DNA from: Dehalococcoidia bacterium
GTDB taxonomy: Bacteria > Chloroflexota > Dehalococcoidia > UBA2979
Reading direction: 5' to 3'
Length of the DNA stretch: 64,000 nucleotides
Assembly (NCBI GenBank): GCA_965262725.1
Contig: OZ253555.1
Span: 2,016,001 to 2,080,000 of the forward strand
In this document: piece after piece, positions 1 to 64,000 of the stretch
How the letters are laid out: each line of letters begins with the position of its first letter
Numbering within the stretch: position 1 is the first letter of the stretch
The notes under the pieces: model-generated
What the model was told of the DNA's origin: nothing
What the model saw: only the letters and a program-made list of their open reading frames with translations
Databases searched by the model: none
Translations under genes and position numbers: made by a program

Positions 1-363
1 TGGACCGGGCTCGACGACCTCTCCCGGGCGGCGCTCGAGGCCCGGGGCGGTCCGCTCTGGCACTCCCTCCTCGAGGCACTGCGCCCGCACGTCGTGGCGC
101 TCTCGGTCGCCCGGCACCACCTGGCGCGCATCGCGTTCGCGCCGCTGACCGGATGGGAGCCGCTCGTGGTCTTCGACAGGACGGCGTCCGGGGAGCCGAG
201 GAGCCGCCCGGTCCGGGTTCTGGCCCGCTGGTACGACGTCGCCGGCGAGCCGTCGCTGTTCGTGTTCGGTCCGGCCGCGCAGACGCCGCTGGGACTGCTG
301 GGCGCGGGCCAGCGGCGTGAAGTCGGTGCCCAGGCACTGGAGGTGTGGCGACGTGAGCAGTAA
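1..363 (+). CDS. 3' end of a hypothetical protein (runs in from before the window)
   Basis: Frame 1 is open from base 1 (WTGLDDLSRAALEARGGPLW...) to TAA at 361-363 and overlaps the start of the next gene. Confidence 0.6.
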   Translation, partial: WTGLDDLSRAALEARGGPLWHSLLEALRPHVVALSVARHHLARIAFAPLTGWEPLVVFDRTASGEPRSRPVRVLARWYDVAGEPSLFVFGPAAQTPLGLLGAGQRREVGAQALEVWRREQ

Positions 364-1162
364 CCGGTGTTTCGTCCAGTTTTCCCATCCGGGGGCCGAG
401 CACGAGCCCGCTCCGGGCGGCGGCAAGGCGTGGAACACCCACGCGAGCCGGCACGCGCGGAAGTTCATGGAGTTCCCCGGCGAATGGATGGAGGAGGACG
501 GGTCGGCGCGCACGGGGCGCCTGAGGGCGTGGGGCGAGTGGGAGGCCGAGTCACACCTCATCCGCGAGCTGAGGCGACCGGGCGGTGACCGGCTCTTCCC
601 GCGCTTCCTCTGGGAGCCCTACTACGTGCCGAAGGAGGATCACCGCCGCCTGCACAACACCGACCCCTTCATCTTCGGGTCACGCTTCCTGTACTCGAAC
701 TGCGGGCAGCCCTCCAGTCCGGGCCTGCGGGCGCTCGGACGCGGCTCGGTGATCGCCTTCGGAAGCCTGAAGAAGATCGCGGGAGAGCGGCGGTGGATGG
801 TCGACACGGTGCTGGTCGTCGCCGGCTCGGTCGAGTACGATGCGCACGAGGCCCGCGAGGCGCTGGCCGGCCCGACAAGCGAGGCGTTCATCGAGGTCAC
901 GGCCGGGCCGATCGCCACCACCGAGGAGGGGTCGTTCCGGCTCTACCGGGGGGCGACGCCCGACGATCCGGTCGACGGCATGTTCAGCTTCTTCCCCGCG
1001 GAGTACTTCAACCCGAGGCACCAGCAAGGCCCGAAGGGCCTCTGGCGCGAGCGGTCCGCGGACGAGCGGCGCGGCCTGTGGGATTCCCTGGTCGCGCAGG
1101 TCCGGCGGGCCGGACTTGTACTCGGTACGCACGCGATCCCGCCGGAGAGGCGCGAAGCGTGA
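353..1162 (+). CDS. hypothetical protein, possibly related to nucleotide-modification-associated (Nmad) domains
   Basis: GTG at 353 follows GGAGGT. The motif HNTDPFIFGSRFLYSNCGQ...LGRGSVIAFGS...VDTVLVV loosely resembles Nmad2/Nmad3 patterns. The family call is tentative. Confidence 0.55.
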   Translation: MSSNRCFVQFSHPGAEHEPAPGGGKAWNTHASRHARKFMEFPGEWMEEDGSARTGRLRAWGEWEAESHLIRELRRPGGDRLFPRFLWEPYYVPKEDHRRLHNTDPFIFGSRFLYSNCGQPSSPGLRALGRGSVIAFGSLKKIAGERRWMVDTVLVVAGSVEYDAHEAREALAGPTSEAFIEVTAGPIATTEEGSFRLYRGATPDDPVDGMFSFFPAEYFNPRHQQGPKGLWRERSADERRGLWDSLVAQVRRAGLVLGTHAIPPERREA

Positions 1163-1244
1163 CGCCGGCGGTGCGAGCACCGCGCGTCCCGCGCCGCAAC
1201 GCGGCGTCCCCGAAGCCGTGGTCCGGTACAGGGGCGGTGGGCCG

Positions 1245-2276
1245 ATGACACGGAGGCTGATGATCGCACAGCCGTTCGACCTCGCGCTGACGCTGGAGAT
1301 GGGACAGACGTTCCGCTGGCGGCGCGTCGGCGACGAGGACGTCTGGGCGCGGGACTGGGGCGACCCGCCGGAGCGATGGCGAACGGGCGGCGCCTGGTAC
1401 TCGGGGGTGCTGGGCCCGCACCTCGTCCACATCCTGCAGAGCGGCGACGGCGTCGAGTACCGCGTGGGCGGCGCGGACGGCGAGCGGCACGACGTCGACC
1501 TGAGCACGACGCTCCGTGACTACTTCCGGCTCGACGATGGCATCACGGACGTCTACGACGCACTGCGCCGCGATCCGGTCGTGGCCCGCGCGGTCGACCG
1601 CTACCCGGGGTTGAGGCTCCTCCGCCAGGAGCCGTGGGAGTGCCTGGTGTCCTTTGTCTGCTCCCGCACGCGGACGATCCGTGCCACCAGGGGGAGTGCG
1701 GAGACCATCGCCAAACTCAGCGCGCACACGGTGAGACTGGACGGTGACTGTCGCCCCGTCTTCCCCGGCGCCGAGATCCTGGCCGGCCGGGCGAGTGCCG
1801 ACCTGAGCGCGCTGGAACTCGGTCTGGACAAGCCCCGCGTCATTCTCCGGCTGGCCCGGTGGCTCGCCGCCGACCCGCAGGGCCTGAGCCGTCTCGCGGG
1901 AACCTCGGTGTCCACCGAGGACGCGGTGCGACGGCTCGACGGCTTCCCGGGCATCGGTCCCAAGATCGCGAGCTGCGTCGCGCTGATGTCGCTGGACAAG
2001 CTCGATGCGTTCCCGGTGGACAGGTGGGTGCAGCGGGCCCTCGCCTCGTGCGACCTGTCGTCGCTGCCCACGGCCCTTGCTGAGAGGGTCCGGGGTCCCC
2101 GCACCCTCACCGGGCCCCAGCAGTACCGCGTCGCCGAGTGGGCGCGGACGCACTTCGGCCGCTACGCCGGCCACGCCGGCCAGTACCTCTTCCACTCGGC
2201 GGAGCCCCGCAAGGAGCGCGCGCGCCGGGGGCGAGGGGCTGCGCGGACGCGTGCCGTCGTGGAGCATGCCGGATGA
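1245..2276 (+). CDS. 8-oxoguanine DNA glycosylase/AP lyase, OGG1-type (HhH-GPD)
   Basis: Motifs TLEMGQTFRW, GLRLLRQEPWECLVSFVCS, HhH GIGPKIASCVALMSLDKLDAFPVD (catalytic K and D) and FGRYAGHAGQYLF. Confidence 0.9.
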   Translation: MTRRLMIAQPFDLALTLEMGQTFRWRRVGDEDVWARDWGDPPERWRTGGAWYSGVLGPHLVHILQSGDGVEYRVGGADGERHDVDLSTTLRDYFRLDDGITDVYDALRRDPVVARAVDRYPGLRLLRQEPWECLVSFVCSRTRTIRATRGSAETIAKLSAHTVRLDGDCRPVFPGAEILAGRASADLSALELGLDKPRVILRLARWLAADPQGLSRLAGTSVSTEDAVRRLDGFPGIGPKIASCVALMSLDKLDAFPVDRWVQRALASCDLSSLPTALAERVRGPRTLTGPQQYRVAEWARTHFGRYAGHAGQYLFHSAEPRKERARRGRGAARTRAVVEHAG

Positions 2277-2691
2277 GCCGGGGAGGATCCGTGCGTTGAC
2301 GCGTAGCGGGTTCGCGCGTGCACGCGGACGCCACCGCCTCACGCGCCTCAGGCTGACCAACCGCAGCCCCTACTCGCCAGGCACCGGAGCCCACGCTCGC
2401 GCGCACCTGAGGCGACGCGCGGCTTGACAGGGTGGAGCCCGTTCGGCGGGCGCCACCACTCGCCGCTGTCACCCACTCGCCAGGTCGCGCCGTCCCTCCT
2501 TCCTGAGCACCCGGCGGTAGTGCGTGTCGCATCTCTCCGGGCTCATCGCCGGCTTCCCCCAGTCGTCCATGCACGCCTGCTCTTCCTCGGCGGCAGCAGG
2601 TGCAGGCGCCGGTACCCGCGCTGCCGCTGGTAGTGCTTGAAGCACGGGCCCCTCGCCTACACCTCGCCGGTGCAGTCCGGGAGCGTGCACG

Positions 2692-2985
2692 TCACCACCA
2701 TCCGCCTCCGATCCCGAAATCCTTGAGCGCGCCTCCGTTGATGGCGATGGCGGCGAGCATGAACAGCACGACGTACCCCGCCGCCCGCACCGCCAGCAGG
2801 TGCCATCGCCCCCAGTCCCAGCGCGGGAAGCGGGCCCGCAGGATGAGCACGGCGACGCCGACGGCCAACAGCGGGATCACCCACTCAGTCACCTCTCCAT
2901 GCCGCACCTTGGCGACCGCGACGATGGCGAGCAGGCCGGAGACGTACGTGAGCACCAGCCACGCCCCGAACAGGCAGTCCCTTAT
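2692..2985 (-). pseudogene. small membrane protein, 3' part, interrupted by the IS1380 pair
   Basis: Hydrophobic ORF open up to the CTTAT target. Joining it to 14902-14934 restores one frame: GTG-GEHPTEAGCR-IRDCLFGAWLVLTYVSGLL... Confidence 0.55.
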
Positions 2986-3207
2986 CTCGAATCCACCGAT
3001 CGAAGCTTGACGAGGCGGGGTGCCGGGCTGCCGGAGAGTTCGGCGGGCGTGCCGGCGTTCGCCGGGCGGCGCCGGGGGCGGGCCGGAGCCAGGAGCCGTC
3101 GCTGAGCGCAGCTCGGGGGCGCTGAGGGTGCGGGCGCGAGGGTGCGCGAGGCGTGCGCGGGCATGCTGGCGCGAGCCTCGGACCCGGGTCGGCGCTGTGA
3201 GCGGGCG

Positions 3208-4533
3208 TCAGGCCGGGAGCGGTATCGCCCGTAGTCGCGCGAGCGCGGCTGCCAGCTGCTCTGCCCAGGGCCAGCGCTTCGGGAGGTGCAGAGTCCACCG
3301 CCGGGCAGAGCGGGTGAGCCGTCCGGCGAGAGAGAAGTAGCGTCGCCTGAGCGTCCTGGTCGTCACGATCCCCTCGCCGAGCCCGAGGCGTGCCGTCCAG
3401 CGGGCGAGGTTGTGCGCGATCACCTGCACCGCGAGCCACGCCGCGTTCGCGGCGAAGCGGCCCGAGGGGAGATGGTTCAACCCGACGCCGTACTTGAGGT
3501 CGCGGATCGCGTTCTCGATCTCGGCGTGACGGCGATGGTCGGCCTCCAGCTCCATCATCTCCCCCGCGCGGTTGGTGATGAAGGCGTGGTAACTGTAGTC
3601 CACGAAGAGCGCGAGCTGTGAGCCGGGCGTCGGCGTGACGCGCCGCACGATGAGCCGCACCGCAGTGGCGTCTCCCGTGTGCTGGAACGGCGTGTAGGTC
3701 GTCTCGGCGACAGCGGCGCCGCCCGGCAGCCAGTACGGGATCGGCGTCCAGTCCTCTTCCGGTATCGCCTCGATCAGCCGGCGTACGTTCGGCTGCTGCC
3801 GAATAGTGATTGAGAAGCGGACATCCTGCTTGCGACAGACGGCGACGACAGCGTGGTTGTAGAAGCCGCTGTCGGCGCGCACCGTGAGCTGCCCGCTCGC
3901 CCCGGCGTCGCGCACCCGCGCCACCGTCTCACGCAGGAAGTGTGCGGCCCCCCGAGCGGTGTTGGCACGGCCCCCGCGCAGCCGGGCCATCAGCACCTCA
4001 CCCGTCCCGGCCGCCACCGCGAGCAGCGGGTGATAGCCGCGCACGCCCGTGTAGCCGTGGTGCCGGGCGCCCTCCTTGGCGAGGCCGTAGGTCTCGCAGA
4101 GCGTCGAGTCGAGGTCGATGGTGAACGGCGCCGCGCCGGGTCCCGCCCCGGCCGCCCAGCTGCGGGCGAGCAACTCGCGGCTGACGCGGTCGAGCTGACG
4201 GACGTGGCCCCAACGGAAGCTGCGCAGAAACGTCCCGAGGGTGGACGGCGCCTTCACGGTGCAGCCGAGCACGCGCCCGGCGCCGCCTGAGCGCATGGCA
4301 TCGGCGTCATCGATGCAGTCGCCGCCCGCGAGCGCCGAGGCGATGAGAGTCATCAGCTTGTCGCCGACGTTCGCCCGCCCCGCTGCGTCACCGAGGTCGA
4401 GGTGGGCGTCTGCCAGTTCACGGAGGCCGAGCCGGCCAGCGAGCGTGGCCGGGAGCAGCAGGCCCGCGTGGTCCACGAGGCGGTCGTCGTCGAAGGCGAT
4501 GTGTATCCGGTCGGGGCTGCTCGTTGGTAGCAT
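3208..4533 (-). CDS. IS1380-family DDE transposase
   Basis: Motifs TIDLDST, GYHPLL, VRADSGF and HRRHAEIENAIRDLK. Differs from copy B at 7 amino acids. Confidence 0.95.
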   Translation of the reverse strand: MLPTSSPDRIHIAFDDDRLVDHAGLLLPATLAGRLGLRELADAHLDLGDAAGRANVGDKLMTLIASALAGGDCIDDADAMRSGGAGRVLGCTVKAPSTLGTFLRSFRWGHVRQLDRVSRELLARSWAAGAGPGAAPFTIDLDSTLCETYGLAKEGARHHGYTGVRGYHPLLAVAAGTGEVLMARLRGGRANTARGAAHFLRETVARVRDAGASGQLTVRADSGFYNHAVVAVCRKQDVRFSITIRQQPNVRRLIEAIPEEDWTPIPYWLPGGAAVAETTYTPFQHTGDATAVRLIVRRVTPTPGSQLALFVDYSYHAFITNRAGEMMELEADHRRHAEIENAIRDLKYGVGLNHLPSGRFAANAAWLAVQVIAHNLARWTARLGLGEGIVTTRTLRRRYFSLAGRLTRSARRWTLHLPKRWPWAEQLAAALARLRAIPLPA

Positions 4534-5152
4534 CGAATGGGGTGCGCCAGGCTAACTGGTGCTTGGGCAGGAGGTGCAAGTCCTCTACGGCGAAGGAGCA
4601 AGCCACTCCACGCGGTTCCGCGAGCCGTGCGCGACTCGTCGCGAGGCGAGCCGTGAAGCGTCGGCAGCGGGGTAGGCGGGCGGAGCTATTGAGCATCGAA
4701 AGATGCATAATCCGGAGTGCCGAGGCTTTCCCATTGGTCGAAGGCAACACCGGCGACGGCGCTTCTGGCGAGCCGTCGTCGGGCTCTGCGGTGTCAAAGA
4801 ACTCACGCACGTCTGCACGTCCAGCACCGGGACCTCATATGGATGCCTCGGTTGTCAAGCCCCGTCCAGCGGTACTTGAACGTCCGGTCTGCGGCGGCGG
4901 CGGTCGCGCGAGGATGACGACTCCGGGGTGGCGAAGGAGGGATGAGCGGGAATTGTTCGACGTTTTGTCATTCTCAGAGGTATAGCCAGAAGTTGTGGAT
5001 GAGCCAGGAGAGAGAGGCGGCGTACCCTCCCTGAGTCAACAGGAGTGGCCGGGAAGTGTCGATCGCCAGGGTCATTGAGCCACGCGTCGCCACGGTCATT
5101 GGACCACCCGGGACGCCGGTAGGCGGCTTGATATCAGTGAGCGTCTAGCGCG

Positions 5153-5926
5153 TCAATCACCTCCCGTCTGCGCCTCGAGCAGGGCGCGGTGCGGCGAGAG
5201 CCGCTGGCGGTAGCTATCGCCCTCGATCACGATCTGGTAGCTGGCGTTCGCGAGCCGGTCGAGGGCGCTGTTGCCGAGGATCGGGTCGTCGAAGAGACCC
5301 AGCCATTCCTCCACGGCGCGGTTCGAGGTGATCACGAAGCTCGAGCTGCGGTGGCGCCCGATGACCAGCTCGTAGAGGTCGATGGACTGCTGCGCGCTGA
5401 GGCGATGGAGCCCGAGGTCGTCGAGGATGAGCAGGTCGGGCGCGAGGAAGCTTCGGAAGACCTTCTCGGCCGAGTGGTCGACGCGGGCCTGCGCCATCTC
5501 GCGGAAGTAGTGGTCGGCCGGGGCGAAGCGCACGGTGCGTCCGGAGCGGACGGCTGAGTAGCCGAGCGCCTGGGCTAAGAAGCTCTTGCCGACGCCGACG
5601 GGGCCGACGAGCAGGACGTGCTCGCGGCGGTCGAGGAAGTGCAGCGAGAAGGCGGCGTCGAGCAGGCGGCGGTCGAGCCGGATGGCGGCCGCCCAGTCGA
5701 AGTCCTCGAGGCGGCAGAGCTGCTCGAAGCCGGCCTGGCGCAGGCGCAGCTCCAACCGCCCGTGGTCGCGGCGGCTCACCTCGTCGACGAGCAGGATCTG
5801 CAGGAAGTCCGCGTAGTCGAGGTGGTCGCGCCGCGCGAGGGCGATGCGCTCGGGCAACGTGTCGAGCATACGGCCGAGCTTGAGGCGCTTGAGCAGCGGA
5901 CGGAGGTCTGAGGTGGTGGCGGTCAT
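5153..5926 (-). CDS. istB: IS21 helper ATPase IstB
   Basis: Walker A GPVGVGKS, Walker B LLILDDLG, ITSN and SALDRL motifs. ATGA overlap with istA. Confidence 0.95.
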   Translation of the reverse strand: MTATTSDLRPLLKRLKLGRMLDTLPERIALARRDHLDYADFLQILLVDEVSRRDHGRLELRLRQAGFEQLCRLEDFDWAAAIRLDRRLLDAAFSLHFLDRREHVLLVGPVGVGKSFLAQALGYSAVRSGRTVRFAPADHYFREMAQARVDHSAEKVFRSFLAPDLLILDDLGLHRLSAQQSIDLYELVIGRHRSSSFVITSNRAVEEWLGLFDDPILGNSALDRLANASYQIVIEGDSYRQRLSPHRALLEAQTGGD

Positions 5927-7503
5927 CGTGGTGCTCCTGTCGGGGTCTGCGTGCGGGACTGTGCGAAGACGGAGCCCGAGTGGGCGAAGCGCCCCGGAGG
6001 CGGCGGCAGCTCGGGCTGGTCTGGGGTGCTCTCCTGGTCGAGGGCCTCGACGAGGATGCGCTCGAGGCGGCGCACGTCGATGAGGTCGACCTCGAGCGCG
6101 CGGCGGCAGGCGGCGTCGAGGCGGTCCGGGGAGTAGCGCTCGGCGAGGCGCAGCAGCTTGTGGCCCTGCCGCAGCTTCGCCCAGGGCAGGGAGCCCTCGA
6201 AGAGACGCTCGGCGTAGGCGCCCACGGCCTCCCCCAGCTCGGCGGCGCGGCGCTGTATCCAGTCGGGCGCCCGCCTGGTGTAGGGGGTGAGCTCGGCCGG
6301 GTAGTCGTTCGGGTCGGTGGCGCGGCCGCCCCGGCGCTGGCGCGGGTGGACCTTGATGAGCTGACCGCGGTGGTAGATGCGCACCAGCTTCGAGCCGAGC
6401 TGCACCTCGACCTTCTGGCGGGGCGGGCAGGCCGTGGACGGCACCGAGTACAGCGCGTACTGGCAGGCGATGTGGTGGTCGGGATGGACCGTGGCGGTCC
6501 GCCAGTCGGGGACCTCGTAGGGCTCGCCGTCCCAGGGAGCGAGGAGAGGGAGCTCCTCCTCCCGGAAGACCTCGAGCGGCCGGCGGCGGGTCGTGCCGTG
6601 GATGCGCTGTCCCGCCACCTCCAGGCACCAGCTGCGGGCGGCGGAGCGCAGGTCGACGACGTCCCGGAAGTCGCCGCCCTTGAAGAGGCGCTCGCGCACG
6701 TAGGGGATGCTGCGCTCGACGCGCGGCTTGTCGCGGGGATGACGCACGCGCGCGGGGTCGGTGATGAAGCCGCGGTGGCGGGCGTACTCGAGGAAGCCCC
6801 GCGTGAAGCGCGGGTGCAGCGCGTCGGCCCCGGCGACGGCGGCCGGGAAGTTATCGATGACGAGGTAGCGGGGCACGCCCCCGAAGAAGGACCAGGCCTC
6901 CTCCAGGCCCTCGATCACAGCGTCCAGCTTCTGGCTGGTGGTGGGCCACACAAAGCAGTGGCGGGAGTAGCGCCAGACGACGACCAGCGCCCACACCGCG
7001 CGCCGGCGGCCGCTCTCGGGGTCCCGGATGAAGCCGAGGCGGCCGAAGTCCATCTCCGCCACCTCGCCCGGCGGCCCGTCGTCCATGCGCACGGTCGACG
7101 GCAGCCGGTGGCGCCAGCCGCGGCGCCGGATGAAACGCCGCAGCGTGGTGTAGGAGACCTCGCAGCCTCGTCCGGCGAGGAGCTCCTGGATGCGCGTCAG
7201 TTGCAGGCGGTCGGTCTCAAGCCAGCGCTCGATCTGCTCCGCCCAGGGCGAGAGCAGCTCTTCGCTCGGCGCCTCGACCTGCCGCGGGCCGGAGAGGCTC
7301 AGCGTCGCCAGCGCGGCGAGCTGCTCCTCACTCGGCTCGGGACCGTCAGGTGTGAGGCCGGCCGCTTCGGCCGCGTCGATGTAGCGGCGGACCGTCTGAC
7401 GCGACAACCCCATCCCGCTGGCGATGCGGCGCTGGCTGAGCCCCGCCTGCCAGCGACGAATGATCTCCTGAATCTCCACCCCGTGTACCTCCCGGTAGGC
7501 CAT
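5923..7503 (-). CDS. istA: IS21 transposase IstA
   Basis: N-terminal HTH, PGEVAEMDFG, YLVIDN, PRDKPRVER and YSVP motifs. Confidence 0.95.
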   Translation of the reverse strand: MAYREVHGVEIQEIIRRWQAGLSQRRIASGMGLSRQTVRRYIDAAEAAGLTPDGPEPSEEQLAALATLSLSGPRQVEAPSEELLSPWAEQIERWLETDRLQLTRIQELLAGRGCEVSYTTLRRFIRRRGWRHRLPSTVRMDDGPPGEVAEMDFGRLGFIRDPESGRRRAVWALVVVWRYSRHCFVWPTTSQKLDAVIEGLEEAWSFFGGVPRYLVIDNFPAAVAGADALHPRFTRGFLEYARHRGFITDPARVRHPRDKPRVERSIPYVRERLFKGGDFRDVVDLRSAARSWCLEVAGQRIHGTTRRRPLEVFREEELPLLAPWDGEPYEVPDWRTATVHPDHHIACQYALYSVPSTACPPRQKVEVQLGSKLVRIYHRGQLIKVHPRQRRGGRATDPNDYPAELTPYTRRAPDWIQRRAAELGEAVGAYAERLFEGSLPWAKLRQGHKLLRLAERYSPDRLDAACRRALEVDLIDVRRLERILVEALDQESTPDQPELPPPPGRFAHSGSVFAQSRTQTPTGAPR

Positions 7504-7689
7504 CGCTGCTCCCTCCGCTGGGGATGCAGGCGATGGTGGCCGTACCGGCGGCCCGAGTGGTCAGACCCCCCGGAGGGGTGGCTCAATGACCTTGGCGAAG
7601 TGGCACATAGACCCTGGCGATCTCGCCGTTTGCTGGTCTATAGATCCTGGCGATTCACACGGGAAGCCGGCCGGGGAGGAGTACGCCGG

Positions 7690-8967
7690 ATGTTGAGGAT
7701 AGTCCATGAGGGAGGCGAGCGGGAAGCGGGGCCGGGGACGCAGGTCGGACTGGACGAGCTCTGCCGCATGGCCGCCCAGGAGATGCTCGGGGTGGCGCTG
7801 GAGGCCGAACGGCAGGCCTACCTCGAGCGCCACGCGGGCGCGGTCGATAGAGAGGGCCGCCGCGTGGTCGTCGGCAACGGCTACGCCCGCGCGAGAGAGA
7901 TCACGACCGCCGCGGGACGGGTCGCCGTACAGGCGCCGCGCGTCGACGACCGCCGTCCCGGCGAGCGCTACATCTCGGCGCTTCTGCCGCCCTACATGCG
8001 GCGCTCGCCCAAGGTGACCGAGGTGTTGCCGCTGCTCTACCTGCGCGGGCTCTCGACGGGCGACTTCCTGCCCGCCCTGTCGGCGTTCTTCGGCTCGGGG
8101 GCGGGGCTCTCCGCCTCGACCGTGGGGCGGCTCACGGAGGCGTGGCAGGCCGAGCACGAGCGCTGGCAGCGACGCAGCCTGGCCGAGGTCGACTACGTCT
8201 ACCTCTGGGCGGACGGCGTCCACTTCACCGTGCGTCTCGAGGAGGACCGGCTCTGCTGCCTGGTGCTGGTCGGGGTGCGCCCGGACGGCCGCAAGGAGCT
8301 GGTGGCCGTGCAGGACGGCTACCGTGAGGACACCCAGTCCTGGCTCGACCTGCTGCGGGACCTGCGCGAGCGGGGCATGCGCGACCCCGAGCTGGCCGTC
8401 GGCGACGGGGCGCTCGGGTTCTGGGCGGCGCTGCGGGAGGTCTTTCCCCGGACCCGCGAGCAGCGCTGCTGGGTGCACAAGACCGCGAACGTCCTGGCGG
8501 CGCTGCCCGAGCGCGTCCAGGGGGAAGCGGCGCGGGCGCTCCACACCGTCTCCGGAGCCGCGACGCGCGCCGGGGCGCTGGATGCGGCGCGCGCCTTCGC
8601 CGGGCAGTTCGCGCAGTGGCCGAAGGCGACAGCGAAGGTCGCCGACGACCTCGAACGGCTGCTCGCGTTCCACGACTTCCCGTCCGAGCACCACGTGCAC
8701 CTGCGCACAACGAACCCGATCGAGTCCACCTTCGCCACGGTCCGGCTGCGCCAGCGCGTCACGAAGGGCGCCGGCTCCCGGTCGGCGGGACTGGCGATGG
8801 CCTACAAGCTGCTCGACGCGGCGCAGCAGCGCTGGCGGCGGGTGAATGCCCCGCATCTCGTCGCCGTCGTCCGGGCGGGCGGCGTCTTCGTCGATGGCGT
8901 CCTACAGGAACGAGCCGTCAGCCCGGATGCGAGCGACGATGCACGCCACGGGAGGTACGCCGCCTAA
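7690..8967 (+). CDS. IS256-family (mutator) transposase
   Basis: ATG at 7690 after GAGGAG. Motifs YLWADG, AVGDGALGFW, QRCWVHK and RTTNPIES. Confidence 0.95.
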   Translation: MLRIVHEGGEREAGPGTQVGLDELCRMAAQEMLGVALEAERQAYLERHAGAVDREGRRVVVGNGYARAREITTAAGRVAVQAPRVDDRRPGERYISALLPPYMRRSPKVTEVLPLLYLRGLSTGDFLPALSAFFGSGAGLSASTVGRLTEAWQAEHERWQRRSLAEVDYVYLWADGVHFTVRLEEDRLCCLVLVGVRPDGRKELVAVQDGYREDTQSWLDLLRDLRERGMRDPELAVGDGALGFWAALREVFPRTREQRCWVHKTANVLAALPERVQGEAARALHTVSGAATRAGALDAARAFAGQFAQWPKATAKVADDLERLLAFHDFPSEHHVHLRTTNPIESTFATVRLRQRVTKGAGSRSAGLAMAYKLLDAAQQRWRRVNAPHLVAVVRAGGVFVDGVLQERAVSPDASDDARHGRYAA

Positions 8968-9203
8968 CTTGCCCTGGCCAGCGATCCACAACTCTTGACG
9001 ATATCTCTCATTCTCATATCCGCGGGTTGCCAGTGGCAGAGCCGCATGACCCTTCTTCGTCAGGAGCAGGCGCATTCTGATATCGCGGGTTGGCGACGCG
9101 AAGCGTCGTTGCCGCATGGTTCCGTCGCGCAGTCTCCGAAACGTAGTCCCGCTTATCCGTCCTTCACCGCCCCCGGAGTCGAGGTCCCCGCCCTCCGCGG
9201 CCA

Positions 9204-9337
9204 CCTCCGCTGCATGCTCCTCACTCGCGGCGATGCCTGAGAGCCCCTGCTCCGTCGGGCGGATGTGCTCATCCGTCATCTCGACCCTCTGCAGGTAGCT
9301 GCCGAAGGCCGCCTGGGCGCCCTTCTCCTCGAAGGAG
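9204..9337 (-). pseudogene. 134-bp diverged internal fragment of the IS110 transposase
   Basis: Aligns without gaps to 10087-10220 (SFEEKGAQAAFGSYLQRVEMTDEHIR versus SFEEVGDQAAFDGYLQRVEMADEHIR). Confidence 0.85.
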
Positions 9338-9586
9338 ATGACGACTCCGGGGTGGCGAAGGAGGGATGAGCGGGAATCACTCGACGTTGTGTCACTCTCA
9401 TAGTCGCGGGTTGCCAGTGGCAGAGCCGCATGACCTTTCTTCGTCGGGAGGGGGCGCCGTCTGGGAACGCGGGTTGGCGACGCTTCGCGTCGTTGCCGCA
9501 TGGTCCCGTCGCGCGATCTCCAGAATGTGGTCCCGTTCATCCGTCCTTCACCGCCCCCGGAGTCGACGTCTCCGCCCTCCGCGGCC
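9337..9586 (-). ncRNA. bridge/seekRNA-like cassette A
   Basis: A long outer stem (9343-9375 with 9531-9564) encloses two similarly built internal loops. GGTCCCG (9502-9508) and CTGGGA (9461-9466) match the target CGGGAC-CT-GGGA. CTCATA (9397-9402) and GACC (9432-9435) match the donor junction. Confidence 0.8.
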
Positions 9587-9631
9587 GGTCTGTCCTCCTC
9601 TCCGTCCGCTCCCTGTTCGTGGCCAGCCGGC

Positions 9632-10744
9632 TCAGGCGGCCTGCCGCCGCTGGTCAGCGTGGGTGCGCAGCACCGCCCAGATGGCGGCGAGCAGCTCCCG
9701 CGCCACGGCCACGACGGCGACCTGCGACGGCTTGCCTCGCTCCTTGAGATGCCGGTAGCGCCGGGACATCCGGGAACCGGTCTTGTCGGCCATCGCGACC
9801 GCCCAGCCCGGCTGGCCCTCCCGCCGTCTGCGCAGCGGCGCCCCGACCCGGTACGGGCGGATGCTGTGCCACCCCGCCTCGACCAGCACGCGCCGGACGT
9901 GGGTGTTCCCCGTCTTCGTGATGCCGCCGCGCCGCGTCCGCGGGCCTGAGCTGTGCTCGCTCGCCACCAACCCCACGTACGCTGCCAGCTGGTCGGGGCT
10001 TCCGAATCGCGTGATGTCGCCGAGCTCGCCCAGGATCGTCATGGCGGTGACCGTGTCGATGCCGCGGAAGCAGCGGAGGAGTCCCGCCTCCGGCGCATAC
10101 TCCTCACTCGCGACGATGTCTGAGAGCCTCTCTTCCATCAGGCGGATGTGTTCATCCGCCATCTCCACGCGCTGCAGGTAGCCGTCGAATGCCGCCTGGT
10201 CGCCCACTTCCTCGAAGGAGAGCGAGCGCAGCCAGCACCGGTGCTCTCGGGTCCACGTAGACTTACCATAATGGTGGCCCGAGCGCAGCAGGAACCCCGA
10301 CAGTTGCACCTGGGCCGTCTTGCGGGCCGCAACGGCGTCCTCGCGCCCACGGGTGAGGTTGCGCACAGATTCCTGCCGCTCAGTCGGCTGGTGCACCTCG
10401 GTGAGCAGTCCCGCGCGCAAGAGATGCGCCAGGTTCCGCGCGTCGCGGCGGTCCGTCTTGACGCGGTCTCCCGGCTTTGTGGGGATCAGCGCCGGCGCGA
10501 TGACGCGGCAGTCGATCCCCTTCGCATCGAGAGTGCGCTTCAGCCCGAACCCGGTCGGGCCCGCCTCGTAGCAACAGACCACGGAATCCCCGGCCTCGCG
10601 GCGCAGTCGCCGCGCCAGCGCCGCCACGGACGTCGGCTCGTTGGCGAGCTGCCACTCTTCGGGCTTCTTCTCCCCGTGCAGAACGGAGACGTTGATCGTC
10701 CGCGCGTGCACGTCGAGGCCCACGTATAGCTTCGTCTGGTCCAT
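9632..10744 (-). CDS. IS110-family DEDD transposase/recombinase
   Basis: Motifs YVGLDVH, CYEAGPTG, KTDRRDA, GIDTVTA and SEHSSG. Confidence 0.95.
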   Translation of the reverse strand: MDQTKLYVGLDVHARTINVSVLHGEKKPEEWQLANEPTSVAALARRLRREAGDSVVCCYEAGPTGFGLKRTLDAKGIDCRVIAPALIPTKPGDRVKTDRRDARNLAHLLRAGLLTEVHQPTERQESVRNLTRGREDAVAARKTAQVQLSGFLLRSGHHYGKSTWTREHRCWLRSLSFEEVGDQAAFDGYLQRVEMADEHIRLMEERLSDIVASEEYAPEAGLLRCFRGIDTVTAMTILGELGDITRFGSPDQLAAYVGLVASEHSSGPRTRRGGITKTGNTHVRRVLVEAGWHSIRPYRVGAPLRRRREGQPGWAVAMADKTGSRMSRRYRHLKERGKPSQVAVVAVARELLAAIWAVLRTHADQRRQAA

Positions 10745-11305
10745 CTGGTCTGCCCCCTACCCCTTCCATGTTCCGGTCCGGTTCCGCTCCGATGTTGCAC
10801 TCGGAACAGAAACCGACACCGGTTCTCAAGGTGTCGAGGCATCCATAGGGTCTGGGAGGGCTCGGCCTTGTCCCTGCGTGTTGCCACGCCGGGACCGCAA
10901 CGGAAAGGGCGATTCCGTAATCCGTTGACGCACGAGGTCGAGCAATCAGATCCGGCCATAGTAGTGATGAGGGCGGCGAACAAAGAGGAGTAGACACCCT
11001 CGGCGGAGTCGACGGAGCGAAGGGCCGGACCGGAGGGGAAGCTGGCGAAGCCCGGCACTGGCGGGACACTGCGCCCGCGTTTGGTGTCACTCGGGCCACC
11101 CGGCTACGGCACCTCTTGGGTGCCGTCTGACCTGACGGAGGAGCCGTATGCGTTAACGCGCACGTACGGATCTGTCCGGGGGGCGGCCGGCAACGGCCGT
11201 CCCTACCGGAATTGCTCCCTGTGGCTGTGACGTGATTCGTTCAAAAACCATTGTCCCAGCTACAGCGGAGCACCCAACCGCAGACGCTCGCGCACTCTTC
11301 TTCGG

Positions 11306-13222
11306 TTCGCGGTAGGGATGCCGGTTGCCCGGCACCCCCCGCACAGATCCGGACGTGCCCTCTCGGGCATCCGGCTCCTACCTCAAGTGCGTGACGGCAA
11401 ATCGCTCCGCAGGCCACGGGTGAAGGATGGAGATTCGGGGCCAGTGTTTCTGGCACAGGGCAAGGATGCGCTCCCACGTGAAACGGTCGCGCTGCGACCG
11501 CCGTCGGAGAACGCGCAGCCAGAGCCGCTTCACGAAACGAACAAACTGCGTGAGCGCCGGCGAGCTGGTCGGCACCGCGTAGTAGCCAAGCCACCCACGC
11601 AGTACCCGCCCCAGCCACTGCCCCGTCGTCACGGGGTTGTCGTGCATGCGCCGCCACAACTCGGCCTTGATGGCCTTCAGCGTCCGGCGCATCCGCTTCG
11701 CAACGGGCTTGCGCCCCAGCCCGAATCTCCCGTCGCGTCGGGTCCGGCAGTAGTGCGTCATGCCGAGAAAGTCGAACGTCTCCGGTCGGCCCTCCCCGCG
11801 CTTCCGCCTGTTCGCCAGCGCGAACCTGCCGAACTCAAGTAGACGGGTCTTCTCCGGGTGCAGCTCCAGCCCGTAGGCCGCGAACCGCTCCCGGAGTGCC
11901 TCCATGAACCGCACCGCATCGCTGCGGTGCTGGAACCCCAGGACGAAGTCATCGGCATACCGCACGATGTACGCCTCGCCCCGGACCTCCCGCGGTCGCC
12001 ACTCGCGCGCAAACCAGTCGTCGAGCACGTTGTGCAGGTACACGTTCGCAAGCAGCGGCGATATCGGCGCCCCCTGCGGCATCCCCCGCACGAAATCGAC
12101 TTCCGGCTCCGCGTCCATGACGCCGACGCTCAGCCACTTTCGTATCAGGCGCAACACCCGCTGGTCCCCGATGCGCATCTCCAGAAACGACATCAGCCGC
12201 CCCCGGTCGATGCTGCCGAAGAACTCCCGGATGTCCACCTCGACAATCCAGCTGACCTTGCGCCGTTCGACCGCGTAGGCCAGTGCGTCCAGCGCGTCAT
12301 GCGCCGAACGCCCCGGCCTGAAGCCATGCGAGAAGCCGTAGTAGCCCGACTCGTAAATCGGGTTCAAAAGATTGTCCACCACCGCCCGCTGAACGATCTT
12401 GTCCTCCAGCGAGACGATACCGAGCGGCCGTATTCCCCCGTCCGGCTTGGGTATCTCTACCCGCCTGACGGGCTTCGCCCGGTACGCTCCACGGTGTACG
12501 CGGCCATGCAGGTCGAGCAATCGCTCGTCCAGCCCGTCCCCGTATTCTCGCCACCTCACCCCGTCCACGCCCGGAGCCGCATCCCGCTTCAACGCGAGAT
12601 ACGCCTCCCGCAGCGCCTCCGGCGTGATGTGGTGCAAGAGCGCGGTGAGTTTCTCTCCCGGCTTCCGTTCCACGAACTGCCGTATCCTCTCCGCTCCGGG
12701 TGACACCGCACCCCGACTCTGCGTCCGGACCGTGCCGGTGCTTTGAGGATTCCTCTCGGTTGGGGCCCTTTGCTCCAGCGACTCCGCCGGGGCTCGCGCC
12801 CCCTTGTTCGCCGCCTTCATCGCTCGTACGGCCCCATCAGACTGCTGCGCATCGTTCATCATCGGCTACGGTTTACGTCCCTTCCCGACGCGGTCCCGGC
12901 GTACGACTCGTCGGGACAACGCGCAGCTCTCCCAAGTCCCGGCGATAGACGTGTGTGCGTGCATGGGGTCTTCGACACCGTGGGGCCCGACCACGACTCG
13001 CCAGTAGCGCCGTCGCCGGTATTGCCTTCGACCAATCCAAGAGCCTCGGCACCCCAAATGGCCCTTTCGATGCTCATTAGCCCCGCCCGCACACCCCGCT
13101 GCCGACGCTTCACAAGCCGCCTCGCGACGACCCGCGCACGGCTCGCGGAATGACATGAGTGGCTAGCTCTTTGCCATAGAGGACTTCCACCTCCTGCCTA
13201 CTCGCCAGTTAGCCTGGCGCTC
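11306..13222 (-). ncRNA. group II intron encoding an RT (1917 nt), inserted 10 bp inside the IS1380 left end
   Basis: Starts GAGCG and ends ...CCCTACCGCGAA. DV is GAGCCGGATGCC...GGCACGTCCGGATC. EBS1 TGGATT pairs with exon GATCCA and EBS2 AGGGC pairs with GCCCT. Removal restores CCCTGATCCA-CCGAAGAAG. Confidence 0.92.
11378..12862 (-). CDS. ltrA: group II intron reverse transcriptase/maturase without an endonuclease domain (true start may be further downstream)
   Basis: Motifs APGVDG, IPKPDGGIRPLGI, GFRPGRSAHDAL, PQGAPISPLLAN, RYADD and FDFLG, plus an X domain (RGWLGYY). Confidence 0.95.
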   Translation of the reverse strand: MMNDAQQSDGAVRAMKAANKGARAPAESLEQRAPTERNPQSTGTVRTQSRGAVSPGAERIRQFVERKPGEKLTALLHHITPEALREAYLALKRDAAPGVDGVRWREYGDGLDERLLDLHGRVHRGAYRAKPVRRVEIPKPDGGIRPLGIVSLEDKIVQRAVVDNLLNPIYESGYYGFSHGFRPGRSAHDALDALAYAVERRKVSWIVEVDIREFFGSIDRGRLMSFLEMRIGDQRVLRLIRKWLSVGVMDAEPEVDFVRGMPQGAPISPLLANVYLHNVLDDWFAREWRPREVRGEAYIVRYADDFVLGFQHRSDAVRFMEALRERFAAYGLELHPEKTRLLEFGRFALANRRKRGEGRPETFDFLGMTHYCRTRRDGRFGLGRKPVAKRMRRTLKAIKAELWRRMHDNPVTTGQWLGRVLRGWLGYYAVPTSSPALTQFVRFVKRLWLRVLRRRSQRDRFTWERILALCQKHWPRISILHPWPAERFAVTHLR

Positions 13223-13237
13223 TGGATCAGGGCTTAT

Positions 13238-14896
13238 CCCTGATCCACCGAAGAAGAGTGCGCGAGCGGCTGGGGTTGGGTGCTCCGCTGTAGCTGGGAC
13301 AATGGTTTTTGACCGAATCACGTCACAGCCACAGGGAGCACCCATTCGATGCTAGCAACGAGCAGCCCCGACCGGATACACATCGCCTTCGACGACGACC
13401 GCCTCGTGGACCACGCGGGCCTGCTGCTCCCGGCCACGCTCGCTGGCCGGCTCGGCCTCCGTGAACTGGCAGACGCCCAGCTCGACCTCGGTGACGCAGC
13501 GGGGCGGGCGAACGTCGGCGACAAGCTGATGACTCTCATCGCCTCGGCGCTCGCGGGCGGCGACTGCATCGATGACGCCGATGCCATGCGCTCAGGCGGC
13601 GCCGGGCGCGTGCTCGGCTGCACCGTGAAGGCGCCGTCCACCCTCGGGACCTTCCTGCGCAGCTTCCGGTGGGGCCACGTCCGCCAGCTCGACCGCGTCA
13701 GCCGCGAGTTGCTGGCCCGCAGCTGGGCGGCCGGGGCGGGACCCGGCGCGGCGCCGTTCACGATCGACCTCGACTCGACGCTCTGCGAGACCTACGGCCT
13801 CGCCAAGGAGGGCGCCCGGCACCACGGCTACACGGGCGTGCGCGGCTATCACCCGCTGCTCGCGGTGGCGGCCGGGACGGGTGAGGTGCTGATGGCGCGG
13901 CTGCGCGGGGGCCGTGCCAACACCGCTCGGGGGGCCGCACACTTCCTGCGTGAGACGGTGGCGCGGGTGCGCGACGCCGGGGCCTCGGGGCAGCTCACGC
14001 TGCGCGCCGACAGCGGCTTCTACAGCCACGCTGTCGTCGCCGCCTGCCGCAAGCAGGATGTCCGCTTCTCCATCACCATTCGCCAGCAGCCGAACGTACG
14101 CCGGCTGATCGAGGCGATACCGGAAGAGGACTGGACGCCGATCCCGTACTGGCTGGCGGGCGGCGCCGCTGTCGCCGAGACGACCTACACGCCGTTCCAG
14201 CACACGGGGGACGCCACCGCGGTGCGGCTCATCGTGCGGCGCGTCACGCCGACGCCCGGCTCACAGCTCGCGCTCTTCGTGGACTACAGTTACCACGCCT
14301 TCATCACCAACCGCGCGGGGGAGATGATGGAGCTGGAGGCCGACCATCGCCGTCACGCCGAGATCGAGAACGCGATCCGCGACCTCAAGTACGGCGTCGG
14401 GTTGAACCATCTCCCCTCGGGCCGCTTCGCCGCGAACGCGGCGTGGCTCGCGGTGCAGGTGATCGCGCACAACCTCGCCCGCTGGACGGCGCGCCTCGGG
14501 CTCGGCGAGGGAATCATGACGACCAGGACGCTCAGGCGGCGCTACTTCTCTCTCGCCGGACGGCTCACCCGCTCTGCCCGGCGGTGGACTCTGCACCTCC
14601 CGAAGCGCTGGCCCTGGGCAGAGCAGCTGGCAGCCGCGCTCGCGCGACTACGGGCGATACCGCTCCCGGCCTGACGCTCGCTCACAGCGCCGACCCGGGT
14701 CCGAGGCTCGCGCCAGCATGCCCGCGCACGCCTCGCGCACCCTCGCGCCCGCACCCTCAGCGCCCACGAGCGGTGCTGAGCGACGGCTTCTGGCTCCGGC
14801 CCGCCCCCGGCGCCGCCCGGCGAACGCCGGCACGCCCGCCGAACTCTCCGGCAGCCCGGCACCCCGCCTCGTCAAGCTTCGATCGGTGGATTCGAG
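13238..14896 (+). mobile_element. IS1380-family element, copy B (intact, 1659 bp)
   Basis: Ends CCCTGATCCACCGA and TCGGTGGATTCGAG. Flanked by CTTAT at 13233-13237 and 14897-14901. Confidence 0.93.
13349..14674 (+). CDS. IS1380-family DDE transposase
   Basis: Near-identical to 3208-4533. Confidence 0.95.
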   Translation: MLATSSPDRIHIAFDDDRLVDHAGLLLPATLAGRLGLRELADAQLDLGDAAGRANVGDKLMTLIASALAGGDCIDDADAMRSGGAGRVLGCTVKAPSTLGTFLRSFRWGHVRQLDRVSRELLARSWAAGAGPGAAPFTIDLDSTLCETYGLAKEGARHHGYTGVRGYHPLLAVAAGTGEVLMARLRGGRANTARGAAHFLRETVARVRDAGASGQLTLRADSGFYSHAVVAACRKQDVRFSITIRQQPNVRRLIEAIPEEDWTPIPYWLAGGAAVAETTYTPFQHTGDATAVRLIVRRVTPTPGSQLALFVDYSYHAFITNRAGEMMELEADHRRHAEIENAIRDLKYGVGLNHLPSGRFAANAAWLAVQVIAHNLARWTARLGLGEGIMTTRTLRRRYFSLAGRLTRSARRWTLHLPKRWPWAEQLAAALARLRAIPLPA

Positions 14897-15149
14897 CTTA
14901 TGCGGCACCCCGCTTCCGTCGGGTGTTCGCCCACTCAATGATGCTCGTCACCTTGAGACGCTCGACCAGCCCGCACTTGCTCTCCGCCTTGATGCCGCAT
15001 TCTGCGGGTTCGACGGTAGGCGGCGACCTTCGGCGCCTTCGTCACCGGCCACGAGACCGACTAGGTGAGCGTGGCGGCGGGCGCTACGCCGGACCACGAG
15101 ACGAAGAGCTCGTGCGCCGGCCGGGTGCATTGGGCGGTGCACGGGGACC

Positions 15150-15380
15150 CCGCGCTGCCACCGTCACCATCAAAGTGACCGATGTCGGGGCTGCCAGGCA
15201 CGACGCGTCGACGCTCGCCCGCGCCCCGGTCAGCGAGCCGACCGCTCCGGCCCTCGACGTGGCCTGGACCGCCGCCGCCAACGGCGGCGCGACCATCACC
15301 GGCTACAACGCCCAGTGCCGCAAGAAGGCCGCCCAGGTGAGGACCCTGCAGCGTGGATGGCCTATGCCCGCACCGACTCC
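15150..15380 (+). pseudogene. degraded fibronectin-III-like surface protein remnant
   Basis: VTIKVTDV...LDVAWTAAANGGATITGYNAQCRKK, followed by a frameshift and with no clean start. Confidence 0.5.
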
Positions 15381-15575
15381 AACGACCAGCCAGCCAGTTG
15401 CCCGCGACGAGCATTAGCATCACCCTCGCCACCCGAGCGTCCGGCGCCACCTGCGAGGTGCAGGTGCGCGGGGTCAGAAGCGAAGAGGGTGATGGGCCGC
15501 CAGCTCCGAACGGCCTATAGAGACGGCGGCCCGGCGGCCGTTTTCATCAAAGGCTGAAGGCACGGGAGTAAGCGC

Positions 15576-16901
15576 ATGGTGGGGGAGCTCAAGATCTGGG
15601 CCCTGGGCGATGGCGCCGGGGTGGAAGTCGTCGAGAGCGTGACCGTGGGGCTGGAGGATCGTCTTGAGGAGACGCTGGTGCGGCGTCCCGAGATGCTCGA
15701 GCCCGGGCTTCACCTCGTCGGACGCCAGACACCGACCGAGGGCGGCCCGCTGGACCTGCTGGGCGTCGATGAGGACGGCCGGCTGGTCGTCTTCGAACTG
15801 AAGCGGGAGAAGCTGACCCGCGAGGCGGTGACGCAGTGCATCGACTACGCCTCGGCACTGAATGTCAGGGCGCCCGACCAGCTCGCGGACCTCATCTCGG
15901 AGCACTCGGGTAGCGGAGGCGTCGAAAAGATCGATAATTTCGAGGAGTGGTACCTGGAGCGTTTCGCGGAGAAAGAACTCAGCGATCTGTTGCCGCCGCG
16001 GCTCGTGCTCGTGGGACTCGGCGTGGATGCACGGGCGGAGCGGATGGCGCGGTTCCTCTCGGAGGGCGGCATCGGCATCTCCATGCTGACGTTCTTCGGC
16101 TTTGAGCACTCGGGAGAGACGCTGCTCGCGCGGCAGGTCGAGGTTGAGCGGGAGGAGGCCGTTCCATCCGGGCCGCGACCCCGCCGGAGTGCGGCCGAGC
16201 GCCGCGTGGCACTCGAGGACAGGCTGGACGAGAGGGATTTGACCGACCTATTCGCAGAGATCGCCGACGTGCTCCGTCGCGCACTCCCCGAGTCCTCCCA
16301 GCGAATCGGCGCGTGGGGAATGAGCTTCCGACTGCCTTCCGGGGAAGGCCGGAGCCGCTTCTGCCACCTCTGGGTACAGGAGGGAGGCGGGGCAAGAATT
16401 CAGTGGTTTGCGAACTCGCAGCACTACGACGCCGATGCACTCAACGCCCTTGGGCAGGAGGCCGAACGGCTCGGCTGGCTGCCCGAGCGGAGCGGCTTTG
16501 CCCTCGACATCGCCGGCGATGAGGAGTGGCAGCACGTGCGCGAGGGCCTTACCGGCTTCGTCACGACCGCCCTGGAATCCTGGAATCCCGCGCCAGAGAG
16601 GGGGACCGGAACCTTCCAGGAGCGGGTGCGGTCCTATGTCCGAGAGGTTCCGACTGGCAAGGTGGTGACGTACGGACAGGTGGCGCAGGAAGCGGGTTCT
16701 CCCGGTGCGGCGCAGTCGGCGGGGAACATCATGCGCGCCCTTCCCGATGAGACCGACATCCCGTGGCATCGCATCGTCGACGCAGCGGGGCGGCTCGCCG
16801 CGGATGAGGTGCAGGAGCAGCGCAGGAGGCTCGGTGACGAGGGCGTCGGCGTCGGAGAGGATGGATCCGTCGACCTCGAAGCGCACCGGTGGCGCGGGTA
16901 A
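15576..16901 (+). CDS. NucS/EndoMS-like PD-(D/E)XK nuclease fused to a C-terminal alkyltransferase-like (ATL) domain
   Basis: N-terminus LEDRLE...LDLLGVDEDGRLVVFELKR...Q..DY. C-terminus VPTGKVVTYGQVA...PWHRIV, with Trp in place of the catalytic Cys. Confidence 0.85.
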   Translation: MVGELKIWALGDGAGVEVVESVTVGLEDRLEETLVRRPEMLEPGLHLVGRQTPTEGGPLDLLGVDEDGRLVVFELKREKLTREAVTQCIDYASALNVRAPDQLADLISEHSGSGGVEKIDNFEEWYLERFAEKELSDLLPPRLVLVGLGVDARAERMARFLSEGGIGISMLTFFGFEHSGETLLARQVEVEREEAVPSGPRPRRSAAERRVALEDRLDERDLTDLFAEIADVLRRALPESSQRIGAWGMSFRLPSGEGRSRFCHLWVQEGGGARIQWFANSQHYDADALNALGQEAERLGWLPERSGFALDIAGDEEWQHVREGLTGFVTTALESWNPAPERGTGTFQERVRSYVREVPTGKVVTYGQVAQEAGSPGAAQSAGNIMRALPDETDIPWHRIVDAAGRLAADEVQEQRRRLGDEGVGVGEDGSVDLEAHRWRG

Positions 16902-17179
16902 CATTCCGGCCGGACGGCTCCCGGCGACGACCGCGGGGTCGGGGGATCGGCCGCCGGCGATCGCCGGTCGTGCTTGCGGCGCGGGCCGGTGGATACGGTG
17001 ACGGGGCGGCGGACGCGGCGAGGCATCCGCGACGGAAGGGAGATTGCCTGCATGGCTGACGTGGAGGTCTTGGGGATCGACGGCGACACCACGAGGCGCG
17101 CGAGTCGCTCGGGACGGCTCACGAGAAGGGAAGTGGTGGATGCAGGGCGTGAAGACCAGCCTCGGGCGTCTGGACTGAA

Positions 17180-17443
17180 GTGACGCGCGCCGACGGGAGC
17201 GCCGACCAGGACGCCACAGCCCTGCTTGCCGACGCGGTCGCTGCCGGCCTGTTTGTCCTGAGCCCATGGGACCGTCAGCGGTTCCTGGTGGCGTTCGATC
17301 AGAGCGTGGCAGCAGTCCTGCGGCAGTCTCGGGCAACCGGCGGCGGTATTCCTCCGGAGCTTGAGGCGTCGGTGACACAGCTCACCGGTTCGATCCACTT
17401 CCATCTGGCTCGTCTTGAGTCCGAGATTGGCCAGATCCGATGA
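17180..17443 (+). CDS. hypothetical protein
   Basis: 87-aa ORF with plausible composition and no recognisable motif. Confidence 0.35.
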   Translation: MTRADGSADQDATALLADAVAAGLFVLSPWDRQRFLVAFDQSVAAVLRQSRATGGGIPPELEASVTQLTGSIHFHLARLESEIGQIR

Positions 17444-17703
17444 CGACTACGGCGAGGACCCTCTCCAGCAGTCGACCGCCGGCGTAGCGCTCGTCGTCGC
17501 CCGGGTGATGCTGTTCGCCAGCGAGTCCGGACTTAACATGGGCGCCCCTGATCATGGGGCACAGTGCGACGAAGACTCGCGACAGTGCGGATTGGTACTT
17601 CCGAGCCCGGCCCTTGCTGCTGAGTGCTTGTGCGGATGCGACTCGCGCGAGCCAGCTGGACGAGAGCATCCTGGTCTGTCGCGAGGGTTGAGGCGAGGAA
17701 CGC

Positions 17704-19812
17704 ATGAACACCCGCACACACACGGAGCTCGCGAGCTTCATCTGGAGCATCTGCAACCTGCTGCGGGGTCCCTACAAGCGCAACGAGTACCGCAAGGTCA
17801 TCCTCCCCCTCACCGTGCTCCGGCGCTTCGACTGCGTGCTCGACGGGACGAGGGAGGCCGTGCTCGCCGCCGACGAGGGCTACACCGGCGACAGCGCGAA
17901 CGTGCGCCGTCAGCTGCTCGAGGAGGCCTCGGGGCGGCCGTTCTACAACACGTCGAGGCTCGCCTTCGAGCGGCTGCTCGACGACCCGAACCAGATCGCG
18001 CAGAACCTCGGCCGCTACATCCGCGACTTCTCGGACAACGTCTTCGAGATCCTGCAGCGCTTCGGGTTCGAGGAGCACATCGCACGGATGGACGAGCGCA
18101 ACCTGCTCTACCAGGTCGTCCAGCGCTTCGCGAAGGTCGACCTCTCGCCGGAGCGCGTCGACAACGTCCAGATGGGCTACGTGTTCGAGGAGCTCATCCG
18201 CATCGGCGCCGAGCAGGCGAACGAGGAGGCCGGCGAGCACTTCACCCCGCGCGAGGTGATCCGGTTGATGGTCAGCCTCCTGCTCTCGCCCGAGCCCGAC
18301 CTCGGCAGGAGCCACGTCGTGAAGACGATCTACGACCCGGCCTGCGGGACCGGGGGCATGCTCTCGGTCTCCGAGGACTACCTGCGCGAGCACAACAGCG
18401 AGGCGCGCCCGTACCTGTACGGGCAGGACTTGAACGACGACGCCTGGGCCGTCTGCCGGTCGGACATGCTGATCAAGGGCGAGAACGCCGACAACATCAT
18501 CCTGGGCGACACCTTCTCGCGGGACGGGTACGCGCGTGGAGGCGGTGGCGGCCGCCCCTCGACCTTCGACTACATGCTCGCCAACCCGCCGTTCGGCGTG
18601 GAGTGGAAGCAGCAGGAGCAGGAGATCAAGCGGGAGCGCGACACGCTCGGCTACCAGGGGCGCTTCGGCGCGGGGCTCCCGAGGATCAACGACGGATCGC
18701 TGCTCTTCCTCCAGCACATGCTGTCGAAGATGCGGCCCGTCGACGAGGGCGGGAGCCGCATCGCCATCGTCTTCAACGGATCGCCGCTCTTCACCGGCGA
18801 CGCCGGCGGCGGCGAGAGCAGCATCCGCCGGTGGATCATCGAGAACGACTGGCTCGAGGCGATCGTGGCGCTGCCCGACCAGCTCTTCTACAACACGGGC
18901 ATCTCGACCTACATCTGGGTGCTGACCAACCGCAAGGAGCCGCGCCGGTTGGGCAGGGTGCAGCTCATCGACGGGCGCCGGTTCTTCGTGAAGATGCGCA
19001 GGAGCCTCGGCAACAAGCGCAACGAGCTGTCGGACGGGCAGATAGAGGATCTCACCCGCGTCCACGGCAACTTCGAGGACGGCGAGACGCGCGACCTCAT
19101 GGACGAGGACCCCGTCACGCACGAGCCGCGCACGCGGCCCCGCGTGGTGAGCAGGGTCTTCGCGAACGAGGACTTCGGCTACCGCAAGGTCACCGTCGAG
19201 CGGCCTCTGCGACTCAACTTCGCCGCCACCGAGGAGCGCATCGCGCTCATCGAGGACGAGAGGGCCTTCCAGAACCTTGCGAAGAGCAAGAAGCGCGCCG
19301 GCCCGGCGCACGACGCCGAGGTCGCCGGGGGTCAGGCCCGCCAGGAGGCGATCCGCGGACTGCTGCGCTCGCTCGCCAGCGAACCTGGCAACGAGGTGGT
19401 GGGCGACCGCGAGGCGTTCGTCGAACTGCTGCGCGGCGCCGAGGCGGGCGCTGGATTGAAGCTAGCGGTGCCGGAGCGCAAGGTCGTGCTGTCGGCGCTC
19501 GGCGAGCGCGACCCGGAGGCCGAGGTCTGCCGCGACCGCCGCGGCAACCCCGAGCCCGACACCGAGCTGCGCGACACCGAAACGGTACCGCTGCGCGAGG
19601 ATGTCGACACCTACATCGCGCGCGAGGTGCTGCCGCACGTACCGGACGCGTGGGTGGACGAGAGCAAGACCAAGGTCGGCTACGAGATCCCGCTCAACCG
19701 CCACTTCTACGTGTACGAACCGCCGCGCCCACTCGAGGAGATCGAGGCGGACCTGCAGGCCCTGGAGCGGGAGATCGCGGGCCTCCTGTCGGATGTCGTG
19801 CGGAACCCATAG
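17704..19812 (+). CDS. hsdM: type I restriction-modification methyltransferase subunit
   Basis: Motifs GEHFTPREVI, YDPACGTGGML and NPPF. Confidence 0.95.
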   Translation: MNTRTHTELASFIWSICNLLRGPYKRNEYRKVILPLTVLRRFDCVLDGTREAVLAADEGYTGDSANVRRQLLEEASGRPFYNTSRLAFERLLDDPNQIAQNLGRYIRDFSDNVFEILQRFGFEEHIARMDERNLLYQVVQRFAKVDLSPERVDNVQMGYVFEELIRIGAEQANEEAGEHFTPREVIRLMVSLLLSPEPDLGRSHVVKTIYDPACGTGGMLSVSEDYLREHNSEARPYLYGQDLNDDAWAVCRSDMLIKGENADNIILGDTFSRDGYARGGGGGRPSTFDYMLANPPFGVEWKQQEQEIKRERDTLGYQGRFGAGLPRINDGSLLFLQHMLSKMRPVDEGGSRIAIVFNGSPLFTGDAGGGESSIRRWIIENDWLEAIVALPDQLFYNTGISTYIWVLTNRKEPRRLGRVQLIDGRRFFVKMRRSLGNKRNELSDGQIEDLTRVHGNFEDGETRDLMDEDPVTHEPRTRPRVVSRVFANEDFGYRKVTVERPLRLNFAATEERIALIEDERAFQNLAKSKKRAGPAHDAEVAGGQARQEAIRGLLRSLASEPGNEVVGDREAFVELLRGAEAGAGLKLAVPERKVVLSALGERDPEAEVCRDRRGNPEPDTELRDTETVPLREDVDTYIAREVLPHVPDAWVDESKTKVGYEIPLNRHFYVYEPPRPLEEIEADLQALEREIAGLLSDVVRNP

Positions 19813-19858
19813 CGTGACCAGGAGGCATCGAGCCGGCATGAATCGGGCTGCCTGAGCG

Positions 19859-20059
19859 ATGCCGAGGGTGCGGGACGCGATCCGGATAGTGGAGCGCGAC
19901 GGCTGGTACCATGTCACCACGCGCGGGAGCCACCGCCAGTTCCGCCACGCCGTGAAGCCGGGCAAGGTCACGATTCCCGGGAGACTGAGCGAAGACGTGG
20001 GGCCGAAGCTCTGGGCCAGTTTGATGAATCAGGCCGGCCTCAGGAGAGAACGTCGATGA
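19859..20059 (+). CDS. hicA: HicA toxin
   Basis: 66 aa with RGSHRQFRH..KPGKVTIP. Confidence 0.9.
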   Translation: MPRVRDAIRIVERDGWYHVTTRGSHRQFRHAVKPGKVTIPGRLSEDVGPKLWASLMNQAGLRRERR

Positions 20060-20397
20060 AGCTGACGTATGCCGTCGTCTTCGAGCAGACGCCCAACAAC
20101 TACGGCGCCTACGTGCCGGACGTGCCGGGCTGCGTCAGCACCGGCAAGACCTGGGACGAGATGCTGGCGATGATTCGCGAGGCGCTCGTCTTCCATCTTG
20201 AGGCGATGCTGGAGGACGGCGAACCGCTCCCCGCGCCGAAGATGTCCATCGACGACGCCATCGCTCACCACAGCGAGCCTATCCCCGAGGACGTGCTCAG
20301 CTCGTACCGCGAGTTCGGCGAGCCGTCACCCACGATCTCGACCCGGTTCGAGTTGGTCGAGATCGTGGTTCCCGCCCTGCAGCCCGAGGCTGTGTAG
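20056..20397 (+). CDS. hicB: HicB antitoxin
   Basis: YGAYVPDVPGCVSTGKT...IREAL, with an ATGA overlap with hicA. Confidence 0.9.
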   Translation: MKLTYAVVFEQTPNNYGAYVPDVPGCVSTGKTWDEMLAMIREALVFHLEAMLEDGEPLPAPKMSIDDAIAHHSEPIPEDVLSSYREFGEPSPTISTRFELVEIVVPALQPEAV

Positions 20398-20420
20398 GCC
20401 CCGCCCGCCTCGCCGACGGC

Positions 20421-21884
20421 ATGACTCAGCAGCCCGACTCCGAAGGCGCTCCCTCCGTCCTACCGGCCTTGAAGATCGCCGAGCCCGAGGTCGACGCCGA
20501 GAACCCGTGGGGCGACGACGTGCTCGGACGTAAGGAGATCGCGGACCGCCTGACGACCATTGTCCGAGGGCAGGAAGCGCCGTTCGTCATCAGCGTCGAC
20601 GGGCAGTGGGGGACCGGAAAGACGTTCCTCCTCAAGCGCTGGCAGCAGGATCTCGAGAACCAGGGCTGGCAAGCGATCTACTACAACGCGTGGGAGGACG
20701 ACTTCGCTGGCGACCCGCTGCTCTCGGTTACGGGGCAGCTCGCCGAGCACTTCACGAAGGCGTCTCTTCGGGCGAAGGCACGGAACCTGGGTCGGCTGGT
20801 CGCGCCCTTTGTGCAGCCCGTCGCTTCGACGGCTTCGATCGCCACGATCGGGGTCCCCGTCCCTAACGTCCGCCGCCCCCAGCAGACACCGCCCAATCAC
20901 TTGGCGGACTATCGGGAGAAGCGAGCAGCCAAGGATGACCTGAAGAAGCACCTCGCCGAGCTCGCAGCCGACGTGCGCGCGGCAACGAGCCAGCCACTGG
21001 TCTTCATCATCGACGAGCTCGACCGCTGCCGACCGACGTTTGCCATCCAACTGCTGGAGCGGGTCAAGCACATCTTCGATGTAACGAACATCGTGTTCGT
21101 CTTTGGCATCAACCGCGGCGAGCTCGTGAAGTCGCTCGAGTCGGTCTACGGAAAAATCGACGCCGGAACCTACCTTCGGCGATTCTTCGACATGGAGTTC
21201 GTCTTGACTGCTCCTGAACCAGCAGAGTTCTGTCGGAATCTGGTCAAGAGATATCAACTCGATGCCTTCTTCTCCGATCTGGCCAAGACTGAGAACGACG
21301 ATTCCCACTTCAGAGACTTCCGGGGCGTCTTCGAGACGTTTCCGTTCGTTCTCGGCACGATGGGATTGTCGCTCCGCGACATGGACTACTGCGTGCGTTT
21401 GCTGTCGTTGGCAACGCGCGACATGCGACCAGGCCAGTTCCGCTACGCGGAGCTCTTAACGGTGCTTATTGCAGTGAAGGTTACGAATCAGGACCTGTAC
21501 AGGCGCTTCGTCGATGGAACAGCCCGTGGAGCGGATGTCATCGACTACATGAACACGCGCAGGGGATCGCGGGATGTCGGTGCTCCGTATCGATCACAGA
21601 TCGCGACAGCCGAGATCGACCGTGTCGAGGCAATCTTGTACTGCGCCGACGGCGGGGGCGTAGTAAGTAACCAGATCGATGCGCTGATGAACGGTTGGCC
21701 CTTGGACCACCCCCACTACCTCGCGGCTCACCACCTCCGTCTGAACCAGGGGCGCGACATCGAAAAACAACAACTGCTGCAGCTGAGAGCCAACGTACAG
21801 GGATGCGCGGATCGCAACTATCCGGCCGTCCTCGCAGCGCTAGCCCAGGGCGTAGATATCCACGACGGCTTTGTGAGGCCTTAG
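20421..21884 (+). CDS. KAP-family P-loop NTPase
   Basis: Motifs GQWGTGKT, YNAW, FIIDELDRCRP and YLRRFFD. Confidence 0.9.
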   Translation: MTQQPDSEGAPSVLPALKIAEPEVDAENPWGDDVLGRKEIADRLTTIVRGQEAPFVISVDGQWGTGKTFLLKRWQQDLENQGWQAIYYNAWEDDFAGDPLLSVTGQLAEHFTKASLRAKARNLGRLVAPFVQPVASTASIATIGVPVPNVRRPQQTPPNHLADYREKRAAKDDLKKHLAELAADVRAATSQPLVFIIDELDRCRPTFAIQLLERVKHIFDVTNIVFVFGINRGELVKSLESVYGKIDAGTYLRRFFDMEFVLTAPEPAEFCRNLVKRYQLDAFFSDLAKTENDDSHFRDFRGVFETFPFVLGTMGLSLRDMDYCVRLLSLATRDMRPGQFRYAELLTVLIAVKVTNQDLYRRFVDGTARGADVIDYMNTRRGSRDVGAPYRSQIATAEIDRVEAILYCADGGGVVSNQIDALMNGWPLDHPHYLAAHHLRLNQGRDIEKQQLLQLRANVQGCADRNYPAVLAALAQGVDIHDGFVRP

Positions 21885-21887
21885 TCC

Positions 21888-23273
21888 GTGCGCGCCTACT
21901 CCCGCTACCGCAACTCCGGCGTCGGGTGGCTCGGCGAGGTACCAGAGCACTGGGAGACGAAGCGACTCAAGCTCGTGGCGTCGACGAACGACGAGACGCT
22001 CTCTGAGAGCGAAGACCCGCTGCGCCCAATCGCATACGTCGACATCGGCTCGATCGATTCGACCATCGGGATCACCGAGATGGAGGAGATGGTCTTCGAG
22101 GACGCTCCGTCGCGGGCCCGCCGGTTGGTACGCGATGGAGACACGATCGTCTCCACCGTCAGGACTTATCTGCGCGCGATCGCACCAGTGTCGGCGCCAC
22201 CGCCGGAAATGGTGGTTTCGACCGGCTTCGCGGTGATCCGGCCGCGAGTGCTGGCCCCGGGCTTCGCTTCCTGGGCCTTGCGAGAGCAGGGGATCGTCGA
22301 GGAGATCGTCGCGCGCTCCACTGGCGTGAGCTATCCGGCGATCAATGCTTCGGAGATCGGCGATCTTCCTATCACGCTCCCACCCCTCGACGAACAGCGC
22401 GCCATCGCCGCGTACCTCGACCGGGAGACGGAGCGCATCGACGCGCTGGTGGCCAAGAAGCGGGTGCTCATCGAGCGGCTCGAGGAGTACCGCACGGCGC
22501 TGATCAGGCGCACAGTGACGCGCGGCCTCCCGCGCGAGGCCGCCCGCGCCGCCGGTCTCGACCCCTCGCCACGCTTCAAGCCCTCGGGCGTCGAGTGGCT
22601 CGGCGACGTGCCGGAACACTGGGAGGTTCAGCGGTTACGCGATTGCAGTCTCATACAGACCGGACCATTCGGCAGCCAGCTTCACGCTGACGAGTACATC
22701 TCCGGCGGAACACCGATCATCAATCCCGCCAATGTCGTTGAGGGTCGTCTAGCTCCCGACGATGAGGTGACCATTCCCTCTACCAGGGCGGGCGATCTGG
22801 CCCGTCATGCCTTCAAGGCCGGCGACATCGCTTTCGGGCGTCGTGGCGAAATGGCGCGCGTTGCAGTCGTGCAGCCATGTGATTTGCCTGCCCTATGCGG
22901 GACGGGGTGTCTCCGAATAGATCCCCACCGGCAGCGTGTCGAGCCATCGTTCCTGTTGCGCGCACTCGGCTTGGGCGCGTTGCGCGATTGGCTCGAGTTG
23001 GTTGCAGTCGGGTCGACACTAGCGAACCTGAACGAACGAATCGTCGGAAGAATACCTATCGCCCTGCCGCCATTTCGTGAGCAACGGGCTATCGCCACCT
23101 ACCTCGACCAAGAAGCGAGCATGCTCGCCGAACTGGTCAACCGCGCTGAGGCAGCCATTGAGCGGTTGCAGGAGTATCGGACCGCACTAATCACGGCGGC
23201 GGTCACCGGGAAGATCGACGTGCGAGAATCCAAGACGCACCCGAAGCGTGCCGCAGGAATCAGATCCCCATGA
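21888..23273 (+). CDS. hsdS: type I restriction-modification specificity subunit
   Basis: Repeated SGV.WLG.VPEHWE and LPP..EQRAIA.YLD conserved regions flank two target recognition domains. Confidence 0.95.
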   Translation: MRAYSRYRNSGVGWLGEVPEHWETKRLKLVASTNDETLSESEDPLRPIAYVDIGSIDSTIGITEMEEMVFEDAPSRARRLVRDGDTIVSTVRTYLRAIAPVSAPPPEMVVSTGFAVIRPRVLAPGFASWALREQGIVEEIVARSTGVSYPAINASEIGDLPITLPPLDEQRAIAAYLDRETERIDALVAKKRVLIERLEEYRTALIRRTVTRGLPREAARAAGLDPSPRFKPSGVEWLGDVPEHWEVQRLRDCSLIQTGPFGSQLHADEYISGGTPIINPANVVEGRLAPDDEVTIPSTRAGDLARHAFKAGDIAFGRRGEMARVAVVQPCDLPALCGTGCLRIDPHRQRVEPSFLLRALGLGALRDWLELVAVGSTLANLNERIVGRIPIALPPFREQRAIATYLDQEASMLAELVNRAEAAIERLQEYRTALITAAVTGKIDVRESKTHPKRAAGIRSP

Positions 23274-26200
23274 CCACACAAACCACCGAGCAGGCCTTCG
23301 AGACTACCGTCGAGTCGATGCTCCTCGGCAGCAGCTGGCGAGCGGGCGACCTCGCCGAGTGGGACGTGGACCGGGCGCTGTTCCCAGATCGCGTCGTCGC
23401 CTTCATCCGAGACACGCAGCCCGACGAGTGGGCGCGAGTGGCCAACCTGTACGGCGACGACCTTGAAGCGCGCATCGTCGAGATCCTCGCGCGGGAGCTG
23501 GACACCAAGGGCGTGCTCGACGTGCTGCGCCACGGCTTCCGCTTCTCCGGCCGGACGTTCCGACTCGCCTACTTCGCGCCGGCGTACGGCCTCAACCCGG
23601 ACGCCCTCGCCCGCTTCGAGCGCAACGAGCTGACCGTCACGCGGCAGACCCCATGCCACCCGGGCAAGGGCGACACGCTCGACCTCGTCTTCGCGCTCAA
23701 CGGCGTGCCGGTCGCGACCTGCGAGCTCAAGAACCCGATGACCGGCCAGAGCTGGCGCGACGCCGTCCGCCAGTACCAGCGCGACCGCGACCCCAACGCG
23801 CCGCTCTTCCGCTTCAGGCGCCGCGCCCTCGTCCACTTCGCCGCCGATCCCGACGAGGTCCACATGACGACGCGCCTCGCCGGCGACGCCACGCGTTTCC
23901 TGCCGTTCAATCGCGGCAGTAACCCCGGCGGCGTCCACTGCGGCGCCGGCAACCCGGCCAACGCCGACGGCTACCGCACGGACTACTTCTGGAGGGGCGT
24001 GCTCGAACGCGAGCGATTCCTCGACATCCTCGGCAACTACGTTTTCATCGAGACGCGCGAGGAGAAGGTCGCCGACGGCGCGGGCGCCCGCACGGTGAAG
24101 CGCGAGACGATGATCTTCCCGCGCTATCACCAGCTCGATGCCGTCAACGGGCTCGTTGAGGCGGCTCGTGCCGAGGGCTCGGGGCGGAACTACCTCGTCC
24201 AGCATTCGGCCGGCAGCGGCAAGACGAACAGCATCTCGTGGCTCTCGCACCGCCTCGCGAGCCTGCACACCGCCGCCGCCGAGAAGGTCTTCGACTGCGT
24301 CGTCGTCATCACGGACCGCCGCGTCCTCGACCGCCAGCTGCAGGACGCCATCTACCAGATCGAGCACGCCCAGGGCGTGGTGAAGGCCATCGACCAGGAC
24401 TCGCAGCAGCTCGCGCAAGCACTCATCGACGGAACCAAGATCGTCATCACGACGCTCCAGAAGTTCCCCTTCGTGATGACGGGCCTTCTCCGCGCCGCCA
24501 GCGCCGAGTCGGTCGCCGCGCCCTCTGAGACCGAGCGCGCTCAGGCCGCCGCGTGGCGCGAGACGATCGCCGGGCGCCGCTACGCGGTCATCGTCGATGA
24601 GGCGCACTCGAGCCAGACGGGGGAGAGCGCGCGAGAGATGAAGGCGGTGCTCGGGTCGCGTGCGCAGGGGTCTTCCGGCGACGCCGAGGACTGGGAGGAT
24701 GGCCTCAACGCCGTCGTCGAGTCACGCGGCCCGCAGCCAAATATCTCGTTCTTCGCGTTCACGGCGACCCCGAAGGGCAAGACGATCGAGCTCTTCGGCC
24801 GGCCGGGACCGACCGGGAAGCCGGAGCCCTTCCACGTCTACAGCATGCGCCAGGCGATCGAGGAGGGCTTCATCCTCGACGTGCTGCAGCACTACATCGA
24901 CTACGACACGTACTTCCAGATCGCGAAGAAGGCCGACGCCGACCCGGAGCTCCCGAAGCGCCGCACGGCCGTCGCGCTCGCCAAGTTCCTGAGCCTGCAC
25001 CCGGTCAACGTGGCGCAGCGCACCGAGGTCATCGTCGAGCACTTCCGCGAGCACGTTCGCCACCACATGGGCGGCCGCGCGAAGGCGATGGTGGTCACCT
25101 CGTCGAGGCTGAGCGCGGTGCGCTACATGCAGGCCTTCCAGCGCTACATCGCCGAGCGCGGCTACGACGACGTGCGCCCCCTCGTCGCGTTCAGCGGCAG
25201 CGTCCACGATCCGGACACGGGCGAGGAGTTCACAGAGCCCGGCATGAACGTCGACGTGGTGACGGGGAGGCCGATCGGCGAGTCGGCGCTCCCCGAGAGA
25301 TTCGCCTCGCCGGACTACCAGATCCTGCTCGTGGCCGAGAAGTACCAGACCGGCTTCGACCAGCCGCTGCTGCAGGCGATGTACGTCGACAAGCGCCTCG
25401 ATGGCGTGCAGGCGGTGCAGACGCTCTCCCGCCTCAACCGCATCGCGCCGGGGAAGGCGCCGCCCTTCGTCCTCGACTTCGTGAACGACGCCGAGGGGAT
25501 CCGCGCGGCCTTCGGGCCGTACTACGACCGCACGGAGCTCCGGGCCGCTTCGGACCCGTACCGGCTCCAGCAGCTGAAGCACGAGCTCGACGGCATGCAG
25601 GTCTACCACCATGTCGAGGTCGAGGCGTTCGCGAAGGTCTTCTACCTCCCGCGAGCGAAGCGCCGCCCAGGCGATCACGCGCGCATGGAGGCGCAGCTGC
25701 AGCCCTCCCGGGACCGCTTCCGCGCGCTCGGCGAGGATGGGCAGACGGCGTTCCGCGACCGCCTCGGCGCGTTCGCCGGCCTCTACGCCTTCCTGAGCCA
25801 GATCATTCCCTACGGCGACGGCGACCTCGAGCGCCTCGCCTCGTTCGGCCGGGCGCTCCTCCCGCACCTCCGGACGGATCGCGCCGACGGCGCGGTGCAC
25901 ATCGGCGACGACGTGGAGCTCGAGTACTACCGCCTCCAGCGCGTCTCGACCGGCGCGGTCGCCATCGGCGACGAGGGGGGCGTGTCTGTCACGAGCCCGA
26001 CCGAGGTCGGGACGGGCGATCCCGAGGAGACGCGCGCACCGCTCTCGGAGATCATCGATCGGCTCAACGACCGGTTCGGCACGGACTTCACCGATGAGGA
26101 TCGGCTCTTCTTCGCGCAGGTCAAGGAGCGCGCCGTGAGCGACGAGGAGGTGCGCAGCCTGGCCCGGGCAAACCCGTTCGACAAGTTCGCTCTCGGCGTC

Positions 26201-26347
26201 CGCGACAGGATCGGAGAGCTCATGATGGAGCGGATGCAGGGGAACGACGCCATCGTGACGCGCTTCCTCGACGACACGGAATTCCAGGAGATCGCCGCGG
26301 ACGTGCTGGCGCGCGAGATCTTCGCGGAAGTCGGAGCGGCCGGCTGA
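23270..26347 (+). CDS. hsdR: type I restriction-modification restriction subunit
   Basis: DLV...ELK nuclease motif, HSAGSGKT, DEAH, FTATP and QTLSRLNR. Confidence 0.95.
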   Translation: MTTQTTEQAFETTVESMLLGSSWRAGDLAEWDVDRALFPDRVVAFIRDTQPDEWARVANLYGDDLEARIVEILARELDTKGVLDVLRHGFRFSGRTFRLAYFAPAYGLNPDALARFERNELTVTRQTPCHPGKGDTLDLVFALNGVPVATCELKNPMTGQSWRDAVRQYQRDRDPNAPLFRFRRRALVHFAADPDEVHMTTRLAGDATRFLPFNRGSNPGGVHCGAGNPANADGYRTDYFWRGVLERERFLDILGNYVFIETREEKVADGAGARTVKRETMIFPRYHQLDAVNGLVEAARAEGSGRNYLVQHSAGSGKTNSISWLSHRLASLHTAAAEKVFDCVVVITDRRVLDRQLQDAIYQIEHAQGVVKAIDQDSQQLAQALIDGTKIVITTLQKFPFVMTGLLRAASAESVAAPSETERAQAAAWRETIAGRRYAVIVDEAHSSQTGESAREMKAVLGSRAQGSSGDAEDWEDGLNAVVESRGPQPNISFFAFTATPKGKTIELFGRPGPTGKPEPFHVYSMRQAIEEGFILDVLQHYIDYDTYFQIAKKADADPELPKRRTAVALAKFLSLHPVNVAQRTEVIVEHFREHVRHHMGGRAKAMVVTSSRLSAVRYMQAFQRYIAERGYDDVRPLVAFSGSVHDPDTGEEFTEPGMNVDVVTGRPIGESALPERFASPDYQILLVAEKYQTGFDQPLLQAMYVDKRLDGVQAVQTLSRLNRIAPGKAPPFVLDFVNDAEGIRAAFGPYYDRTELRAASDPYRLQQLKHELDGMQVYHHVEVEAFAKVFYLPRAKRRPGDHARMEAQLQPSRDRFRALGEDGQTAFRDRLGAFAGLYAFLSQIIPYGDGDLERLASFGRALLPHLRTDRADGAVHIGDDVELEYYRLQRVSTGAVAIGDEGGVSVTSPTEVGTGDPEETRAPLSEIIDRLNDRFGTDFTDEDRLFFAQVKERAVSDEEVRSLARANPFDKFALGVRDRIGELMMERMQGNDAIVTRFLDDTEFQEIAADVLAREIFAEVGAAG

Positions 26348-26538
26348 GCCGGGACCTGAGCGTTCCCCGTGTCCCTCCAACGGGCCATCGGGGCGCGTCG
26401 CCCCCTGGCTCACGGGGCCGGGTGGGTAGCAGGACCGTCGCCGAAGCGGCGGAGCGCTGCCACTCAGCGTGTCCACAGCTGCTCGCGTGCCTGCCACTCG
26501 GCGCACATCACCGCGTCGAGCACCCCCTCGGCGCGCTC

Positions 26539-26595
26539 GCCCCGACCAGGATCGCGACCACGGCGATCGCCGCCCACCCGTGTCGCCTCCGGCGG
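26539..26595. repeat. 57-bp direct repeat, with second copy at 55816-55872
   Basis: GCCCCGA(C/G)CAGGATCGCGACCACGGCGATCGCCGCCCACC...GTCGCCTCCGGCGG, 3 mismatches by eye. Confidence 0.8.
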
Positions 26596-26690
26596 ACCAC
26601 GACCGTGACGGCTTCCACCGCGACCGACTCGGGCCGTCCGCAGTCGGCGGCGACCAGCAGCGCCTTGGCTTCGGCCGCAACCTGCGGCGC

Positions 26691-26939
26691 CTAGGCGAAG
26701 ACCGACTCGGACGAGCCCGCCCTCCTCGCCAGTACCAGCATCAAGTCGTCACCGTGGTCGTCGTAGGCGGCGAGGCCCTCCTCAGGGATCTCGCCTTCGA
26801 CGGCGAGGGATCTCCGCAGCTTCTTGAGCTTGAGGGCGTCGTCCTGGAGGGTGTTCTGATAGGCCATGAGTACGAACGCCACCGGGTGGGTCGGAACACC
26901 TGCGCCCGACCCGATCTTGAGCACTTCCGTGGGAACCAA
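26691..26939 (-). pseudogene. probable C-terminal remnant of an ICE-type helicase/methylase
   Basis: YQNTLQDDAL...SLAVEGEIPEEGLAAY..GDDLMLVLAR resembles the tails of such helicases as recalled. Not confirmed by a search. Confidence 0.35.
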
Positions 26940-26975
26940 CTCTGGCGCGTGCCTGCCATCGTCGACGGGCAGTAG

Positions 26976-27974
26976 CTACGGCCTCAGGTTCAACTTGCCG
27001 AGGAGCGCCTCAACCGGCATGGTGTTCTTTGGTATGAACTTTCTCGCACCGCTGGCTGGGTCCTCACGTTTGATGAAGTAACGATCGAAGGCCCGGACAT
27101 CACTCGTCTTGCCTGTCCTGTATAGCTCGTACAACCATCGGATTAGAGCGCGAAACGCCTCTTCATCGTCTGAGTAGCTCAATAGTTCGGAGGACTGTGC
27201 CGACCATTTTGTTTCAGTCTTGGCTGGGCCATCATGAGTGACGGTCACACCAAATGTTCCCGTCTCGCTGTACTTTCTCTGTTCCGTGCGTTTCGTCGTG
27301 ATGTTGACCCATGTCAATAGTCCTCCAGTTAGGATCACGGCGACGTTCGGAGATAGTTCATCACCAATCTCATGGGTGAACTCCAAGAAAGCCTTCATGA
27401 GTGAATCAGTGTTCATCTGCACCGATCCGGCTATGATGAATCCGAGAATCTCCCTTGTCTCGTCAGGACCGTCCTGCTTCGTAATGTCAACTATGGACGG
27501 ATTCTGTAGATTGCCGTAGCTTCGCTCCAGCACTATCGGCTCTCCTGTTGTCGGGTGAGGCATGAAGTCATGCACAGGGTAGCGCTGTAGCCGTTTGACT
27601 GACGCAATCTTCTTGAACTCGTCCTTGAGCAGCGGCTTGGTAAGAACGCTCTTCACTTGACCAACGGCAATGACCCCCTCGCAAGGGTAGTACGTCGTGC
27701 CAGGTGTGTTGTTAATGGAGAGCACCGGGCAGATGTCCTTTTCATACAACACTACATCTGTCTGTGAGCTGGTGGCCCCATTGCTATCTATCACAAACCC
27801 CGATCCGACGCCGATTCCCCTCGGGAGAATCTGCTCCAACTGGTCCCTTACAGGAGATTCCATGGCGTCGCCCACAGCCGACGGCGAAGTGGCCGCACGA
27901 GCATTCTCGAACTGCTCGACAAGCCTCGTCCCGATACGGGCGATAAACCTGTCTACGTCGAATGTGTTGTCCAC
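26976..27974 (-). CDS. DUF6602-like putative nuclease-domain protein
   Basis: GDAMESPVR..L..ILP..IGVGSGFVIDS.G..SSQTDVVLY...GQVKS. Visibly lower GC than its flanks. Confidence 0.7.
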   Translation of the reverse strand: MDNTFDVDRFIARIGTRLVEQFENARAATSPSAVGDAMESPVRDQLEQILPRGIGVGSGFVIDSNGATSSQTDVVLYEKDICPVLSINNTPGTTYYPCEGVIAVGQVKSVLTKPLLKDEFKKIASVKRLQRYPVHDFMPHPTTGEPIVLERSYGNLQNPSIVDITKQDGPDETREILGFIIAGSVQMNTDSLMKAFLEFTHEIGDELSPNVAVILTGGLLTWVNITTKRTEQRKYSETGTFGVTVTHDGPAKTETKWSAQSSELLSYSDDEEAFRALIRWLYELYRTGKTSDVRAFDRYFIKREDPASGARKFIPKNTMPVEALLGKLNLRP

Positions 27975-28067
27975 CGTCGTACTTCCATCGGCGCGCTAGC
28001 TCAACAACGGCGGCGAGTAGCACTCGCTCCCGAGCAGTCCAGAGCCTCATTCAGTGTAGGTCGGGGC

Positions 28068-29066
28068 GTGAACGCGGTGCAAGATCCGTACTGCACCACA
28101 ATCGTGGGCGTGCCACTGGTGACGCAGGTACTTCCTGAGCGTGTCCATCGACAGCACCATAGCGGCCTGCCGCGATCGGGGCGTTCCCGCTTGACCGGGT
28201 ATCCGGCCGCTGCGGGTCGTGCTCAATCGCCGGAATCGGACACGCGGAGATCTCTCTCGGGCACGCGCTGCACGCCCTTAGATCGATGCGGACGGAGCGC
28301 GCTCGCTGACCGGCGCGAGGATGGGCGGGATCACCATCCTCGACGGCGCCGGACAGCTCGCGGACTTCATCAGCACCGGCCTGACGCCGGAGGAGCCTCA
28401 GCGGTTCGTCGACCTGCCCGGCGGATCGGAGTTCTGCGACTACCTGAGCAAGATTCCCGAACCGCTGAGGCTGGCGGACTTCTCCAGCCACACCACGGCG
28501 CTCGGCCTGCCCGAAGTCGAGCCCCCAGCGGGGCCGGTGCAGACCTTCCTGAGTACGCCCATCCGCCGCCGTGGCGCGCACGTCGGCAACCTCTCTCTGT
28601 CGGACAAGGAAGGTGACCGCGAGTTCACGCAGGAGGACGAGCAGATCCTCACCCTGTTCGCCTCACAGACGACGATGGCCATCGCAAACGCCCGCGCCCA
28701 TCAGGAGGAGCAGCGGGCCGGGCCGATCTGGAGACGCTGATCAACACCTCGCCCGTGAGCGTCGTGGTCTTCGACGCGGGGACCGGAGCCGCACCGTCCA
28801 TCAATCGCGAGGCGCGCAGGATCGTCGACGGACTGCGCATGCCGAAGCCGTCGCCCGAGCAGTTGCTGGAGGTCATGACCATCCTGCGAGGCAGCGGGCG
28901 CGATGTCTCCCTGGAGGACTTCCCATCGCGCAGGCGCTGGGCACCAGTGAGACGGTACGGGCCGAAGAGATCGTCGTGCGGGTCCCCGACGGGCGCAGCG
29001 TCACTATCCTGGTCAATGCCGCGCCGTTCCGCTCGGAGCAAGGCGAGTTCGATTCCGTCGTCGTCA
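28068..29066 (+). pseudogene. GAF/PAS sensor histidine kinase, 5' part (frameshifted, split by the integrated element)
   Basis: GAF (FLSTPIRRRG..VGNL...EFTQEDEQILTLFASQ) and PAS (EEIVVRVPDGRSVTILVNAAP) segments lie in shifting frames and end at ...FDSVVV. Confidence 0.85.
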
Positions 29067-30647
29067 GCCAAAGCTGACTGTACTGCGAACTGCCTCGGGC
29101 AACTCGACCTCCGCGGCGTCTGCGCCGTCGATCGGGCTGTCCGGCGGCGTCGGGATCGTGTAGCGGATCGTCGCCGTGCCGGGCTTCACCGTGATCTCCT
29201 TCACGAAGGAGCGGATGAACGCCTTCGACTCGGTGAGCTCGCTGGTCTGCAGGAACTCGCTCATCTCTCGCGCGAACGCCGCGATCACCTCCGCGCTGTC
29301 CAGCACCGCGCGGCGCTCCGCCAGGCTCCTGCGCGTCTCGTCGGCCGCTGCGTCGAGGCGCTCCTGACTCTCCTGATGCTGCCTCAGGCGCGGGAGGATG
29401 TCGTTGACCTCCAGGTCCGAGGTCTCAACCGCGTGCCAGAGCCGGTCCATCTTGCGGCGCACCTCGGCCAGCTCCGCCTCGATAGTCTCCAGCTTCGCCC
29501 GCTCCTCGCGCGCCACGCCGTCCATCTCCTCGTCGACGAGCCGCACGAGGTCGCGGATGTTGGACTCGGTGAGTATGTGCTCCCTGATCTGCTCGATGAT
29601 CCGCCGCTCGAAGCGCTGCGCGTTGAGGCGAGGCGTCCCGCAGGCTCCGCTGCCCCGCTTCAAGAGGGACTGGCAGACGTAGTAAGTGTACTTGCCGCTC
29701 TTCGCCTCGGCGGCCGTGAGCGCCCGCCGACAGCGCTGGCACTTGACGAGCCCGCTCAGCAGGTAGGGGCTGCCGGCGCGACGCGGATGGACCTGCGCGG
29801 GAGCCTTCGATCGCAGCAATTCCGCCACCTGCCGGAACTCCTCCCGGGAGACGATGGCAGGGAAGGCGTCCTCGACGCGCACGGGCGGCAGCCCGTCCTT
29901 GGCCGTGACGCCCCAGAGCAGGGTGCCCGCGTACGTCTCATTGGAGAGCATCTGGTGGATGGTCGTCTTGTTCCAGCGCTTGCCCCCGGGACTGGGGATG
30001 CCCTCGGCGTTGAACGTCTTGCTGATGTCGAGCACGCTGCGGCCCGCGAGCGCCATCTCGAAGATACGCCGCACCAGGCCGTCGGCGGGCGGGTTCAGCT
30101 CCAGCTTCGGGCGCTCCCTCGGGCCGTCCTGGACCTGCACCTTGCGGTAACCGTACGGAGCGCGGGGGGTCACCCAGAACCCGCGCGAGGCCGACTCGCG
30201 GAGGCCGCGCATGACCTCTTGTGCGAGATTTTCGCTGTAGAAGTCGTCCACGCTCTCGATGATCGCCTCCATCAGCTTGCCGGTCGGGGAGTCGTCGGCG
30301 TGCTCGGTGATCGAGACGACGCGGATGCCGCGGCGGCGCAGCATCGACTTGAAGGCGACGGCGTGCTCGCGCTTGCGGGTGAAGCGCGAGAATTTCCACA
30401 CGAGAATCTCACGGAACGGCGCGTCGGGCTCGCGTGCGGCGTCGAGCATCTTCGTGAACTGCGGGCGGTCGGCGATGCGGCCGCTCTCCGCCTCGTCGAC
30501 ATACTCGCGGACGACGGCGTAGCCGTTCTTCGCGGCGTAATCGCGCAGCGCCCGCAACTGCGCGGAGACGGAGAGGTCGACGTCCTGGCGGTCGCTGGAG
30601 ACGCGTGCGTAGAGGGCTGCGGGGGTGGGTTCGGTTCGTTCTGGCAT
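29064..30647 (-). CDS. large serine recombinase (integrase)
   Basis: YARVSS, SRFTR, recombinase domain APYGY, zinc ribbon LSGLVKC..C...YYVC, and a coiled coil. Confidence 0.95.
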   Translation of the reverse strand: MPERTEPTPAALYARVSSDRQDVDLSVSAQLRALRDYAAKNGYAVVREYVDEAESGRIADRPQFTKMLDAAREPDAPFREILVWKFSRFTRKREHAVAFKSMLRRRGIRVVSITEHADDSPTGKLMEAIIESVDDFYSENLAQEVMRGLRESASRGFWVTPRAPYGYRKVQVQDGPRERPKLELNPPADGLVRRIFEMALAGRSVLDISKTFNAEGIPSPGGKRWNKTTIHQMLSNETYAGTLLWGVTAKDGLPPVRVEDAFPAIVSREEFRQVAELLRSKAPAQVHPRRAGSPYLLSGLVKCQRCRRALTAAEAKSGKYTYYVCQSLLKRGSGACGTPRLNAQRFERRIIEQIREHILTESNIRDLVRLVDEEMDGVAREERAKLETIEAELAEVRRKMDRLWHAVETSDLEVNDILPRLRQHQESQERLDAAADETRRSLAERRAVLDSAEVIAAFAREMSEFLQTSELTESKAFIRSFVKEITVKPGTATIRYTIPTPPDSPIDGADAAEVELPEAVRSTVSFG

Positions 30648-31065
30648 CGGTTCGTGCTCCTCGCTCGGGCCCAATGTACCGGGCGGCCCGGTCCGCTGCG
30701 GCTCCGCTGCAAACGTTTGTCACACTCCAGCTACATCGCAGCTACATCGGAGCAAGCAATTCCCGGAAATCGCCCCAAGAGTCCCATGCACGGGACTGCC
30801 GCGCCGCCGCGCAGGGGCTACGATGCGTACGTACGTTCCAGCACGAGCATACGACAGGCACGACGGGCTCGCCATCACCGGCGGGCTGCGCGCACGGGAG
30901 ACGGACGCGGGTACGCAGCGAGTGTCGAGACCATTTCACGCGTGTAGTCCCTTGCGCGGGATTGTCTGGCGGTCGTCGATCGCCGACGCTCGTCTGCGTG
31001 GAACAGCCGTTCTGTGAACGGCGTCGATTCGAAGGGTGCGGCCGACGCGCCCGCAGGAGACGAGT

Positions 31066-31269
31066 GTGGATACGCAGCCACAGATGGACGACGAACGGGA
31101 GCGGATGCGCCTCGACGGCCTGCGCGCACTGGCGCGCATCATCGCGCGCCACGCCCTCACTCACCCCGACCGCTACACCGATCATCGGGGCGACCGCTCG
31201 GTCGCAGCGCCGGCGGCGGGCTGCGGCGGTGCCGCCGCGAAGCCGGCCCGGAAGGATGGCGCGGCATGA
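31066..31269 (+). CDS. small hypothetical protein (candidate recombination directionality factor)
   Basis: GTG after AGGAG, divergent from the integrase and coupled to the HTH genes. Function is inferred from position only. Confidence 0.5.
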   Translation: MDTQPQMDDERERMRLDGLRALARIIARHALTHPDRYTDHRGDRSVAAPAAGCGGAAAKPARKDGAA

Positions 31270-31556
31270 GGCGCAGCGCCTACCCGCCACGGCACCTGTT
31301 CGTCGACGCGACGCCCGTCGTGAACGACCTCCCGGCGCGCCTCGCTCGCCTCAAGCAGGCGATCGGCCTCCCCTGGGACGGGCTGGCGGCGTGCCTGGGC
31401 GTCGATCCGCGCCAGCTGCAGCGCTGGCGCAACGGCACGATGCCGAACGGCTTCGCGATGGCCGCGCTGTTCCTGCTGGCCGACCGGATCCCGGGCGGCG
31501 CAGGGATCCTGCGTGGCGACGGCTGCGTCTCGCCAGACGGATGCGAGGGGCAATGA
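31266..31556 (+). CDS. XRE-type HTH protein
   Basis: LARLKQAIGLPWDGLAACLGVDPRQLQRWRNGTMP. Confidence 0.75.
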   Translation: MRRSAYPPRHLFVDATPVVNDLPARLARLKQAIGLPWDGLAACLGVDPRQLQRWRNGTMPNGFAMAALFLLADRIPGGAGILRGDGCVSPDGCEGQ

Positions 31557-31557
31557 C

Positions 31558-32061
31558 ATGGTGTCCCGGATGCGGGCGCATCGGCCCGTCGTCTCCGATC
31601 TCCCGGACGACTTCGGGGAGCGGATCGAGGAGTTCCGTGTCGCGGGTGGGCTGACCGTGCGGTCGCTGGCGCGCCTGCTCGGCGTCAGCCCCCACCGGGT
31701 CCGCGAGTGGCGCGGGGGCGTCGCTCCAGCTTCGCGCCACCTCTACCTGCTATTGATGATCGCCGAGCGCATGGGGCTGCGCGACGTCCTGATGCGCCCC
31801 GACGACGACCTTCCGGCTGAGGTAGAGCGGCAGATCGCCGCCGGCAGAGGCGACTACCGCCCGCCACAAGGCTCACCTCGCCCGCTCCGGGTACGCGAGA
31901 GGGAGCACCATCCATGGGCGCGGCCGTGGCGACCGTCCCTCGCAGCGCCGATGAGGTGCCCTGGACCGGCGGCGCCTGCGGAGACCGAGGCAGTGCTACT
32001 CGCGGGGGCCGTTCACACGAAGGAAGGTGACAACCGGAGGGTAGAGCGTCCCCGCAGGTGA
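31558..32061 (+). CDS. XRE-type HTH protein
   Basis: FGERIEEFRVAGGLTVRSLARLLGVSPHRVREWRGGVAP. Confidence 0.75.
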   Translation: MVSRMRAHRPVVSDLPDDFGERIEEFRVAGGLTVRSLARLLGVSPHRVREWRGGVAPASRHLYLLLMIAERMGLRDVLMRPDDDLPAEVERQIAAGRGDYRPPQGSPRPLRVREREHHPWARPWRPSLAAPMRCPGPAAPAETEAVLLAGAVHTKEGDNRRVERPRR

Positions 32062-32796
32062 TGAGCGTATCTTCAGCGGACTACTTGGGTCGCGATTCCC
32101 CTTGGACAACTCGAAGCTGCACTCACCTCGTGCACCGTCGGCGGCCGTGATCTCCACGGTCATGCGCCAAGTCCAGGTGTCGTCCAAATGGATGCTCTTC
32201 GCTCTGGATCGTTGACTGCCATCGGCGTAGGCGATCCTCCCGGACGAATCAGTGTTCTCGAATTCGAGAACACGCAGATCGGCCCCCTTCGGCGTTACCT
32301 CGACAGTGTCGCCGCCCCCGTAGCTGTCTGACCACAGGAGCAGTCCCGGCTGGCGTGCATCTCGCTCGTCGTACCAATCGCGCACGGAGGCATTCAGGGG
32401 CTCAATCTCGGTGAGCACTCCGCGCGCACCGGAGTGGACCTTTCCATCCGCGCTCGACGCGTGGGCAGTGACGAGATAGCCGCTGTTGCGACCTTGCGGG
32501 CCGTAGCGCTGGCGGCGCTCGACTTGCGGCTTGATCACGATCGCTTGAGGCGGAGTGCGAACGCGTCCAAGAAACCACATGACCCAACCGGAAAGTGCGA
32601 TCACGGCCGCGACGGTCAGAATGACCCACTCCCACTCGAGCCGGAGATACACGCGTTCAACGACGGCAAGGGCCCCGCCGAGAGTCGGCGGGATGCTCAG
32701 TGCAAACGCGAGGTGAGAGTATCCAGCCCGGAACGTTCGAGCACGGTTCGGCCAGCGGAATTTCATGAGGCCAGTATAGGTTCGCGCGATGTGCAA
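31996..32796 (-). CDS. hypothetical membrane protein
   Basis: Two N-terminal hydrophobic helices followed by a beta-rich domain. Confidence 0.55.
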   Translation of the reverse strand: MHIARTYTGLMKFRWPNRARTFRAGYSHLAFALSIPPTLGGALAVVERVYLRLEWEWVILTVAAVIALSGWVMWFLGRVRTPPQAIVIKPQVERRQRYGPQGRNSGYLVTAHASSADGKVHSGARGVLTEIEPLNASVRDWYDERDARQPGLLLWSDSYGGGDTVEVTPKGADLRVLEFENTDSSGRIAYADGSQRSRAKSIHLDDTWTWRMTVEITAADGARGECSFELSKGNRDPSSPLKIRSSPAGTLYPPVVTFLRVNGPRE

Positions 32797-33086
32797 GTGC
32801 CGCGGTCGTGGCAGCGTCTGCTCAGTCCTGGCTGACTCGACGATGGCAATCCCGAGCGACCCGCTGATCGGAGGCGTCGAGTTAACATCCGATTCCGAGC
32901 GAGCCTGACCAAGTGGAGAGTCTCGGGGCGGCAGGTGTCCTCACACTCCTGGTACCCGAGCGAGACGCGGTGGCCGATGTCTGGAACAGCAATGCCCGAG
33001 TATCAGGACACTGAAACGGCGCGAGCGAAGCCTTGGCTGTGACCATCGACAGAGCGGAAGCTCTCACATGTCCGGTGTGCAGCGGC

Positions 33087-34739
33087 TCAGGCATCTCCAA
33101 AGGGGCGGCAGCGCGTCCAGCCGCCACCGGGGTTGAGCCAGACCGGCCCGAGCGGCCCTACTTCTTCAACGAGGTCGGTGTGCGAAACGAGCAACGGCAG
33201 GTCCACGCCTGAGCGCTCGATCTCGTGCTGCGCCACGCGCAGGAAGTGGTGCGCGGCGAGTTCGTCGCCGAAGACGACGAGCACTGCGGGACGTGCGCCG
33301 TGGTCATCGGTGGGCCGCCGTGAGGCGTAGTAGCGCAGGTAGGGTGCGAGCTTGGCCGCCATCGTGCTCGGGCGCACCGCGCGGCGCTCCCACTCGACGA
33401 AGCACGGCCACACCGTCCCCTCGCGGCGCAGCACGGCGAAGGCGTCAGGCAGGACCGAGCGCAGGCGTCCGTCGCGGCGGAAGTAGCGCGACGCGCGGTG
33501 CGGCGGGTCGAGCTGGACGAGGTCCCAGCCAGCGGCGCGCGACTGCTCGGCGAGCGCCGCGATGAAGCCGTGCACGGCGGTGGTGTGTTCGATGTTGCGC
33601 AGCAACTGGCGGCTGCGCCGGCCGGCGACGTCGCGCCAGCCGCCCGCGGCGCCTGTGTCCAGCGGCGCGGCGCTCCAGCGCTTCTTGGCGAGTCCGGCGG
33701 AGGTGCGGTCGCGCCGGGCGATGAGCGTCAGACCGCGCTCGGTGAGGACGAGGCGGCCATTGGCTGCGGGCGCACGCGCCGCGAGTCCGCGGTCTCGGAG
33801 GGCCGAGGCGATCTGCGCCGTCCGCGAGCGCGAGACGCCGAGCAGGACTTGCAGGTGCTCCAGGCTGAGCCACGGCCAGTCGGCCAACAGGTCGAGCGCG
33901 CGCTTCTCGGCGGGCCTCAGCAGCGCCGGCAGCAGGCAGTTGCGCACATCACGCCCCGGCGCGTCGACGGCCAGTGCCGCGGGCGGTGTCAGGCGTGCGA
34001 GCGGCCGTTCCTCCGGCAGCACGCCGTGCGGGACCGCCCGATCGAGGACGGCCTCGAGAGGGATCGCGGCGTTGACCGAGGGCAGCCTCCAGATCGCGGC
34101 GTCGGGAGTGAGCGTCGCCTCTCGCTCGAGCGCCAGAACGGCGGGCACGGGAAAGCCGGCCAGCAGCCCGCGCGCGTGGCGCAGCCGCACTTCGTCCGGG
34201 AGGAGCAGCAGCACCACGCCGGGGAGCGACCCTGCGCGCAATCGCCAGAGCCGGTTGGCGAGGCCCGTGCGGTCGGCGCTGCGACCCACGCGGACGACGC
34301 CGACGCAGCGGCCATCGGGGAGCGCGATCGCGGCGTCCAGCGGCAGGCCGCGGTACCAGCGGAAGCCGATCGGCCAGGAGATGTCGGAGACCGCGCACAC
34401 GAGCCGGTAGATCGCGGCCAGGCCGTCCAGGCGCTGTAGCAGGATACGTAGCCATTGCGCGGAGACGGAGCGCTGTCGCAGCAACTCCTCCTCGCTCACG
34501 CCGTCGTCGCGGGCGAGGATGCGCACGCCAGCCTCGGTGAGGTGAAACCTGTGCGTGGGCGCAATCAGCTCCGTGGCGTGAGGAACGGAGGCGGCGAACC
34601 CGGCCTCCTCCAGGCGGCGGACGCCCGCGTAGACCGCGCCCCGCGACCAGCCGGAGAGGGCGACCAGCTCCAGCCGGTCGAGGAAGGGCATCTCGGCCAG
34701 CCGGCGCAGCAACTCCGGGGTGCTCGCGGCCGGGCTCAT
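33087..34739 (-). CDS. replication-relaxation (Replic_Relax) family protein with duplicated wHTH modules
   Basis: EHTTAVH...PDAFAVL...FVEWER...KLAPY..YY. Coupled to the coupling-protein gene. Confidence 0.8.
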   Translation of the reverse strand: MSPAASTPELLRRLAEMPFLDRLELVALSGWSRGAVYAGVRRLEEAGFAASVPHATELIAPTHRFHLTEAGVRILARDDGVSEEELLRQRSVSAQWLRILLQRLDGLAAIYRLVCAVSDISWPIGFRWYRGLPLDAAIALPDGRCVGVVRVGRSADRTGLANRLWRLRAGSLPGVVLLLLPDEVRLRHARGLLAGFPVPAVLALEREATLTPDAAIWRLPSVNAAIPLEAVLDRAVPHGVLPEERPLARLTPPAALAVDAPGRDVRNCLLPALLRPAEKRALDLLADWPWLSLEHLQVLLGVSRSRTAQIASALRDRGLAARAPAANGRLVLTERGLTLIARRDRTSAGLAKKRWSAAPLDTGAAGGWRDVAGRRSRQLLRNIEHTTAVHGFIAALAEQSRAAGWDLVQLDPPHRASRYFRRDGRLRSVLPDAFAVLRREGTVWPCFVEWERRAVRPSTMAAKLAPYLRYYASRRPTDDHGARPAVLVVFGDELAAHHFLRVAQHEIERSGVDLPLLVSHTDLVEEVGPLGPVWLNPGGGWTRCRPFGDA

Positions 34740-37333
34740 CCGTCCCGCTCATCCCCGGGCGCCTCCGGCGCGTCCCCGCCGGGCTTGCGGTCGCGCCTGC
34801 TGCGCTGCCTGCGCTTCTTCGGTTGCTCGGGAGCCTCGTCCCCGCTCTCCGCCGCCTGCGCGCCGTTCCGGCCGTTCCGCAGCTCGCCCAGGCCCTCGCG
34901 GTAGCGCTCCGCCCGTTCCCGCGCCCCGGCGTCGCGCTCGGCGATGTCGGCAGCCGGCGTCAGGTAGGCCGCGGCGTCCGCGCGGATGCGGTCAGCAACG
35001 ACCGGGTTACCGTCCTCGGGCTTGCGCACCGCCATCGAGAACGTCGACATGCGCTCGCCGCCCGCCGTGGCGCGCACGTAGGCGTGGTGCACAGGCAGCG
35101 AGACGATGTCTTCCTCGGTGACGCGCTCCTTGCCGAGCTCCCAGACCAGCTGCCGGGCGTCGGCGCCCGCTACCTGGAAGACGGCGAGGCAGCCGACGTT
35201 GGCGAGCAGCGTGTCCTGCATCGTCGGCGAGAGGTCGGACAGCTTCGCGAGGCTCTGCGTCGCGAGCACGAAGGAGGCCCCGAACTTGCCCAGCTCCGAG
35301 AGCATCGACTCGTAGTCGACGCCCGGCATCGCCTGCATCTCGTCGATGACAACCAGCGCGCCCCGGCGCTGCTCAGGCGGCAGCCCGCCCTGCTCGCGGA
35401 TGACGGCATCGACGAGGTTGAGGATCGACGAGCCCACGAGCGCGGCCACGTCGCGCCCGGCCGTACCCTGCGCCGTCGAGACGAAGAGGATGCCGCCGTC
35501 GAGGATCGTGCGCCTGAGGTCGATCGTGGAGCGGGACTGGCCGAGGATCGCGCGCGCCCGCTTCGAGGAGGCGTAGTAGGAGAGCCGCGTCTGCACCGGC
35601 GCGAGCGCGTCGGCCTGGTACTGGCGTGTCCAGGAGGCGAAGTCGCGCCCCCACCACGGCAGCAGGTAGGGGTCGCTCACCTTCTCCAGCACGCTCGCGC
35701 GGAACCCCTCGTCGGAGAGCAGCCGCAGCCCGTCGAGGATCGTGTGCTGCTCGTCCGCCGCGGTGTCGGGGTGGGCGTTGGCCTCGTGCAGCGTCTTCAC
35801 CGTCTGCTCGAGGATCGACTGCATGCGCGGCCCCCACTGCTCCCACAGCCCCTTCGCCACGCGCACCACCGAGTCGGCGGTGCGGTCGCGGTCGGTGAAG
35901 ACGCGCGTGTCGAGCAGGTTGATGCCGGGCGCGCCGCGCCCGTCGGCGAGGTCGACGAGCCGTACCTGGTCGATGAGCGACTCGGGCACGTGCCCGAGCA
36001 GGTCCTCGACGAGGTCGGCGTGGGGGTCGACGACGATGATCGCGTCACCGTCGCGGCCCGCAGCCTTCTCGCGCAGCTTGTGCACGACGAGGTGCTGCAT
36101 GAGCGTCGACTTGCCCATGCGCGTGCGCGCCACGTAGAGGTGGTGGCTGCCGCGCAGCAGGTCCGGGGGGAAGTGGATCGGGCGCGGCGCGCCCGAGGTC
36201 GTGTCGCCGACGTGCGCGCCGCCGCGCACGCTGCGCGCCGTGGGCAGCAGCACCTTGGCGCCTGCGCGCGCCACGAGCGGCGTCTCGTCCTGCGCGCCCG
36301 GCGGGTGCCAGAGGCTCGCCGCCTCACGCACGCCGAGCACGCTGCGCTTGCCGAACAGGCCGGGACCCGAGGGCTGCATCCGCGCCGGCTGGGGGAGCGC
36401 GGGCCGTACCCTGCCTCCCCGGAAGCGCGCGCCCGCGGGATGGTCGTAGTCGCGGTAGGCGGCCGCCGCCTGGCCGAGCAGTTCCTTCGCTCTCTGCTTC
36501 GCGCCCGAGGGCACGATCGCGAAGACCTGCACCTCGCCCTCGAAGGCGATGCGCGAGACCTTCTCCTTGATCAGCAGCGGGTCGTGGACGCGCCTGTGCG
36601 CCTTCCTGAAGCGATGCCACGCCCAGCCCAGGGTCGCGAGCCCGAGCGCGATGCCGCTGCCCAGCGCGACCGTCTTCCAGCCCTCGCCCGCCTGCCACCA
36701 CTGGTAGCCCCTGAGGGCGGCGGCGCCTGCGACGAAGAGGAGAGCCAGGGCCACCCCATCGTTGGTGTGGCGTCGCACATCGCTCGTGTGGGCGTCGTGA
36801 TGCGGCTCCTGCACGGCTTTGCGGTGCGGCCGCTCCTGGTGCGCCTCGGCCCAGTCCGGGCCGAGCGAACGCAGCAGCAGCCGCGCGACGACGCGCTCGC
36901 CCTCGCGCAGCTCGGAGAGCGCGCCGAGCAGGCCCATCAGCGGGTCGGCGCCGGCGTCGAGCAGGTCGTCGTCGCGGAAGGAGCGCAGCGGCACGTACTC
37001 GGGGCCGCCCGAGCGCAGCGTCAGCGACCACGCCTGCTCGCCCGCCGCGAGCAGCAGCGGGTCCTCGTCGGCCGGGACCTCGTGGATGCGCGCCTGCGGG
37101 TAGCGGGTGGCGATCTGGCCGCGCACGACCTGGTCGCTCTCGCAACGCGCGAGCAGCGTGACGCCATCCGCGTCGCCCGCCAGCTCCAGCGAGAACGGCT
37201 CGGGCACGGCGATCGAGCCGAGCAGGTTCTCGACGGCGAGCAGCGTGCGCTCGCCAGTGCGCGGCGGCGTCAGCGCCAGCAGGGTCGGCGGGTCGCGGTG
37301 GCGCCTGAACAGGCGCAGGGGGTTGAGTCTCAT
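34736..37333 (-). CDS. VirD4/TraD-like type IV coupling ATPase
   Basis: Two TM helices, Walker A ARTRMGKST, VVDPHADL, Walker B VVIDEMQ and LATQSL. Confidence 0.88.
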   Translation of the reverse strand: MRLNPLRLFRRHRDPPTLLALTPPRTGERTLLAVENLLGSIAVPEPFSLELAGDADGVTLLARCESDQVVRGQIATRYPQARIHEVPADEDPLLLAAGEQAWSLTLRSGGPEYVPLRSFRDDDLLDAGADPLMGLLGALSELREGERVVARLLLRSLGPDWAEAHQERPHRKAVQEPHHDAHTSDVRRHTNDGVALALLFVAGAAALRGYQWWQAGEGWKTVALGSGIALGLATLGWAWHRFRKAHRRVHDPLLIKEKVSRIAFEGEVQVFAIVPSGAKQRAKELLGQAAAAYRDYDHPAGARFRGGRVRPALPQPARMQPSGPGLFGKRSVLGVREAASLWHPPGAQDETPLVARAGAKVLLPTARSVRGGAHVGDTTSGAPRPIHFPPDLLRGSHHLYVARTRMGKSTLMQHLVVHKLREKAAGRDGDAIIVVDPHADLVEDLLGHVPESLIDQVRLVDLADGRGAPGINLLDTRVFTDRDRTADSVVRVAKGLWEQWGPRMQSILEQTVKTLHEANAHPDTAADEQHTILDGLRLLSDEGFRASVLEKVSDPYLLPWWGRDFASWTRQYQADALAPVQTRLSYYASSKRARAILGQSRSTIDLRRTILDGGILFVSTAQGTAGRDVAALVGSSILNLVDAVIREQGGLPPEQRRGALVVIDEMQAMPGVDYESMLSELGKFGASFVLATQSLAKLSDLSPTMQDTLLANVGCLAVFQVAGADARQLVWELGKERVTEEDIVSLPVHHAYVRATAGGERMSTFSMAVRKPEDGNPVVADRIRADAAAYLTPAADIAERDAGARERAERYREGLGELRNGRNGAQAAESGDEAPEQPKKRRQRSRRDRKPGGDAPEAPGDERDG

Positions 37334-37810
37334 CGTTCGCTCCGTTTCCTACCGGTCGTTCCGGGTGTCTGCGCCGCGCGCCCGTTGCTCGCGGCGTCAA
37401 CGATCGAGTGTGGCCGCCGGACGTCCGCTTTCTAATGGCCTGTAGGGGGGCCTCCCGACGAACCCCCTTACAGGGCCTCTACGTCGCGGCGCCGATCGTG
37501 CTGAGATCGGTGCTGCGGCGCCGCGTGGACGTGCGGGGCCTGTACAGAGAAGTGCGTCAGTTCCCGAACGGGAAGTGGCGGTCGTGAGCAAGGCGTCGCA
37601 AGGGGAATACGCGTGTCGGGGGCTGCCGGCTACATCGCAGCAAGCACGTCGGTGTTCGGTCGTGTTCCGGGCCACGCGGGCGAGAGTTCCCGTTTGGGAA
37701 GTCGCGATCCGGGTGGTGGGGAGGGTCGAGCCGGCCCCTGGCGGCAGGCGATCGGGACGGACCGCGGCGGTTGAGGGGCCGGCGAGGGGCGTGCGAGGAG
37801 GCGAACACGG

Positions 37811-38662
37811 ATGGATGAGCAGCGACTGAACGGTCACGAGGAACTGGACGCCGAGGTGCTGCGCCGGCTGCGCCTGAACGAGCTGCTGCGCGACCTCGTG
37901 CGCGAGCGGGGGCGCATGGAGGCGGCGGCGCTGATGGGGGTCAACTACAAGACGCTGGTGCGCGCGGAGGAGTCGGGCCGGCTCACGGGCCGCATGATGC
38001 ATGCGTTGGAGCGGCTGCAACTGTCGGGCGACGCTCCCACGGAGGCAGCGCAGCGGGAGCGCGTCGGCGAACTCGAGCGGCGTGTGGGACTGCTGGAGGC
38101 GAGCCTGGCCGCGCTGGCGGACGAGCTGCGTGCTGGCCCTGGCGAGCCGCGCGAGGCTGTGCGGGGCAAGACGCGCAAGCGTGAGGAGTCACCGCGACGG
38201 GCACCCGAGCGGAGCCGGGAGCCGCAGGCCGCGCTGCCGACCCCCGCGCCTGCGGGGCCGGCTCCGGCAGTGTCGGGGCTGCAGCCCCGCAAGCCTGGGG
38301 CGCTGCGGCGTCCGTTCCCCGACGTGGTCACCGAGCAGCCCGCCGACGATGACGCCGAGGTCTACGGCGAGGCGTGGCCGCTCGTCGACGAGTGGCGCTT
38401 ACTGCGGGCCGGCCATCCCCACGACGGCAAGGGCGTGCGGTGGCTCGAGACCGACGAGCGCATCCTCACTCTCGAGCTGTCCATGCTCGAGGAGCACGGG
38501 CTGACGCTGCCGCCCGAGACGCAGCCGCTGCGCGGCTTCGCGCGCAAGGGGCAGACGAGATGGCGCAAGACGGCCCTCTACGACACTCAGCGGGCGCTCG
38601 CTTGGGCAAGACTGCGGCGCTGGGTGCGGCGGGTGCTGACGCTCGGGCTCTGGTGGAGGTAG
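37811..38662 (+). CDS. hypothetical protein with an N-terminal HTH and coiled coil
   Basis: RBS GAGGAGG and the segment MEAAALMGVNYKTLVRAEESG. Confidence 0.65.
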   Translation: MDEQRLNGHEELDAEVLRRLRLNELLRDLVRERGRMEAAALMGVNYKTLVRAEESGRLTGRMMHALERLQLSGDAPTEAAQRERVGELERRVGLLEASLAALADELRAGPGEPREAVRGKTRKREESPRRAPERSREPQAALPTPAPAGPAPAVSGLQPRKPGALRRPFPDVVTEQPADDDAEVYGEAWPLVDEWRLLRAGHPHDGKGVRWLETDERILTLELSMLEEHGLTLPPETQPLRGFARKGQTRWRKTALYDTQRALAWARLRRWVRRVLTLGLWWR

Positions 38663-38693
38663 TCCGAGGTTCCGCGGAAGCGCCGCTACGCGA

Positions 38694-38768
38694 GGCGGCG
38701 GAAGCAACATCCGAGAGTGGATCATCGAGAACGACTGGATCGAGGCGATCGTGGCGCTGCCGGACCAG
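38694..38768 (+). pseudogene. short hsdM fragment
   Basis: 38717-38768 matches hsdM 18831-18882 at 50 of 52 nt (WIIENDW.EAIVALPDQ). Confidence 0.8.
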
Positions 38769-38803
38769 TTCGCGCCCCGCCGGTGGTGCCGAGCCGCAGC
38801 CTG

Positions 38804-40039
38804 TCACTCCTGCGATGAAGCGTCCTTGCAGACTGAGAGTTCCGTGTCCGTAACTCCGTCCGGGCAATCACTGAGCAGTAGTGGTGTGTCGCTCGTTGGA
38901 GGGCGCAGTCCGCACATCTGCGACTCCTCATCACAGTGCACTACGTGCAGCAAGGCTGCCGTGTTGATCCCCGACTCATCTGCAGCAAACATCAACTTGC
39001 CGACTACAAATGCCACGCCAGCTGTTGCCTGCTTGAGAAGCTCGATGCTCTTGGACACCTCTCCATCGTCACCCGCCGCGATCCCCGCTGCGACGTGACC
39101 CATCGCATCGCCTCGCCTCTGAAGAATCCCGCTCACAACGGATGGCACTTCGCGGAGCCCGTCGGGGGCACCGGGGCCCTCGCTTATCCACTTGTCTGCG
39201 AGATAGTGGTGGGCCTCGGAAGCGGATTGTGTGTAGCGATAGTAGTCAGAGGTACTGACCCGATTGTTCTGATAGAGCGTCGTTGCGTGCCTCCAACCAC
39301 CCAAGTTGTGGTCTGAAGGCCCGAAATAGCTGAGGACCGCCCGATAATACAAGATGATCTCGGCTTGGCGTCTTGTTTCAAGACGAATCTCGACGCCGCC
39401 GTCAGTCGCGACTACAACTGGAAGCGAGCGTGTTTCTGCATCCGAGTCGTCTGGCGTGGCAGAGGTGCCCGCCGGCTCTGGTGTGCGTCTTGGCGTCTGA
39501 TCATCCTGCGGCGGGCTCGCCGCCGTGGCTGCAGGTTGCGGGGCAGCCGTGGCAGCGGCGGGGCGCGGAGCCGATGCCGATGGCGCCAGCTCCTGGCCCT
39601 CGCTGCCGACCGCGACGAGGAGCGCGGCGACGGCGATCGTGGCCGCGCCGAGGTAGGGGAGCCACGTGAAGCGCGCCGCCCGCCAGAACATCAGCGGGAT
39701 CGTGACGATCCAGATTCCGCTCGCGGCGGTCAGGACGATCCGCAGCCAGTCCGGCCAGCGTCCGGGGTGCAGCGCGCTCCGGCGAGGTGGGGCGACATCG
39801 CCGCCCGGGGATTCCAAGTCCGTCGCGGACTCGAGTCGGCCGGCCGCCGGCGGCTCCGCGCTGCGCTCGCCAGAGCCGGGCTCGGTCGCCGCCTCGCTCA
39901 AGCCGAAGGACTCGTCGAGGATGCGGGCGCGCTGCGCCTCGAACTCCTCGTCGGAGAGCAAGCCTCCTTCGCGTAGCCCGCTCAGTTCGCGCAGGCGCTC
40001 CGCGGCGGGTCTTCCGCTGCCCGAGGCATCGGTGCTCAT
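38804..40039 (-). CDS. SHOCT-domain membrane protein
   Basis: ERLRELSGLREGGLLSDEEFEAQRARIL, two TM helices, an Ala/Pro linker and a lower-GC C-terminal domain. Confidence 0.7.
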   Translation of the reverse strand: MSTDASGSGRPAAERLRELSGLREGGLLSDEEFEAQRARILDESFGLSEAATEPGSGERSAEPPAAGRLESATDLESPGGDVAPPRRSALHPGRWPDWLRIVLTAASGIWIVTIPLMFWRAARFTWLPYLGAATIAVAALLVAVGSEGQELAPSASAPRPAAATAAPQPAATAASPPQDDQTPRRTPEPAGTSATPDDSDAETRSLPVVVATDGGVEIRLETRRQAEIILYYRAVLSYFGPSDHNLGGWRHATTLYQNNRVSTSDYYRYTQSASEAHHYLADKWISEGPGAPDGLREVPSVVSGILQRRGDAMGHVAAGIAAGDDGEVSKSIELLKQATAGVAFVVGKLMFAADESGINTAALLHVVHCDEESQMCGLRPPTSDTPLLLSDCPDGVTDTELSVCKDASSQE

Positions 40040-40566
40040 GCCAGACTCCCCCCGGCGCAGTCTACACACGCGCCGGTCGATCGAGGATGTAGGCCTGCTA
40101 CGCCTCGTACTGCGCCTCGTACTGCGCCTCGCTGATTAAGGTTCGCGTCGCGCAGCCGCTCGCTCGCCACGGTGCGGCGGCCGGACGACGTATGCGGGCC
40201 AGCCCGCAAGAGCAGCCTCGGAGCCTGCGGATCGTCCGAGAGTCGGGGAGCGGATTCAAGGAAAACTGAGCCCTGGAGTGCGTCCCGGGCTCGCCCCCGA
40301 TCTCGCACTTCGAACTGACGAGCCTCGATGACGACCTGGGACTTCAGCGGGGTTCCGCGCGCCGTAGTCCATGAGTTCCGGGTCCAACTCGACGAGTGCA
40401 TCCGCGAGCACACGGCGGAGCATCGGCGGGTATGGGGAGTTGACGAATCCGGGGCCGCGCGGGGCGTATGATGGCATGGTACGGGGTGCTGCCAGGACTT
40501 GTCCGCAACCCGACGCGGTGCGGCGTATTGCTGCTGCTCGCCCGAGCGCGGTACCAGAGGACCATC

Positions 40567-41799
40567 GTGACGACTCTCCGCGATGTCGAACTGACCGACT
40601 TGCTGGATCAAGGCGAGTCGGATCGCGTCGAGTTCAAGGAGTCGCTGGCGGGAGGCGCTGCGGGGGCGGTTCGGGAGGCGATTTGCGCGTTCGCCAATGA
40701 CCTGCCTGGCCACGGCGTGCCCGGAGTGATCTTCGTGGGTGTGCGCGACAATGGCTCAGCGGCCGGTCTACAGGTCACCGATGAGTTGCTCCGGCAGTTG
40801 GCCGACATGAAGACGGACGGCAATATCGTTCCACCTCCCTCCATCGCGGTGCAGCGGCTCGTCATCCACGGGGGGGGGGAGACAGCAGTCGTCACGGTAG
40901 TGCCGTCGGACTCACCACCGGTCCGCTACCGAGGCGGAGTACATATCCGGATCGGTCCCCGGCGAGGGCGTGCGACCGCCCAGGACGAGCGGATTCTCAA
41001 TGAGAGACGCCGCTCCGGTGACACGCTATTCGATGTCCAGCGGGTGCCTACATCGACGCTCGATGACTTGAATCTAGGCTTCTTCGAGAACGAGTACCTG
41101 CCGCAGGCCTTCGCGCGGGAGGTGATTGAGGCCAATGAGCGCAGTCGCGAGGAGCAACTGGCAGCGACGAAGATGATCGCATCGGCCGACGATCCGGCCG
41201 CCACGGTGCTCGGGCTGCTCGTACTCGGTAAGAACCCACAGGATTTCCTGCCTGGCGCCTACGTCCAGTTTCTCCGAGTGGGTGGAACCGAACCGCATGA
41301 TGACATCATCGACAGCGAGGACATCCGCGGCTCGGTCGGGGATGTGCTGCGCCGTCTCGACGAGAAGCTCAGGGCCCACAACCGAACCGCTATCGACTTT
41401 GTCTCCTCCTCAACCGAACGGCGAACCGGCCTGTATCCGGTACCAGCCATTCAGCAGATCACACGGAACGCCGTCATGCACCGCACCTACGAGGCGACCA
41501 ACGCCCCTGTGCATGTCCGTTGGTTTGAAGACCGAATTGAGGTGATCAGCCCTGGGGGGCCATTCGGACGGGTGACCGCCAGCAACTTCGGCAGCGGCAG
41601 CGCGGTCGACTACCGCAACCCCAATCTGGCCGAGGCGCTGCACACGTTAGGCTTCGTCCAGCGGTTCGGCGTCGGTATCCCGACGGCTCAGCATCTGCTG
41701 AGGGAGGCCGGACATCCAGAAGCGAGATTCAGAATCGACGAGAGCACTGTGCTCGTGACCATCCCGGCGATAGCGAGCCCTGGAGGCGCGCCGAGATGA
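40567..41799 (+). CDS. Schlafen/AlbA_2 domain protein with a HATPase_c_4 (RecG C-terminal-like) domain
   Basis: GESDRVEFKES, ICAFAN, GVIFVGVRDNG, NAVMHRTY, RIEVISPG, RNPNLAEAL and GVGI. Confidence 0.88.
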   Translation: MTTLRDVELTDLLDQGESDRVEFKESLAGGAAGAVREAICAFANDLPGHGVPGVIFVGVRDNGSAAGLQVTDELLRQLADMKTDGNIVPPPSIAVQRLVIHGGGETAVVTVVPSDSPPVRYRGGVHIRIGPRRGRATAQDERILNERRRSGDTLFDVQRVPTSTLDDLNLGFFENEYLPQAFAREVIEANERSREEQLAATKMIASADDPAATVLGLLVLGKNPQDFLPGAYVQFLRVGGTEPHDDIIDSEDIRGSVGDVLRRLDEKLRAHNRTAIDFVSSSTERRTGLYPVPAIQQITRNAVMHRTYEATNAPVHVRWFEDRIEVISPGGPFGRVTASNFGSGSAVDYRNPNLAEALHTLGFVQRFGVGIPTAQHLLREAGHPEARFRIDESTVLVTIPAIASPGGAPR

Positions 41800-42875
41800 C
41801 GGTTCCTGTCCTCACCTTCTTTAACAACAAGGGTGGTGTCGGCAAGACCTCGCTCGTGTACCACCTCGCGTGGATGTTCTCGGAAAGGGGTCATCGGGTG
41901 CTGGCCTGCGATCTCGATCCTCAGGCCAACCTCACCAGCATGTTCCTGGAAGAAGATCGTCTGGAGTCCGTGTATGAGGAAGGCGACGGGTCGCCTTCAC
42001 CGTCTGGAACCATCTTCGAGTGCGTGAGGCCGTTGATGGAGGTGGGAGACCTGCGCTCCCCGACCCTCCAGAAGATCACCACCGAGTTGCAGTTGATACC
42101 CGGCGATTTGGCGCTCGCCGGCTTCGAGGACACGCTATCCGCAGAGTGGCCAAACGCCCTTCGATCAACCGACATCTACCGCCCTTTCAGGATTCTGACT
42201 GCGTTCTCCACCATCATGCAGGACGGTGCCTCTCGGATGGATGCCTCCGTCATCCTCGCCGATGTCGGCCCCAACCTCGGCGCGATCAACCGATCAGCCC
42301 TGATTTCGACTGACTATGTCATCGTGCCCGTTGGGGTCGACCTCTTTTCTCTTCGCGGGCTCCGTAACCTCGGTCCCACACTGCAGAACTGGCGTGCCGA
42401 GTGGGAGAAGCGGCTCCAGAACTGGCTTGACCCAGCCTTCGATCTCCCCAACGGCCGGATGGAGCCTATCGGCTACGTGGTGCAGCAACACGGCGTGCGC
42501 CTGAGCCGGCCCGTACGAGCGTACGATAAGTGGGTCAACCGAATGCCGAGGGAATACGCACGCAGCCTGCTTAGAGATGACCAGGGGCCGTACGCCCCAA
42601 CACCGGAAGACGACGAGCACGCTCTCGCCACAATCAGGCACTACCGGAGCCTCGTTCCGATGGCCCAAGAGGTGCGCAAGCCCGTGTTCAAACTCACCTC
42701 GGCCGACGGAGCCATTGGCAGTCACGCTGCAGCCGCCAGCAGCGCCTACTCCGACTTCAAGACCTTGTCCGAGAACATAGTCGAGCGTATGTCGCAGCCT
42801 TCAACCTCCCGCCGCAAGGAGCGACGCGGCGGACCGGCCGGGCGAGCCGCTTCGCGGAGGGGTCGCATGGGGTGA
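41796..42875 (+). CDS. ParA-family ATPase
   Basis: FNNKGGVGKT, DLDPQANLT and DVGPNLGAINR, with an ATGA overlap with the upstream gene. Confidence 0.9.
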   Translation: MTVPVLTFFNNKGGVGKTSLVYHLAWMFSERGHRVLACDLDPQANLTSMFLEEDRLESVYEEGDGSPSPSGTIFECVRPLMEVGDLRSPTLQKITTELQLIPGDLALAGFEDTLSAEWPNALRSTDIYRPFRILTAFSTIMQDGASRMDASVILADVGPNLGAINRSALISTDYVIVPVGVDLFSLRGLRNLGPTLQNWRAEWEKRLQNWLDPAFDLPNGRMEPIGYVVQQHGVRLSRPVRAYDKWVNRMPREYARSLLRDDQGPYAPTPEDDEHALATIRHYRSLVPMAQEVRKPVFKLTSADGAIGSHAAAASSAYSDFKTLSENIVERMSQPSTSRRKERRGGPAGRAASRRGRMG

Positions 42876-43114
42876 GGCACGGGTGTGTTCAGGCGTCCCA
42901 CAGCGATCCCGCATGGCACGTCGAGTGACCAGCAAACGCGGGCGGGCGCGCACTCGCATAGTCCTCACCTGACTCCGGCCGGGCGCTACCGGCAGAAGTA
43001 CGGGCCCGTGCGATCATCACGCCGCACTGCCGCAGAGGGCGTTTCTTGGGTACCATGCACCACGGCAAATCACTCTAGCTGAGGCTGCGATGATCGCTTC
43101 TTGGGGGCGGCAAG

Positions 43115-44041
43115 GTGCTCGAACGACCGACGCTCGACGAGATGCTGCTTACGGTCTTCGCGATCGTCGTGTTCGCCATCGTGCAACTCGGCTCGAACTC
43201 CGATGGCAGCGTGGAGCCTCCCGCGGCGACGCCGACTGGGACGCCCCGGGCAGCGGCCCCTGCCGCCACTGCAACGCCCTCGGTCGTCGCGTCGTCCGGC
43301 ACCGCTACCCCGACTGCCACCGTCACCCGGCGGGCCACGGCTACCCCCACCGTGGCCGCAGCGGTCGCCGCCACCCCCGCCACCGCCGCGACCCCGAAGG
43401 ATCCTGACAGCTGTGACTTCCGCGACGAACTCGAGCGCGTGCGTGGCGCGGTCGTCCGCATCCGCGCGCCGGCGAGCCCGTACAGTGGCAGCCAAGGCAC
43501 CGGCTTTCACATCGGCGGCGGCGAGTACGTGACCGCGGCGCACGTCGTGCAGGATGAACGCGGCAGAGCCCACGACGAGATCTACGTGGCGTCGGCGCTC
43601 ACCGGGCGCTCGGAGCGGGCCGAAGTAGTGAGCGCCGGATCGTTCAGCACGAGCGGCGACCGCCAGCACCGCGATATCGCCATTCTCCGGAGCGCCCTCA
43701 TAGTCGCACACTCGATCGCGTCCCGCACCCCGGAGGACGGCGACGTCGGGCGGGATGTGCGGGCGCTCGGCTATCCGTGGTCGCAGGCCGGGGACGACTC
43801 GGCGGCGGTCCCGGCGCCGGTGGTGGTGCGCGGCGTCTTGTCGAACGCTGCGGTGCGCGACAACATAGCCGTCGTCCAGGCCGACGTGCAGGCGCAGAGC
43901 GGCATGAGCGGCGGGCCGCTCGTCGACGAGTGCGGCTTCGTGCTGGCCGTGGCCTCGGCCGTGCCGCGTGCGCTGCGCGGCGAGGCCGGCGACGGTCTCA
44001 CGGTCTTCATCTCGATGGCCGAACTGGACAAGCTGCGGTAG
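43115..44041 (+). CDS. membrane-anchored trypsin-like serine protease
   Basis: N-terminal TM, Thr/Ala/Pro linker, and the triad TAAHVV / DIAIL / GMSGGP. Confidence 0.9.
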   Translation: MLERPTLDEMLLTVFAIVVFAIVQLGSNSDGSVEPPAATPTGTPRAAAPAATATPSVVASSGTATPTATVTRRATATPTVAAAVAATPATAATPKDPDSCDFRDELERVRGAVVRIRAPASPYSGSQGTGFHIGGGEYVTAAHVVQDERGRAHDEIYVASALTGRSERAEVVSAGSFSTSGDRQHRDIAILRSALIVAHSIASRTPEDGDVGRDVRALGYPWSQAGDDSAAVPAPVVVRGVLSNAAVRDNIAVVQADVQAQSGMSGGPLVDECGFVLAVASAVPRALRGEAGDGLTVFISMAELDKLR

Positions 44042-44058
44042 GCAGCGGAGGAGCGGCG

Positions 44059-47000
44059 ATGGGCGCGGTCAACATCTTCCTCGGCGGCACCGGCAAGGCT
44101 GTGGCCGAGGACATCCAGGACAGCCGCGACTTCTATCCGGCGTTCCGCGACGCAATTGGCGACCCCATCGCGTTCGATCTCGACGTCACGGTGCGCGACG
44201 GAGTAGGGCTCGACATCATCGCGCCCGGCGACCTCGCGACGAGTGGCGTCAAGCAGTTGGCGACGCAGTGGTCGACACAGGATCCTGGGCCGGGGGTGGG
44301 CCCGGAGTCGAACGGGAGCCCGCCCGGCCCGCGGCTTGAGGCGGAGCGCTCGCTGCTCGTGAACGTGGGCCGTGGCATCTCCGCCAATCCCGAGCCGGGC
44401 GCTGGGCTCTACGCCCTGCGCGCGCACGGCCTCGCGGTCTTCTCGTTGCTGTTCGACGAGTCGAGGCAAATCGCGGGCGCGGGCGCGGGCACCGAGTTGC
44501 GCAACCGTATCGCCAGCGCTGTCGAGAACCAGACGTTCGGCGGCCGACCGCCGCGTATCAACCTCGTTACCTCCACGGCCGGCGGCACGGGCGCGGGCAC
44601 GGTGATCCCGCTCGCACTGTGGTTACGCAAGGAGTACCGGTACTCGCCGCTCAACCTCATCGCGGTCACCGCGTCGGCCTTCACGAAGGTGCTCAGCGGC
44701 AATCCCACGATGCGGGACCGTGCGGCGAAGGGGCGTTCGGGGACATACGCGATGCTGCGCGAACTCGCGTTCCTCTCGGAGCAGACCGACGACCAGGCGC
44801 AGTTTTCGACGCGCAGCCTGCCGGTCACGGACGGCGGGCTGGAGTACCGCCCGGGGCAGCAGATCTTCCGCCGCGTCTACTGGTTCGGCGGGCGGCGCGG
44901 CGGCAACCCGGAGGATGCCTTCGAGGAGGCAGGGGCGCTGCTACGCCTGCTCAGCCACGATGACAGCGCTGACCGGCTCGACGGGCAGACCGGCTCCGAT
45001 CCGATGCGCTCGGTGGGAGCGATCACGGCGATCGAGTACCCGAAGTTGCGCTACCAGCGCCGCATGATCTCCGCCGTGCTGCAGATGGCGTACCGCGACC
45101 TCCGCGAGTCGCCGCGGGATTACGAGGGCGCTACGCAAGAAGAGACCACGCTGCTTGCCTACGCCGCCAACGAGCCGGGAGGCCTCGGCGGATGGTTCCA
45201 CGATCACCGCCACGACGCGTTCGCCCCGGCCACAGCCATGGACGTGGACCGTTCCGCCGCCGACGATCTCGCCCGCCGCATCCGCACCCCCGCCCAAGCG
45301 TCCGGCGGCTACGAGCGCGTGCAGCGCGGTACCCAGGTGGAGGTCGGCGTCGAGGGCGACATCTACGGCGCCGGCGAGGTCGATTGGCGCAAGTACGTCG
45401 GCAGGGTCAAGGACGGCCTCGACCGCGAGGCGGACCGCAGGCAGAGGGGCCTGCAGCGGGCGATCCGCGAGATGCGCCGCGAGGAGGAGCAGGCGTTCGG
45501 CCGTTGGCTCAAGCAGGAACTGGAGCAGCGCCTCGGCAGCGAGGGCTCCGATGCGACCGGCGGCGTGCTGCAGCTACTAGCCGGGCTCGACGCCAATGCC
45601 TCCGAATTGCAGGAGCGGGTCGGCCGGGACGGCTTCTTCGGCAGCGAACTCACCCTCGACCAGAGCGATGCGCGGATCCGGGAGGCAACGGACAAGTTCG
45701 ACAATCCGCCGCGGGCTGCGGCCGAGCCCTCCGGCCTCGACCGCTGGATGCCGCTCGGCCTCGGCGCCGTCGCCCTCTTCGCCGTGCTCGCCATCGCTCG
45801 GGCGATTCCCGGGCGCAGCCTCGCCGGCGTCGGGACCGAGTGGATTGCGTGGGGTCTCGCGTTCGCCGCGATGTTCGTGACGTACCGTGGCGCACGCTCG
45901 TGGAGGATGAAGGGCAAGGCCGCATCGCTCGAGACGCAAAGGCAGCGCGCCGAGGCTCGCCTGTTCGAGGCCTACGAGGAACGCGACCGCGTGCGCGCGC
46001 TGCAATGGATGCATCAGGAGCTGCGCGGGCACGACGGCGCTTTGCCGTTCTTCGGCGAACTGCGTCAGCAGATCGACTCAGCGCGCACCGCCGTTGGCGA
46101 TCTCGAAGCCGCCTACAAGGAGCTGGAGGCCTTGGCCACCTACGATGTCTCGCAGGCGGGCGAGAGCCCGCCGCACGTCGCGGCCGAGGTCGGCGACTGC
46201 GTTCCTCACGACCCGGATCTCGCCGGCAGCATCGCGGGCAAGATGCGGGAGCGCTTGCGGATCGAGGCACAGGCCAGCCCGAAGCCCCGCGTGCTGGAGC
46301 TGACGCTGCGGCTCGTTCCCGGCGAAGCCGACGGCGATGTCTTCGCTCCGGTCGTCGGGGCGGTCGGCCCGATCCTGCAGGCCCTGCGCGACACAGAGCA
46401 GGCGGGCCTCGAGGACGCCAAGCGAATCGCGAACCGCTGGCGCGAGTCGGTCTGGAACCTGATCAACGTGGAACTCGGCCAACGCCTGCCGGATGACTTC
46501 AGCGCCGCGCTCGCCGAATGCGCGGACGGGGATGCGGGCAAGGCGTCGAGCACGCTGGCCTCCAAGCTGCTCGGCCTTGACTTGCCGCGCGGGCCCTCGG
46601 TCGAATTGCAGGCCGCGGCGGCCGCACCGGCCGTGCGAGGCGTCTTCGTCGGCGGCACGGCGATCGGGGCCGAGTTCAACCTCGCGCTGCGGGCGCCCGA
46701 GATGGCCCCGAACCTGGCGGCGCTCCAGTCCTACGGCGAGCCGCAGATCGTGCCCGCGCTGGGCCAGCAGATCGTCTTCCTCGACCTCTGGGTCGACCCC
46801 GGCGTCCATGACTGGGCGCCCGGCGTGATCGGCAGTGCCACCGAGGCCAGGGCGGCGATGAAGACCTACTACGGCGCGGAGGTCGGCGTCCCGCCAGGCG
46901 CGACGGCACGGGAGACCTGCTTCACGGTGCTGCCCGAGCTGCTCGCGGCGACCAAGGTCGAGCTGCTCGACGGCGACGTCCAGCCGCTCGCGCCCGCGGT

Positions 47001-47598
47001 CGTCGCGCGCATGCTGGGCAGCGACCTCGATACGCAGGGCCCCACCTACGCCGAGCTCTTCTACCTGCTGCGCGCTCGCCGCCGGCTCTCCTCGAGTGTC
47101 GAGGGCGCCGGACCCGCGGCCCGCGAAGTCACGACGATCGCCGGCGAGGGCGGCGGTCCGCTGCGGCTCGTCGACTGGCCGCCCGGCGGCCTCAGCGACG
47201 GCGTCTTCGGTGACGGACGTATGACCGTGGTCGCCTTCGACGCCTTCTGCGAGTTCATGCGCTTCGACGGCACTCCCGGCATCGCCGGCGAAGCGTCGGC
47301 TGACGGCCTAACCTTCCCCGGTGCCACGATCTTCGCCACCGACTGGCAGCGCGAACGCGAGCGGGTCGCCGCGCTCCAGCGCGCGGTCGTACGGGAGTGG
47401 TATCACGGTGACGTCGAGGCCGACTGCGCCGCCATGATCGCGCTGCTCGAAGAGGACCTGGGGCGCATGGCGGACGGCCGGGACTACGCGCGAGAGAGCT
47501 GGGGACGCGCGATGCGGCGACTGCTCGCGGGCGACGAGCGGCGCAAGATCCGCGCGACGCACCTCGACGGGTCCGGCGGACAGGGGAGCGGTGGCTGA
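44059..47598 (+). CDS. tubulin/FtsZ-like (Tubulin_2) domain protein with coiled coils and a central TM hairpin
   Basis: ATG after GGAGGAG. Motifs IFLGGTGK, GAGLYALRAHG and STAGGTGAG. Two TM helices lie mid-protein. Confidence 0.8.
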   Translation: MGAVNIFLGGTGKAVAEDIQDSRDFYPAFRDAIGDPIAFDLDVTVRDGVGLDIIAPGDLATSGVKQLATQWSTQDPGPGVGPESNGSPPGPRLEAERSLLVNVGRGISANPEPGAGLYALRAHGLAVFSLLFDESRQIAGAGAGTELRNRIASAVENQTFGGRPPRINLVTSTAGGTGAGTVIPLALWLRKEYRYSPLNLIAVTASAFTKVLSGNPTMRDRAAKGRSGTYAMLRELAFLSEQTDDQAQFSTRSLPVTDGGLEYRPGQQIFRRVYWFGGRRGGNPEDAFEEAGALLRLLSHDDSADRLDGQTGSDPMRSVGAITAIEYPKLRYQRRMISAVLQMAYRDLRESPRDYEGATQEETTLLAYAANEPGGLGGWFHDHRHDAFAPATAMDVDRSAADDLARRIRTPAQASGGYERVQRGTQVEVGVEGDIYGAGEVDWRKYVGRVKDGLDREADRRQRGLQRAIREMRREEEQAFGRWLKQELEQRLGSEGSDATGGVLQLLAGLDANASELQERVGRDGFFGSELTLDQSDARIREATDKFDNPPRAAAEPSGLDRWMPLGLGAVALFAVLAIARAIPGRSLAGVGTEWIAWGLAFAAMFVTYRGARSWRMKGKAASLETQRQRAEARLFEAYEERDRVRALQWMHQELRGHDGALPFFGELRQQIDSARTAVGDLEAAYKELEALATYDVSQAGESPPHVAAEVGDCVPHDPDLAGSIAGKMRERLRIEAQASPKPRVLELTLRLVPGEADGDVFAPVVGAVGPILQALRDTEQAGLEDAKRIANRWRESVWNLINVELGQRLPDDFSAALAECADGDAGKASSTLASKLLGLDLPRGPSVELQAAAAAPAVRGVFVGGTAIGAEFNLALRAPEMAPNLAALQSYGEPQIVPALGQQIVFLDLWVDPGVHDWAPGVIGSATEARAAMKTYYGAEVGVPPGATARETCFTVLPELLAATKVELLDGDVQPLAPAVVARMLGSDLDTQGPTYAELFYLLRARRRLSSSVEGAGPAAREVTTIAGEGGGPLRLVDWPPGGLSDGVFGDGRMTVVAFDAFCEFMRFDGTPGIAGEASADGLTFPGATIFATDWQRERERVAALQRAVVREWYHGDVEADCAAMIALLEEDLGRMADGRDYARESWGRAMRRLLAGDERRKIRATHLDGSGGQGSGG

Positions 47599-49957
47599 GC
47601 GCCCGCCTCGCAGGCGCCTCGCCGCGGCTCTGGTCGCCGCGCTTGCGCTCGCGGCGCTGCTGGCGGGAGCGGGACTGCCGCGCCCCGGTGGCGACGCCGC
47701 CGCGCAGACACCTGCCGAGTCGCCGCCTACCCGCGTCGTCTTCGCCATCGATAACTCCGGCTCCATGTTCGGCGTCGGCGGCGAGCCCGCCAGCGACCTC
47801 GACCAACAGCGCATCGAGGGCGTCCGCGGCCTGATCGAGGTGCTGCGCGGCTTCCTCGGCGCTCCCCGCGAGCAGCGCCGCGTCGAGCTCGGCGCGCTCT
47901 CGTTCGGCGGCGACGAGCCGGAGCTTCTGAGCGCGCCCGCCTCGGTGCTCGATGAGGCGCTGCCGGACCGGCTGCGCGCTGAACCCGTGGGGGGAGGCAC
48001 CGACTTCCGCTCGGCGCTCTGCGCCGCCTGGGCGATGGCTACGGGCGAGACGCCGCCGGCCAGCGCCAGCTGCCCTCCCCTCCCGTTCGGATTCGCCGAC
48101 ACCACCCCCGCCGCCGACAGCCGCCTGCTCGTCGTCGTGATCACCGACGGCAGCCCCGCCCGCGGCGGCGACGACCTCGGCTTCGACGGCGATCCCGTGG
48201 CCGCCGACTGCCCCGGCGGCCACGGCGGCTACGACTCTCCGGACGGCGACGCCTACCTTTGCGCGCTCGCGGCGACATGGACGGCGCTGCGCGCCGAGCG
48301 CGCCGCCGACCTCGTCGTGATCGGCCTCGACGCGCCCGGGCGCTGGTTCCCGGCCGCCGAGACGCACTGGCAGCGCGTCGCCCAGTGCGGCGGCCCGGGC
48401 CAGCGCGACTGCGCCGACCGCGTGGTCCGCAGCGTCGATCCCGGGCAGCTCGCCGCGCTGATCCTCGGCGCGTTCCCGGGCGTCGACCTCTGCGAGGCGG
48501 TCGCCGATCGCGGCGACGCGTTCACCTGCGACGTGCCGGGCGGCCTCGCCGCCGTCGGCTTCCAGGTGACGGGCCTGAACGCGGGTGCGCTCACCGGCAT
48601 CGAGAATACGGCCGGCGAAACCTACCGCTCCGATGTCGCGCACCGGGAACTGGGGGGGCGCGGCGAGAGCGCGCACGTATGGCGCTTCGAGCGGCCAGTC
48701 GCCGGCGGGTGGATGGTGACGGCCAACGGCCCGCCCGGCCAGCGCGCCATCGTCGACTACGCGCCGGTCGAGTTCCGCGTGGAGCTGCGGACGTGGGACG
48801 CCGTACGCGGCCTCTTGGGGTTCGTGCTGGCCACGGCCGCCGATGTGCACGTCGCCTCGCTACTCGACCAGCCGTACCGCCTCGAGCTGCTGCACGACGG
48901 GCGGAGCATCGAGGGCATAGAGGTGATGCTCGCCCACGAGGGCGGCAGGGCGTACTCGCTGGAGGTGCCGCTCGCGGCGGGCGCGAGCGGCGGCGTGTAC
49001 ACGGTCGTGCTCTACCTTCAGACCGCGCGCACGCTGATCGAGGTCGGGCGGCTCGAACTGCCCCCGCCCCCGGCACCCACACCCTCACCCTCGCCCTCGC
49101 CCTCGCCGTCTCCCTCCCCCTCACCGCCGCCGTCTCCCACGCCAGAAGCGACACCGCCTCCCCGGCCAGAGGCGACACCACCTCCCCCGCCTCCGTGCTC
49201 GGAGTTCGAGGCGAAGTGGGAGGGCGAACCCGGCACCGCGTCGCGCTGGCGCTGGGCCTTTCGCGCTGGCCTCGAACTCCCGCCCGTCCGCTTCCGCGAC
49301 TCCGCCGTCTGGCGCGTCACGATCGAATCGCCGGACTGTGACGAGCCGATCGCAGCCAGCGCCCGCATCCTCGGCTGCGAGTGGTGCGAGGCCGAGACGG
49401 AGGGCACGCCGCCGCTCGCGCCGCTCGACGTCCCGACGGCCGGACGTCCCGACGATGCCTCGACGCGCGCGTGGTTTGCGGAGTCGCCGCGCACCACCGA
49501 CGGCGCGAGTGAGCCTGTGCGGCTCTCCGACTCGTGGCTGTTGCACGCGGAGCCCGTGTGGGCGGCCGCGCTGCACCTGCTGGCGCTGGCCGCGCTCGCG
49601 GTTGGCGTGAGCGCGGTCGCGGTGCGGCGTCCGCACAAGTGGCGTCACGGCGAGACGCCAGAGGCGCCGATCCGCCTCGCCGTGCCCGACGAACGCCAGC
49701 GCCTGGCGGGCATCGTGCGCCTCGGGACTTTCGTCGGGCGGCGCAGCCCGCGCGACGAGACAGCTAAAACGGAGGGTAAGTTGCTCACGCTGCGCTGGCT
49801 GATCTTCGGCCCGCTCGTCGCCCGCGAGACCGCAGAGGGCGCGACGCGGCGGGCGCGCTGGTTCGGCGTTCCCACCGCCCAGGCCCCCGACGCCCAGGCC
49901 CCCGACGCCGAGGCTCGCCGCCTCGACATCCGCCGCCTCCCGCCCCGCCGCGCCTGA
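47591..49957 (+). CDS. exported vWA-domain protein with a Pro-rich linker and C-terminal TM
   Basis: Signal-like N-terminus, MIDAS DNSGSM, GGTDF, VITDG, and a (PS)n/Pro linker. Confidence 0.85.
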   Translation: MAERPPRRRLAAALVAALALAALLAGAGLPRPGGDAAAQTPAESPPTRVVFAIDNSGSMFGVGGEPASDLDQQRIEGVRGLIEVLRGFLGAPREQRRVELGALSFGGDEPELLSAPASVLDEALPDRLRAEPVGGGTDFRSALCAAWAMATGETPPASASCPPLPFGFADTTPAADSRLLVVVITDGSPARGGDDLGFDGDPVAADCPGGHGGYDSPDGDAYLCALAATWTALRAERAADLVVIGLDAPGRWFPAAETHWQRVAQCGGPGQRDCADRVVRSVDPGQLAALILGAFPGVDLCEAVADRGDAFTCDVPGGLAAVGFQVTGLNAGALTGIENTAGETYRSDVAHRELGGRGESAHVWRFERPVAGGWMVTANGPPGQRAIVDYAPVEFRVELRTWDAVRGLLGFVLATAADVHVASLLDQPYRLELLHDGRSIEGIEVMLAHEGGRAYSLEVPLAAGASGGVYTVVLYLQTARTLIEVGRLELPPPPAPTPSPSPSPSPSPSPSPPPSPTPEATPPPRPEATPPPPPPCSEFEAKWEGEPGTASRWRWAFRAGLELPPVRFRDSAVWRVTIESPDCDEPIAASARILGCEWCEAETEGTPPLAPLDVPTAGRPDDASTRAWFAESPRTTDGASEPVRLSDSWLLHAEPVWAAALHLLALAALAVGVSAVAVRRPHKWRHGETPEAPIRLAVPDERQRLAGIVRLGTFVGRRSPRDETAKTEGKLLTLRWLIFGPLVARETAEGATRRARWFGVPTAQAPDAQAPDAEARRLDIRRLPPRRA

Positions 49958-49977
49958 CGCCTCCGCCCGTAGCGCGC

Positions 49978-51147
49978 CTACCGGCAGTCCTCGTCGTCAA
50001 AGGGCTTCACGAAGTAGAGATTGAGGCGCACCTCCTGAGACACGAGTGCCTTGGGTGCGAGGTAGTCGCCGAACCATTCCCAGCGCCCTTCGGCAGGCGC
50101 GTCCCGCAGGATGTCGATACCGGCGCGCCGCAGCCCCTCGGAGAAAGCGTCGTTGACATGCCGCGCGAGGTCGACGTGGTTGCCGTCCGGCTCGTGGGCG
50201 AACGTCTCCACGAGCGCGATGCGCAACCCCTCGGCGAGCTTCTCACGCAGGAACGCCTCTGCCCGTGAGTCGGACCAATCGCCGTCCCCGATCTTGTCAA
50301 GTTCCGCTGACTTGATGACGTCCTCCCGTACCTGGCTGTTGGCGATTTCATCCCAGTCGACAGCACCGAGCGCGGCCCCGGTGAGCACGATCTGGGCGAA
50401 ACGGAAATCGGTCTGCACCTCGGAGCACTCCGGAGCCGACGCTACGACCGCAGTGCGCGGCAGCAGTACAGGGAAGGCGGCGCTGTGCTCGCTGCCGTCA
50501 CTCGACACGGTGAGGGTGACGGCACCCGACTCGTAGAAACTCGCCAAGAAGCTCGAGGCTCCCCCCGCGTCCGGCTCGCCGCGCTCGGCTGTCCACTTGT
50601 ACAAGAACGGCTCGTCGCCTCCGATCTCCGGTGTGCAGCGCACGTTGATCCGGCCACCGGCCGCCGGGCCGCCGGGTGCTTCCATCTCGCAGCCGATGTT
50701 GAGGATCACCGGAGGGATGATCGGCGGAGCAGCAGGTGGCGGCAGGACTGCGAACTCGGCGCTGTCATCGCCACCCTCGTTCGAGACGGTGAGGCGGACG
50801 GCTCCCGCGTCCTTGAAGTTCGCCAGGAAGCTCGATGCGTCACCCGCGTCCGGCTCGCCGCGCTCGGCTGTCCACGCGTAGGACTGCGCCTCGTCGGCCC
50901 TGAGTCGCGGCTCGCAGTGGACGGGGATCAGCCCGGCGACCCGCTCGCCCTGCTCGCAGCCGAGATCGAGGATCTCTGGCGCTTCGACAAGCGGCGCCTC
51001 GACGGACGGCTCGGCGGCGACGGGCGTCGCCTCGGGGTCCCGGTCCGCGGACAGGACGCCGGACGTGAGGGCGAGGAAGACGAGCGCCAGCACCAGCATG
51101 AGGTCGGCCAGCAGCCAGCCTGCGATGCCGACTCCCTCGTCGTTCAC
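49978..51147 (-). CDS. membrane protein with a MotB/ZorB-like N-terminal helix and two PKD-like repeats
   Basis: GWLLADLMLVLALVFL (TM Asp) and a duplicated WTAERGEPDAG.ASSFLA...GAV.LTVS segment. Confidence 0.6.
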   Translation of the reverse strand: MNDEGVGIAGWLLADLMLVLALVFLALTSGVLSADRDPEATPVAAEPSVEAPLVEAPEILDLGCEQGERVAGLIPVHCEPRLRADEAQSYAWTAERGEPDAGDASSFLANFKDAGAVRLTVSNEGGDDSAEFAVLPPPAAPPIIPPVILNIGCEMEAPGGPAAGGRINVRCTPEIGGDEPFLYKWTAERGEPDAGGASSFLASFYESGAVTLTVSSDGSEHSAAFPVLLPRTAVVASAPECSEVQTDFRFAQIVLTGAALGAVDWDEIANSQVREDVIKSAELDKIGDGDWSDSRAEAFLREKLAEGLRIALVETFAHEPDGNHVDLARHVNDAFSEGLRRAGIDILRDAPAEGRWEWFGDYLAPKALVSQEVRLNLYFVKPFDDEDCR

Positions 51148-53849
51148 CGCCGCCCGCCCCGCCCGTCGCCAAGTTCGTCGAGCACGCGAGTCGCCACGGT
51201 GTTCATCCTGCTCGCCGCCAGCTCAAGCGAAGCGGCGCTGCGCTCGATGCCCGAGTCGGGGCCGCTGAACTCACCGGCCATCGCGTCGGTGAGCAGGGCC
51301 AGTTGCCCCGCCAGCCGCGCGAGCTGCTGCGAGGCGTCGTCCAGCTTGCCCGCCGACGGCTCGAGACTGCCCCCGATGCCCTCAAGCGCCTCGGCGCTGC
51401 GTGCTGTCGCCTGCTCCACGCTGGCGAATGCGGCCTGGAGCGCGCTCAGTTCGCCGCCGGCCAGTTCGATAGCGCTCGCCGCGACATCGAGCCGCTCCGC
51501 AGCGGGTTCGAGGCTGCCGCGGATGCCTTCGAGCGCGTCGGCGCTGCGCGCGGACGCCGCCTCGCTGCTGGCGAACGCGGTCTGCAGCGCGCCGATCCGC
51601 TCGGCTGCCCGCTCGGCCGCGCTGGCCGCCTTTGCGAGGTCGCGCGCGGACGGCTCGATACCGGCGCGGATGCCCTCGAGCGCGTCGGCGCTGCGCGCGG
51701 CGGCGGCCTCGGCCCCGGCGAGCCCGCGCTGGAGCGCCGCGAGCTGGTCGCCGATCTGCGCGACGCGGCCGAGCCGCTCGACGATCGCGGCGCTCTGCTC
51801 CTGCTGCTGTTTCGCCATCTCCGATGTCTGGTCGAGCGCCTCCCGCACCGCGACGAGCGAGTCGGCGAAGGGCTGGGCCGAGGCTTGCAGCGAGGCCCCG
51901 ACGGCGCGCAGTTCGCGCGTCAGTTCGCTGCCGGCGACGGCGAAGCCGGCGAGCGCCTCCTGCGGATCGGCGGCGCGCTGCGCCGCGCCAGCCGCCTCCG
52001 CCTGCGCGAGCACGGCGGCAAACGCCCGCGCTTCGCGCGCCGCTGCCCACCCGGCGCGCCCACGGATCAAGCCGAGCCACACGTTCACCGCGATCAGCAG
52101 CCCAAGGACGCCGGCGACTTGCAGTGCGGCGTGCTCAAGAGTCCCGCCGAGCCACCACCTGAAGATTCCGCCCAACGGCCCATCGCCGCCTTCCTGCACC
52201 CAGAACTCGAAGAACGGTTCTGAGCGATCCCATGCCGAGACTGCCGACTGGAGCTTGATCCACGTCCACAGCACCGGCATGAAGATCAGGACGTTGCGGA
52301 CGAGCTCGACGAGCCACTCGAAGCGATTGCGTACGAGGGCGGCGCCGACCATCTCCGGCGTGATGGCCGCCGGCGCCACGCTCATCGCCGGCGGCGACTC
52401 CCCGCGCTCGACGCCCGCGACGCGTTGCGCGTACTCCGAGACCGCCCCGGCGAGCCTCTGCGCGCCCGCACGGGCGAGCCGTCGCGCGTAGCCTTCAAGG
52501 CCCGCCGAGGCGCTCGGGGTATCGGCCGAGTGTCCGGCCGGCGCGTCCGGCTCCGAGGCGGCCGGCGGCTCGTTCGCCGTGGGTTCGGCAGGCTTCTCCT
52601 TGCCGTCCTCGTCACGCGCAGCGCTATCCGCTGTGGATGCGACGTGCGGAGCCCCCTGATCGGGCGGCTGCTCGCCGGGGTCTTCACTCACGGGCTCCTC
52701 CTCGCCGGTCGGCAGCTCGTCCGCCGCGGCTTCGGCAGGCTCCTCCTCGACATCCTCGTCACGCGCGGCGCCATCCGCTGCGGATGCGACGTGCGGATCC
52801 CCCTGATCGGGCGGCTGCTCGCCGGGGTCTTCGCTCACGGGCTCCTCCTCACCAGCCTCGCCGGGGCTGGGCGGCGTCAGGTCGGTGCGGACGGCGGGGC
52901 GGGCGCGCAGTCGCTCGTGCTCCTCGGGTGTGATCAGGCCCTCGTCGGCGAGGCTCTGCAACTCGCGCAGGCGCGACCTATCGCCGCTGCCGTCCGGCGG
53001 CTCCTCGCTCATGGCCTCCCCCTCGCCGCCCGGCGTCCCGTGCGGACGCCCGTCCACCGCGCTCGTGCGGTTGCGATGCTGCCCGCCCGCATCGCCCTCG
53101 ATCAAGCCGTCGCCGCTCCGGGACCGACGACCACCGGTTGCGTGGCTCTTCTCGCCGGATGCGTCGGCGTCCGGCCGCTCCTCCGCGCCGGGCACTGACT
53201 CCACCGACGATGGCGGGGCTTGGTCGTCGTCGCCGGAACCGGCGGCCGCCTCGCGCCGGGCCTGCTCCTCCGCTTTGCGGCGGGCCTGCTCCTCCCGGTT
53301 TCGTTGGGCTCGGCGTGCCTGCGCGAGGCGACGGGCGACGCCGGCTTCGCGTTCGAGGCGGTCACGCTCCTCGGCCTCCAGACGGTCACGCTCCTGCTCC
53401 GTCTCGCGGCGGCGGCGCTCCTCGCCGTCGCGGCGGGCTCGATCGACGGCGTCTGGCCACTCCTCCGCCTCGCGGCGCTGCCGCTCCTCATCGCGACGCG
53501 CCTGTTCGGCATCGCGCTGGGCCGCCTCTCGCCCGGCGAGCCTCACTTGGCGCTCGCTGTCCGATTCGAGTTCGTGGAGCCGGAGGCCGCGCCGCTCGCG
53601 CAGCAACTCGGGCAAGTTGAGCCACTCCTCGGGCGACATCAGCTCCTTCAGGCGCACGAGGGTCACTCGCTCGATCGCCTGGGCCCGGCCGCCGCGCGCA
53701 CGCCGTTCCCGATCGATCCAGCGGAAGTCGGGATCGTCCGAGCGCACTATGCGCGGCGCGAGATCCTCCAAATAGTACCGTTCCTGCTCGTCCCAGCGGC
53801 TCCACGCTCGGATCAGGTCGTCGAGCAGATCGAGGGCCGTCCCGTGCAT
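51144..53849 (-). CDS. ZorA/MCP-like membrane protein with a long coiled-coil tail (alternative start at 53012)
   Basis: SHOCT-like motif, two 49-aa acidic repeats, TM segments (RNVLIFMPVLWTW...PFFEFW...), and three 49-aa coiled-coil repeats. Confidence 0.6.
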   Translation of the reverse strand: MHGTALDLLDDLIRAWSRWDEQERYYLEDLAPRIVRSDDPDFRWIDRERRARGGRAQAIERVTLVRLKELMSPEEWLNLPELLRERRGLRLHELESDSERQVRLAGREAAQRDAEQARRDEERQRREAEEWPDAVDRARRDGEERRRRETEQERDRLEAEERDRLEREAGVARRLAQARRAQRNREEQARRKAEEQARREAAAGSGDDDQAPPSSVESVPGAEERPDADASGEKSHATGGRRSRSGDGLIEGDAGGQHRNRTSAVDGRPHGTPGGEGEAMSEEPPDGSGDRSRLRELQSLADEGLITPEEHERLRARPAVRTDLTPPSPGEAGEEEPVSEDPGEQPPDQGDPHVASAADGAARDEDVEEEPAEAAADELPTGEEEPVSEDPGEQPPDQGAPHVASTADSAARDEDGKEKPAEPTANEPPAASEPDAPAGHSADTPSASAGLEGYARRLARAGAQRLAGAVSEYAQRVAGVERGESPPAMSVAPAAITPEMVGAALVRNRFEWLVELVRNVLIFMPVLWTWIKLQSAVSAWDRSEPFFEFWVQEGGDGPLGGIFRWWLGGTLEHAALQVAGVLGLLIAVNVWLGLIRGRAGWAAAREARAFAAVLAQAEAAGAAQRAADPQEALAGFAVAGSELTRELRAVGASLQASAQPFADSLVAVREALDQTSEMAKQQQEQSAAIVERLGRVAQIGDQLAALQRGLAGAEAAAARSADALEGIRAGIEPSARDLAKAASAAERAAERIGALQTAFASSEAASARSADALEGIRGSLEPAAERLDVAASAIELAGGELSALQAAFASVEQATARSAEALEGIGGSLEPSAGKLDDASQQLARLAGQLALLTDAMAGEFSGPDSGIERSAASLELAASRMNTVATRVLDELGDGRGGRR
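52564..52851. repeat. 147-bp tandem duplication within the CDS
   Basis: EEEPVSEDPGEQPPDQG.PHVAS.AD.AARDED occurs twice, 147 bp apart. Confidence 0.85.
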
Positions 53850-53865
53850 CGCTATCCCCGAGTCG

Positions 53866-54909
53866 TTACAGCGTGTCGAGGATCGCGTCGACCAGAACGC
53901 GGGCACCGAAGGGCTCGCGGCGGGCGTCGCCGGCGTAGGCGAACAGCGGGCTGCTGGTGCCCCACGCGAAGGCCGGTTCGTGGTCGCCCGCGACCTGGCC
54001 GAGGTTCAGCGCCTCCGCCAGCCGCCGACCTCCTATCACGTCCATCGCGCGCACGCGCTCGTGCCAGCCCGGTCCGGCTGGCAGCGACTCGATCAGCGGC
54101 GGGTGCACTGAGAAGCGCAGGCGGTCAGCCTTTGTCACCACCACCCAGACGCGGCGGCCGCCGGGCGGTGCTTCCACAAGCTGGAGCACGCGGTCGTTGG
54201 CGTCGGCGGGCTTCCGCCCGTCGCGCAGGGCGTCGGGGAAGGAGTCGGCGATCTGTGCGTGCTGCGTCGGGTCGATCACCAGCACGACCGCGTCGAACTC
54301 AGCGAGGGGCGGCAGCGGGCCGCGGCGGCCGCCTTCGATCGCGCGGGACTCCCAGATCCGCAGCGCTGCCTCGCTGCCGTCGCCACGCCGCACGGCGAAC
54401 TCCGTCGCGTGCAGGCTGCCGTCCTCGCCGCTCCGGACGGGCCCCGCCAGGCGCGGGCCGACGGCGGCGATCATGCCCTCGACGAGCGCCGACTTGCCGG
54501 CGCCGGCGGGGCCGCTGACCAGCACCCAGCGGTCGGGGGCCGTCTTGTCGCGCCGCAGCTCGTCGTCGGAGAGCACCTCGGCGGCAGCCCGTCCCCAGTC
54601 GTCCCGGATCCGGCGGTTTACCGCCCAGTACGCCAGAGCTCCCGCCGCCGCCGCGGCGGCAGCGGCGACGAGCAAGGTCTGACTGCGGTCCGCGAACGCA
54701 CCGAAGGTGACGCAGCCCGCGATGAGCATGGCGAGAGCGAGCGACGCCTGCGAGCGAGATGTACGGTGGCGCGAGAACGGCCTCAACGTCAGCAGCACAT
54801 CGGCTGCAAGCGCCCCGAGAGTCGCGCTCAGCAGCACCACAAGTGCGAATGCGCGCTCGATCTCGGGGAGGGCGAGGTCGAACGGGAATGGCCAGTCGGG
54901 GACGCTCAC
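53866..54909 (-). CDS. membrane-anchored TRAFAC-class GTPase
   Basis: Three N-terminal TM helices, G1 GPAGAGKS, degenerate G3 (IWESRA), LVIDP and G4 TKAD. Confidence 0.75.
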   Translation of the reverse strand: MSVPDWPFPFDLALPEIERAFALVVLLSATLGALAADVLLTLRPFSRHRTSRSQASLALAMLIAGCVTFGAFADRSQTLLVAAAAAAAAGALAYWAVNRRIRDDWGRAAAEVLSDDELRRDKTAPDRWVLVSGPAGAGKSALVEGMIAAVGPRLAGPVRSGEDGSLHATEFAVRRGDGSEAALRIWESRAIEGGRRGPLPPLAEFDAVVLVIDPTQHAQIADSFPDALRDGRKPADANDRVLQLVEAPPGGRRVWVVVTKADRLRFSVHPPLIESLPAGPGWHERVRAMDVIGGRRLAEALNLGQVAGDHEPAFAWGTSSPLFAYAGDARREPFGARVLVDAILDTL

Positions 54910-55392
54910 TGTCGTTTCGGCTCACTCTGCATGGCCGCGATGGTACGCGTTGCCACCAGCACGCGCTGCACCTCCCAAGAGCTCAGTGCCTCGATGGATC
55001 AGGTGCTCATCCTGACCCGCTTCGGCTTCAACGTGGCAGCGATGAAGGCCACCGGAGCTTTCCCCTGCGGGATGGGGAGGACTGGTCTCGACCTGCGGAC
55101 TTCGCCACCATCTAGTCGTCCGAGACAGGCTGCTCGGTTCGTACCTTGCCTGGAGCTCCTACGCTCCGGGCAGACGCAGCCAGTGACGGGTCGCGTTCTG
55201 GCCTACCGGAACACTGTTCAAGCCAACTCGCTGTCGTTGAGCAGCACCCACCCGTTCGGCATGGCGCTCCTGCCGGGCGAGCGGCGTGCGAGCTGCACGG
55301 CCGCAGCGCGTTCACCTCCCCGCGGCTCCCGGCTCGCGCGCCTACAGAGCCACCGTCAATTCGAAAGTTCGCAGTACAGTCTTCCTTGGCCA

Positions 55393-55710
55393 CCCTGCAG
55401 GGCATGACGCCGCTCGAGAAGCTAGAACGACTGCGGGCCGAGTTCCTTGGCATGGTCAGCCGTGAGGTGCTGACGCCCCTGACCGCGATCAAGGGCTCGG
55501 GCGCCGCCGTCCTGGGATCCTCGTTCCCCGTGAGTCTCGCCGAGGTGCGCCAGCTTCTTTGGCATCGTCGACGAGCAGGCTGACCACATGCGGCGGCTGA
55601 ACCGGGATCTCCTCCGACGTGACGCAGATCAACGCGGGAACGTTGCGGTCAGCCCCGAGCCCGATGACGTGGCGGCCATCGTCGACGCAGCCCGGTCCGC
55701 GTTCCTAGAC
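55393..55710 (+). pseudogene. sensor histidine kinase, 3' remnant (HisKA)
   Basis: TLQGMTPLEKLERLRAEFLGMVSREVLTPLTAIKGS, with Arg in place of the phospho-His and frameshifts downstream. Confidence 0.85.
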
Positions 55711-55778
55711 GGCGGGCCCGCGAACATGCGGAAGACGCCCTCCCGCTGACGGCGAGGTTCCGGCGGCGCATGACGTGA

Positions 55779-56339
55779 TCAGAACACGCCGTCGCCGATT
55801 GAGTCGGCGACGGCGGCCCCGAGCAGGATCGCGACCACGGCGATCGCCGCCCACCGGCGTCGCCTCCGGCGGCTGCGGAGGATGCCCCGCAGCTCGCGGC
55901 GAAGGAGCCGGGCGAACCAGCCGCGGCGCGGGCCGCGTCGACGATGGCCGCGGGAGCGGGCGCGCCCGAAGAAGCGCCGCGACAGCGCTGCGGCGAGGCG
56001 AGCGAGGGGGACGGGAGCGACGCCCGTGATCTCCCCGAACCGGGGCGAGCGCCGGTCCCGGAGAGACTTCATGGCCGCTTCGAACCTGGCGGCGTCGCGG
56101 CGGGTGGCCCGCGGTCCCGACGTCCAGGCCAGGGAGGGGTTCCCTCCCGCCGTCGATGCGACCGCGCCGTCGCGGTGCTGGCGCAGCCGCCTCCCCACGT
56201 GGGCGGTGTGGCCGACGTAGTGCCCGTAGTCGGTAACGAGAACGTAGACGTAGAACCGCCGGGCGGGGTCGGCGGCGTCCCGGCGAGCCTGCGCCCGGCC
56301 CAGATCTTCGGGCTCGTAGTACCTGCGGCGTCCACGCAT
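55779..56339 (-). CDS. GIY-YIG nuclease-family protein with an Arg-rich region and C-terminal TM
   Basis: FYVYVL...HYVGHT....RRLRQH...AARFEAAMK, with the tail WAAIAVVAILLGAAV. Confidence 0.75.
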   Translation of the reverse strand: MRGRRRYYEPEDLGRAQARRDAADPARRFYVYVLVTDYGHYVGHTAHVGRRLRQHRDGAVASTAGGNPSLAWTSGPRATRRDAARFEAAMKSLRDRRSPRFGEITGVAPVPLARLAAALSRRFFGRARSRGHRRRGPRRGWFARLLRRELRGILRSRRRRRRWAAIAVVAILLGAAVADSIGDGVF

Positions 56340-56428
56340 GGGGCGCCGTCCAGTGTGCCACGGCCGGCGGACCGGGCGCGACGGCCGCCGGGCGGTCCGC
56401 GGCACGGAGCTACGGCCCGGGTCCGCGC

Positions 56429-56790
56429 TCACGCGGCTCGCGTGTCCCTGGGGTTGCGGGTGACGAGCCATCCGAGGAGCGCCTCCAGCTCGCTGGGCTC
56501 GAGCCCGAAGGCGTCGCTCCAGCGGTCCCGGAAGCGGAAGTGGGTGCGGATCGCCTCGCCCTGATCGCCCGCCGAGCGGTGGATCCCGATCAGGGCGCGC
56601 ACCGCGTTCTCGTGCAGCGGGTCGGCGTCGAGCGCCGCGTCGATCGCCCGCCGCGCCGCCGGCAGGTCGCCGCTCGTGCTGCGCTCGTGGAGGGCGACGT
56701 AGGCGCGCTTCGCCGCGCTGGCGTTCGCCTGCGAGAGGTGAATCCCGATCAGGACGAGCGCCGCGCTCTCGCGCGCGGGGTCGGCTCCAG
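56429..56790 (-). pseudogene. BTAD-domain remnant (two C-terminal segments)
   Basis: DPARESAALVLIGIHLSQAN...AKRAY.ALHE is near-identical to part of 58858-59694 and is followed by DPLHENAVRALI...GLEPS. Confidence 0.65.
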
Positions 56791-56903
56791 CGCCGCGTGG
56801 AGGCAATGCCTGGCGCGGGTGACACGCATTCGGGTATTCCGCGTCGCGTCCGCCCCGTCCCCCGCCCGCTCCGGGACCGCGCGAGCACCACGCGCGGCCC
56901 GGT

Positions 56904-57737
56904 ATGATCCCGACGACCATGGGCACGGAGCGATCCGCAGCCGAGGCACGCAGCCGGGCCGGGCGCACCCGCGGGACGGGACGGGCCGCCGGTGTGATCC
57001 GCGTCTGCCTGTTCGACGAGTGCGAGCTCACCGAGGACGGCGAGTACCGTCCGCTTCCACGGGCCGTCCGCCGCCTGCTCGCGCTGCTGGCACTCAACCG
57101 GGAGGGTCTCTCCCGGAGCGACGCCGCGGCGCTGCTCACGCCGCACCTGAGCACGCAGGGCGCGCGCGGGAGCCTGCGGAAGACGCTCACGTGGCTGCGG
57201 GCCACGGGGCTGGACGTGGCGGAGGTCGACGGCGCCACGCTGCGGCTGGCCCCCGGGGTGAAGGTGGATGCGTGGGAGCTGGAGGAGCTGGTTGCCGGCC
57301 TCGCCGCGGGATCGGTGTCCCCCGGGCACGAACAGTTCCAGCGCTTGGCGTCCTGGCCCCCGCCCCGCTGGTACCCTCCCTGGCTGAGAGCCGAACTCGA
57401 GCGTCTGCGCGACCTCGTGCTGGAGGCGCTGGAGGCGGACGCGCGCCGGGCGGCGGCGGGCGGCGATGTGGAACGAGCACTGGCCGCCGCCTTCGCGGCG
57501 GTGGAGATCGATCCGCTTCGCGAGAGCAGCGTCGGCGTGCTGCTCCAGATGCTTTGCCTGGCGGAGCACCACACCGGGGTGCTGGAGATCTCCCGTTCCT
57601 TCTATCGGAGTCTCGAGGCCGTCGGGCGCGCGCCCTCGGAGGCGATGCAGGCGCTCGTCGCGGCGATGCTGGGTAGCGCCTACGGGAAGATGATCGAGAG
57701 CCTTCCTCGCAGCCGTCGCCGTCGTGCGCGGCGCTGA
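56904..57737 (+). CDS. SARP/AfsR-type regulator (wHTH plus BTAD)
   Basis: RLLALLAL, SLRKTLTWLR, VDAWE, DPLRES and PS motifs. Confidence 0.85.
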   Translation: MIPTTMGTERSAAEARSRAGRTRGTGRAAGVIRVCLFDECELTEDGEYRPLPRAVRRLLALLALNREGLSRSDAAALLTPHLSTQGARGSLRKTLTWLRATGLDVAEVDGATLRLAPGVKVDAWELEELVAGLAAGSVSPGHEQFQRLASWPPPRWYPPWLRAELERLRDLVLEALEADARRAAAGGDVERALAAAFAAVEIDPLRESSVGVLLQMLCLAEHHTGVLEISRSFYRSLEAVGRAPSEAMQALVAAMLGSAYGKMIESLPRSRRRRARR

Positions 57738-58057
57738 GCGGGGGCCGGACACGACCTGGCCCCGCGCGGCGGTTCGCGGCTCCGGCCACTCTCCTCGCTC
57801 CCCGGCCGCCGTAGCCGGGATCGACCAGTGCCGGTACCGGGGCTCTCACCTGCCGGGCCGGCCGAGGCGCCGCCCGATCGCGACGTGCGGGCACGTATGA
57901 CGCCGCGGGTTGCGGCCGAGCGACTCACCGGCGTGCGCCCCGGGGGTGCCTTCCGCGATGGCCCCGATCGCGATCCGGCGCTGCGGGGGACCAGGGCGGC
58001 TTCCGGTGTCCGCCGCGTGTCGAGTATCCTCCGGTCACCCTCGGGGGAAGGCCACCC

Positions 58058-58546
58058 GTGCGTTACGGCATCGCTACCCTGACCACCGCGCAGCGCCTCT
58101 GCCTGGGGCTCGCCGCTCTCGGCATGGTGGCCGCGGTCGTGGGCGTCTTCGCGCCTCTTGCCGAGGTGCGGTACAGCCACACGCCCGTCCCCATCCAAGT
58201 CGATCACCCATCCTATTTCTCCGACGTCACCGGCATCGAGCACGTCCGCGGCAACTACCCGGTGTCGGATGGGAAGTGGGTGGTGTTCTTCGCCTTGCTG
58301 GCGCCGCCCGCTCTCGCTGTGATGGCGGCGTTCCGGCGGTGGCGACTCTCGGCGCTGCCCATGCTGTCGGTGTCCGTCGGCCTTGCCGTCGCGTTCCTCG
58401 CTGTGGACGTGTATGCCGAGGCGGGCGGGAGCGATAGCGGCGAGGACGTCATCATCCAGAACGAGATCGCGATGCTCGTACCTCTGGCGGCCTTCCTCGC
58501 CGGTGCCAGCAGACTGGGGTGGCTGGGCATCACCCGCGAGGCATAG
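58058..58546 (+). CDS. hypothetical membrane protein (about 4 TM)
   Basis: Four hydrophobic segments. The start codon is uncertain. Confidence 0.55.
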   Translation: MRYGIATLTTAQRLCLGLAALGMVAAVVGVFAPLAEVRYSHTPVPIQVDHPSYFSDVTGIEHVRGNYPVSDGKWVVFFALLAPPALAVMAAFRRWRLSALPMLSVSVGLAVAFLAVDVYAEAGGSDSGEDVIIQNEIAMLVPLAAFLAGASRLGWLGITREA

Positions 58547-58857
58547 CTGGCACCAGAGGCGCGGCGCTCATGGATCTCGGTGGGCACCATGCGGAGCGGA
58601 GCCGCCAGCCACCCCATGTCCGTCACGCGCACGTGGCGCCCCCACCCGGGGAGCGGATCGGGGCGTTGGGTGCGCGAGGCGACGGAGGTCGGGAGCAGCC
58701 GGAGCGCCGCCGTGTTGCACCCTCAACGAGATCCAGACGCTGGATGAGGCCGGGCCCGCCGAGCCGCTCAGCGCCCTCCCACCGGCCGCGTCGCGCTCGC
58801 GGGCGCGGCCCCGGGGCGGGGCTGTTGGGCGGGATCGCCCGTCCGGGGGGCACGCTC

Positions 58858-59694
58858 CTACTCCACCCACTCCCACAGGGAGCGTCGCCGGATCCGCAGG
58901 CCGCGGCGCCTGGCCGGCCGCCCGCGGAAGAGCGGGGCGACGAGATCCTGCAGCTCCTCGGAGGGCTCGAGCCCGGACTCGCTCATGCTGTCCTCGTGGA
59001 GGGCGAGGTAGGCGCGCTTCGCCGCGCCGGTGTTCGCCTGCGAGAGGTGGATCTCGATCAGGACGCGCGCCGCGGTCTCGCGCACGGGGTCGGCGTCCAG
59101 CGCCGCGTGCATGAGGTCCAGCGCCGGGCCCACCGCTCCGCGCTCCGCCAGCGCCCGCGCGCGCACATCGAGCCCGTGCAGCGAGCGGTCGCGCAGCCGG
59201 TCGCGGCTCCTGCGGACCCACTTCTCGTCCCAGCCGGGCAGCAGTTCCCGCGTGAGGAGCTCGACGTCTTCGGCGCTCAGCTCCCGGGGCTCCGGCGAGG
59301 GGTCGGCCAGCCGCCTGGCGAGCGCCTCGATCTCGCGGCTGTCGACCGCCACGTCGGCGCCGAGACGGAGCGTGCCGCGGTCCACCTCGACCAGCGATCG
59401 CGGGGCATGCTCGCGGAGGCGGACCAGTTCGGTGCGCAGGCTCGCGGCCGCGCTCACGGAGCCGAGGTGCGGCGTGAGCAGTTTGGCGGCGCTGGATCGG
59501 GGCAGGCCGCCGGGGTTCAGGGCGAGCAGCGCGACGAGGCGGCGTACGCCCTTCGGGAGCGTGCACTCGACGCCGTCGGCCGTGACCGCGAACTCCCCGA
59601 GAAGCGTGACCCGGAGCCCGGAGGCTCGCCGCCGGCCGGTGCGGGCCGCGCGGCGCAGCGGCGGCGGCTCGCCGGCTGCTGCTGGTGTGGCCAT
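58858..59694 (-). CDS. SARP/AfsR-type regulator (wHTH plus BTAD)
   Basis: VTLLGEFAV, RLVALLAL, ELLPGW, DPVRE and GLEPS motifs. Confidence 0.88.
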   Translation of the reverse strand: MATPAAAGEPPPLRRAARTGRRRASGLRVTLLGEFAVTADGVECTLPKGVRRLVALLALNPGGLPRSSAAKLLTPHLGSVSAAASLRTELVRLREHAPRSLVEVDRGTLRLGADVAVDSREIEALARRLADPSPEPRELSAEDVELLTRELLPGWDEKWVRRSRDRLRDRSLHGLDVRARALAERGAVGPALDLMHAALDADPVRETAARVLIEIHLSQANTGAAKRAYLALHEDSMSESGLEPSEELQDLVAPLFRGRPARRRGLRIRRRSLWEWVE

Positions 59695-59818
59695 GTCGTG
59701 TCCTCCGATCCCGTCGCCGCGCCCGGAAGGAGCGTCTCGCGGCGGGGTCCGCGAGCGCCGGAGCGACTCGTCGCCGGGCCGGCCGCGGTGCCGGCCGGCG
59801 GCGCGGGCACGACCGGAG

Positions 59819-59957
59819 CGTCACAAATCGCGCGACAAACCGGACGCCTCCGGCGCCCCGATCCGAACCTGAACCGGCGGGACCGGGCGGCGTCCGGGGC
59901 ACGCGGACGCGCATCCCGGGGCCCGCCGCGGCCGTTCTTGTTGCGCGATTTGTGACG
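59819..59957. promoter_or_regulatory. pair of inverted 15-bp motifs in the divergent SARP/tad intergenic region
   Basis: CGTCACAAATCGCGC (59819-59833) and its exact reverse complement (59943-59957). Confidence 0.6.
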
Positions 59958-60113
59958 TTCGCCGCCTAGGCTCGCGGTCCGTGTCGCCGGCGCCGGCCCG
60001 CGTGTCGCGAGGGCCCCGCCATCGGTCGCATCCGCACCGGCCGCGCCGGCACACCCACCGACCGTGTGCCGCCCCGGGGGGGAGGCACACGGGCCAGACG
60101 ACGGGACGGCGGG

Positions 60114-60818
60114 ATGGCCCAGGAGAGCTCCGGGAGAGGCCTTCAGGCGGTGGCGATGCCCCGCATGGACGTGCGGCTCCTCGCCGGCGCGGCGCTCGTC
60201 GCCGTCTCGGTGGTGGGGAGCCTCACCCTCTGGCAGCGCGCGCAGATCACGGCCCCGGTCGTGGTCGCGGCGCGCGCCATCGAGTCCGGCCGCGTCATCG
60301 AGTCCGGGGACCTGGCGGTCGCGGAGGCGCGGCTCCCGGACGCCCTCGAGCGGCTCGCGCTGCCGGAGGCCGAGCTCGGGGAGGCCGTCGGCCGCACCGC
60401 GACCGGGCCCATCCACGCCGGCGCGCTCGTCGTGCGGCCCGACCTCGGCTCGGGCCCGGCGATCGGTCCCGGCGAGCTGGCGGTGACGATCCCCGTTCCG
60501 GACGACGCCGTCTACGCGCGCATCCGCCGCGGCGACGCCGTGGCCGTGATGGCGACCACCGACGCCGGCCAGCCGGAGAGCCGCACGGTCGCGCTCCTGG
60601 AGCGGGCGACGGTCTACGCGGTGGCGCTCGAGGCCGCGCGGGTCTCGCTCGGCGGCGGGGGCGCGGGCGAGGAAGAGGGCCGCCCCACGAACGTGACGCT
60701 CGTGATCCCGCGCGGGCGCGCCTCCGCGGTCGCCCACGCCCTCGTCAACGCCGAACTGACGCTGCTGCTGCTCCCGCCCGACCCCGTCGCCGCCCCCGGG
60801 GACGGAGAGCGGCCGTGA
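60114..60818 (+). CDS. cpaB: CpaB/RcpC-like SAF-domain pilus assembly protein
   Basis: TM helix, VVVAARAIESG..I..GDL, GDAVAVMAT and VTL motifs. First gene of the tad operon. Confidence 0.8.
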   Translation: MAQESSGRGLQAVAMPRMDVRLLAGAALVAVSVVGSLTLWQRAQITAPVVVAARAIESGRVIESGDLAVAEARLPDALERLALPEAELGEAVGRTATGPIHAGALVVRPDLGSGPAIGPGELAVTIPVPDDAVYARIRRGDAVAVMATTDAGQPESRTVALLERATVYAVALEAARVSLGGGGAGEEEGRPTNVTLVIPRGRASAVAHALVNAELTLLLLPPDPVAAPGDGERP

Positions 60819-62041
60819 GCGGCTCCGGCGCGCCCGCGCCCCGCGTCCTGGTCGCGGTCGGCGACCGTGCGCTGGAGGGCCGGCTCACGCGCGAACTCGC
60901 CGGGGCCGGCATCGGCGTGGCCGGGCGCTGCCTGGACGGGCCGAGCCTCCTGGAGCGGGCCGGCGAGCCGGGCGTGGACGCGGTGCTGGCGGCGCCCGGC
61001 CTCCACCGGCTCACCGACGAGATCCTGACCTCGCTCTCGGAGCGCCGCATCCCCGTGGTGCTGCTGGCCGGCGCATCGGACGACGTCGCCCGCCTCTCCC
61101 GCCTCTCCCGCCTCGGCCGCGTGGTGCCCGCCGCCTCGTCTCCCGCCGTCGTGGCTGCGGCGCTCCGGGAGGCGCGGGCGCGGGGCGCCCCCGTGCCCGC
61201 GGGTCGCGACGCCCCCCGGCCGGCGGGCGAGACATCGCGTGTCCCCGCGGTCCCGGAGCGCGGCGGCGGGCGTGGCGGGCGCCTGCTCGCCGTCGCGAGC
61301 GGGAAGGGCGCCCCCGGCGCGACGACGATTGCCGTCGCGCTCGCGGCGCTTTTCTCCGAGCGCGCGCCCGACGTGGTGCTTCTCGACGCCGACCTCCGCG
61401 GCGGCAACGTCGCGCCCGCGCTCGACCTCGACCCGAGGCGGGGACTCGTGGGCGTCGCGGCGCCCGACGCCGACATCGCCTCCGAGCTCCAGGCGGGGCC
61501 GGGATTCTCCGTGCTCGCCGGCATCGAGCGCCCCGAGCTCGCGGCCGCTCTCCGCGAGGAGACGCCGGCCCGCGCCGCGGCGGCGCTCCGGGAGCGCTCG
61601 GGGACGGTCGTCGTCGACCTCGGCGTCTCGGTGCCGCCGGGGCTGCTGCGCCCGGACGACGAACTGCTGCTCGTGAGCGGCGCCGACCTCGTCTCCATCT
61701 GGAACGCCCGCATCGCGCTCCCCGGCCTCCGCGGGCGGGCGGGGGGCGCGCGCATCCGCGCCGCCGTCAACCGCCGCGAGGGCCGCGACCACTACGGGCG
61801 GCGCGAGGTCGAGCGCGCGCTCGGCATCCCGGTGGCGGGCGTCGTGCGCGAGGAGCGCGAGACCGCCCGGCGCGCCGTGGCGCTCCAGCTGCCGCTCCCC
61901 GCGGTCGGCGGCCGCGTCGTCTCCGACCTGCGCGCGCTCGCCGTCGCGCTCGCCGGGCCCGACGCGGTCCGGGCGGAGCCGCAGCTCGCGCTCGTCGACT
62001 TCCGGCTTCCGAGCCTTCAGGGAGGGGCGCTCAGGTGGTGA
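60815..62041 (+). CDS. cpaE: CpaE/TadZ-like protein (degenerate receiver plus MinD/ParA ATPase)
   Basis: GTGA overlap, SGKGAPGATT, LLDAD and VNR motifs. Confidence 0.8.
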   Translation: MSGSGAPAPRVLVAVGDRALEGRLTRELAGAGIGVAGRCLDGPSLLERAGEPGVDAVLAAPGLHRLTDEILTSLSERRIPVVLLAGASDDVARLSRLSRLGRVVPAASSPAVVAAALREARARGAPVPAGRDAPRPAGETSRVPAVPERGGGRGGRLLAVASGKGAPGATTIAVALAALFSERAPDVVLLDADLRGGNVAPALDLDPRRGLVGVAAPDADIASELQAGPGFSVLAGIERPELAAALREETPARAAAALRERSGTVVVDLGVSVPPGLLRPDDELLLVSGADLVSIWNARIALPGLRGRAGGARIRAAVNRREGRDHYGRREVERALGIPVAGVVREERETARRAVALQLPLPAVGGRVVSDLRALAVALAGPDAVRAEPQLALVDFRLPSLQGGALRW

Positions 62042-63303
62042 CGCAGGCGGCGCCGGGGCGCGACCAGGCGATCCGCGACGACGTGCGCGAGGAACTCCGC
62101 GAGCTCCTCGACGCCGATGCGCTGCTCGCCCCGGGCCCGGACGAGTACGCCCGGGCGGAGCGTCTCGTCTCCTCGCGCATCGCCACCGAGAACCGCCGGG
62201 CGGCATCGCTCGGGATCCCGGGAGTGGACGACCCCGAGCGCCTCGCGCGGCGCATCCTCGACGAGCTGCTCGGCCTCGGGCCGCTGCAGCCGCTGCTCGA
62301 CGACCCCGAGGTCGAGGAGATCATCGTCAACGGCCCCGAGCGCGTCTTCGCGATCTCCGGCGGCCGCAAGCGCCTCTCCGAGGTCGTCTTCGAGTCGGAC
62401 GAGCAGCTGCTCGCGCTGCTCAGGCGGGCCATCGGGCCGCTGGGGCGCCGGCTCGACGAGACGAGCCCGATGGTCGACGCGAGGCTCCCCGACGGCTCGC
62501 GCCTCAACGCCGTGATCCCGCCGCTCGCCCAGGGCGGCACGCACGCCACGATCCGCAAGTTCGTACTGAGGGCGCGCACCCTCGACGACCTGGTCGCGCT
62601 CGACATGCTCACCGCCGAGGCCGCCTCCTTCCTGGAGGCGGCGGTCCGGGCCGGGCTCAACATGCTCATCGCCGGCGGCACCGGAAGCGGGAAGACGACC
62701 TGCCTCAACGCGCTCGGCGCCTGCGTCTCGGGCCTCACCGAGCGACTCGTCACCATCGAGGAGACGGCGGAGCTCCAGCTTCAGCCGGTGCTCCCGGACG
62801 CGGTCGCGCTGCAGGCGCGCCCGGCCAACCTGGAGGGGGCCGGCGGCATCCCGATCCGGGCGCTGGTCAAGAACGCGCTCCGCATGCGGCCGACCCGCAT
62901 CGTCGTCGGCGAGGTGCGGGGCGGCGAGGCGCTCGACATGCTCACCGCCATGAACTCGGGCCACGCCGGCTCGATGTGCACCATCCACGCCAACGGCCCC
63001 AGAGAGGCTCTCACCAAGCTCCGCACCTACGCGCTGATGGCGGAGGAATCGCTCCCGGCGCAGGCGGTGACCGAGATGATCGCCGAGGCGGTCGAGCTCG
63101 TCGTGCACCTGCGGATGGAGCCCTCGGGCCGGCGCCTGGTCTCCGCCATCTACGAGGTGACGGGCCTCGAGGGCGACGCCGTCTCCGGCACGGAGCTCTT
63201 CTCGCTCGAGGAGGGGCGCCTGCGCTGGAGCGGCATCCGCTCGCGCCGCTCGGCCAGGCTGCTCCAGGCCGGCTACGCCGGGCCCCCGGACGAGGCCTCC
63301 TGA
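62035..63303 (+). CDS. cpaF: CpaF/TadA pilus assembly ATPase
   Basis: GGTGSGKTT, TIEETAEL, LRMRPTRIVVGEVRG and GHAGSMCTIHAN. Confidence 0.95.
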   Translation: MVTQAAPGRDQAIRDDVREELRELLDADALLAPGPDEYARAERLVSSRIATENRRAASLGIPGVDDPERLARRILDELLGLGPLQPLLDDPEVEEIIVNGPERVFAISGGRKRLSEVVFESDEQLLALLRRAIGPLGRRLDETSPMVDARLPDGSRLNAVIPPLAQGGTHATIRKFVLRARTLDDLVALDMLTAEAASFLEAAVRAGLNMLIAGGTGSGKTTCLNALGACVSGLTERLVTIEETAELQLQPVLPDAVALQARPANLEGAGGIPIRALVKNALRMRPTRIVVGEVRGGEALDMLTAMNSGHAGSMCTIHANGPREALTKLRTYALMAEESLPAQAVTEMIAEAVELVVHLRMEPSGRRLVSAIYEVTGLEGDAVSGTELFSLEEGRLRWSGIRSRRSARLLQAGYAGPPDEAS

Positions 63304-64000
63304 TGCACGTCGTGCTGAGCCTCGCACTCGGAGCCGGCGTGCTCCTCCTCTTCCAGGCGCTCTCCGGCGCCCGGGGTGGTGCGCCGCGCCCCGCCGCCGG
63401 GGACGCGGCCCGGCAGGCGGCCGCCCTCGCCGGGCGCCTGCCGCGCACGGGACCCGAGGGCGCGGGGTTGCGCGAGTTCTGCGCGGCGAGCGCCGCCGCG
63501 GGCGTGGTCGCGGCGGCGCTCGCGCAGCTCGTGGCGGCGTGGCCGGTCGTGACGCTCACCGCCGGGGGCATCGGCGCGGCGCTCCCGGCCTGGTACCTCA
63601 GGCAGCGCGCCGCGCGCCGCCACGCCGAGATCGAGGAGGCGCTCGGCGAGGCGGTCGAGACGCTCCGGGACGCCGTGCGCATCGGGCTCGGCATCGAGGA
63701 ATCGCTCCGCGCGCTCGCGCGGACGGGCCCGCTGGCGCTCCGCCCGGTGCTCTCCGAGATGGAGCGCGACATCCGGCTCGCGGGATTCGAGGAGGCGATC
63801 ACGCGCGCGCGGGAGCGGCTCGCCGAGCCCCTCTTCGACACGCTCGCGGTCGCGCTCCTCACCTCCTACCGCATCGGCGGCCGCAACCTGGCTCAGGTGC
63901 TCGACGGCCTCAGCCAGTCGGTGCGCGGGAGCGTGCGCGTCAGACGCGAGGTGCGCGCGAACCAGGCCCAGAACGTGCTCTCGGCGCGCGTGATCGCGGC
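63303..64000 (+). CDS. tadB: TadB (type II secretion F family), truncated by the window end
   Basis: ATG overlaps the cpaF stop. TM helices, AVRIGLGIEE and GGRNLAQVLD. Confidence 0.85.
   Translation, partial: MHVVLSLALGAGVLLLFQALSGARGGAPRPAAGDAARQAAALAGRLPRTGPEGAGLREFCAASAAAGVVAAALAQLVAAWPVVTLTAGGIGAALPAWYLRQRAARRHAEIEEALGEAVETLRDAVRIGLGIEESLRALARTGPLALRPVLSEMERDIRLAGFEEAITRARERLAEPLFDTLAVALLTSYRIGGRNLAQVLDGLSQSVRGSVRVRREVRANQAQNVLSARVIA

Follow-up and report, generated by a model that had tools for sequence, protein, structure and literature searches.

The window, i.e. the whole 64,000-nt stretch of DNA that was analysed, contains an IS1111-type element inserted into a group II intron, between intron domains 1–4 (4577–4803) and domain 5 (11139–11212); the Rfam matches were RF02005 (166.2 bits, E 4.4e-49) and RF00029 (39.3 bits, just under its cut-off of 40). 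The recombinase encoded by the element matched the Pfam domains PF01548 (E 2.2e-17, 63.7 bits) and PF02371 (E 5.2e-21, 75.3 bits), both above the cut-offs. Together with the core CT at both boundaries (4834–4835 and 10852–10853) and a 12-bp inverted repeat, these matches agree with the assignment to the IS110/IS1111 family and the span 4836–10853 that were proposed in an earlier note on this DNA. The features of the locus are as follows.

4577–4803, + strand: host group II intron, domains 1–4
4836–10853, − strand: whole IS1111-type element, with one CT/AG core counted and the nested IS256 and IS21 included
4836–4918, − strand: right end past cassette B, with a conserved TTGACA, a 12-bp subterminal repeat (4839–4850) and a 3-nt extension (4836–4838)
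4919–4976, − strand: cassette B, 3′ part, i.e. the closing halves of two stems, the outer one and that of the donor loop
4977–9007, + strand: IS256-family element, lying in the donor loop of cassette B
5057–7659, − strand: IS21-family element within the IS256 (istB, 5153–5926; istA, 5923–7503)
9017–9180, − strand: cassette B, 5′ part, i.e. the outer stem and the entire target loop, followed by the donor loop as far as the 3′ arm
9203–9336, − strand: diverged transposase-gene fragment of 134 nt, corresponding to about nt 524–661 of the intact gene and 83% identical to 10084–10221 (138 nt)
9343–9564, − strand: cassette A, 222-nt core of the duplicated unit 9337–9586, with a long outer stem, the target loop and then the donor loop
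9632–10744, − strand: transposase/recombinase gene (DEDD), 370 aa, intact
10835–10846: left subterminal inverted repeat, 12 bp, perfect complement of 4839–4850
10847–10853, − strand: left terminal extension of 7 nt, AGACCCT on the element strand, of which the first two bases are the core common with the target

The DEDD transposase, the subterminal repeats of about 11–13 bp, the 7-nt and 3-nt extensions and the long downstream non-coding region are all features of the IS1111 group, and in intact copies this non-coding region extends for about 760–880 nt from the stop codon of the transposase gene to the right end. For the IS1111 family, the available text of PMC11187229 gives extensions of 7 nt (left) and 3 nt (right) beyond subterminal inverted repeats of 11–13 bp, and counts 26 ISfinder entries with long non-coding regions at both ends. 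Insertion is site-specific, and the duplication is limited to the core dinucleotide (13 copies at CC-AG-GTC(CC) sites). The ends of the window copy recur in three further copies of the same genome and in nine copies of a same-genus MAG (G003), and contigs from other samples carry a precise empty site, in which CGGGACCT is directly followed by GGGAGGG.

The IS256-family element has terminal inverted repeats, a 9-bp target duplication (4968–4976/9008–9016) and an intact transposase ORF at 7690–8967 (Transposase_mut PF00872, E 9.3e-53). The IS21-family element inside it, which the earlier note did not mention, is bordered by inverted repeats and a 7-bp duplication (5050–5056/7660–7666), and encodes IstA with rve and Mu-transposase C-terminal domains and IstB (IstB_IS21, E 5.3e-53).

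A repeat search aligned 9008–9202 with 9392–9586 (87%) and 4913–4979 with 9337–9403 (91%), and this result, together with folding against shuffled sequences, established that the two tandem structured units on one scaffold described earlier downstream of the transposase gene are real. Cassettes A and B, each of 222 nt, have a common scaffold with differing guide arms. In the fold check that had been asked for, none of 200 shuffles was as good as A (z = −6.59), and the same was true of intact B taken from another copy (z = −5.90). The covariance model R1 scored 260.9 bits for A and 255.2 bits for intact B in other copies. Five of the 67 predicted pairs showed compensatory changes. A and B differed at 27 of 222 positions, namely at 2 of the 134 paired and 25 of the 88 unpaired ones (Fisher p = 1.4e-9); the concentration of differences in unpaired positions indicates that both were working RNAs during their divergence. 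As support for the structure, both counts are partly circular, since these sequences had also served to derive it. In a scan of 4000–12000 against Rfam 15 (E ≤ 1), no curated bridge-RNA family was detected, and the only matches were group II intron models. The promoter scan of an intact linear copy, which is uninformative for the host phylum, gave no sigma-70-like sites (0), and no obvious −10 partner for the right-end TTGACA across the junction was recognized by eye. Among the 20 sequencing runs containing the stretch, none was listed as an RNA run.

In the cassettes, the target loop is complementary to the target around the core on both strands, and the other loop is complementary to the joined ends. 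The guide arms lie where the earlier note had placed them, with starts at 9502, 9460, 9432 and 9397 in A and at 9118, 9076, 9048 and 9013 in B.

9502–9510, − strand: target loop of A, 5′ arm; fits one core base and the right flank GTCCCG
9460–9467, − strand: target loop of A, 3′ arm; fits the left flank TCCC and the core AG
9432–9440, − strand: donor loop of A, 5′ arm; mismatched at left-end position 4 in this genome, perfect in the G003 copies
9397–9404, − strand: donor loop of A, 3′ arm; mismatched at right-end position 5 in all copies
9118–9126, − strand: target loop of B, 5′ arm; predicts the right flank GTTCCG, seen in 0 copies
9076–9083, − strand: target loop of B, 3′ arm; predicts the left flank ATATC and the core AG, seen in 0 copies
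9048–9056, − strand: donor loop of B, 5′ arm; perfect fit to one core base and left-end nt 1–5
9013–9020, − strand: donor loop of B, 3′ arm; perfect fit to the final 5 nt of the right end and the core, cut by IS256 in the window copy

We then compared the target loops with the flanks of the 13 copies in the two genomes, which occupy 11 different contexts. Left flanks ended in CC-AG in 13 of 13 copies, and right flanks started with GTC in all 12 that were readable (GTCCC in 10 of the 12). Flanks of the B type (TC-AG, GTTCC) were found in none of the 13 copies in the two genomes. The insertion sites show that the target loop of A selects CC-AG-GTCCC on the element strand, i.e. CGGGAC-CT-GGGA on the + strand of the window, as had been claimed; the claimed difference between the target arms of A and B was also verified, at four guide positions. 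Two classes of flank had been expected from such a tabulation across copies, and only one, the A-type, was obtained. Homologous intron sites provide a natural specificity test, in which a one-base change of the core from CT to TT goes with no insertion: sites with core CT were occupied in four of five cases, and sites with core TT in 0 of 14.

With regard to the donor loops, the reported fit to the circle junction was perfect in B, while in A of the window copy it holds with one mismatch per arm. The donor arms of B fit both ends perfectly in all four sequence variants of the element, and the donor loop of A always has one or two mismatches to the ends. The base of the A donor 3′ arm that adjoins the core differs among copies (window copy, G; c1, A; G003 copies, C), and this position is mismatched in c1 and in all nine identical G003 copies. 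Only two columns of cassette A vary among the four variants; both are donor guide positions, and one has three alleles. The chance of three out of three changes falling on donor guide positions is about 3e-4, a rough figure that rests on three inferred changes.

The A-plus-B layout was present in four of four copies in this genome and in nine of nine in the same-genus MAG. These 13 copies are 98–100% alike and represent only four sequence variants, so that the retention of B is no evidence of selection. The recurrence of the layout in 13 copies, together with guide arms that co-vary with flanks and ends in relatives, indicates that it is not due to chance. A transposase-gene fragment (134–244 nt, 78–83% identity) lies directly upstream of B in all copies; in copies c2 and c3 it is longer (244 nt, 78% identity to the intact transposase gene). 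The earlier note had not recorded this fragment. At both fusion junctions, as read by eye, there is short similarity between the joined parts. The diverged transposase-gene fragment between A and B suggests that B did not evolve as part of an array. Judging from this arrangement, B most likely represents what is left of a second, related element, which would have been fused in along with its right end.

The relatives of the element, with 47–61% transposase identity, carry a single cassette at eight of eight loci (genomes G008, G371 and G295), and since none has two cassettes and a transposase-gene fragment separates A from B, the earlier proposal of a natural guide array was not sustained. The relatives resemble the element in scaffold, loop order, the rule linking arms to flanks and ends, and the right-end TTGACA, but they have one cassette per element, and their target 5′ arm spans both core bases, compared with one in A and B. 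Based on five relative loci (L012, L018, L060, L062 and L061, of which L060 and L062 have identical arms), i.e. four sequence-distinct relatives, the target arms differ and each fits its own flanks, and the donor arms fit their own ends. A single donor mismatch was found at two of these five single-cassette loci, at right-end position 4 in L018 and at left-end position 4 in L061, suggesting that the donor loop of A might still work. With model R1, no full element with B as its sole cassette was detected in G000, G003, G008, G371 and G295, where every B adjoins an A. A metagenome scan with a degenerate pattern of the conserved target-loop scaffold gave 0 matches, and thus neither a B-type parent nor further copies.

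Because the target loop of A fits the insertion sites while the donor loop of B fits both ends, we consider it somewhat probable that this is a chimeric IS1111-type element in which A picks the target site, the donor loop of B serves the ends, and the recombinase combines the two. A complete element, with left end, DEDD recombinase gene and cassette A, would have been fused to the tail of a related element, in which a transposase-gene fragment is followed by cassette B and the right end, and the fusion would move as one unit. As predicted from sequence, the recombinase tetramer would take its target loop from A and its donor loop from B, and the two loops could be supplied by one long transcript or by two RNAs, as in engineered split bridge RNAs. 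The window copy, in which the donor loop of B is cut by IS256, would depend on B RNA from the three intact copies. As a counterpoint to such split roles, a complete B, if its RNA is made and its donor loop used, should send some copies to B-type sites, and none was seen.

A tentative alternative, clearly less favoured, is that B is a passive relic, and that A does both jobs while tolerating one or two donor mismatches, B being kept because a usable right end lies beyond it. The transposase-gene fragment is consistent with the arrival of B by rearrangement, and the recent origin of the copies, being 98–100% alike, would have left no time for decay; however, in every variant both ends fit the donor arms of B perfectly and those of A imperfectly, and A varies at donor guide positions only. 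The single mismatches at two single-cassette relative loci argue for some tolerance, yet the nine identical G003 copies spread with two of five positions mismatched in the right-end arm of A, one of them beside the core, and donor mismatches are, according to the available text on IS621, generally poorly tolerated (PMC11208160). The relic would account for the lack of any insertion using the target loop of B, and for the window copy, which has a broken B and retains intact-looking ends and an intact recombinase gene. The separate action of loops, on which the combination of A and B would depend, has been described for IS622, whose target and donor loops are functional as separate RNAs (available part of 10.1101/2025.05.14.653916); an RNA with the target loop only or the donor loop only supported by itself neither circle formation nor integration (available part of 10.1101/2025.10.25.684509). 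The mismatch data on IS621 and the split-RNA data on IS622 were obtained with IS110-group enzymes, not with an IS1111-type enzyme.

It is unlikely that both cassettes are active as complete bridge RNAs, with one recombinase inserting at both A sites and B sites, as the earlier note had inferred. In favour of such activity, B is a full cassette with a good fold and a perfectly fitting donor loop, and this genome has a single exact occurrence of its predicted 13-nt target (12-mer expectation 0.14), at a hairpin-like spot of a 245-bp repeat present in four copies. Hairpin-like spots are a kind of place targeted by IS1111-type elements. Nevertheless, none of the 13 copies occupies a B-type site, and both the exact B site and a one-mismatch B site in this genome are empty. 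The MAG is without a near-exact B site, so that its nine insertions say little about strict B specificity and leave room for rare use of B; but A-type insertions accept loose matches, and the loose B sites, 18 in this genome (9-mer) and six in the MAG (10-mer), are all unoccupied. Were the two cassettes used equally, finding none of about 11 independent events at B sites would have a probability of roughly 0.01–0.03 (a rough estimate from site counts), and equal use is therefore unlikely. No Rfam family (E ≤ 0.1) and no tRNA was found in the 245-bp repeat, and the sole Pfam match among ORFs near the repeats was a tyrosine recombinase upstream of one repeat copy.

Similarly improbable is a live second guide, by which the element would normally use the target loop of A with the donor loop of B and would, in addition, insert at ATATC-AG-GTTCCG in the 245-bp repeat family. 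Finally, we rejected an assembly artefact (a collapsed or mis-joined repeat) as the source of the tandem layout, an explanation that has next to no chance of being correct even though repeats of 88% identity can mislead assemblers, since identical junctions occur in four copies here and nine in an independent assembly, and contigs from three of the four runs examined (X6, X7 and X11, from separate studies) run from B through the fragment into the start of A and show 0–2 differences.

These observations provide a natural case, in 13 copies, of an element in which one cassette fits the target and another fits the ends. If the division of labour between A and B is true, loops of different RNAs would act together in nature as well as in engineered split bridge RNAs, and an element could survive a change of its ends or target by borrowing the cassette of a relative. 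If B is instead a live second guide, cassette capture would let such elements acquire new targets or change them while staying mobile. If B is no more than a relic, the locus represents a well-documented chimeric insertion sequence and little more.

Bridge/seekRNA elements have been described as one recombinase with one two-loop RNA. The closest known systems are the IS1111-family elements with a downstream seekRNA (ISEc11 and others; Siddiquee et al. 2024, PMC11187229), which, in the available text, have the same DEDD transposase, repeats and extensions, likewise carry the guide RNA in the downstream non-coding region, and produce no duplication beyond the shared dinucleotide. Unlike those elements, the present one has two complete tandem cassettes, which differ in their target arms and are separated by a transposase-gene fragment; each of them is about 222 nt long, and its long outer stem encloses both loops. 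The available text of PMC11187229 describes no element with two guide RNAs, and a literature search including a 2026 review yielded no natural two-cassette element; such elements might be listed among the per-element bridge-RNA predictions in the supplementary tables of PMC11208160 and PMC11187229.

The IS110-family element ISPpu9 with ssr9 (PMC12288879) likewise has, downstream of its transposase gene, an additional module for a small RNA, which originated as a separate unit and can move as one. According to the available text of PMC12288879, Ssr9 has its own copies of the end boxes on both sides, is dispensable for transposition and is not described as a bridge RNA, whereas the extra module studied here is without internal element ends and is a full bridge-RNA cassette. 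The bridge RNAs of IS621 and IS622 (Durrant et al. 2024, PMC11208160; Perry et al. 2025, 10.1101/2025.05.14.653916), as far as the available parts of these papers describe them, are the same kind of two-loop RNA, with one loop pairing with both target strands around a CT core and the other with the joined ends, as in the present element. IS621 and IS622 belong to the IS110 group and, unlike this element, have a single cassette with the RNA upstream of the gene. The split bridge RNA of the IS622 type was engineered, whereas in the element described here the roles would be divided between two natural cassettes.

The structure under study is one mobile element at 4836-10853 of the window, on the minus strand, and both the element and its two bridge/seekRNA-like cassettes, A and B, are real. 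Each cassette has a target loop and a donor loop, and the core is the dinucleotide common to the element end and the target (AG on the element strand, CT on the plus strand of the window).

Features of the IS1111-type element, in window coordinates
Left extension, 7 nt; the first two bases, AG in element orientation, are the core common with the target
Subterminal inverted repeat, 12 bp; following the left extension, with its second arm in the right end
10744-9632, minus strand; recombinase gene, 370 aa, Pfam PF01548 and PF02371
9564-9343, minus strand; cassette A, 222 nt, structured
9336-9203, minus strand; transposase-gene fragment, 134 nt
9180-9017 then 4976-4919, minus strand; cassette B, split by an IS256-family insertion
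Right end, 83 nt; TTGACA, the second inverted-repeat arm and a 3-nt extension
4977-9007; IS256-family element within B, bounded by a 9-bp target duplication, its PF00872 transposase ORF intact
5057-7659; IS21-family element within the IS256-family element, carrying istA and istB and flanked by a 7-bp duplication

The host of this structure is a group II intron, in which the insertion lies between domains 1-4 and domain 5 (Rfam). Five mobile elements are nested at 3208-11253, namely, a DDE insertion sequence, the group II intron, the IS1111-type element, the IS256-family element and the IS21-family element, from the outside inwards. The outermost of these (transposase at 3208-4533, PF13701) has approximately 15 copies in the genome, and the intron inside it, at about 4542-11212, is ORF-less. 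A second group II intron (11305-12862, minus strand; reverse-transcriptase ORF, PF00078) is located head to head with the first, and its domain 5 match scored 39.9 bits, slightly below the cut-off of 40.

A repeat search of the window recovered the duplicated unit as two halves with identities of 87% and 91%; the transposase fragment between A and B was 83% identical to the intact gene. Compared with shuffled sequences, A folded with z = -6.59 and intact B with z = -5.90, and none of 200 shuffles was as good in either case; the B sequence was taken from another copy, as the window B is interrupted. These repeats, and folds far better than the shuffled controls, confirm the presence of two structured cassette copies in the element, as proposed in the earlier note, and the guide-arm positions in A and B agree with its placement. 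A covariance model trained on A, B and two relatives detected one cassette downstream of the gene at eight loci in genomes G008, G371 and G295, and none of these eight loci carried two cassettes per element. The relatives, with 47-61% transposase identity, come from three further genomes within the class; transposase matches were obtained in 5 of 401 sampled genomes at E <= 1e-80, and in 3 of the 61 nearest genomes at E <= 1e-40. The ends were readable for four sequence-distinct relatives at five loci, the arms at loci L060 and L062 being identical. The target-loop arms vary between these four relatives, and each fits its own flanks at the five loci; the donor-loop arms fit their own ends, with one core base and 5 nt matched on the left, and 5 nt and the core on the right. 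Such covariation of the arms with flanking and end DNA supports, on computational grounds, a guide role for the loops. The target-loop 5' arm spans only one core base in A (9502-9510) and B (9118-9126), and both core bases in the relatives at loci L012, L018 and L060; the arm length is equal and the register is shifted by one nucleotide.

We identified four copies of the element in this genome (G000) and nine mutually identical copies in the same-genus MAG G003. A, the fragment and B were present in 13/13 copies, with B uninterrupted in 12. The left flank ends in CC-AG in all 13; the right flank, readable in 12, starts with GTC in every case, of which ten read GTCCC and the other two GTCTCG and GTCCTG. 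The flanks of all readable copies agree with the target arms of A, and the fit of the A target loop to real insertion sites therefore stands. The earlier note had also proposed that A and B form a guide array giving one recombinase two target specificities, with two classes of flanks. This was not borne out: the flanks of the 13 copies in the two genomes were all A-type, with neither TC-AG nor GTTCC, the B-type flanks, among them. The nine insertion sites in G003 all differ from each other. In this genome, each of the only three members of an ORF-less intron subtype holds one copy, and a diverged intron holds the fourth. The homologous intron position was occupied in four of five cases with a CT core, but in none of 14 reading CGGGAC-TT-GGGAG, a natural control that favours A as the target guide. 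The exact empty site was seen in contigs from other samples. The element is present in at least 20 sequencing runs from 10 studies. The TT form is that of an abundant intron family in this genome, one copy of which lies in the window near 12933; the lone unoccupied CT-core intron copy is near 1683005 of G000:C1.

The 13-nt site predicted for B occurs once in this genome (about 0.14 occurrences expected for a 12-mer), with one further occurrence at one mismatch; both lie within a four-copy 245-bp repeat, and both are empty. As no B site within one mismatch was found in G003, its nine insertions probe loose B specificity only. Loose B sites number 18 in this genome (9-mer) and six in G003 (10-mer). 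Since such sites exist and A-type insertions tolerate loose matches, equal activity of A and B is unlikely; the B target loop may be used rarely. The copies of the 245-bp repeat are at G000:C1:2410970-2411215, 3384791-3385032, 328868-329118 and 1509059-1509271. The only exact B-target match is in this family, and a short inverted repeat, GAGCCC...GGGCTC, flanks the site. The family gave no match to Rfam or tRNA, and a tyrosine recombinase gene is located upstream of one copy.

Immediately upstream of B is a piece of a transposase gene. It measures 244 nt in copies c2 and c3 of this genome, with 78% identity to gene positions 415-657, and in these two copies 13 nt of post-cassette sequence is left after A; in c1, the window copy and G003 the piece is 123 nt shorter, and this skip is also present in contigs of another sample. 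At both fusion junctions, short similarity between the joined sequences was judged by eye. Between A and B there are 27 differences over 222 positions, comprising 2 of 134 paired and 25 of 88 unpaired positions (p = 1.4e-9), and this concentration at unpaired positions indicates that both were structured RNAs during divergence. The divergence pattern, in conjunction with the gene fragment and the single-cassette relatives, argues for a fusion of two elements. These sequence features point to a second, related element whose tail has replaced A's own right end; the captured tail would comprise cassette B flanked by a transposase-gene remnant and the right end. At locus L064 (G371:C1:1081951-1083141), a relative has lost an internal part of its transposase gene and kept its cassette, a type of remnant to which B and the gene fragment appear to belong.

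Several copies show further peculiarities. Copies c2 and c3 are sequence-identical and lie in inverted orientation, left end towards left end, separated by 2.36 kb (G000:C1:1952025-1958603). Copy c2 shares its intron subtype with c1 and c4, yet has the longer fragment variant of c3, which suggests independent insertion or gene conversion. In the ninth G003 copy (locus L009, G003:C2:1407694-1413908), about 4.5 kb is inserted near the 3' end of the recombinase gene; the recombinase match ends at residue 358, with the cassettes 4.5 kb beyond. The recombinase gene of the window copy carries approximately nine substitutions, absent from every other copy, clustered at about 9900-10130 (element positions 728-959); outside this cluster its alleles are partly those of local copies and partly those of G003 copies, in a mosaic-like pattern.

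The donor loop had been described as matching the end junction in both cassettes, and this holds perfectly for B, whereas A in the window copy has one mismatch per arm. In each of the four sequence variants, the donor arms of B fit the two present ends without mismatch. Those of A are imperfect: the 5' arm has a mismatch at left-end position 4 in this genome, and in all copies the 3' arm has one at right-end position 5. The core-adjacent base of the A 3' arm varies (G in three copies, A in c1, C in all nine from G003), and the element end itself has G. Two donor-guide columns are the only variable columns of cassette A among the variants, compared with about 33 variable sites in the 1113 nt of the recombinase gene. 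From the readings of the A arm, the G003 element spread to nine sites with mismatches at two of five positions of the right-end arm. For IS621, an IS110-group enzyme, donor mismatches are reported to be generally badly tolerated (PMC11208160); for IS622, also of this group, target and donor loops are described as functional as separate RNAs, and, as its authors remark, the tetramer may draw on two RNA molecules (10.1101/2025.05.14.653916). Given these reports, and that B alone fits the ends, we infer a division of labour in which the target loop would come from A and the donor loop from B. Two single-cassette relative loci with one donor mismatch each speak against this division, which is also weakened because the supporting published data concern IS110-group enzymes. 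Overall, the data best support a chimeric element, A-targeted, with B as a captured cassette that, judging from its donor arms, probably serves donor recognition.

Neither a full-text literature search nor a 2026 review revealed a natural element carrying two bridge or seek RNAs, although supplementary tables might list such elements. The defining features of IS1111-type elements (repeats, extensions and downstream non-coding region) were all found in the window element. Such elements are described as having 11-13 bp subterminal repeats, left and right extensions of 7 nt and 3 nt, and, downstream of the gene, a long non-coding region (Siddiquee et al., PMC11187229), and the predicted bridge RNA of the IS1111 group is placed in the right end (Durrant et al., PMC11208160). 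The window element resembles those of PMC11187229 in repeat length, 7/3-nt extensions and the downstream non-coding region. Its nearest precedent is ISPpu9, which likewise carries an extra RNA module, a small-RNA module reported to be dispensable for transposition and to have its own end boxes (PMC12288879).

Follow-up and report, generated by a model that had tools for sequence, protein, structure and literature searches.

A six-gene membrane-anchored cluster with tubulin-like, vWA and GTPase proteins in a Dehalococcoidia bacterium, a candidate conflict module with a TM-Asp protein pair

Analysis of the window, the whole 64,000-nucleotide stretch of Dehalococcoidia bacterium DNA, showed six densely spaced genes at 43115-54909 that were arranged as two convergent operons, A-B-C on the + strand and F-E-D on the - strand. 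The + operon contained the genes for a trypsin-like protease (A, 43115-44041, 308 aa), a Tubulin_2 protein (B, 44059-47598, 1179 aa) and a vWA protein (C, 47591-49957, 788 aa), and the - operon contained those for a P-loop GTPase (F, 53866-54909, 347 aa), a 2-TM protein with a coiled-coil tail (E, 51144-53846, 900 aa) and a single-TM protein with the motif WLLADL (D, 49978-51147, 389 aa). A and B were spaced by 17 nt, B and C overlapped by 8 nt, E started 19 nt past the stop of F, E and D overlapped by 4 nt, and 20 nt separated the stop codons of the convergent genes C and D. The six ORFs had a coding-type GC3 of 0.85-0.90, and all six products (6/6) had at least one predicted membrane helix by hydropathy, taken as a 19-residue stretch with a Kyte-Doolittle mean of at least 1.6. 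The first-pass annotation had described six genes in tightly coupled convergent operons with every product membrane-anchored, and the ORFs, GC3, short junctions and Kyte-Doolittle stretches bore this out at the same place.

The product of A is a predicted membrane-anchored, outward-facing trypsin-like serine protease, in which an N-terminal TM helix (7-25, Kyte-Doolittle) is followed by an Ala/Thr/Pro-rich linker and the protease domain. Residues 128-279 matched Trypsin_2 (Pfam, 1.9e-15), with the motifs for His (AAH 141), Asp (DIA 187) and Ser (GMSGG 263), and its relatives in the loci L002, L004 and L005 had 58-72% identity. B is a putative FtsZl1/Tubulin_2-type protein, matching Tubulin_2 PF13809 at 1.5e-10 and 41.3 bits, which exceeds the cut-off of 27 (Pfam, also in a six-frame search). 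It contained a tubulin-like GTPase domain (about 44059-44928) with GGTG at residue 9 and GGTGAG at 175, a TM hairpin in mid-protein (about 45751-45903; Kyte-Doolittle helix 565-588) and a long, helical C-terminal part. The earlier description of a 1179-aa tubulin-motif protein was upheld by the above-cut-off score and the GGTGAG motif. The frame of B is already open from 43777, and the alignments of its relatives begin at residue 1 of the 1179-aa form; identity to these relatives was 59-61% for three MAG loci and 25-31%, across the whole protein, for L048-L054.

C is a probable vWA protein whose vWA domain with MIDAS is predicted to be extracellular. Its layout runs from an N-terminal signal/TM helix (10-28) through the vWA domain, with the MIDAS motif DNSGS at residue 54, a beta-rich region and a Pro/Ser-rich linker to a C-terminal TM helix (653-681, both by Kyte-Doolittle) and a cytoplasmic tail; the match to VWA_2 (Pfam, 0.0011) was under the family cut-off. 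A vWA gene adjoined Tubulin_2 in 13 of 17 Chloroflexota loci (Pfam), and tblastn with C as query showed two further Tubulin_2 loci with an adjoining vWA gene. F appears to be a membrane-anchored divergent GTPase with a P-loop domain related to the DO-GTPase2 family. Three N-terminal TM helices (22-40, 55-73 and 79-97, Kyte-Doolittle) precede its P-loop domain, which contained Walker A GPAGAGKS at 133 and TKAD at 259. F was not recognised by the Pfam DO-GTPase models and had weak P-loop matches only in Pfam, while hhalign aligned it with DO-GTPase2 over 141 columns (probability 80%, E 1.4e-5).

The architecture of E was read from an alignment of 21 relatives. A conserved domain at the N-terminus is followed by a helix rich in Glu and Arg, then by a SHOCT-like motif, an acidic linker and a conserved pre-TM segment. 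Next come the two TM helices, TM1 lying within 52209-52316 and TM2 within 52038-52145, with about 30 aa looped outside between them, and then the tail (51147-52037), a coiled coil of about 300 aa with three internal repeats, as the first-pass annotation had noticed in calling it a long coiled-coil tail. The Kyte-Doolittle stretch lay at 569-594 in the 900-aa numbering. The ORF can begin at 53906, the MHG... start or a near equivalent was present in 16/20 aligned relatives, and the N-terminal part was wholly absent in 2/20. A core profile of E collected 447 representatives at E<=1e-3. Among 142 aligned relatives, TM1 had P544 and W549 in all 142 and T548 in 137; in TM2, Thr, Ser or Asn occupied position 608 in 94. 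E had no detectable sequence homology to MotA, ExbB, TolQ or ZorA, its profiles found no motor A-subunit in the PDB, and no SLATT family matched it at E<=0.1 (Pfam); MotA_ExbB or SLATT domains (the latter at E<=0.01) were found in 0/104 family members. One family member carried a TIR domain at its end.

In D, an N-terminal TM helix with Asp15 (51064-51132; 8-26 by Kyte-Doolittle) precedes a pair of PKD/Ig-like domains, and a conserved alpha/beta domain of about 140 aa that contains Cys residues forms the C-terminal part. The AF2 model of D (mean pLDDT 86) placed a helix at residues 6-28, beta-sandwiches over 59-227 and an a/b domain over 249-380, with a PKD domain as the closest fold match (Z 7.8), and no OmpA, ExbD or MotB domain was found in D by Pfam. 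One relative of D carries the JGI automatic name ExbD. WLLADLML occupies residues 11-18 (Asp15 codon 51103-51105); W11 and D15 were invariant in 29/29 aligned relatives, and the TM Asp was kept in 174/174 (54/54 and 120/120 among the relatives listed). A 36-column profile of this helix, run against all PDB sequences, gave nine matches, namely 4 TolR, 4 ExbD and 8qyd_F, and nothing outside TolR/ExbD/ZorB. The matches were 17-19 residues long with individual E-values from 0.013, for a TolR sequence, to 1, and 8qyd_F gave 0.63. The entry 8qyd is a ZorAB entry of the Zorya paper (PMC11946911), and chain F was taken as ZorB because of its length of 246 aa. In the printed alignments the Asp of D stood opposite residue 23 of TolR and residue 25 of ExbD, and the aligned ranges place it on residue 26 of 8qyd_F. 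Control profiles from the two E helices matched none of these PDB partners. The TM Asp helix proposed from the letters is present, and with 9/9 PDB matches and the Asp aligned it was shown, at the level of sequence, to be of ExbD/TolR/ZorB type, with a predicted essential Asp.

A D-like gene lay directly downstream of the E-like gene in 14 of the 16 Chloroflexota loci with room for one and in 41 of 56 metagenome loci, which showed E and D to be a fixed gene pair across the predicted GTPase/tubulin conflict systems. In L003, a relative of E was present without the other five genes. The names ZorA-like and ZorB-like given to the pair did not hold as family assignments: the PADLOC ZorA-E models matched none of the six proteins, MotA_ExbB, ExbD and OmpA had no match anywhere in the genome (Pfam), no MotB match was found to the pair, and the 104 family members and PDB searches described above gave E no A-subunit relative. 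A search of 301 Chloroflexota genomes at 1e-8 gave no Pfam ExbD match either. The cluster as Zorya was rejected on the missing PADLOC Zor models and ZorA/MotA or ZorB/OmpA domains, and the statement that ZorC, ZorD and ZorE are lacking agreed with the PADLOC result.

The six-gene block is conserved as a unit. All six genes, with order and orientation kept, were present in 3/5 related loci (L002, L004 and L005) at 42-72% identity. The flanks differed among these three genomes: the block adjoined several transposases in L002, a BrxC/D ATPase, helicase, HsdM and IS21 in L004, and a type I-C CRISPR-Cas locus and an IS element in L005. In the window, a serine recombinase, a Replic_Relax protein, a TrwB-like coupling protein and ParA lay upstream of the cluster, and a type I RM system with a KAP NTPase lay beside it. 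A defence or mobile context was supported by these CRISPR-Cas, BREX-like, RM, IS and recombinase neighbours. B was found in 1/20 relatives and in 0/4 genomes of the same genus (73-93% complete). The earlier description of the block as cargo was supported indirectly, by the recombinase, relaxase-like, coupling-protein and ParA genes, the rarity of B and the varied flanks; no att sites or tRNA were found.

We consider, with about even confidence, that the six genes make up a single accessory conflict module, GTPase-centred, horizontally moving and without GAP1, in which E-D conducts ions as a unit that is coupled to the proton-motive force. Defence against phages or other invaders is the probable role of the cluster. 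The E-D architecture would be that of ZorAB/ExbBD, with a small TM-Asp subunit bearing an outside anchoring domain and a large hairpin subunit bearing a cytoplasmic coiled-coil tail, and D, probably dimeric, would sit inside an oligomer of E hairpins to act as a motor. The PKD and C-terminal domains of D, together with the MIDAS-bearing vWA domain, would sense envelope disturbance, such as phage attack, on the outside; a signal given by ion flow or by motion of the E tail would then pass to the membrane-bound GTPase F and to the tubulin-like B, which would assemble on the membrane, and the outward-facing trypsin A may be the effector or a processing enzyme.

It is unlikely, though with an appreciable share of the probability, that E-D is a signalling or scaffolding pair without ion conduction, in which E is a chemoreceptor-like receptor, D a tethered outside sensor and the buried Asp serves helix packing only. 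The order of TM, short outside loop, TM and long coiled coil in E is chemoreceptor-like, one nearest Atlas cluster is auto-named methyl-accepting transducer, one E-family member has a weak MCPsignal match (0.0046), and E lacks homology to a motor A-subunit; however, the sole PDB helices resembling that of D belong to ion-driven 5:2 motors, and an Asp in every relative with a near-universal Thr in the partner helix exceeds the usual needs of packing. A membrane-breaching 2-TM pore effector like SLATT, with D as plug or regulator and activation depolarising and killing the infected cell, is a distinctly improbable account of E. Such SLATT effectors are reported in GAP1-N2 systems by Kaur et al. 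2020 (PMC7159879), E-D lies at the operon end after GAP1, and the TIR fusion falls within the E family, but neither E nor its 104 relatives matched SLATT, and a long conserved tail and strict pairing with D are not reported for SLATT.

A housekeeping role, in which the cluster would remodel the membrane or build the envelope and would not be a conflict system, is improbable as well. Makarova and Koonin read FtsZl1 operons in this way (PMC2875224), and several FtsZl1-vWA loci sit among housekeeping genes, the Chloroflexota loci L036, L043, L044 and L045 lying among metabolic genes; against this stand the patchy distribution of B, the mobile block with CRISPR, BREX-like or IS genes adjoining in 4/4 loci, and the caspase, CHAT, TIR and trypsin partners of the sister systems. 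A true diverged Zorya with ZorC, ZorD and ZorE replaced is very improbable: a coiled-coil tail protein is paired with a TM-Asp protein, and ZorB is among the D-helix matches, but 0/6 proteins matched a Zor model, MotA_ExbB and OmpA domains are absent, and E has two TM helices against three in ZorA.

Compared with Zorya ZorA5B2 (Hu et al. 2024/25, Nature; PMC11946911), the preferred motor-like E-D unit has in common a small subunit with an N-terminal TM helix and essential Asp and a disulfide-bearing outside domain, a large subunit in which a Thr/Ser-bearing helical hairpin leads into a long coiled-coil tail in the cytoplasm, and a defence setting. In ZorA, only TM2 and TM3 line ZorB, Thr147 and Ser184 (TM2/TM3) contact Asp26 of ZorB, and the tail follows TM3. 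The cluster differs in the TM helix number of E, in E being without detectable ZorA homology and D without an OmpA-type peptidoglycan-binding domain by sequence, and in having a GTPase, tubulin, vWA protein and trypsin as partners instead of ZorC, ZorD and ZorE. The D helix likewise resembles those of ExbD and TolR with the Asp aligned, whereas an ExbB/TolQ domain and a TonB/TolA partner are lacking and Pfam ExbD misses D.

The FtsZl1 'membrane remodelling' system (Makarova and Koonin 2010, Biol Direct; PMC2875224) likewise has a Tubulin_2/FtsZl1 protein of about 1100 aa that adjoins a MIDAS-bearing vWA protein, a diverged GTPase in which Walker A and [NT]KxD are present, and many membrane-anchored partners, its operons being described with vWA, diverged GTPase and membrane proteins. 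In its supplement, the neighbours of FtsZl1 include pairs of MotA/TolQ/ExbB and OmpA/COG1360 in Deinococcus, and 'B7' and COG1360 pairs are listed for cyanobacteria. Here, in contrast, the tubulin gene precedes the vWA gene, opposite to most loci, an internal TM hairpin is present in B, the neighbouring pair is E-D with no recognisable MotA/MotB, and remodelling, not conflict, was proposed there.

The system of Kaur, Burroughs, Iyer and Aravind 2020 (eLife; PMC7159879) shares with the cluster a membrane-proximal GTPase, F being related to DO-GTPase2, a membrane vWA protein, a trypsin partner and a tubulin-family protein that is extended by helices at its C-terminus, and it too occurs in Chloroflexota. 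It differs in that GAP1 and the FNIII-repeat protein, which define the published GAP1-N2 systems, were not found in the cluster (Pfam), F lies below Pfam detection, and the genes here are divided between two convergent operons. No mention of MotA, MotB, protons or a TM-Asp partner was found in the available text of that paper. In bona fide DO-GTPase/GAP1-N2 systems, the E-D pair lies directly after GAP1-N2: L048 contained DO-GTPase2, GAP1-N2, E-like, D-like and Tubulin_2 as consecutive genes, and the order of the first four recurred in 5/12 further loci. The first-pass placing in a tubulin/vWA/GTPase/peptidase conflict class accords with the Tubulin_2 score, the FtsZl1 operon literature, the F-DO-GTPase2 alignment and the sister loci. 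The chances seem evenly balanced that the cluster is a compact, GAP1-less variant of the FtsZl1-vWA-GTPase and DO-GTPase/GAP1-N2/tubulin systems, both of which are themselves predicted.

The six genes between 43115 and 54909 lie in a GC-rich window (0.61-0.80 GC per 2-kb window), and their open reading frames have coding-type GC3 values of 0.85-0.90. Gene A (43115-44041, plus strand) encodes a trypsin-like protease (Pfam Trypsin_2, 1.9e-15), gene B (44059-47598, plus strand) a Tubulin_2 protein (1.5e-10, above the cut-off; PF13809 at 41.3 bits vs a cut-off of 27) with GGTG at residue 9 and GGTGAG at residue 175, and gene C (47591-49957, plus strand) a vWA protein with a sub-threshold VWA_2 match and an intact DNSGS MIDAS motif. 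On the minus strand, gene D (49978-51147) encodes a protein with a single transmembrane (TM) helix containing an Asp (WLLADL) and a sub-threshold Pfam PKD match, gene E (51144-53846) a protein with two TM helices and a coiled-coil tail, for which Pfam gave SHOCT (SHOCT-like motif LITPEEHERL) and coiled-coil noise alone, and gene F (53866-54909) a P-loop GTPase with weak Pfam P-loop matches and the motifs GPAGAGKS and TKAD. The ABC and FED operons are convergent, with the stop codons of C and D 20 nt apart, and within each, adjacent genes either overlap or are separated by no more than 19 nt. The start of E is most likely the 21st codon of its ORF (53846), because that Met or a near equivalent is found in 16/20 aligned relatives. 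Membrane helices were predicted in all six products. Every item observed in the first-pass annotation that could be checked was correct. NCBIfam gave nothing specific for the cluster proteins, the promoter/terminator scan was uninformative, and no tRNA was found in the window.

A scan with the E alignment, taking one genome per species, gave five loci, all in Dehalococcoidia or Chloroflexota MAGs. The proposal that the six genes form one system held up in this neighbourhood comparison, as the intact block was kept in order and orientation in three of the five loci (L002, L004 and L005), with identities of 58-72% for A, 59-61% for B, 51-67% for C, 46-57% for D, 42-52% for E and 52-62% for F. 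At a fourth locus (L006) the sequence stops inside E, after F, while the fifth (L003) is the exception, with an E relative and none of the other five genes. The flanking genes differ between the three intact loci: L002 is bordered by transposases of three kinds and an LRR protein, L004 by a BrxC/D-type ATPase, a helicase, HsdM and remnants of IS21, and L005 lies between type I-C CRISPR-Cas and an IS transposase. The cluster in the window is preceded by genes for a serine recombinase, Replic_Relax, a TrwB-like coupling protein, Schlafen/AlbA_2 and ParA; farther upstream is a type I RM locus that includes a KAP NTPase. B was found in 1/20 relatives and in none of four same-genus genomes (73-93% complete). 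The block is therefore accessory and mobile and is accompanied by defence genes, a company that supports, rather than demonstrates, a role in conflict.

Several further features of these neighbourhoods were recorded. The lone E relative of L003 (9749-12037) scored 4e-117 with the E-core profile, which covers the pre-TM segment, the two helices and the tail start, on a 121-kb contig with no D, F, A, B or C. In L005 a CRISPR-Cas operon (139-6522; Cas3, Cas5d, Csd1, Cas7 and Cas4) directly adjoins the six-gene block. In the window, hsdM and hsdS of the HsdM/HsdS/HsdR locus (17704-26347) are separated by an inserted gene for a KAP-family P-loop NTPase (20421-21884), and the stretch from the coupling-protein gene to the cluster (38804-42875) encodes a SHOCT-domain protein, a Schlafen/AlbA_2 and HATPase_c_4 protein, and a ParA-like ATPase. 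Downstream of the cluster (57000-63500), a stretch with a BTAD-regulator, RcpC/CpaB and a CpaF-like ATPase is multicopy: this genome has three or more others, 75-77% identical, and one same-genus genome has several. The stretch may be part of a mobile or conjugative element.

No part of D is better conserved than its N-terminus (MNDEG..AGWLLADL.LVLA..FLA). All 29/29 aligned relatives keep W11 and D15, and the Asp was present in 54/54 close relatives and 120/120 listed distant relatives. Thirteen diverse D-like helices were made into a 36-column profile; searched against 177,635 distinct PDB sequences at E<=10, it gave nine matches and no others, namely four TolR, four ExbD and 8qyd_F, which were individually short and weak (17-19 residues, E 0.013 to 1). 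In the printed alignments the profile Asp fell on residue 23 of full-length TolR and residue 25 of ExbD; 8qyd_F was matched over chain residues 25-41, so that by the aligned ranges the Asp of D corresponds to residue 26. Entry 8qyd is one of the ZorAB entries of the Zorya paper (Hu et al., PMC11946911), where ZorB Asp26 is described as universally conserved and essential, and from its length of 246 aa we infer that chain F is ZorB. Control profiles of equal length from the two helices of E matched designed proteins, a SERCA fragment and CD1 in the PDB, and nothing else. One D relative carries the name ExbD in JGI automatic annotation. Pfam gave no match to ExbD (PF02472) or OmpA in D, the resemblance being limited to the TM helix, and no canonical ExbD was found in 301 Chloroflexota genomes at 1e-8. 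The earlier designation of D as ZorB-like is supported for its Asp-bearing TM helix but not as a family assignment, D having no match to a PADLOC Zor model or to Pfam OmpA or ExbD.

The AF2 model of D (mean pLDDT 86) has a helix at residues 6-28, two beta-sandwiches and a confident alpha/beta domain at 249-380. The best fold match was a PKD domain, with Z 7.8 and an rmsd of 2.7 across 77 residues. The matches listed in searches with the whole model were all Ig, PKD or FN3 domains, at residues 53-231; an OmpA or ExbD fold was not among them, but the lists were full and are mute on either fold. Among D relatives the sandwiches number 0 to 2, with Pro/Thr linkers in their place in distant ones.

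In the first TM helix of E, Pro544 and Trp549 were found in all 142 aligned family representatives and Thr548 in 137/142, while position 608 in the second is Thr, Ser or Asn in 94/142; the coiled coil begins directly behind TM2. According to Hu et al. (PMC11946911), TM2 and TM3 of ZorA alone line ZorB, with Thr147 and Ser184 contacting Asp26, whereas TM1 is peripheral and a 70-nm tail follows TM3. The anatomy of E would fit that of an A-subunit reduced to its two B-lining helices and a coiled-coil tail. A two-helix A-subunit can work, as in GldL. The name ZorA-like given to E in the first-pass annotation was not borne out by the searches: PADLOC found no ZorA, Pfam MotA_ExbB was absent from E and occurred in 0/104 E-family members, and PDB profile searches found no sequence relation between E and A-subunits of the MotA/ExbB type. 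Searched in full length against the PDB, D, E, F and B gave coiled-coil or chance matches and no more, the ESM Atlas gave nothing but hypothetical clusters for E, and SLATT was found neither for E (Pfam, E<=0.1) nor for 104 relatives (E<=0.01), which by Pfam show mostly coiled-coil noise. In the E tail (51147-51900), three tandem copies of a unit of ~45 aa (..ARSADALEGIRGSLEP..) were observed. A single copy is usual among relatives, though P0002 has several; the tail length therefore varies by repeat number.

E and D recur together. E had 21 matches as close relatives, none with a Pfam domain, and one E relative (P0019) continues into D-like sequence, so that the E-D adjacency is conserved. 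Searched against 1.84 billion proteins, the E-core profile gave 447 representatives at E<=1e-3, of which 104 were scanned with Pfam; the core was present in 23/401 Chloroflexota genomes. A D-like gene lay directly 3' of the E-like gene, on the same strand, in 14/16 fetched Chloroflexota loci with room downstream; of the other two, L096 has no D-like gene and L081 is ambiguous. By Pfam, the order DO-GTPase2, GAP1-N2/M, E-like, D-like was found in 5/12 loci (L079, L080, L082, L083 and L086), and L095 carries GAP1, E and D. Elsewhere E-D occurs with kinases, PP2C and vWA (L090), with vWA, PP2C and CHAT (L089), and with a caspase (L087). L048 combines DO-GTPase2, GAP1-N2, an E-like protein (663 aa), a D-like protein (218 aa) and a 1250-aa Tubulin_2 protein with 25% identity to B over the full length. 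Starting from the D motif, a scan of metagenomes yielded 80 loci, 56 of which had at least 900 nt upstream, and 41/56 of these carried an E-like gene directly upstream by local profiles, a count from a motif-chosen sample and narrow profiles. From the Chloroflexota and metagenome pairing counts, E-D is thus a fixed two-gene module of these systems, and it might equal families B8 and B9 of Makarova and Koonin.

Domain additions were seen in the E family: P0185 joins the 2-TM core to a C-terminal TIR_2 domain (1.7e-25), P0100 starts with an fn3 domain, and P0146, P0188 and P0200 start with zinc ribbons. At L082 (8158-14182) and L086 (11600-17588), a second divergent set on the opposite strand adjoins the DO-GTPase2-GAP1-E-D row and consists of a short GAP1-N2/M protein, a double-zinc-ribbon protein of ~995 aa and an HSP70-vWA fusion.

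As to the class of system, Tubulin_2 corresponds to the FtsZl1 family of Makarova and Koonin (PMC2875224), whose genes share operons with those for a vWA protein, a diverged GTPase and numerous membrane proteins. In the text of Kaur et al. (PMC7159879), tubulin and vWA are parts of DO-GTPase conflict systems of the 'GAP1-N2 type', which act near the membrane. Aligned with four relatives against six Pfam-confirmed DO-GTPase2 proteins, F gave an hhalign probability of 80% (E 1.4e-5, 141 columns); the Pfam DO-GTPase models did not match F. Neither GAP1 (Pfam GAP1-N2, -M and -C) nor fn3 was matched in the six proteins, and the alignment of E with GAP1 had a probability of 0.1%. The cluster very probably belongs to the GTPase/tubulin/vWA class, and a function in conflict or defence is somewhat favoured. 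The trypsin protease may be a recurrent partner of the tubulin-vWA half, as Trypsin_2 proteases adjoin more distant Tubulin_2-vWA pairs at L040 (13046-14017) and L054 (12128-13558). Two other FtsZl1-vWA loci, L038 and L039, adjoin Cas1 genes.

Zorya itself was ruled out, there being no match to a Zor model or to Pfam MotA_ExbB, OmpA or ExbD. PADLOC, the check proposed for this point, gave no Zor model (ZorA or its partners ZorC, ZorD and ZorE) for any of the six proteins, in line with the earlier statement that ZorC/D/E are lacking; the flanks were scanned by Pfam. Pfam MotA_ExbB, MotB, OmpA and ExbD were absent from the six proteins, six-frame searches found no MotA_ExbB, ExbD or OmpA in the whole 3.67-Mb genome, and no MotA, OmpA or ExbD Pfam domain occurred among 178 neighbours of 17 Chloroflexota FtsZl1 loci. 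In supplement 5 of Makarova and Koonin (PMC2875224), a 'MotA/TolQ/ExbB membrane protein' and OmpA/COG1360 directly follow FtsZl1 in two Deinococcus species, and 'B7' and COG1360 ('flagellar motor protein') do so in cyanobacteria; by these entries, therefore, FtsZl1 repeatedly has a stator-type pair next to it. The main text treats OmpA-like proteins near FtsZl1 as beta-barrel porins, and the stator-type pairs appear, as far as that paper goes, to have been overlooked in the literature. E-D may be the Chloroflexota counterpart of such a pair. In openly searchable texts no motor-like pair was found in DO-GTPase systems; Figure 6B or the source data of Kaur et al. may already include the E and D proteins as TM components without a name.

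The proposed mechanism starts from what is established, namely the parts, their membrane anchoring by predicted helices, their co-inheritance, the E-D pairing and an Asp helix of the ExbD/TolR/ZorB type. An ion path would be formed by D dimers enclosed in E oligomers, and the outside domains of D and the vWA MIDAS domain would sense or hold the envelope. The E tail would pass the signal to the membrane GTPase F and to the tubulin-like B, which would assemble at the membrane, and the outward-facing trypsin would process or attack a target. Stator-like ion conduction by E-D is possible, though on balance doubtful. The wider proposal, that E-D is a new minimal stator-like family coupling proton-motive force to the GTPase/GAP1/tubulin conflict systems found in Chloroflexota and, probably, in further filamentous monoderms, is rather unlikely.

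GTPase/tubulin/vWA systems form a widespread class of predicted immune systems; to our knowledge none has been tested, and no route by which their signal crosses the membrane has been described. The present analysis finds that they carry a fixed protein pair, the small member with an Asp helix of the ExbD/TolR/ZorB type and the large one with a Zorya-like cytoplasmic tail. The Asp, the Thr and the tail give a concrete, mutable hypothesis, and the six-gene version is small enough for cloning and testing. If true, it would in principle be a second independent case, beside Zorya, of a motor as immune sensor or transducer, would extend ion-driven units in defence beyond Zorya to bacteria without an outer membrane, and would tie a tubulin relative to immunity.

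Compared with Zorya, in which ZorA has three TM helices and a MotA_ExbB-type domain, E has two TM helices and no such domain, while D, like ZorB, has an N-terminal TM helix with an Asp (essential in ZorB), which aligns to residue 26 of 8qyd_F. The likeness to the FtsZl1 systems covers three proteins: B, a Tubulin_2 protein that has Gly motifs of the T1 and T4 types as well as a long helical extension; C, an adjacent vWA protein with a MIDAS (DNSGS); and F, a diverged GTPase carrying Walker A and [NT]KxD motifs. In the published DO-GTPase/GAP1-N2 systems GAP1 and an FNIII-repeat protein are constant; because both are absent here, with two PKD/Ig-like sandwiches in D instead of the FNIII-repeat protein, the cluster is a variant of these systems and not a typical member. 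Tubulin and vWA with membrane components are common to both, and the E-D pair is shared by this cluster and bona fide GAP1-N2 loci.
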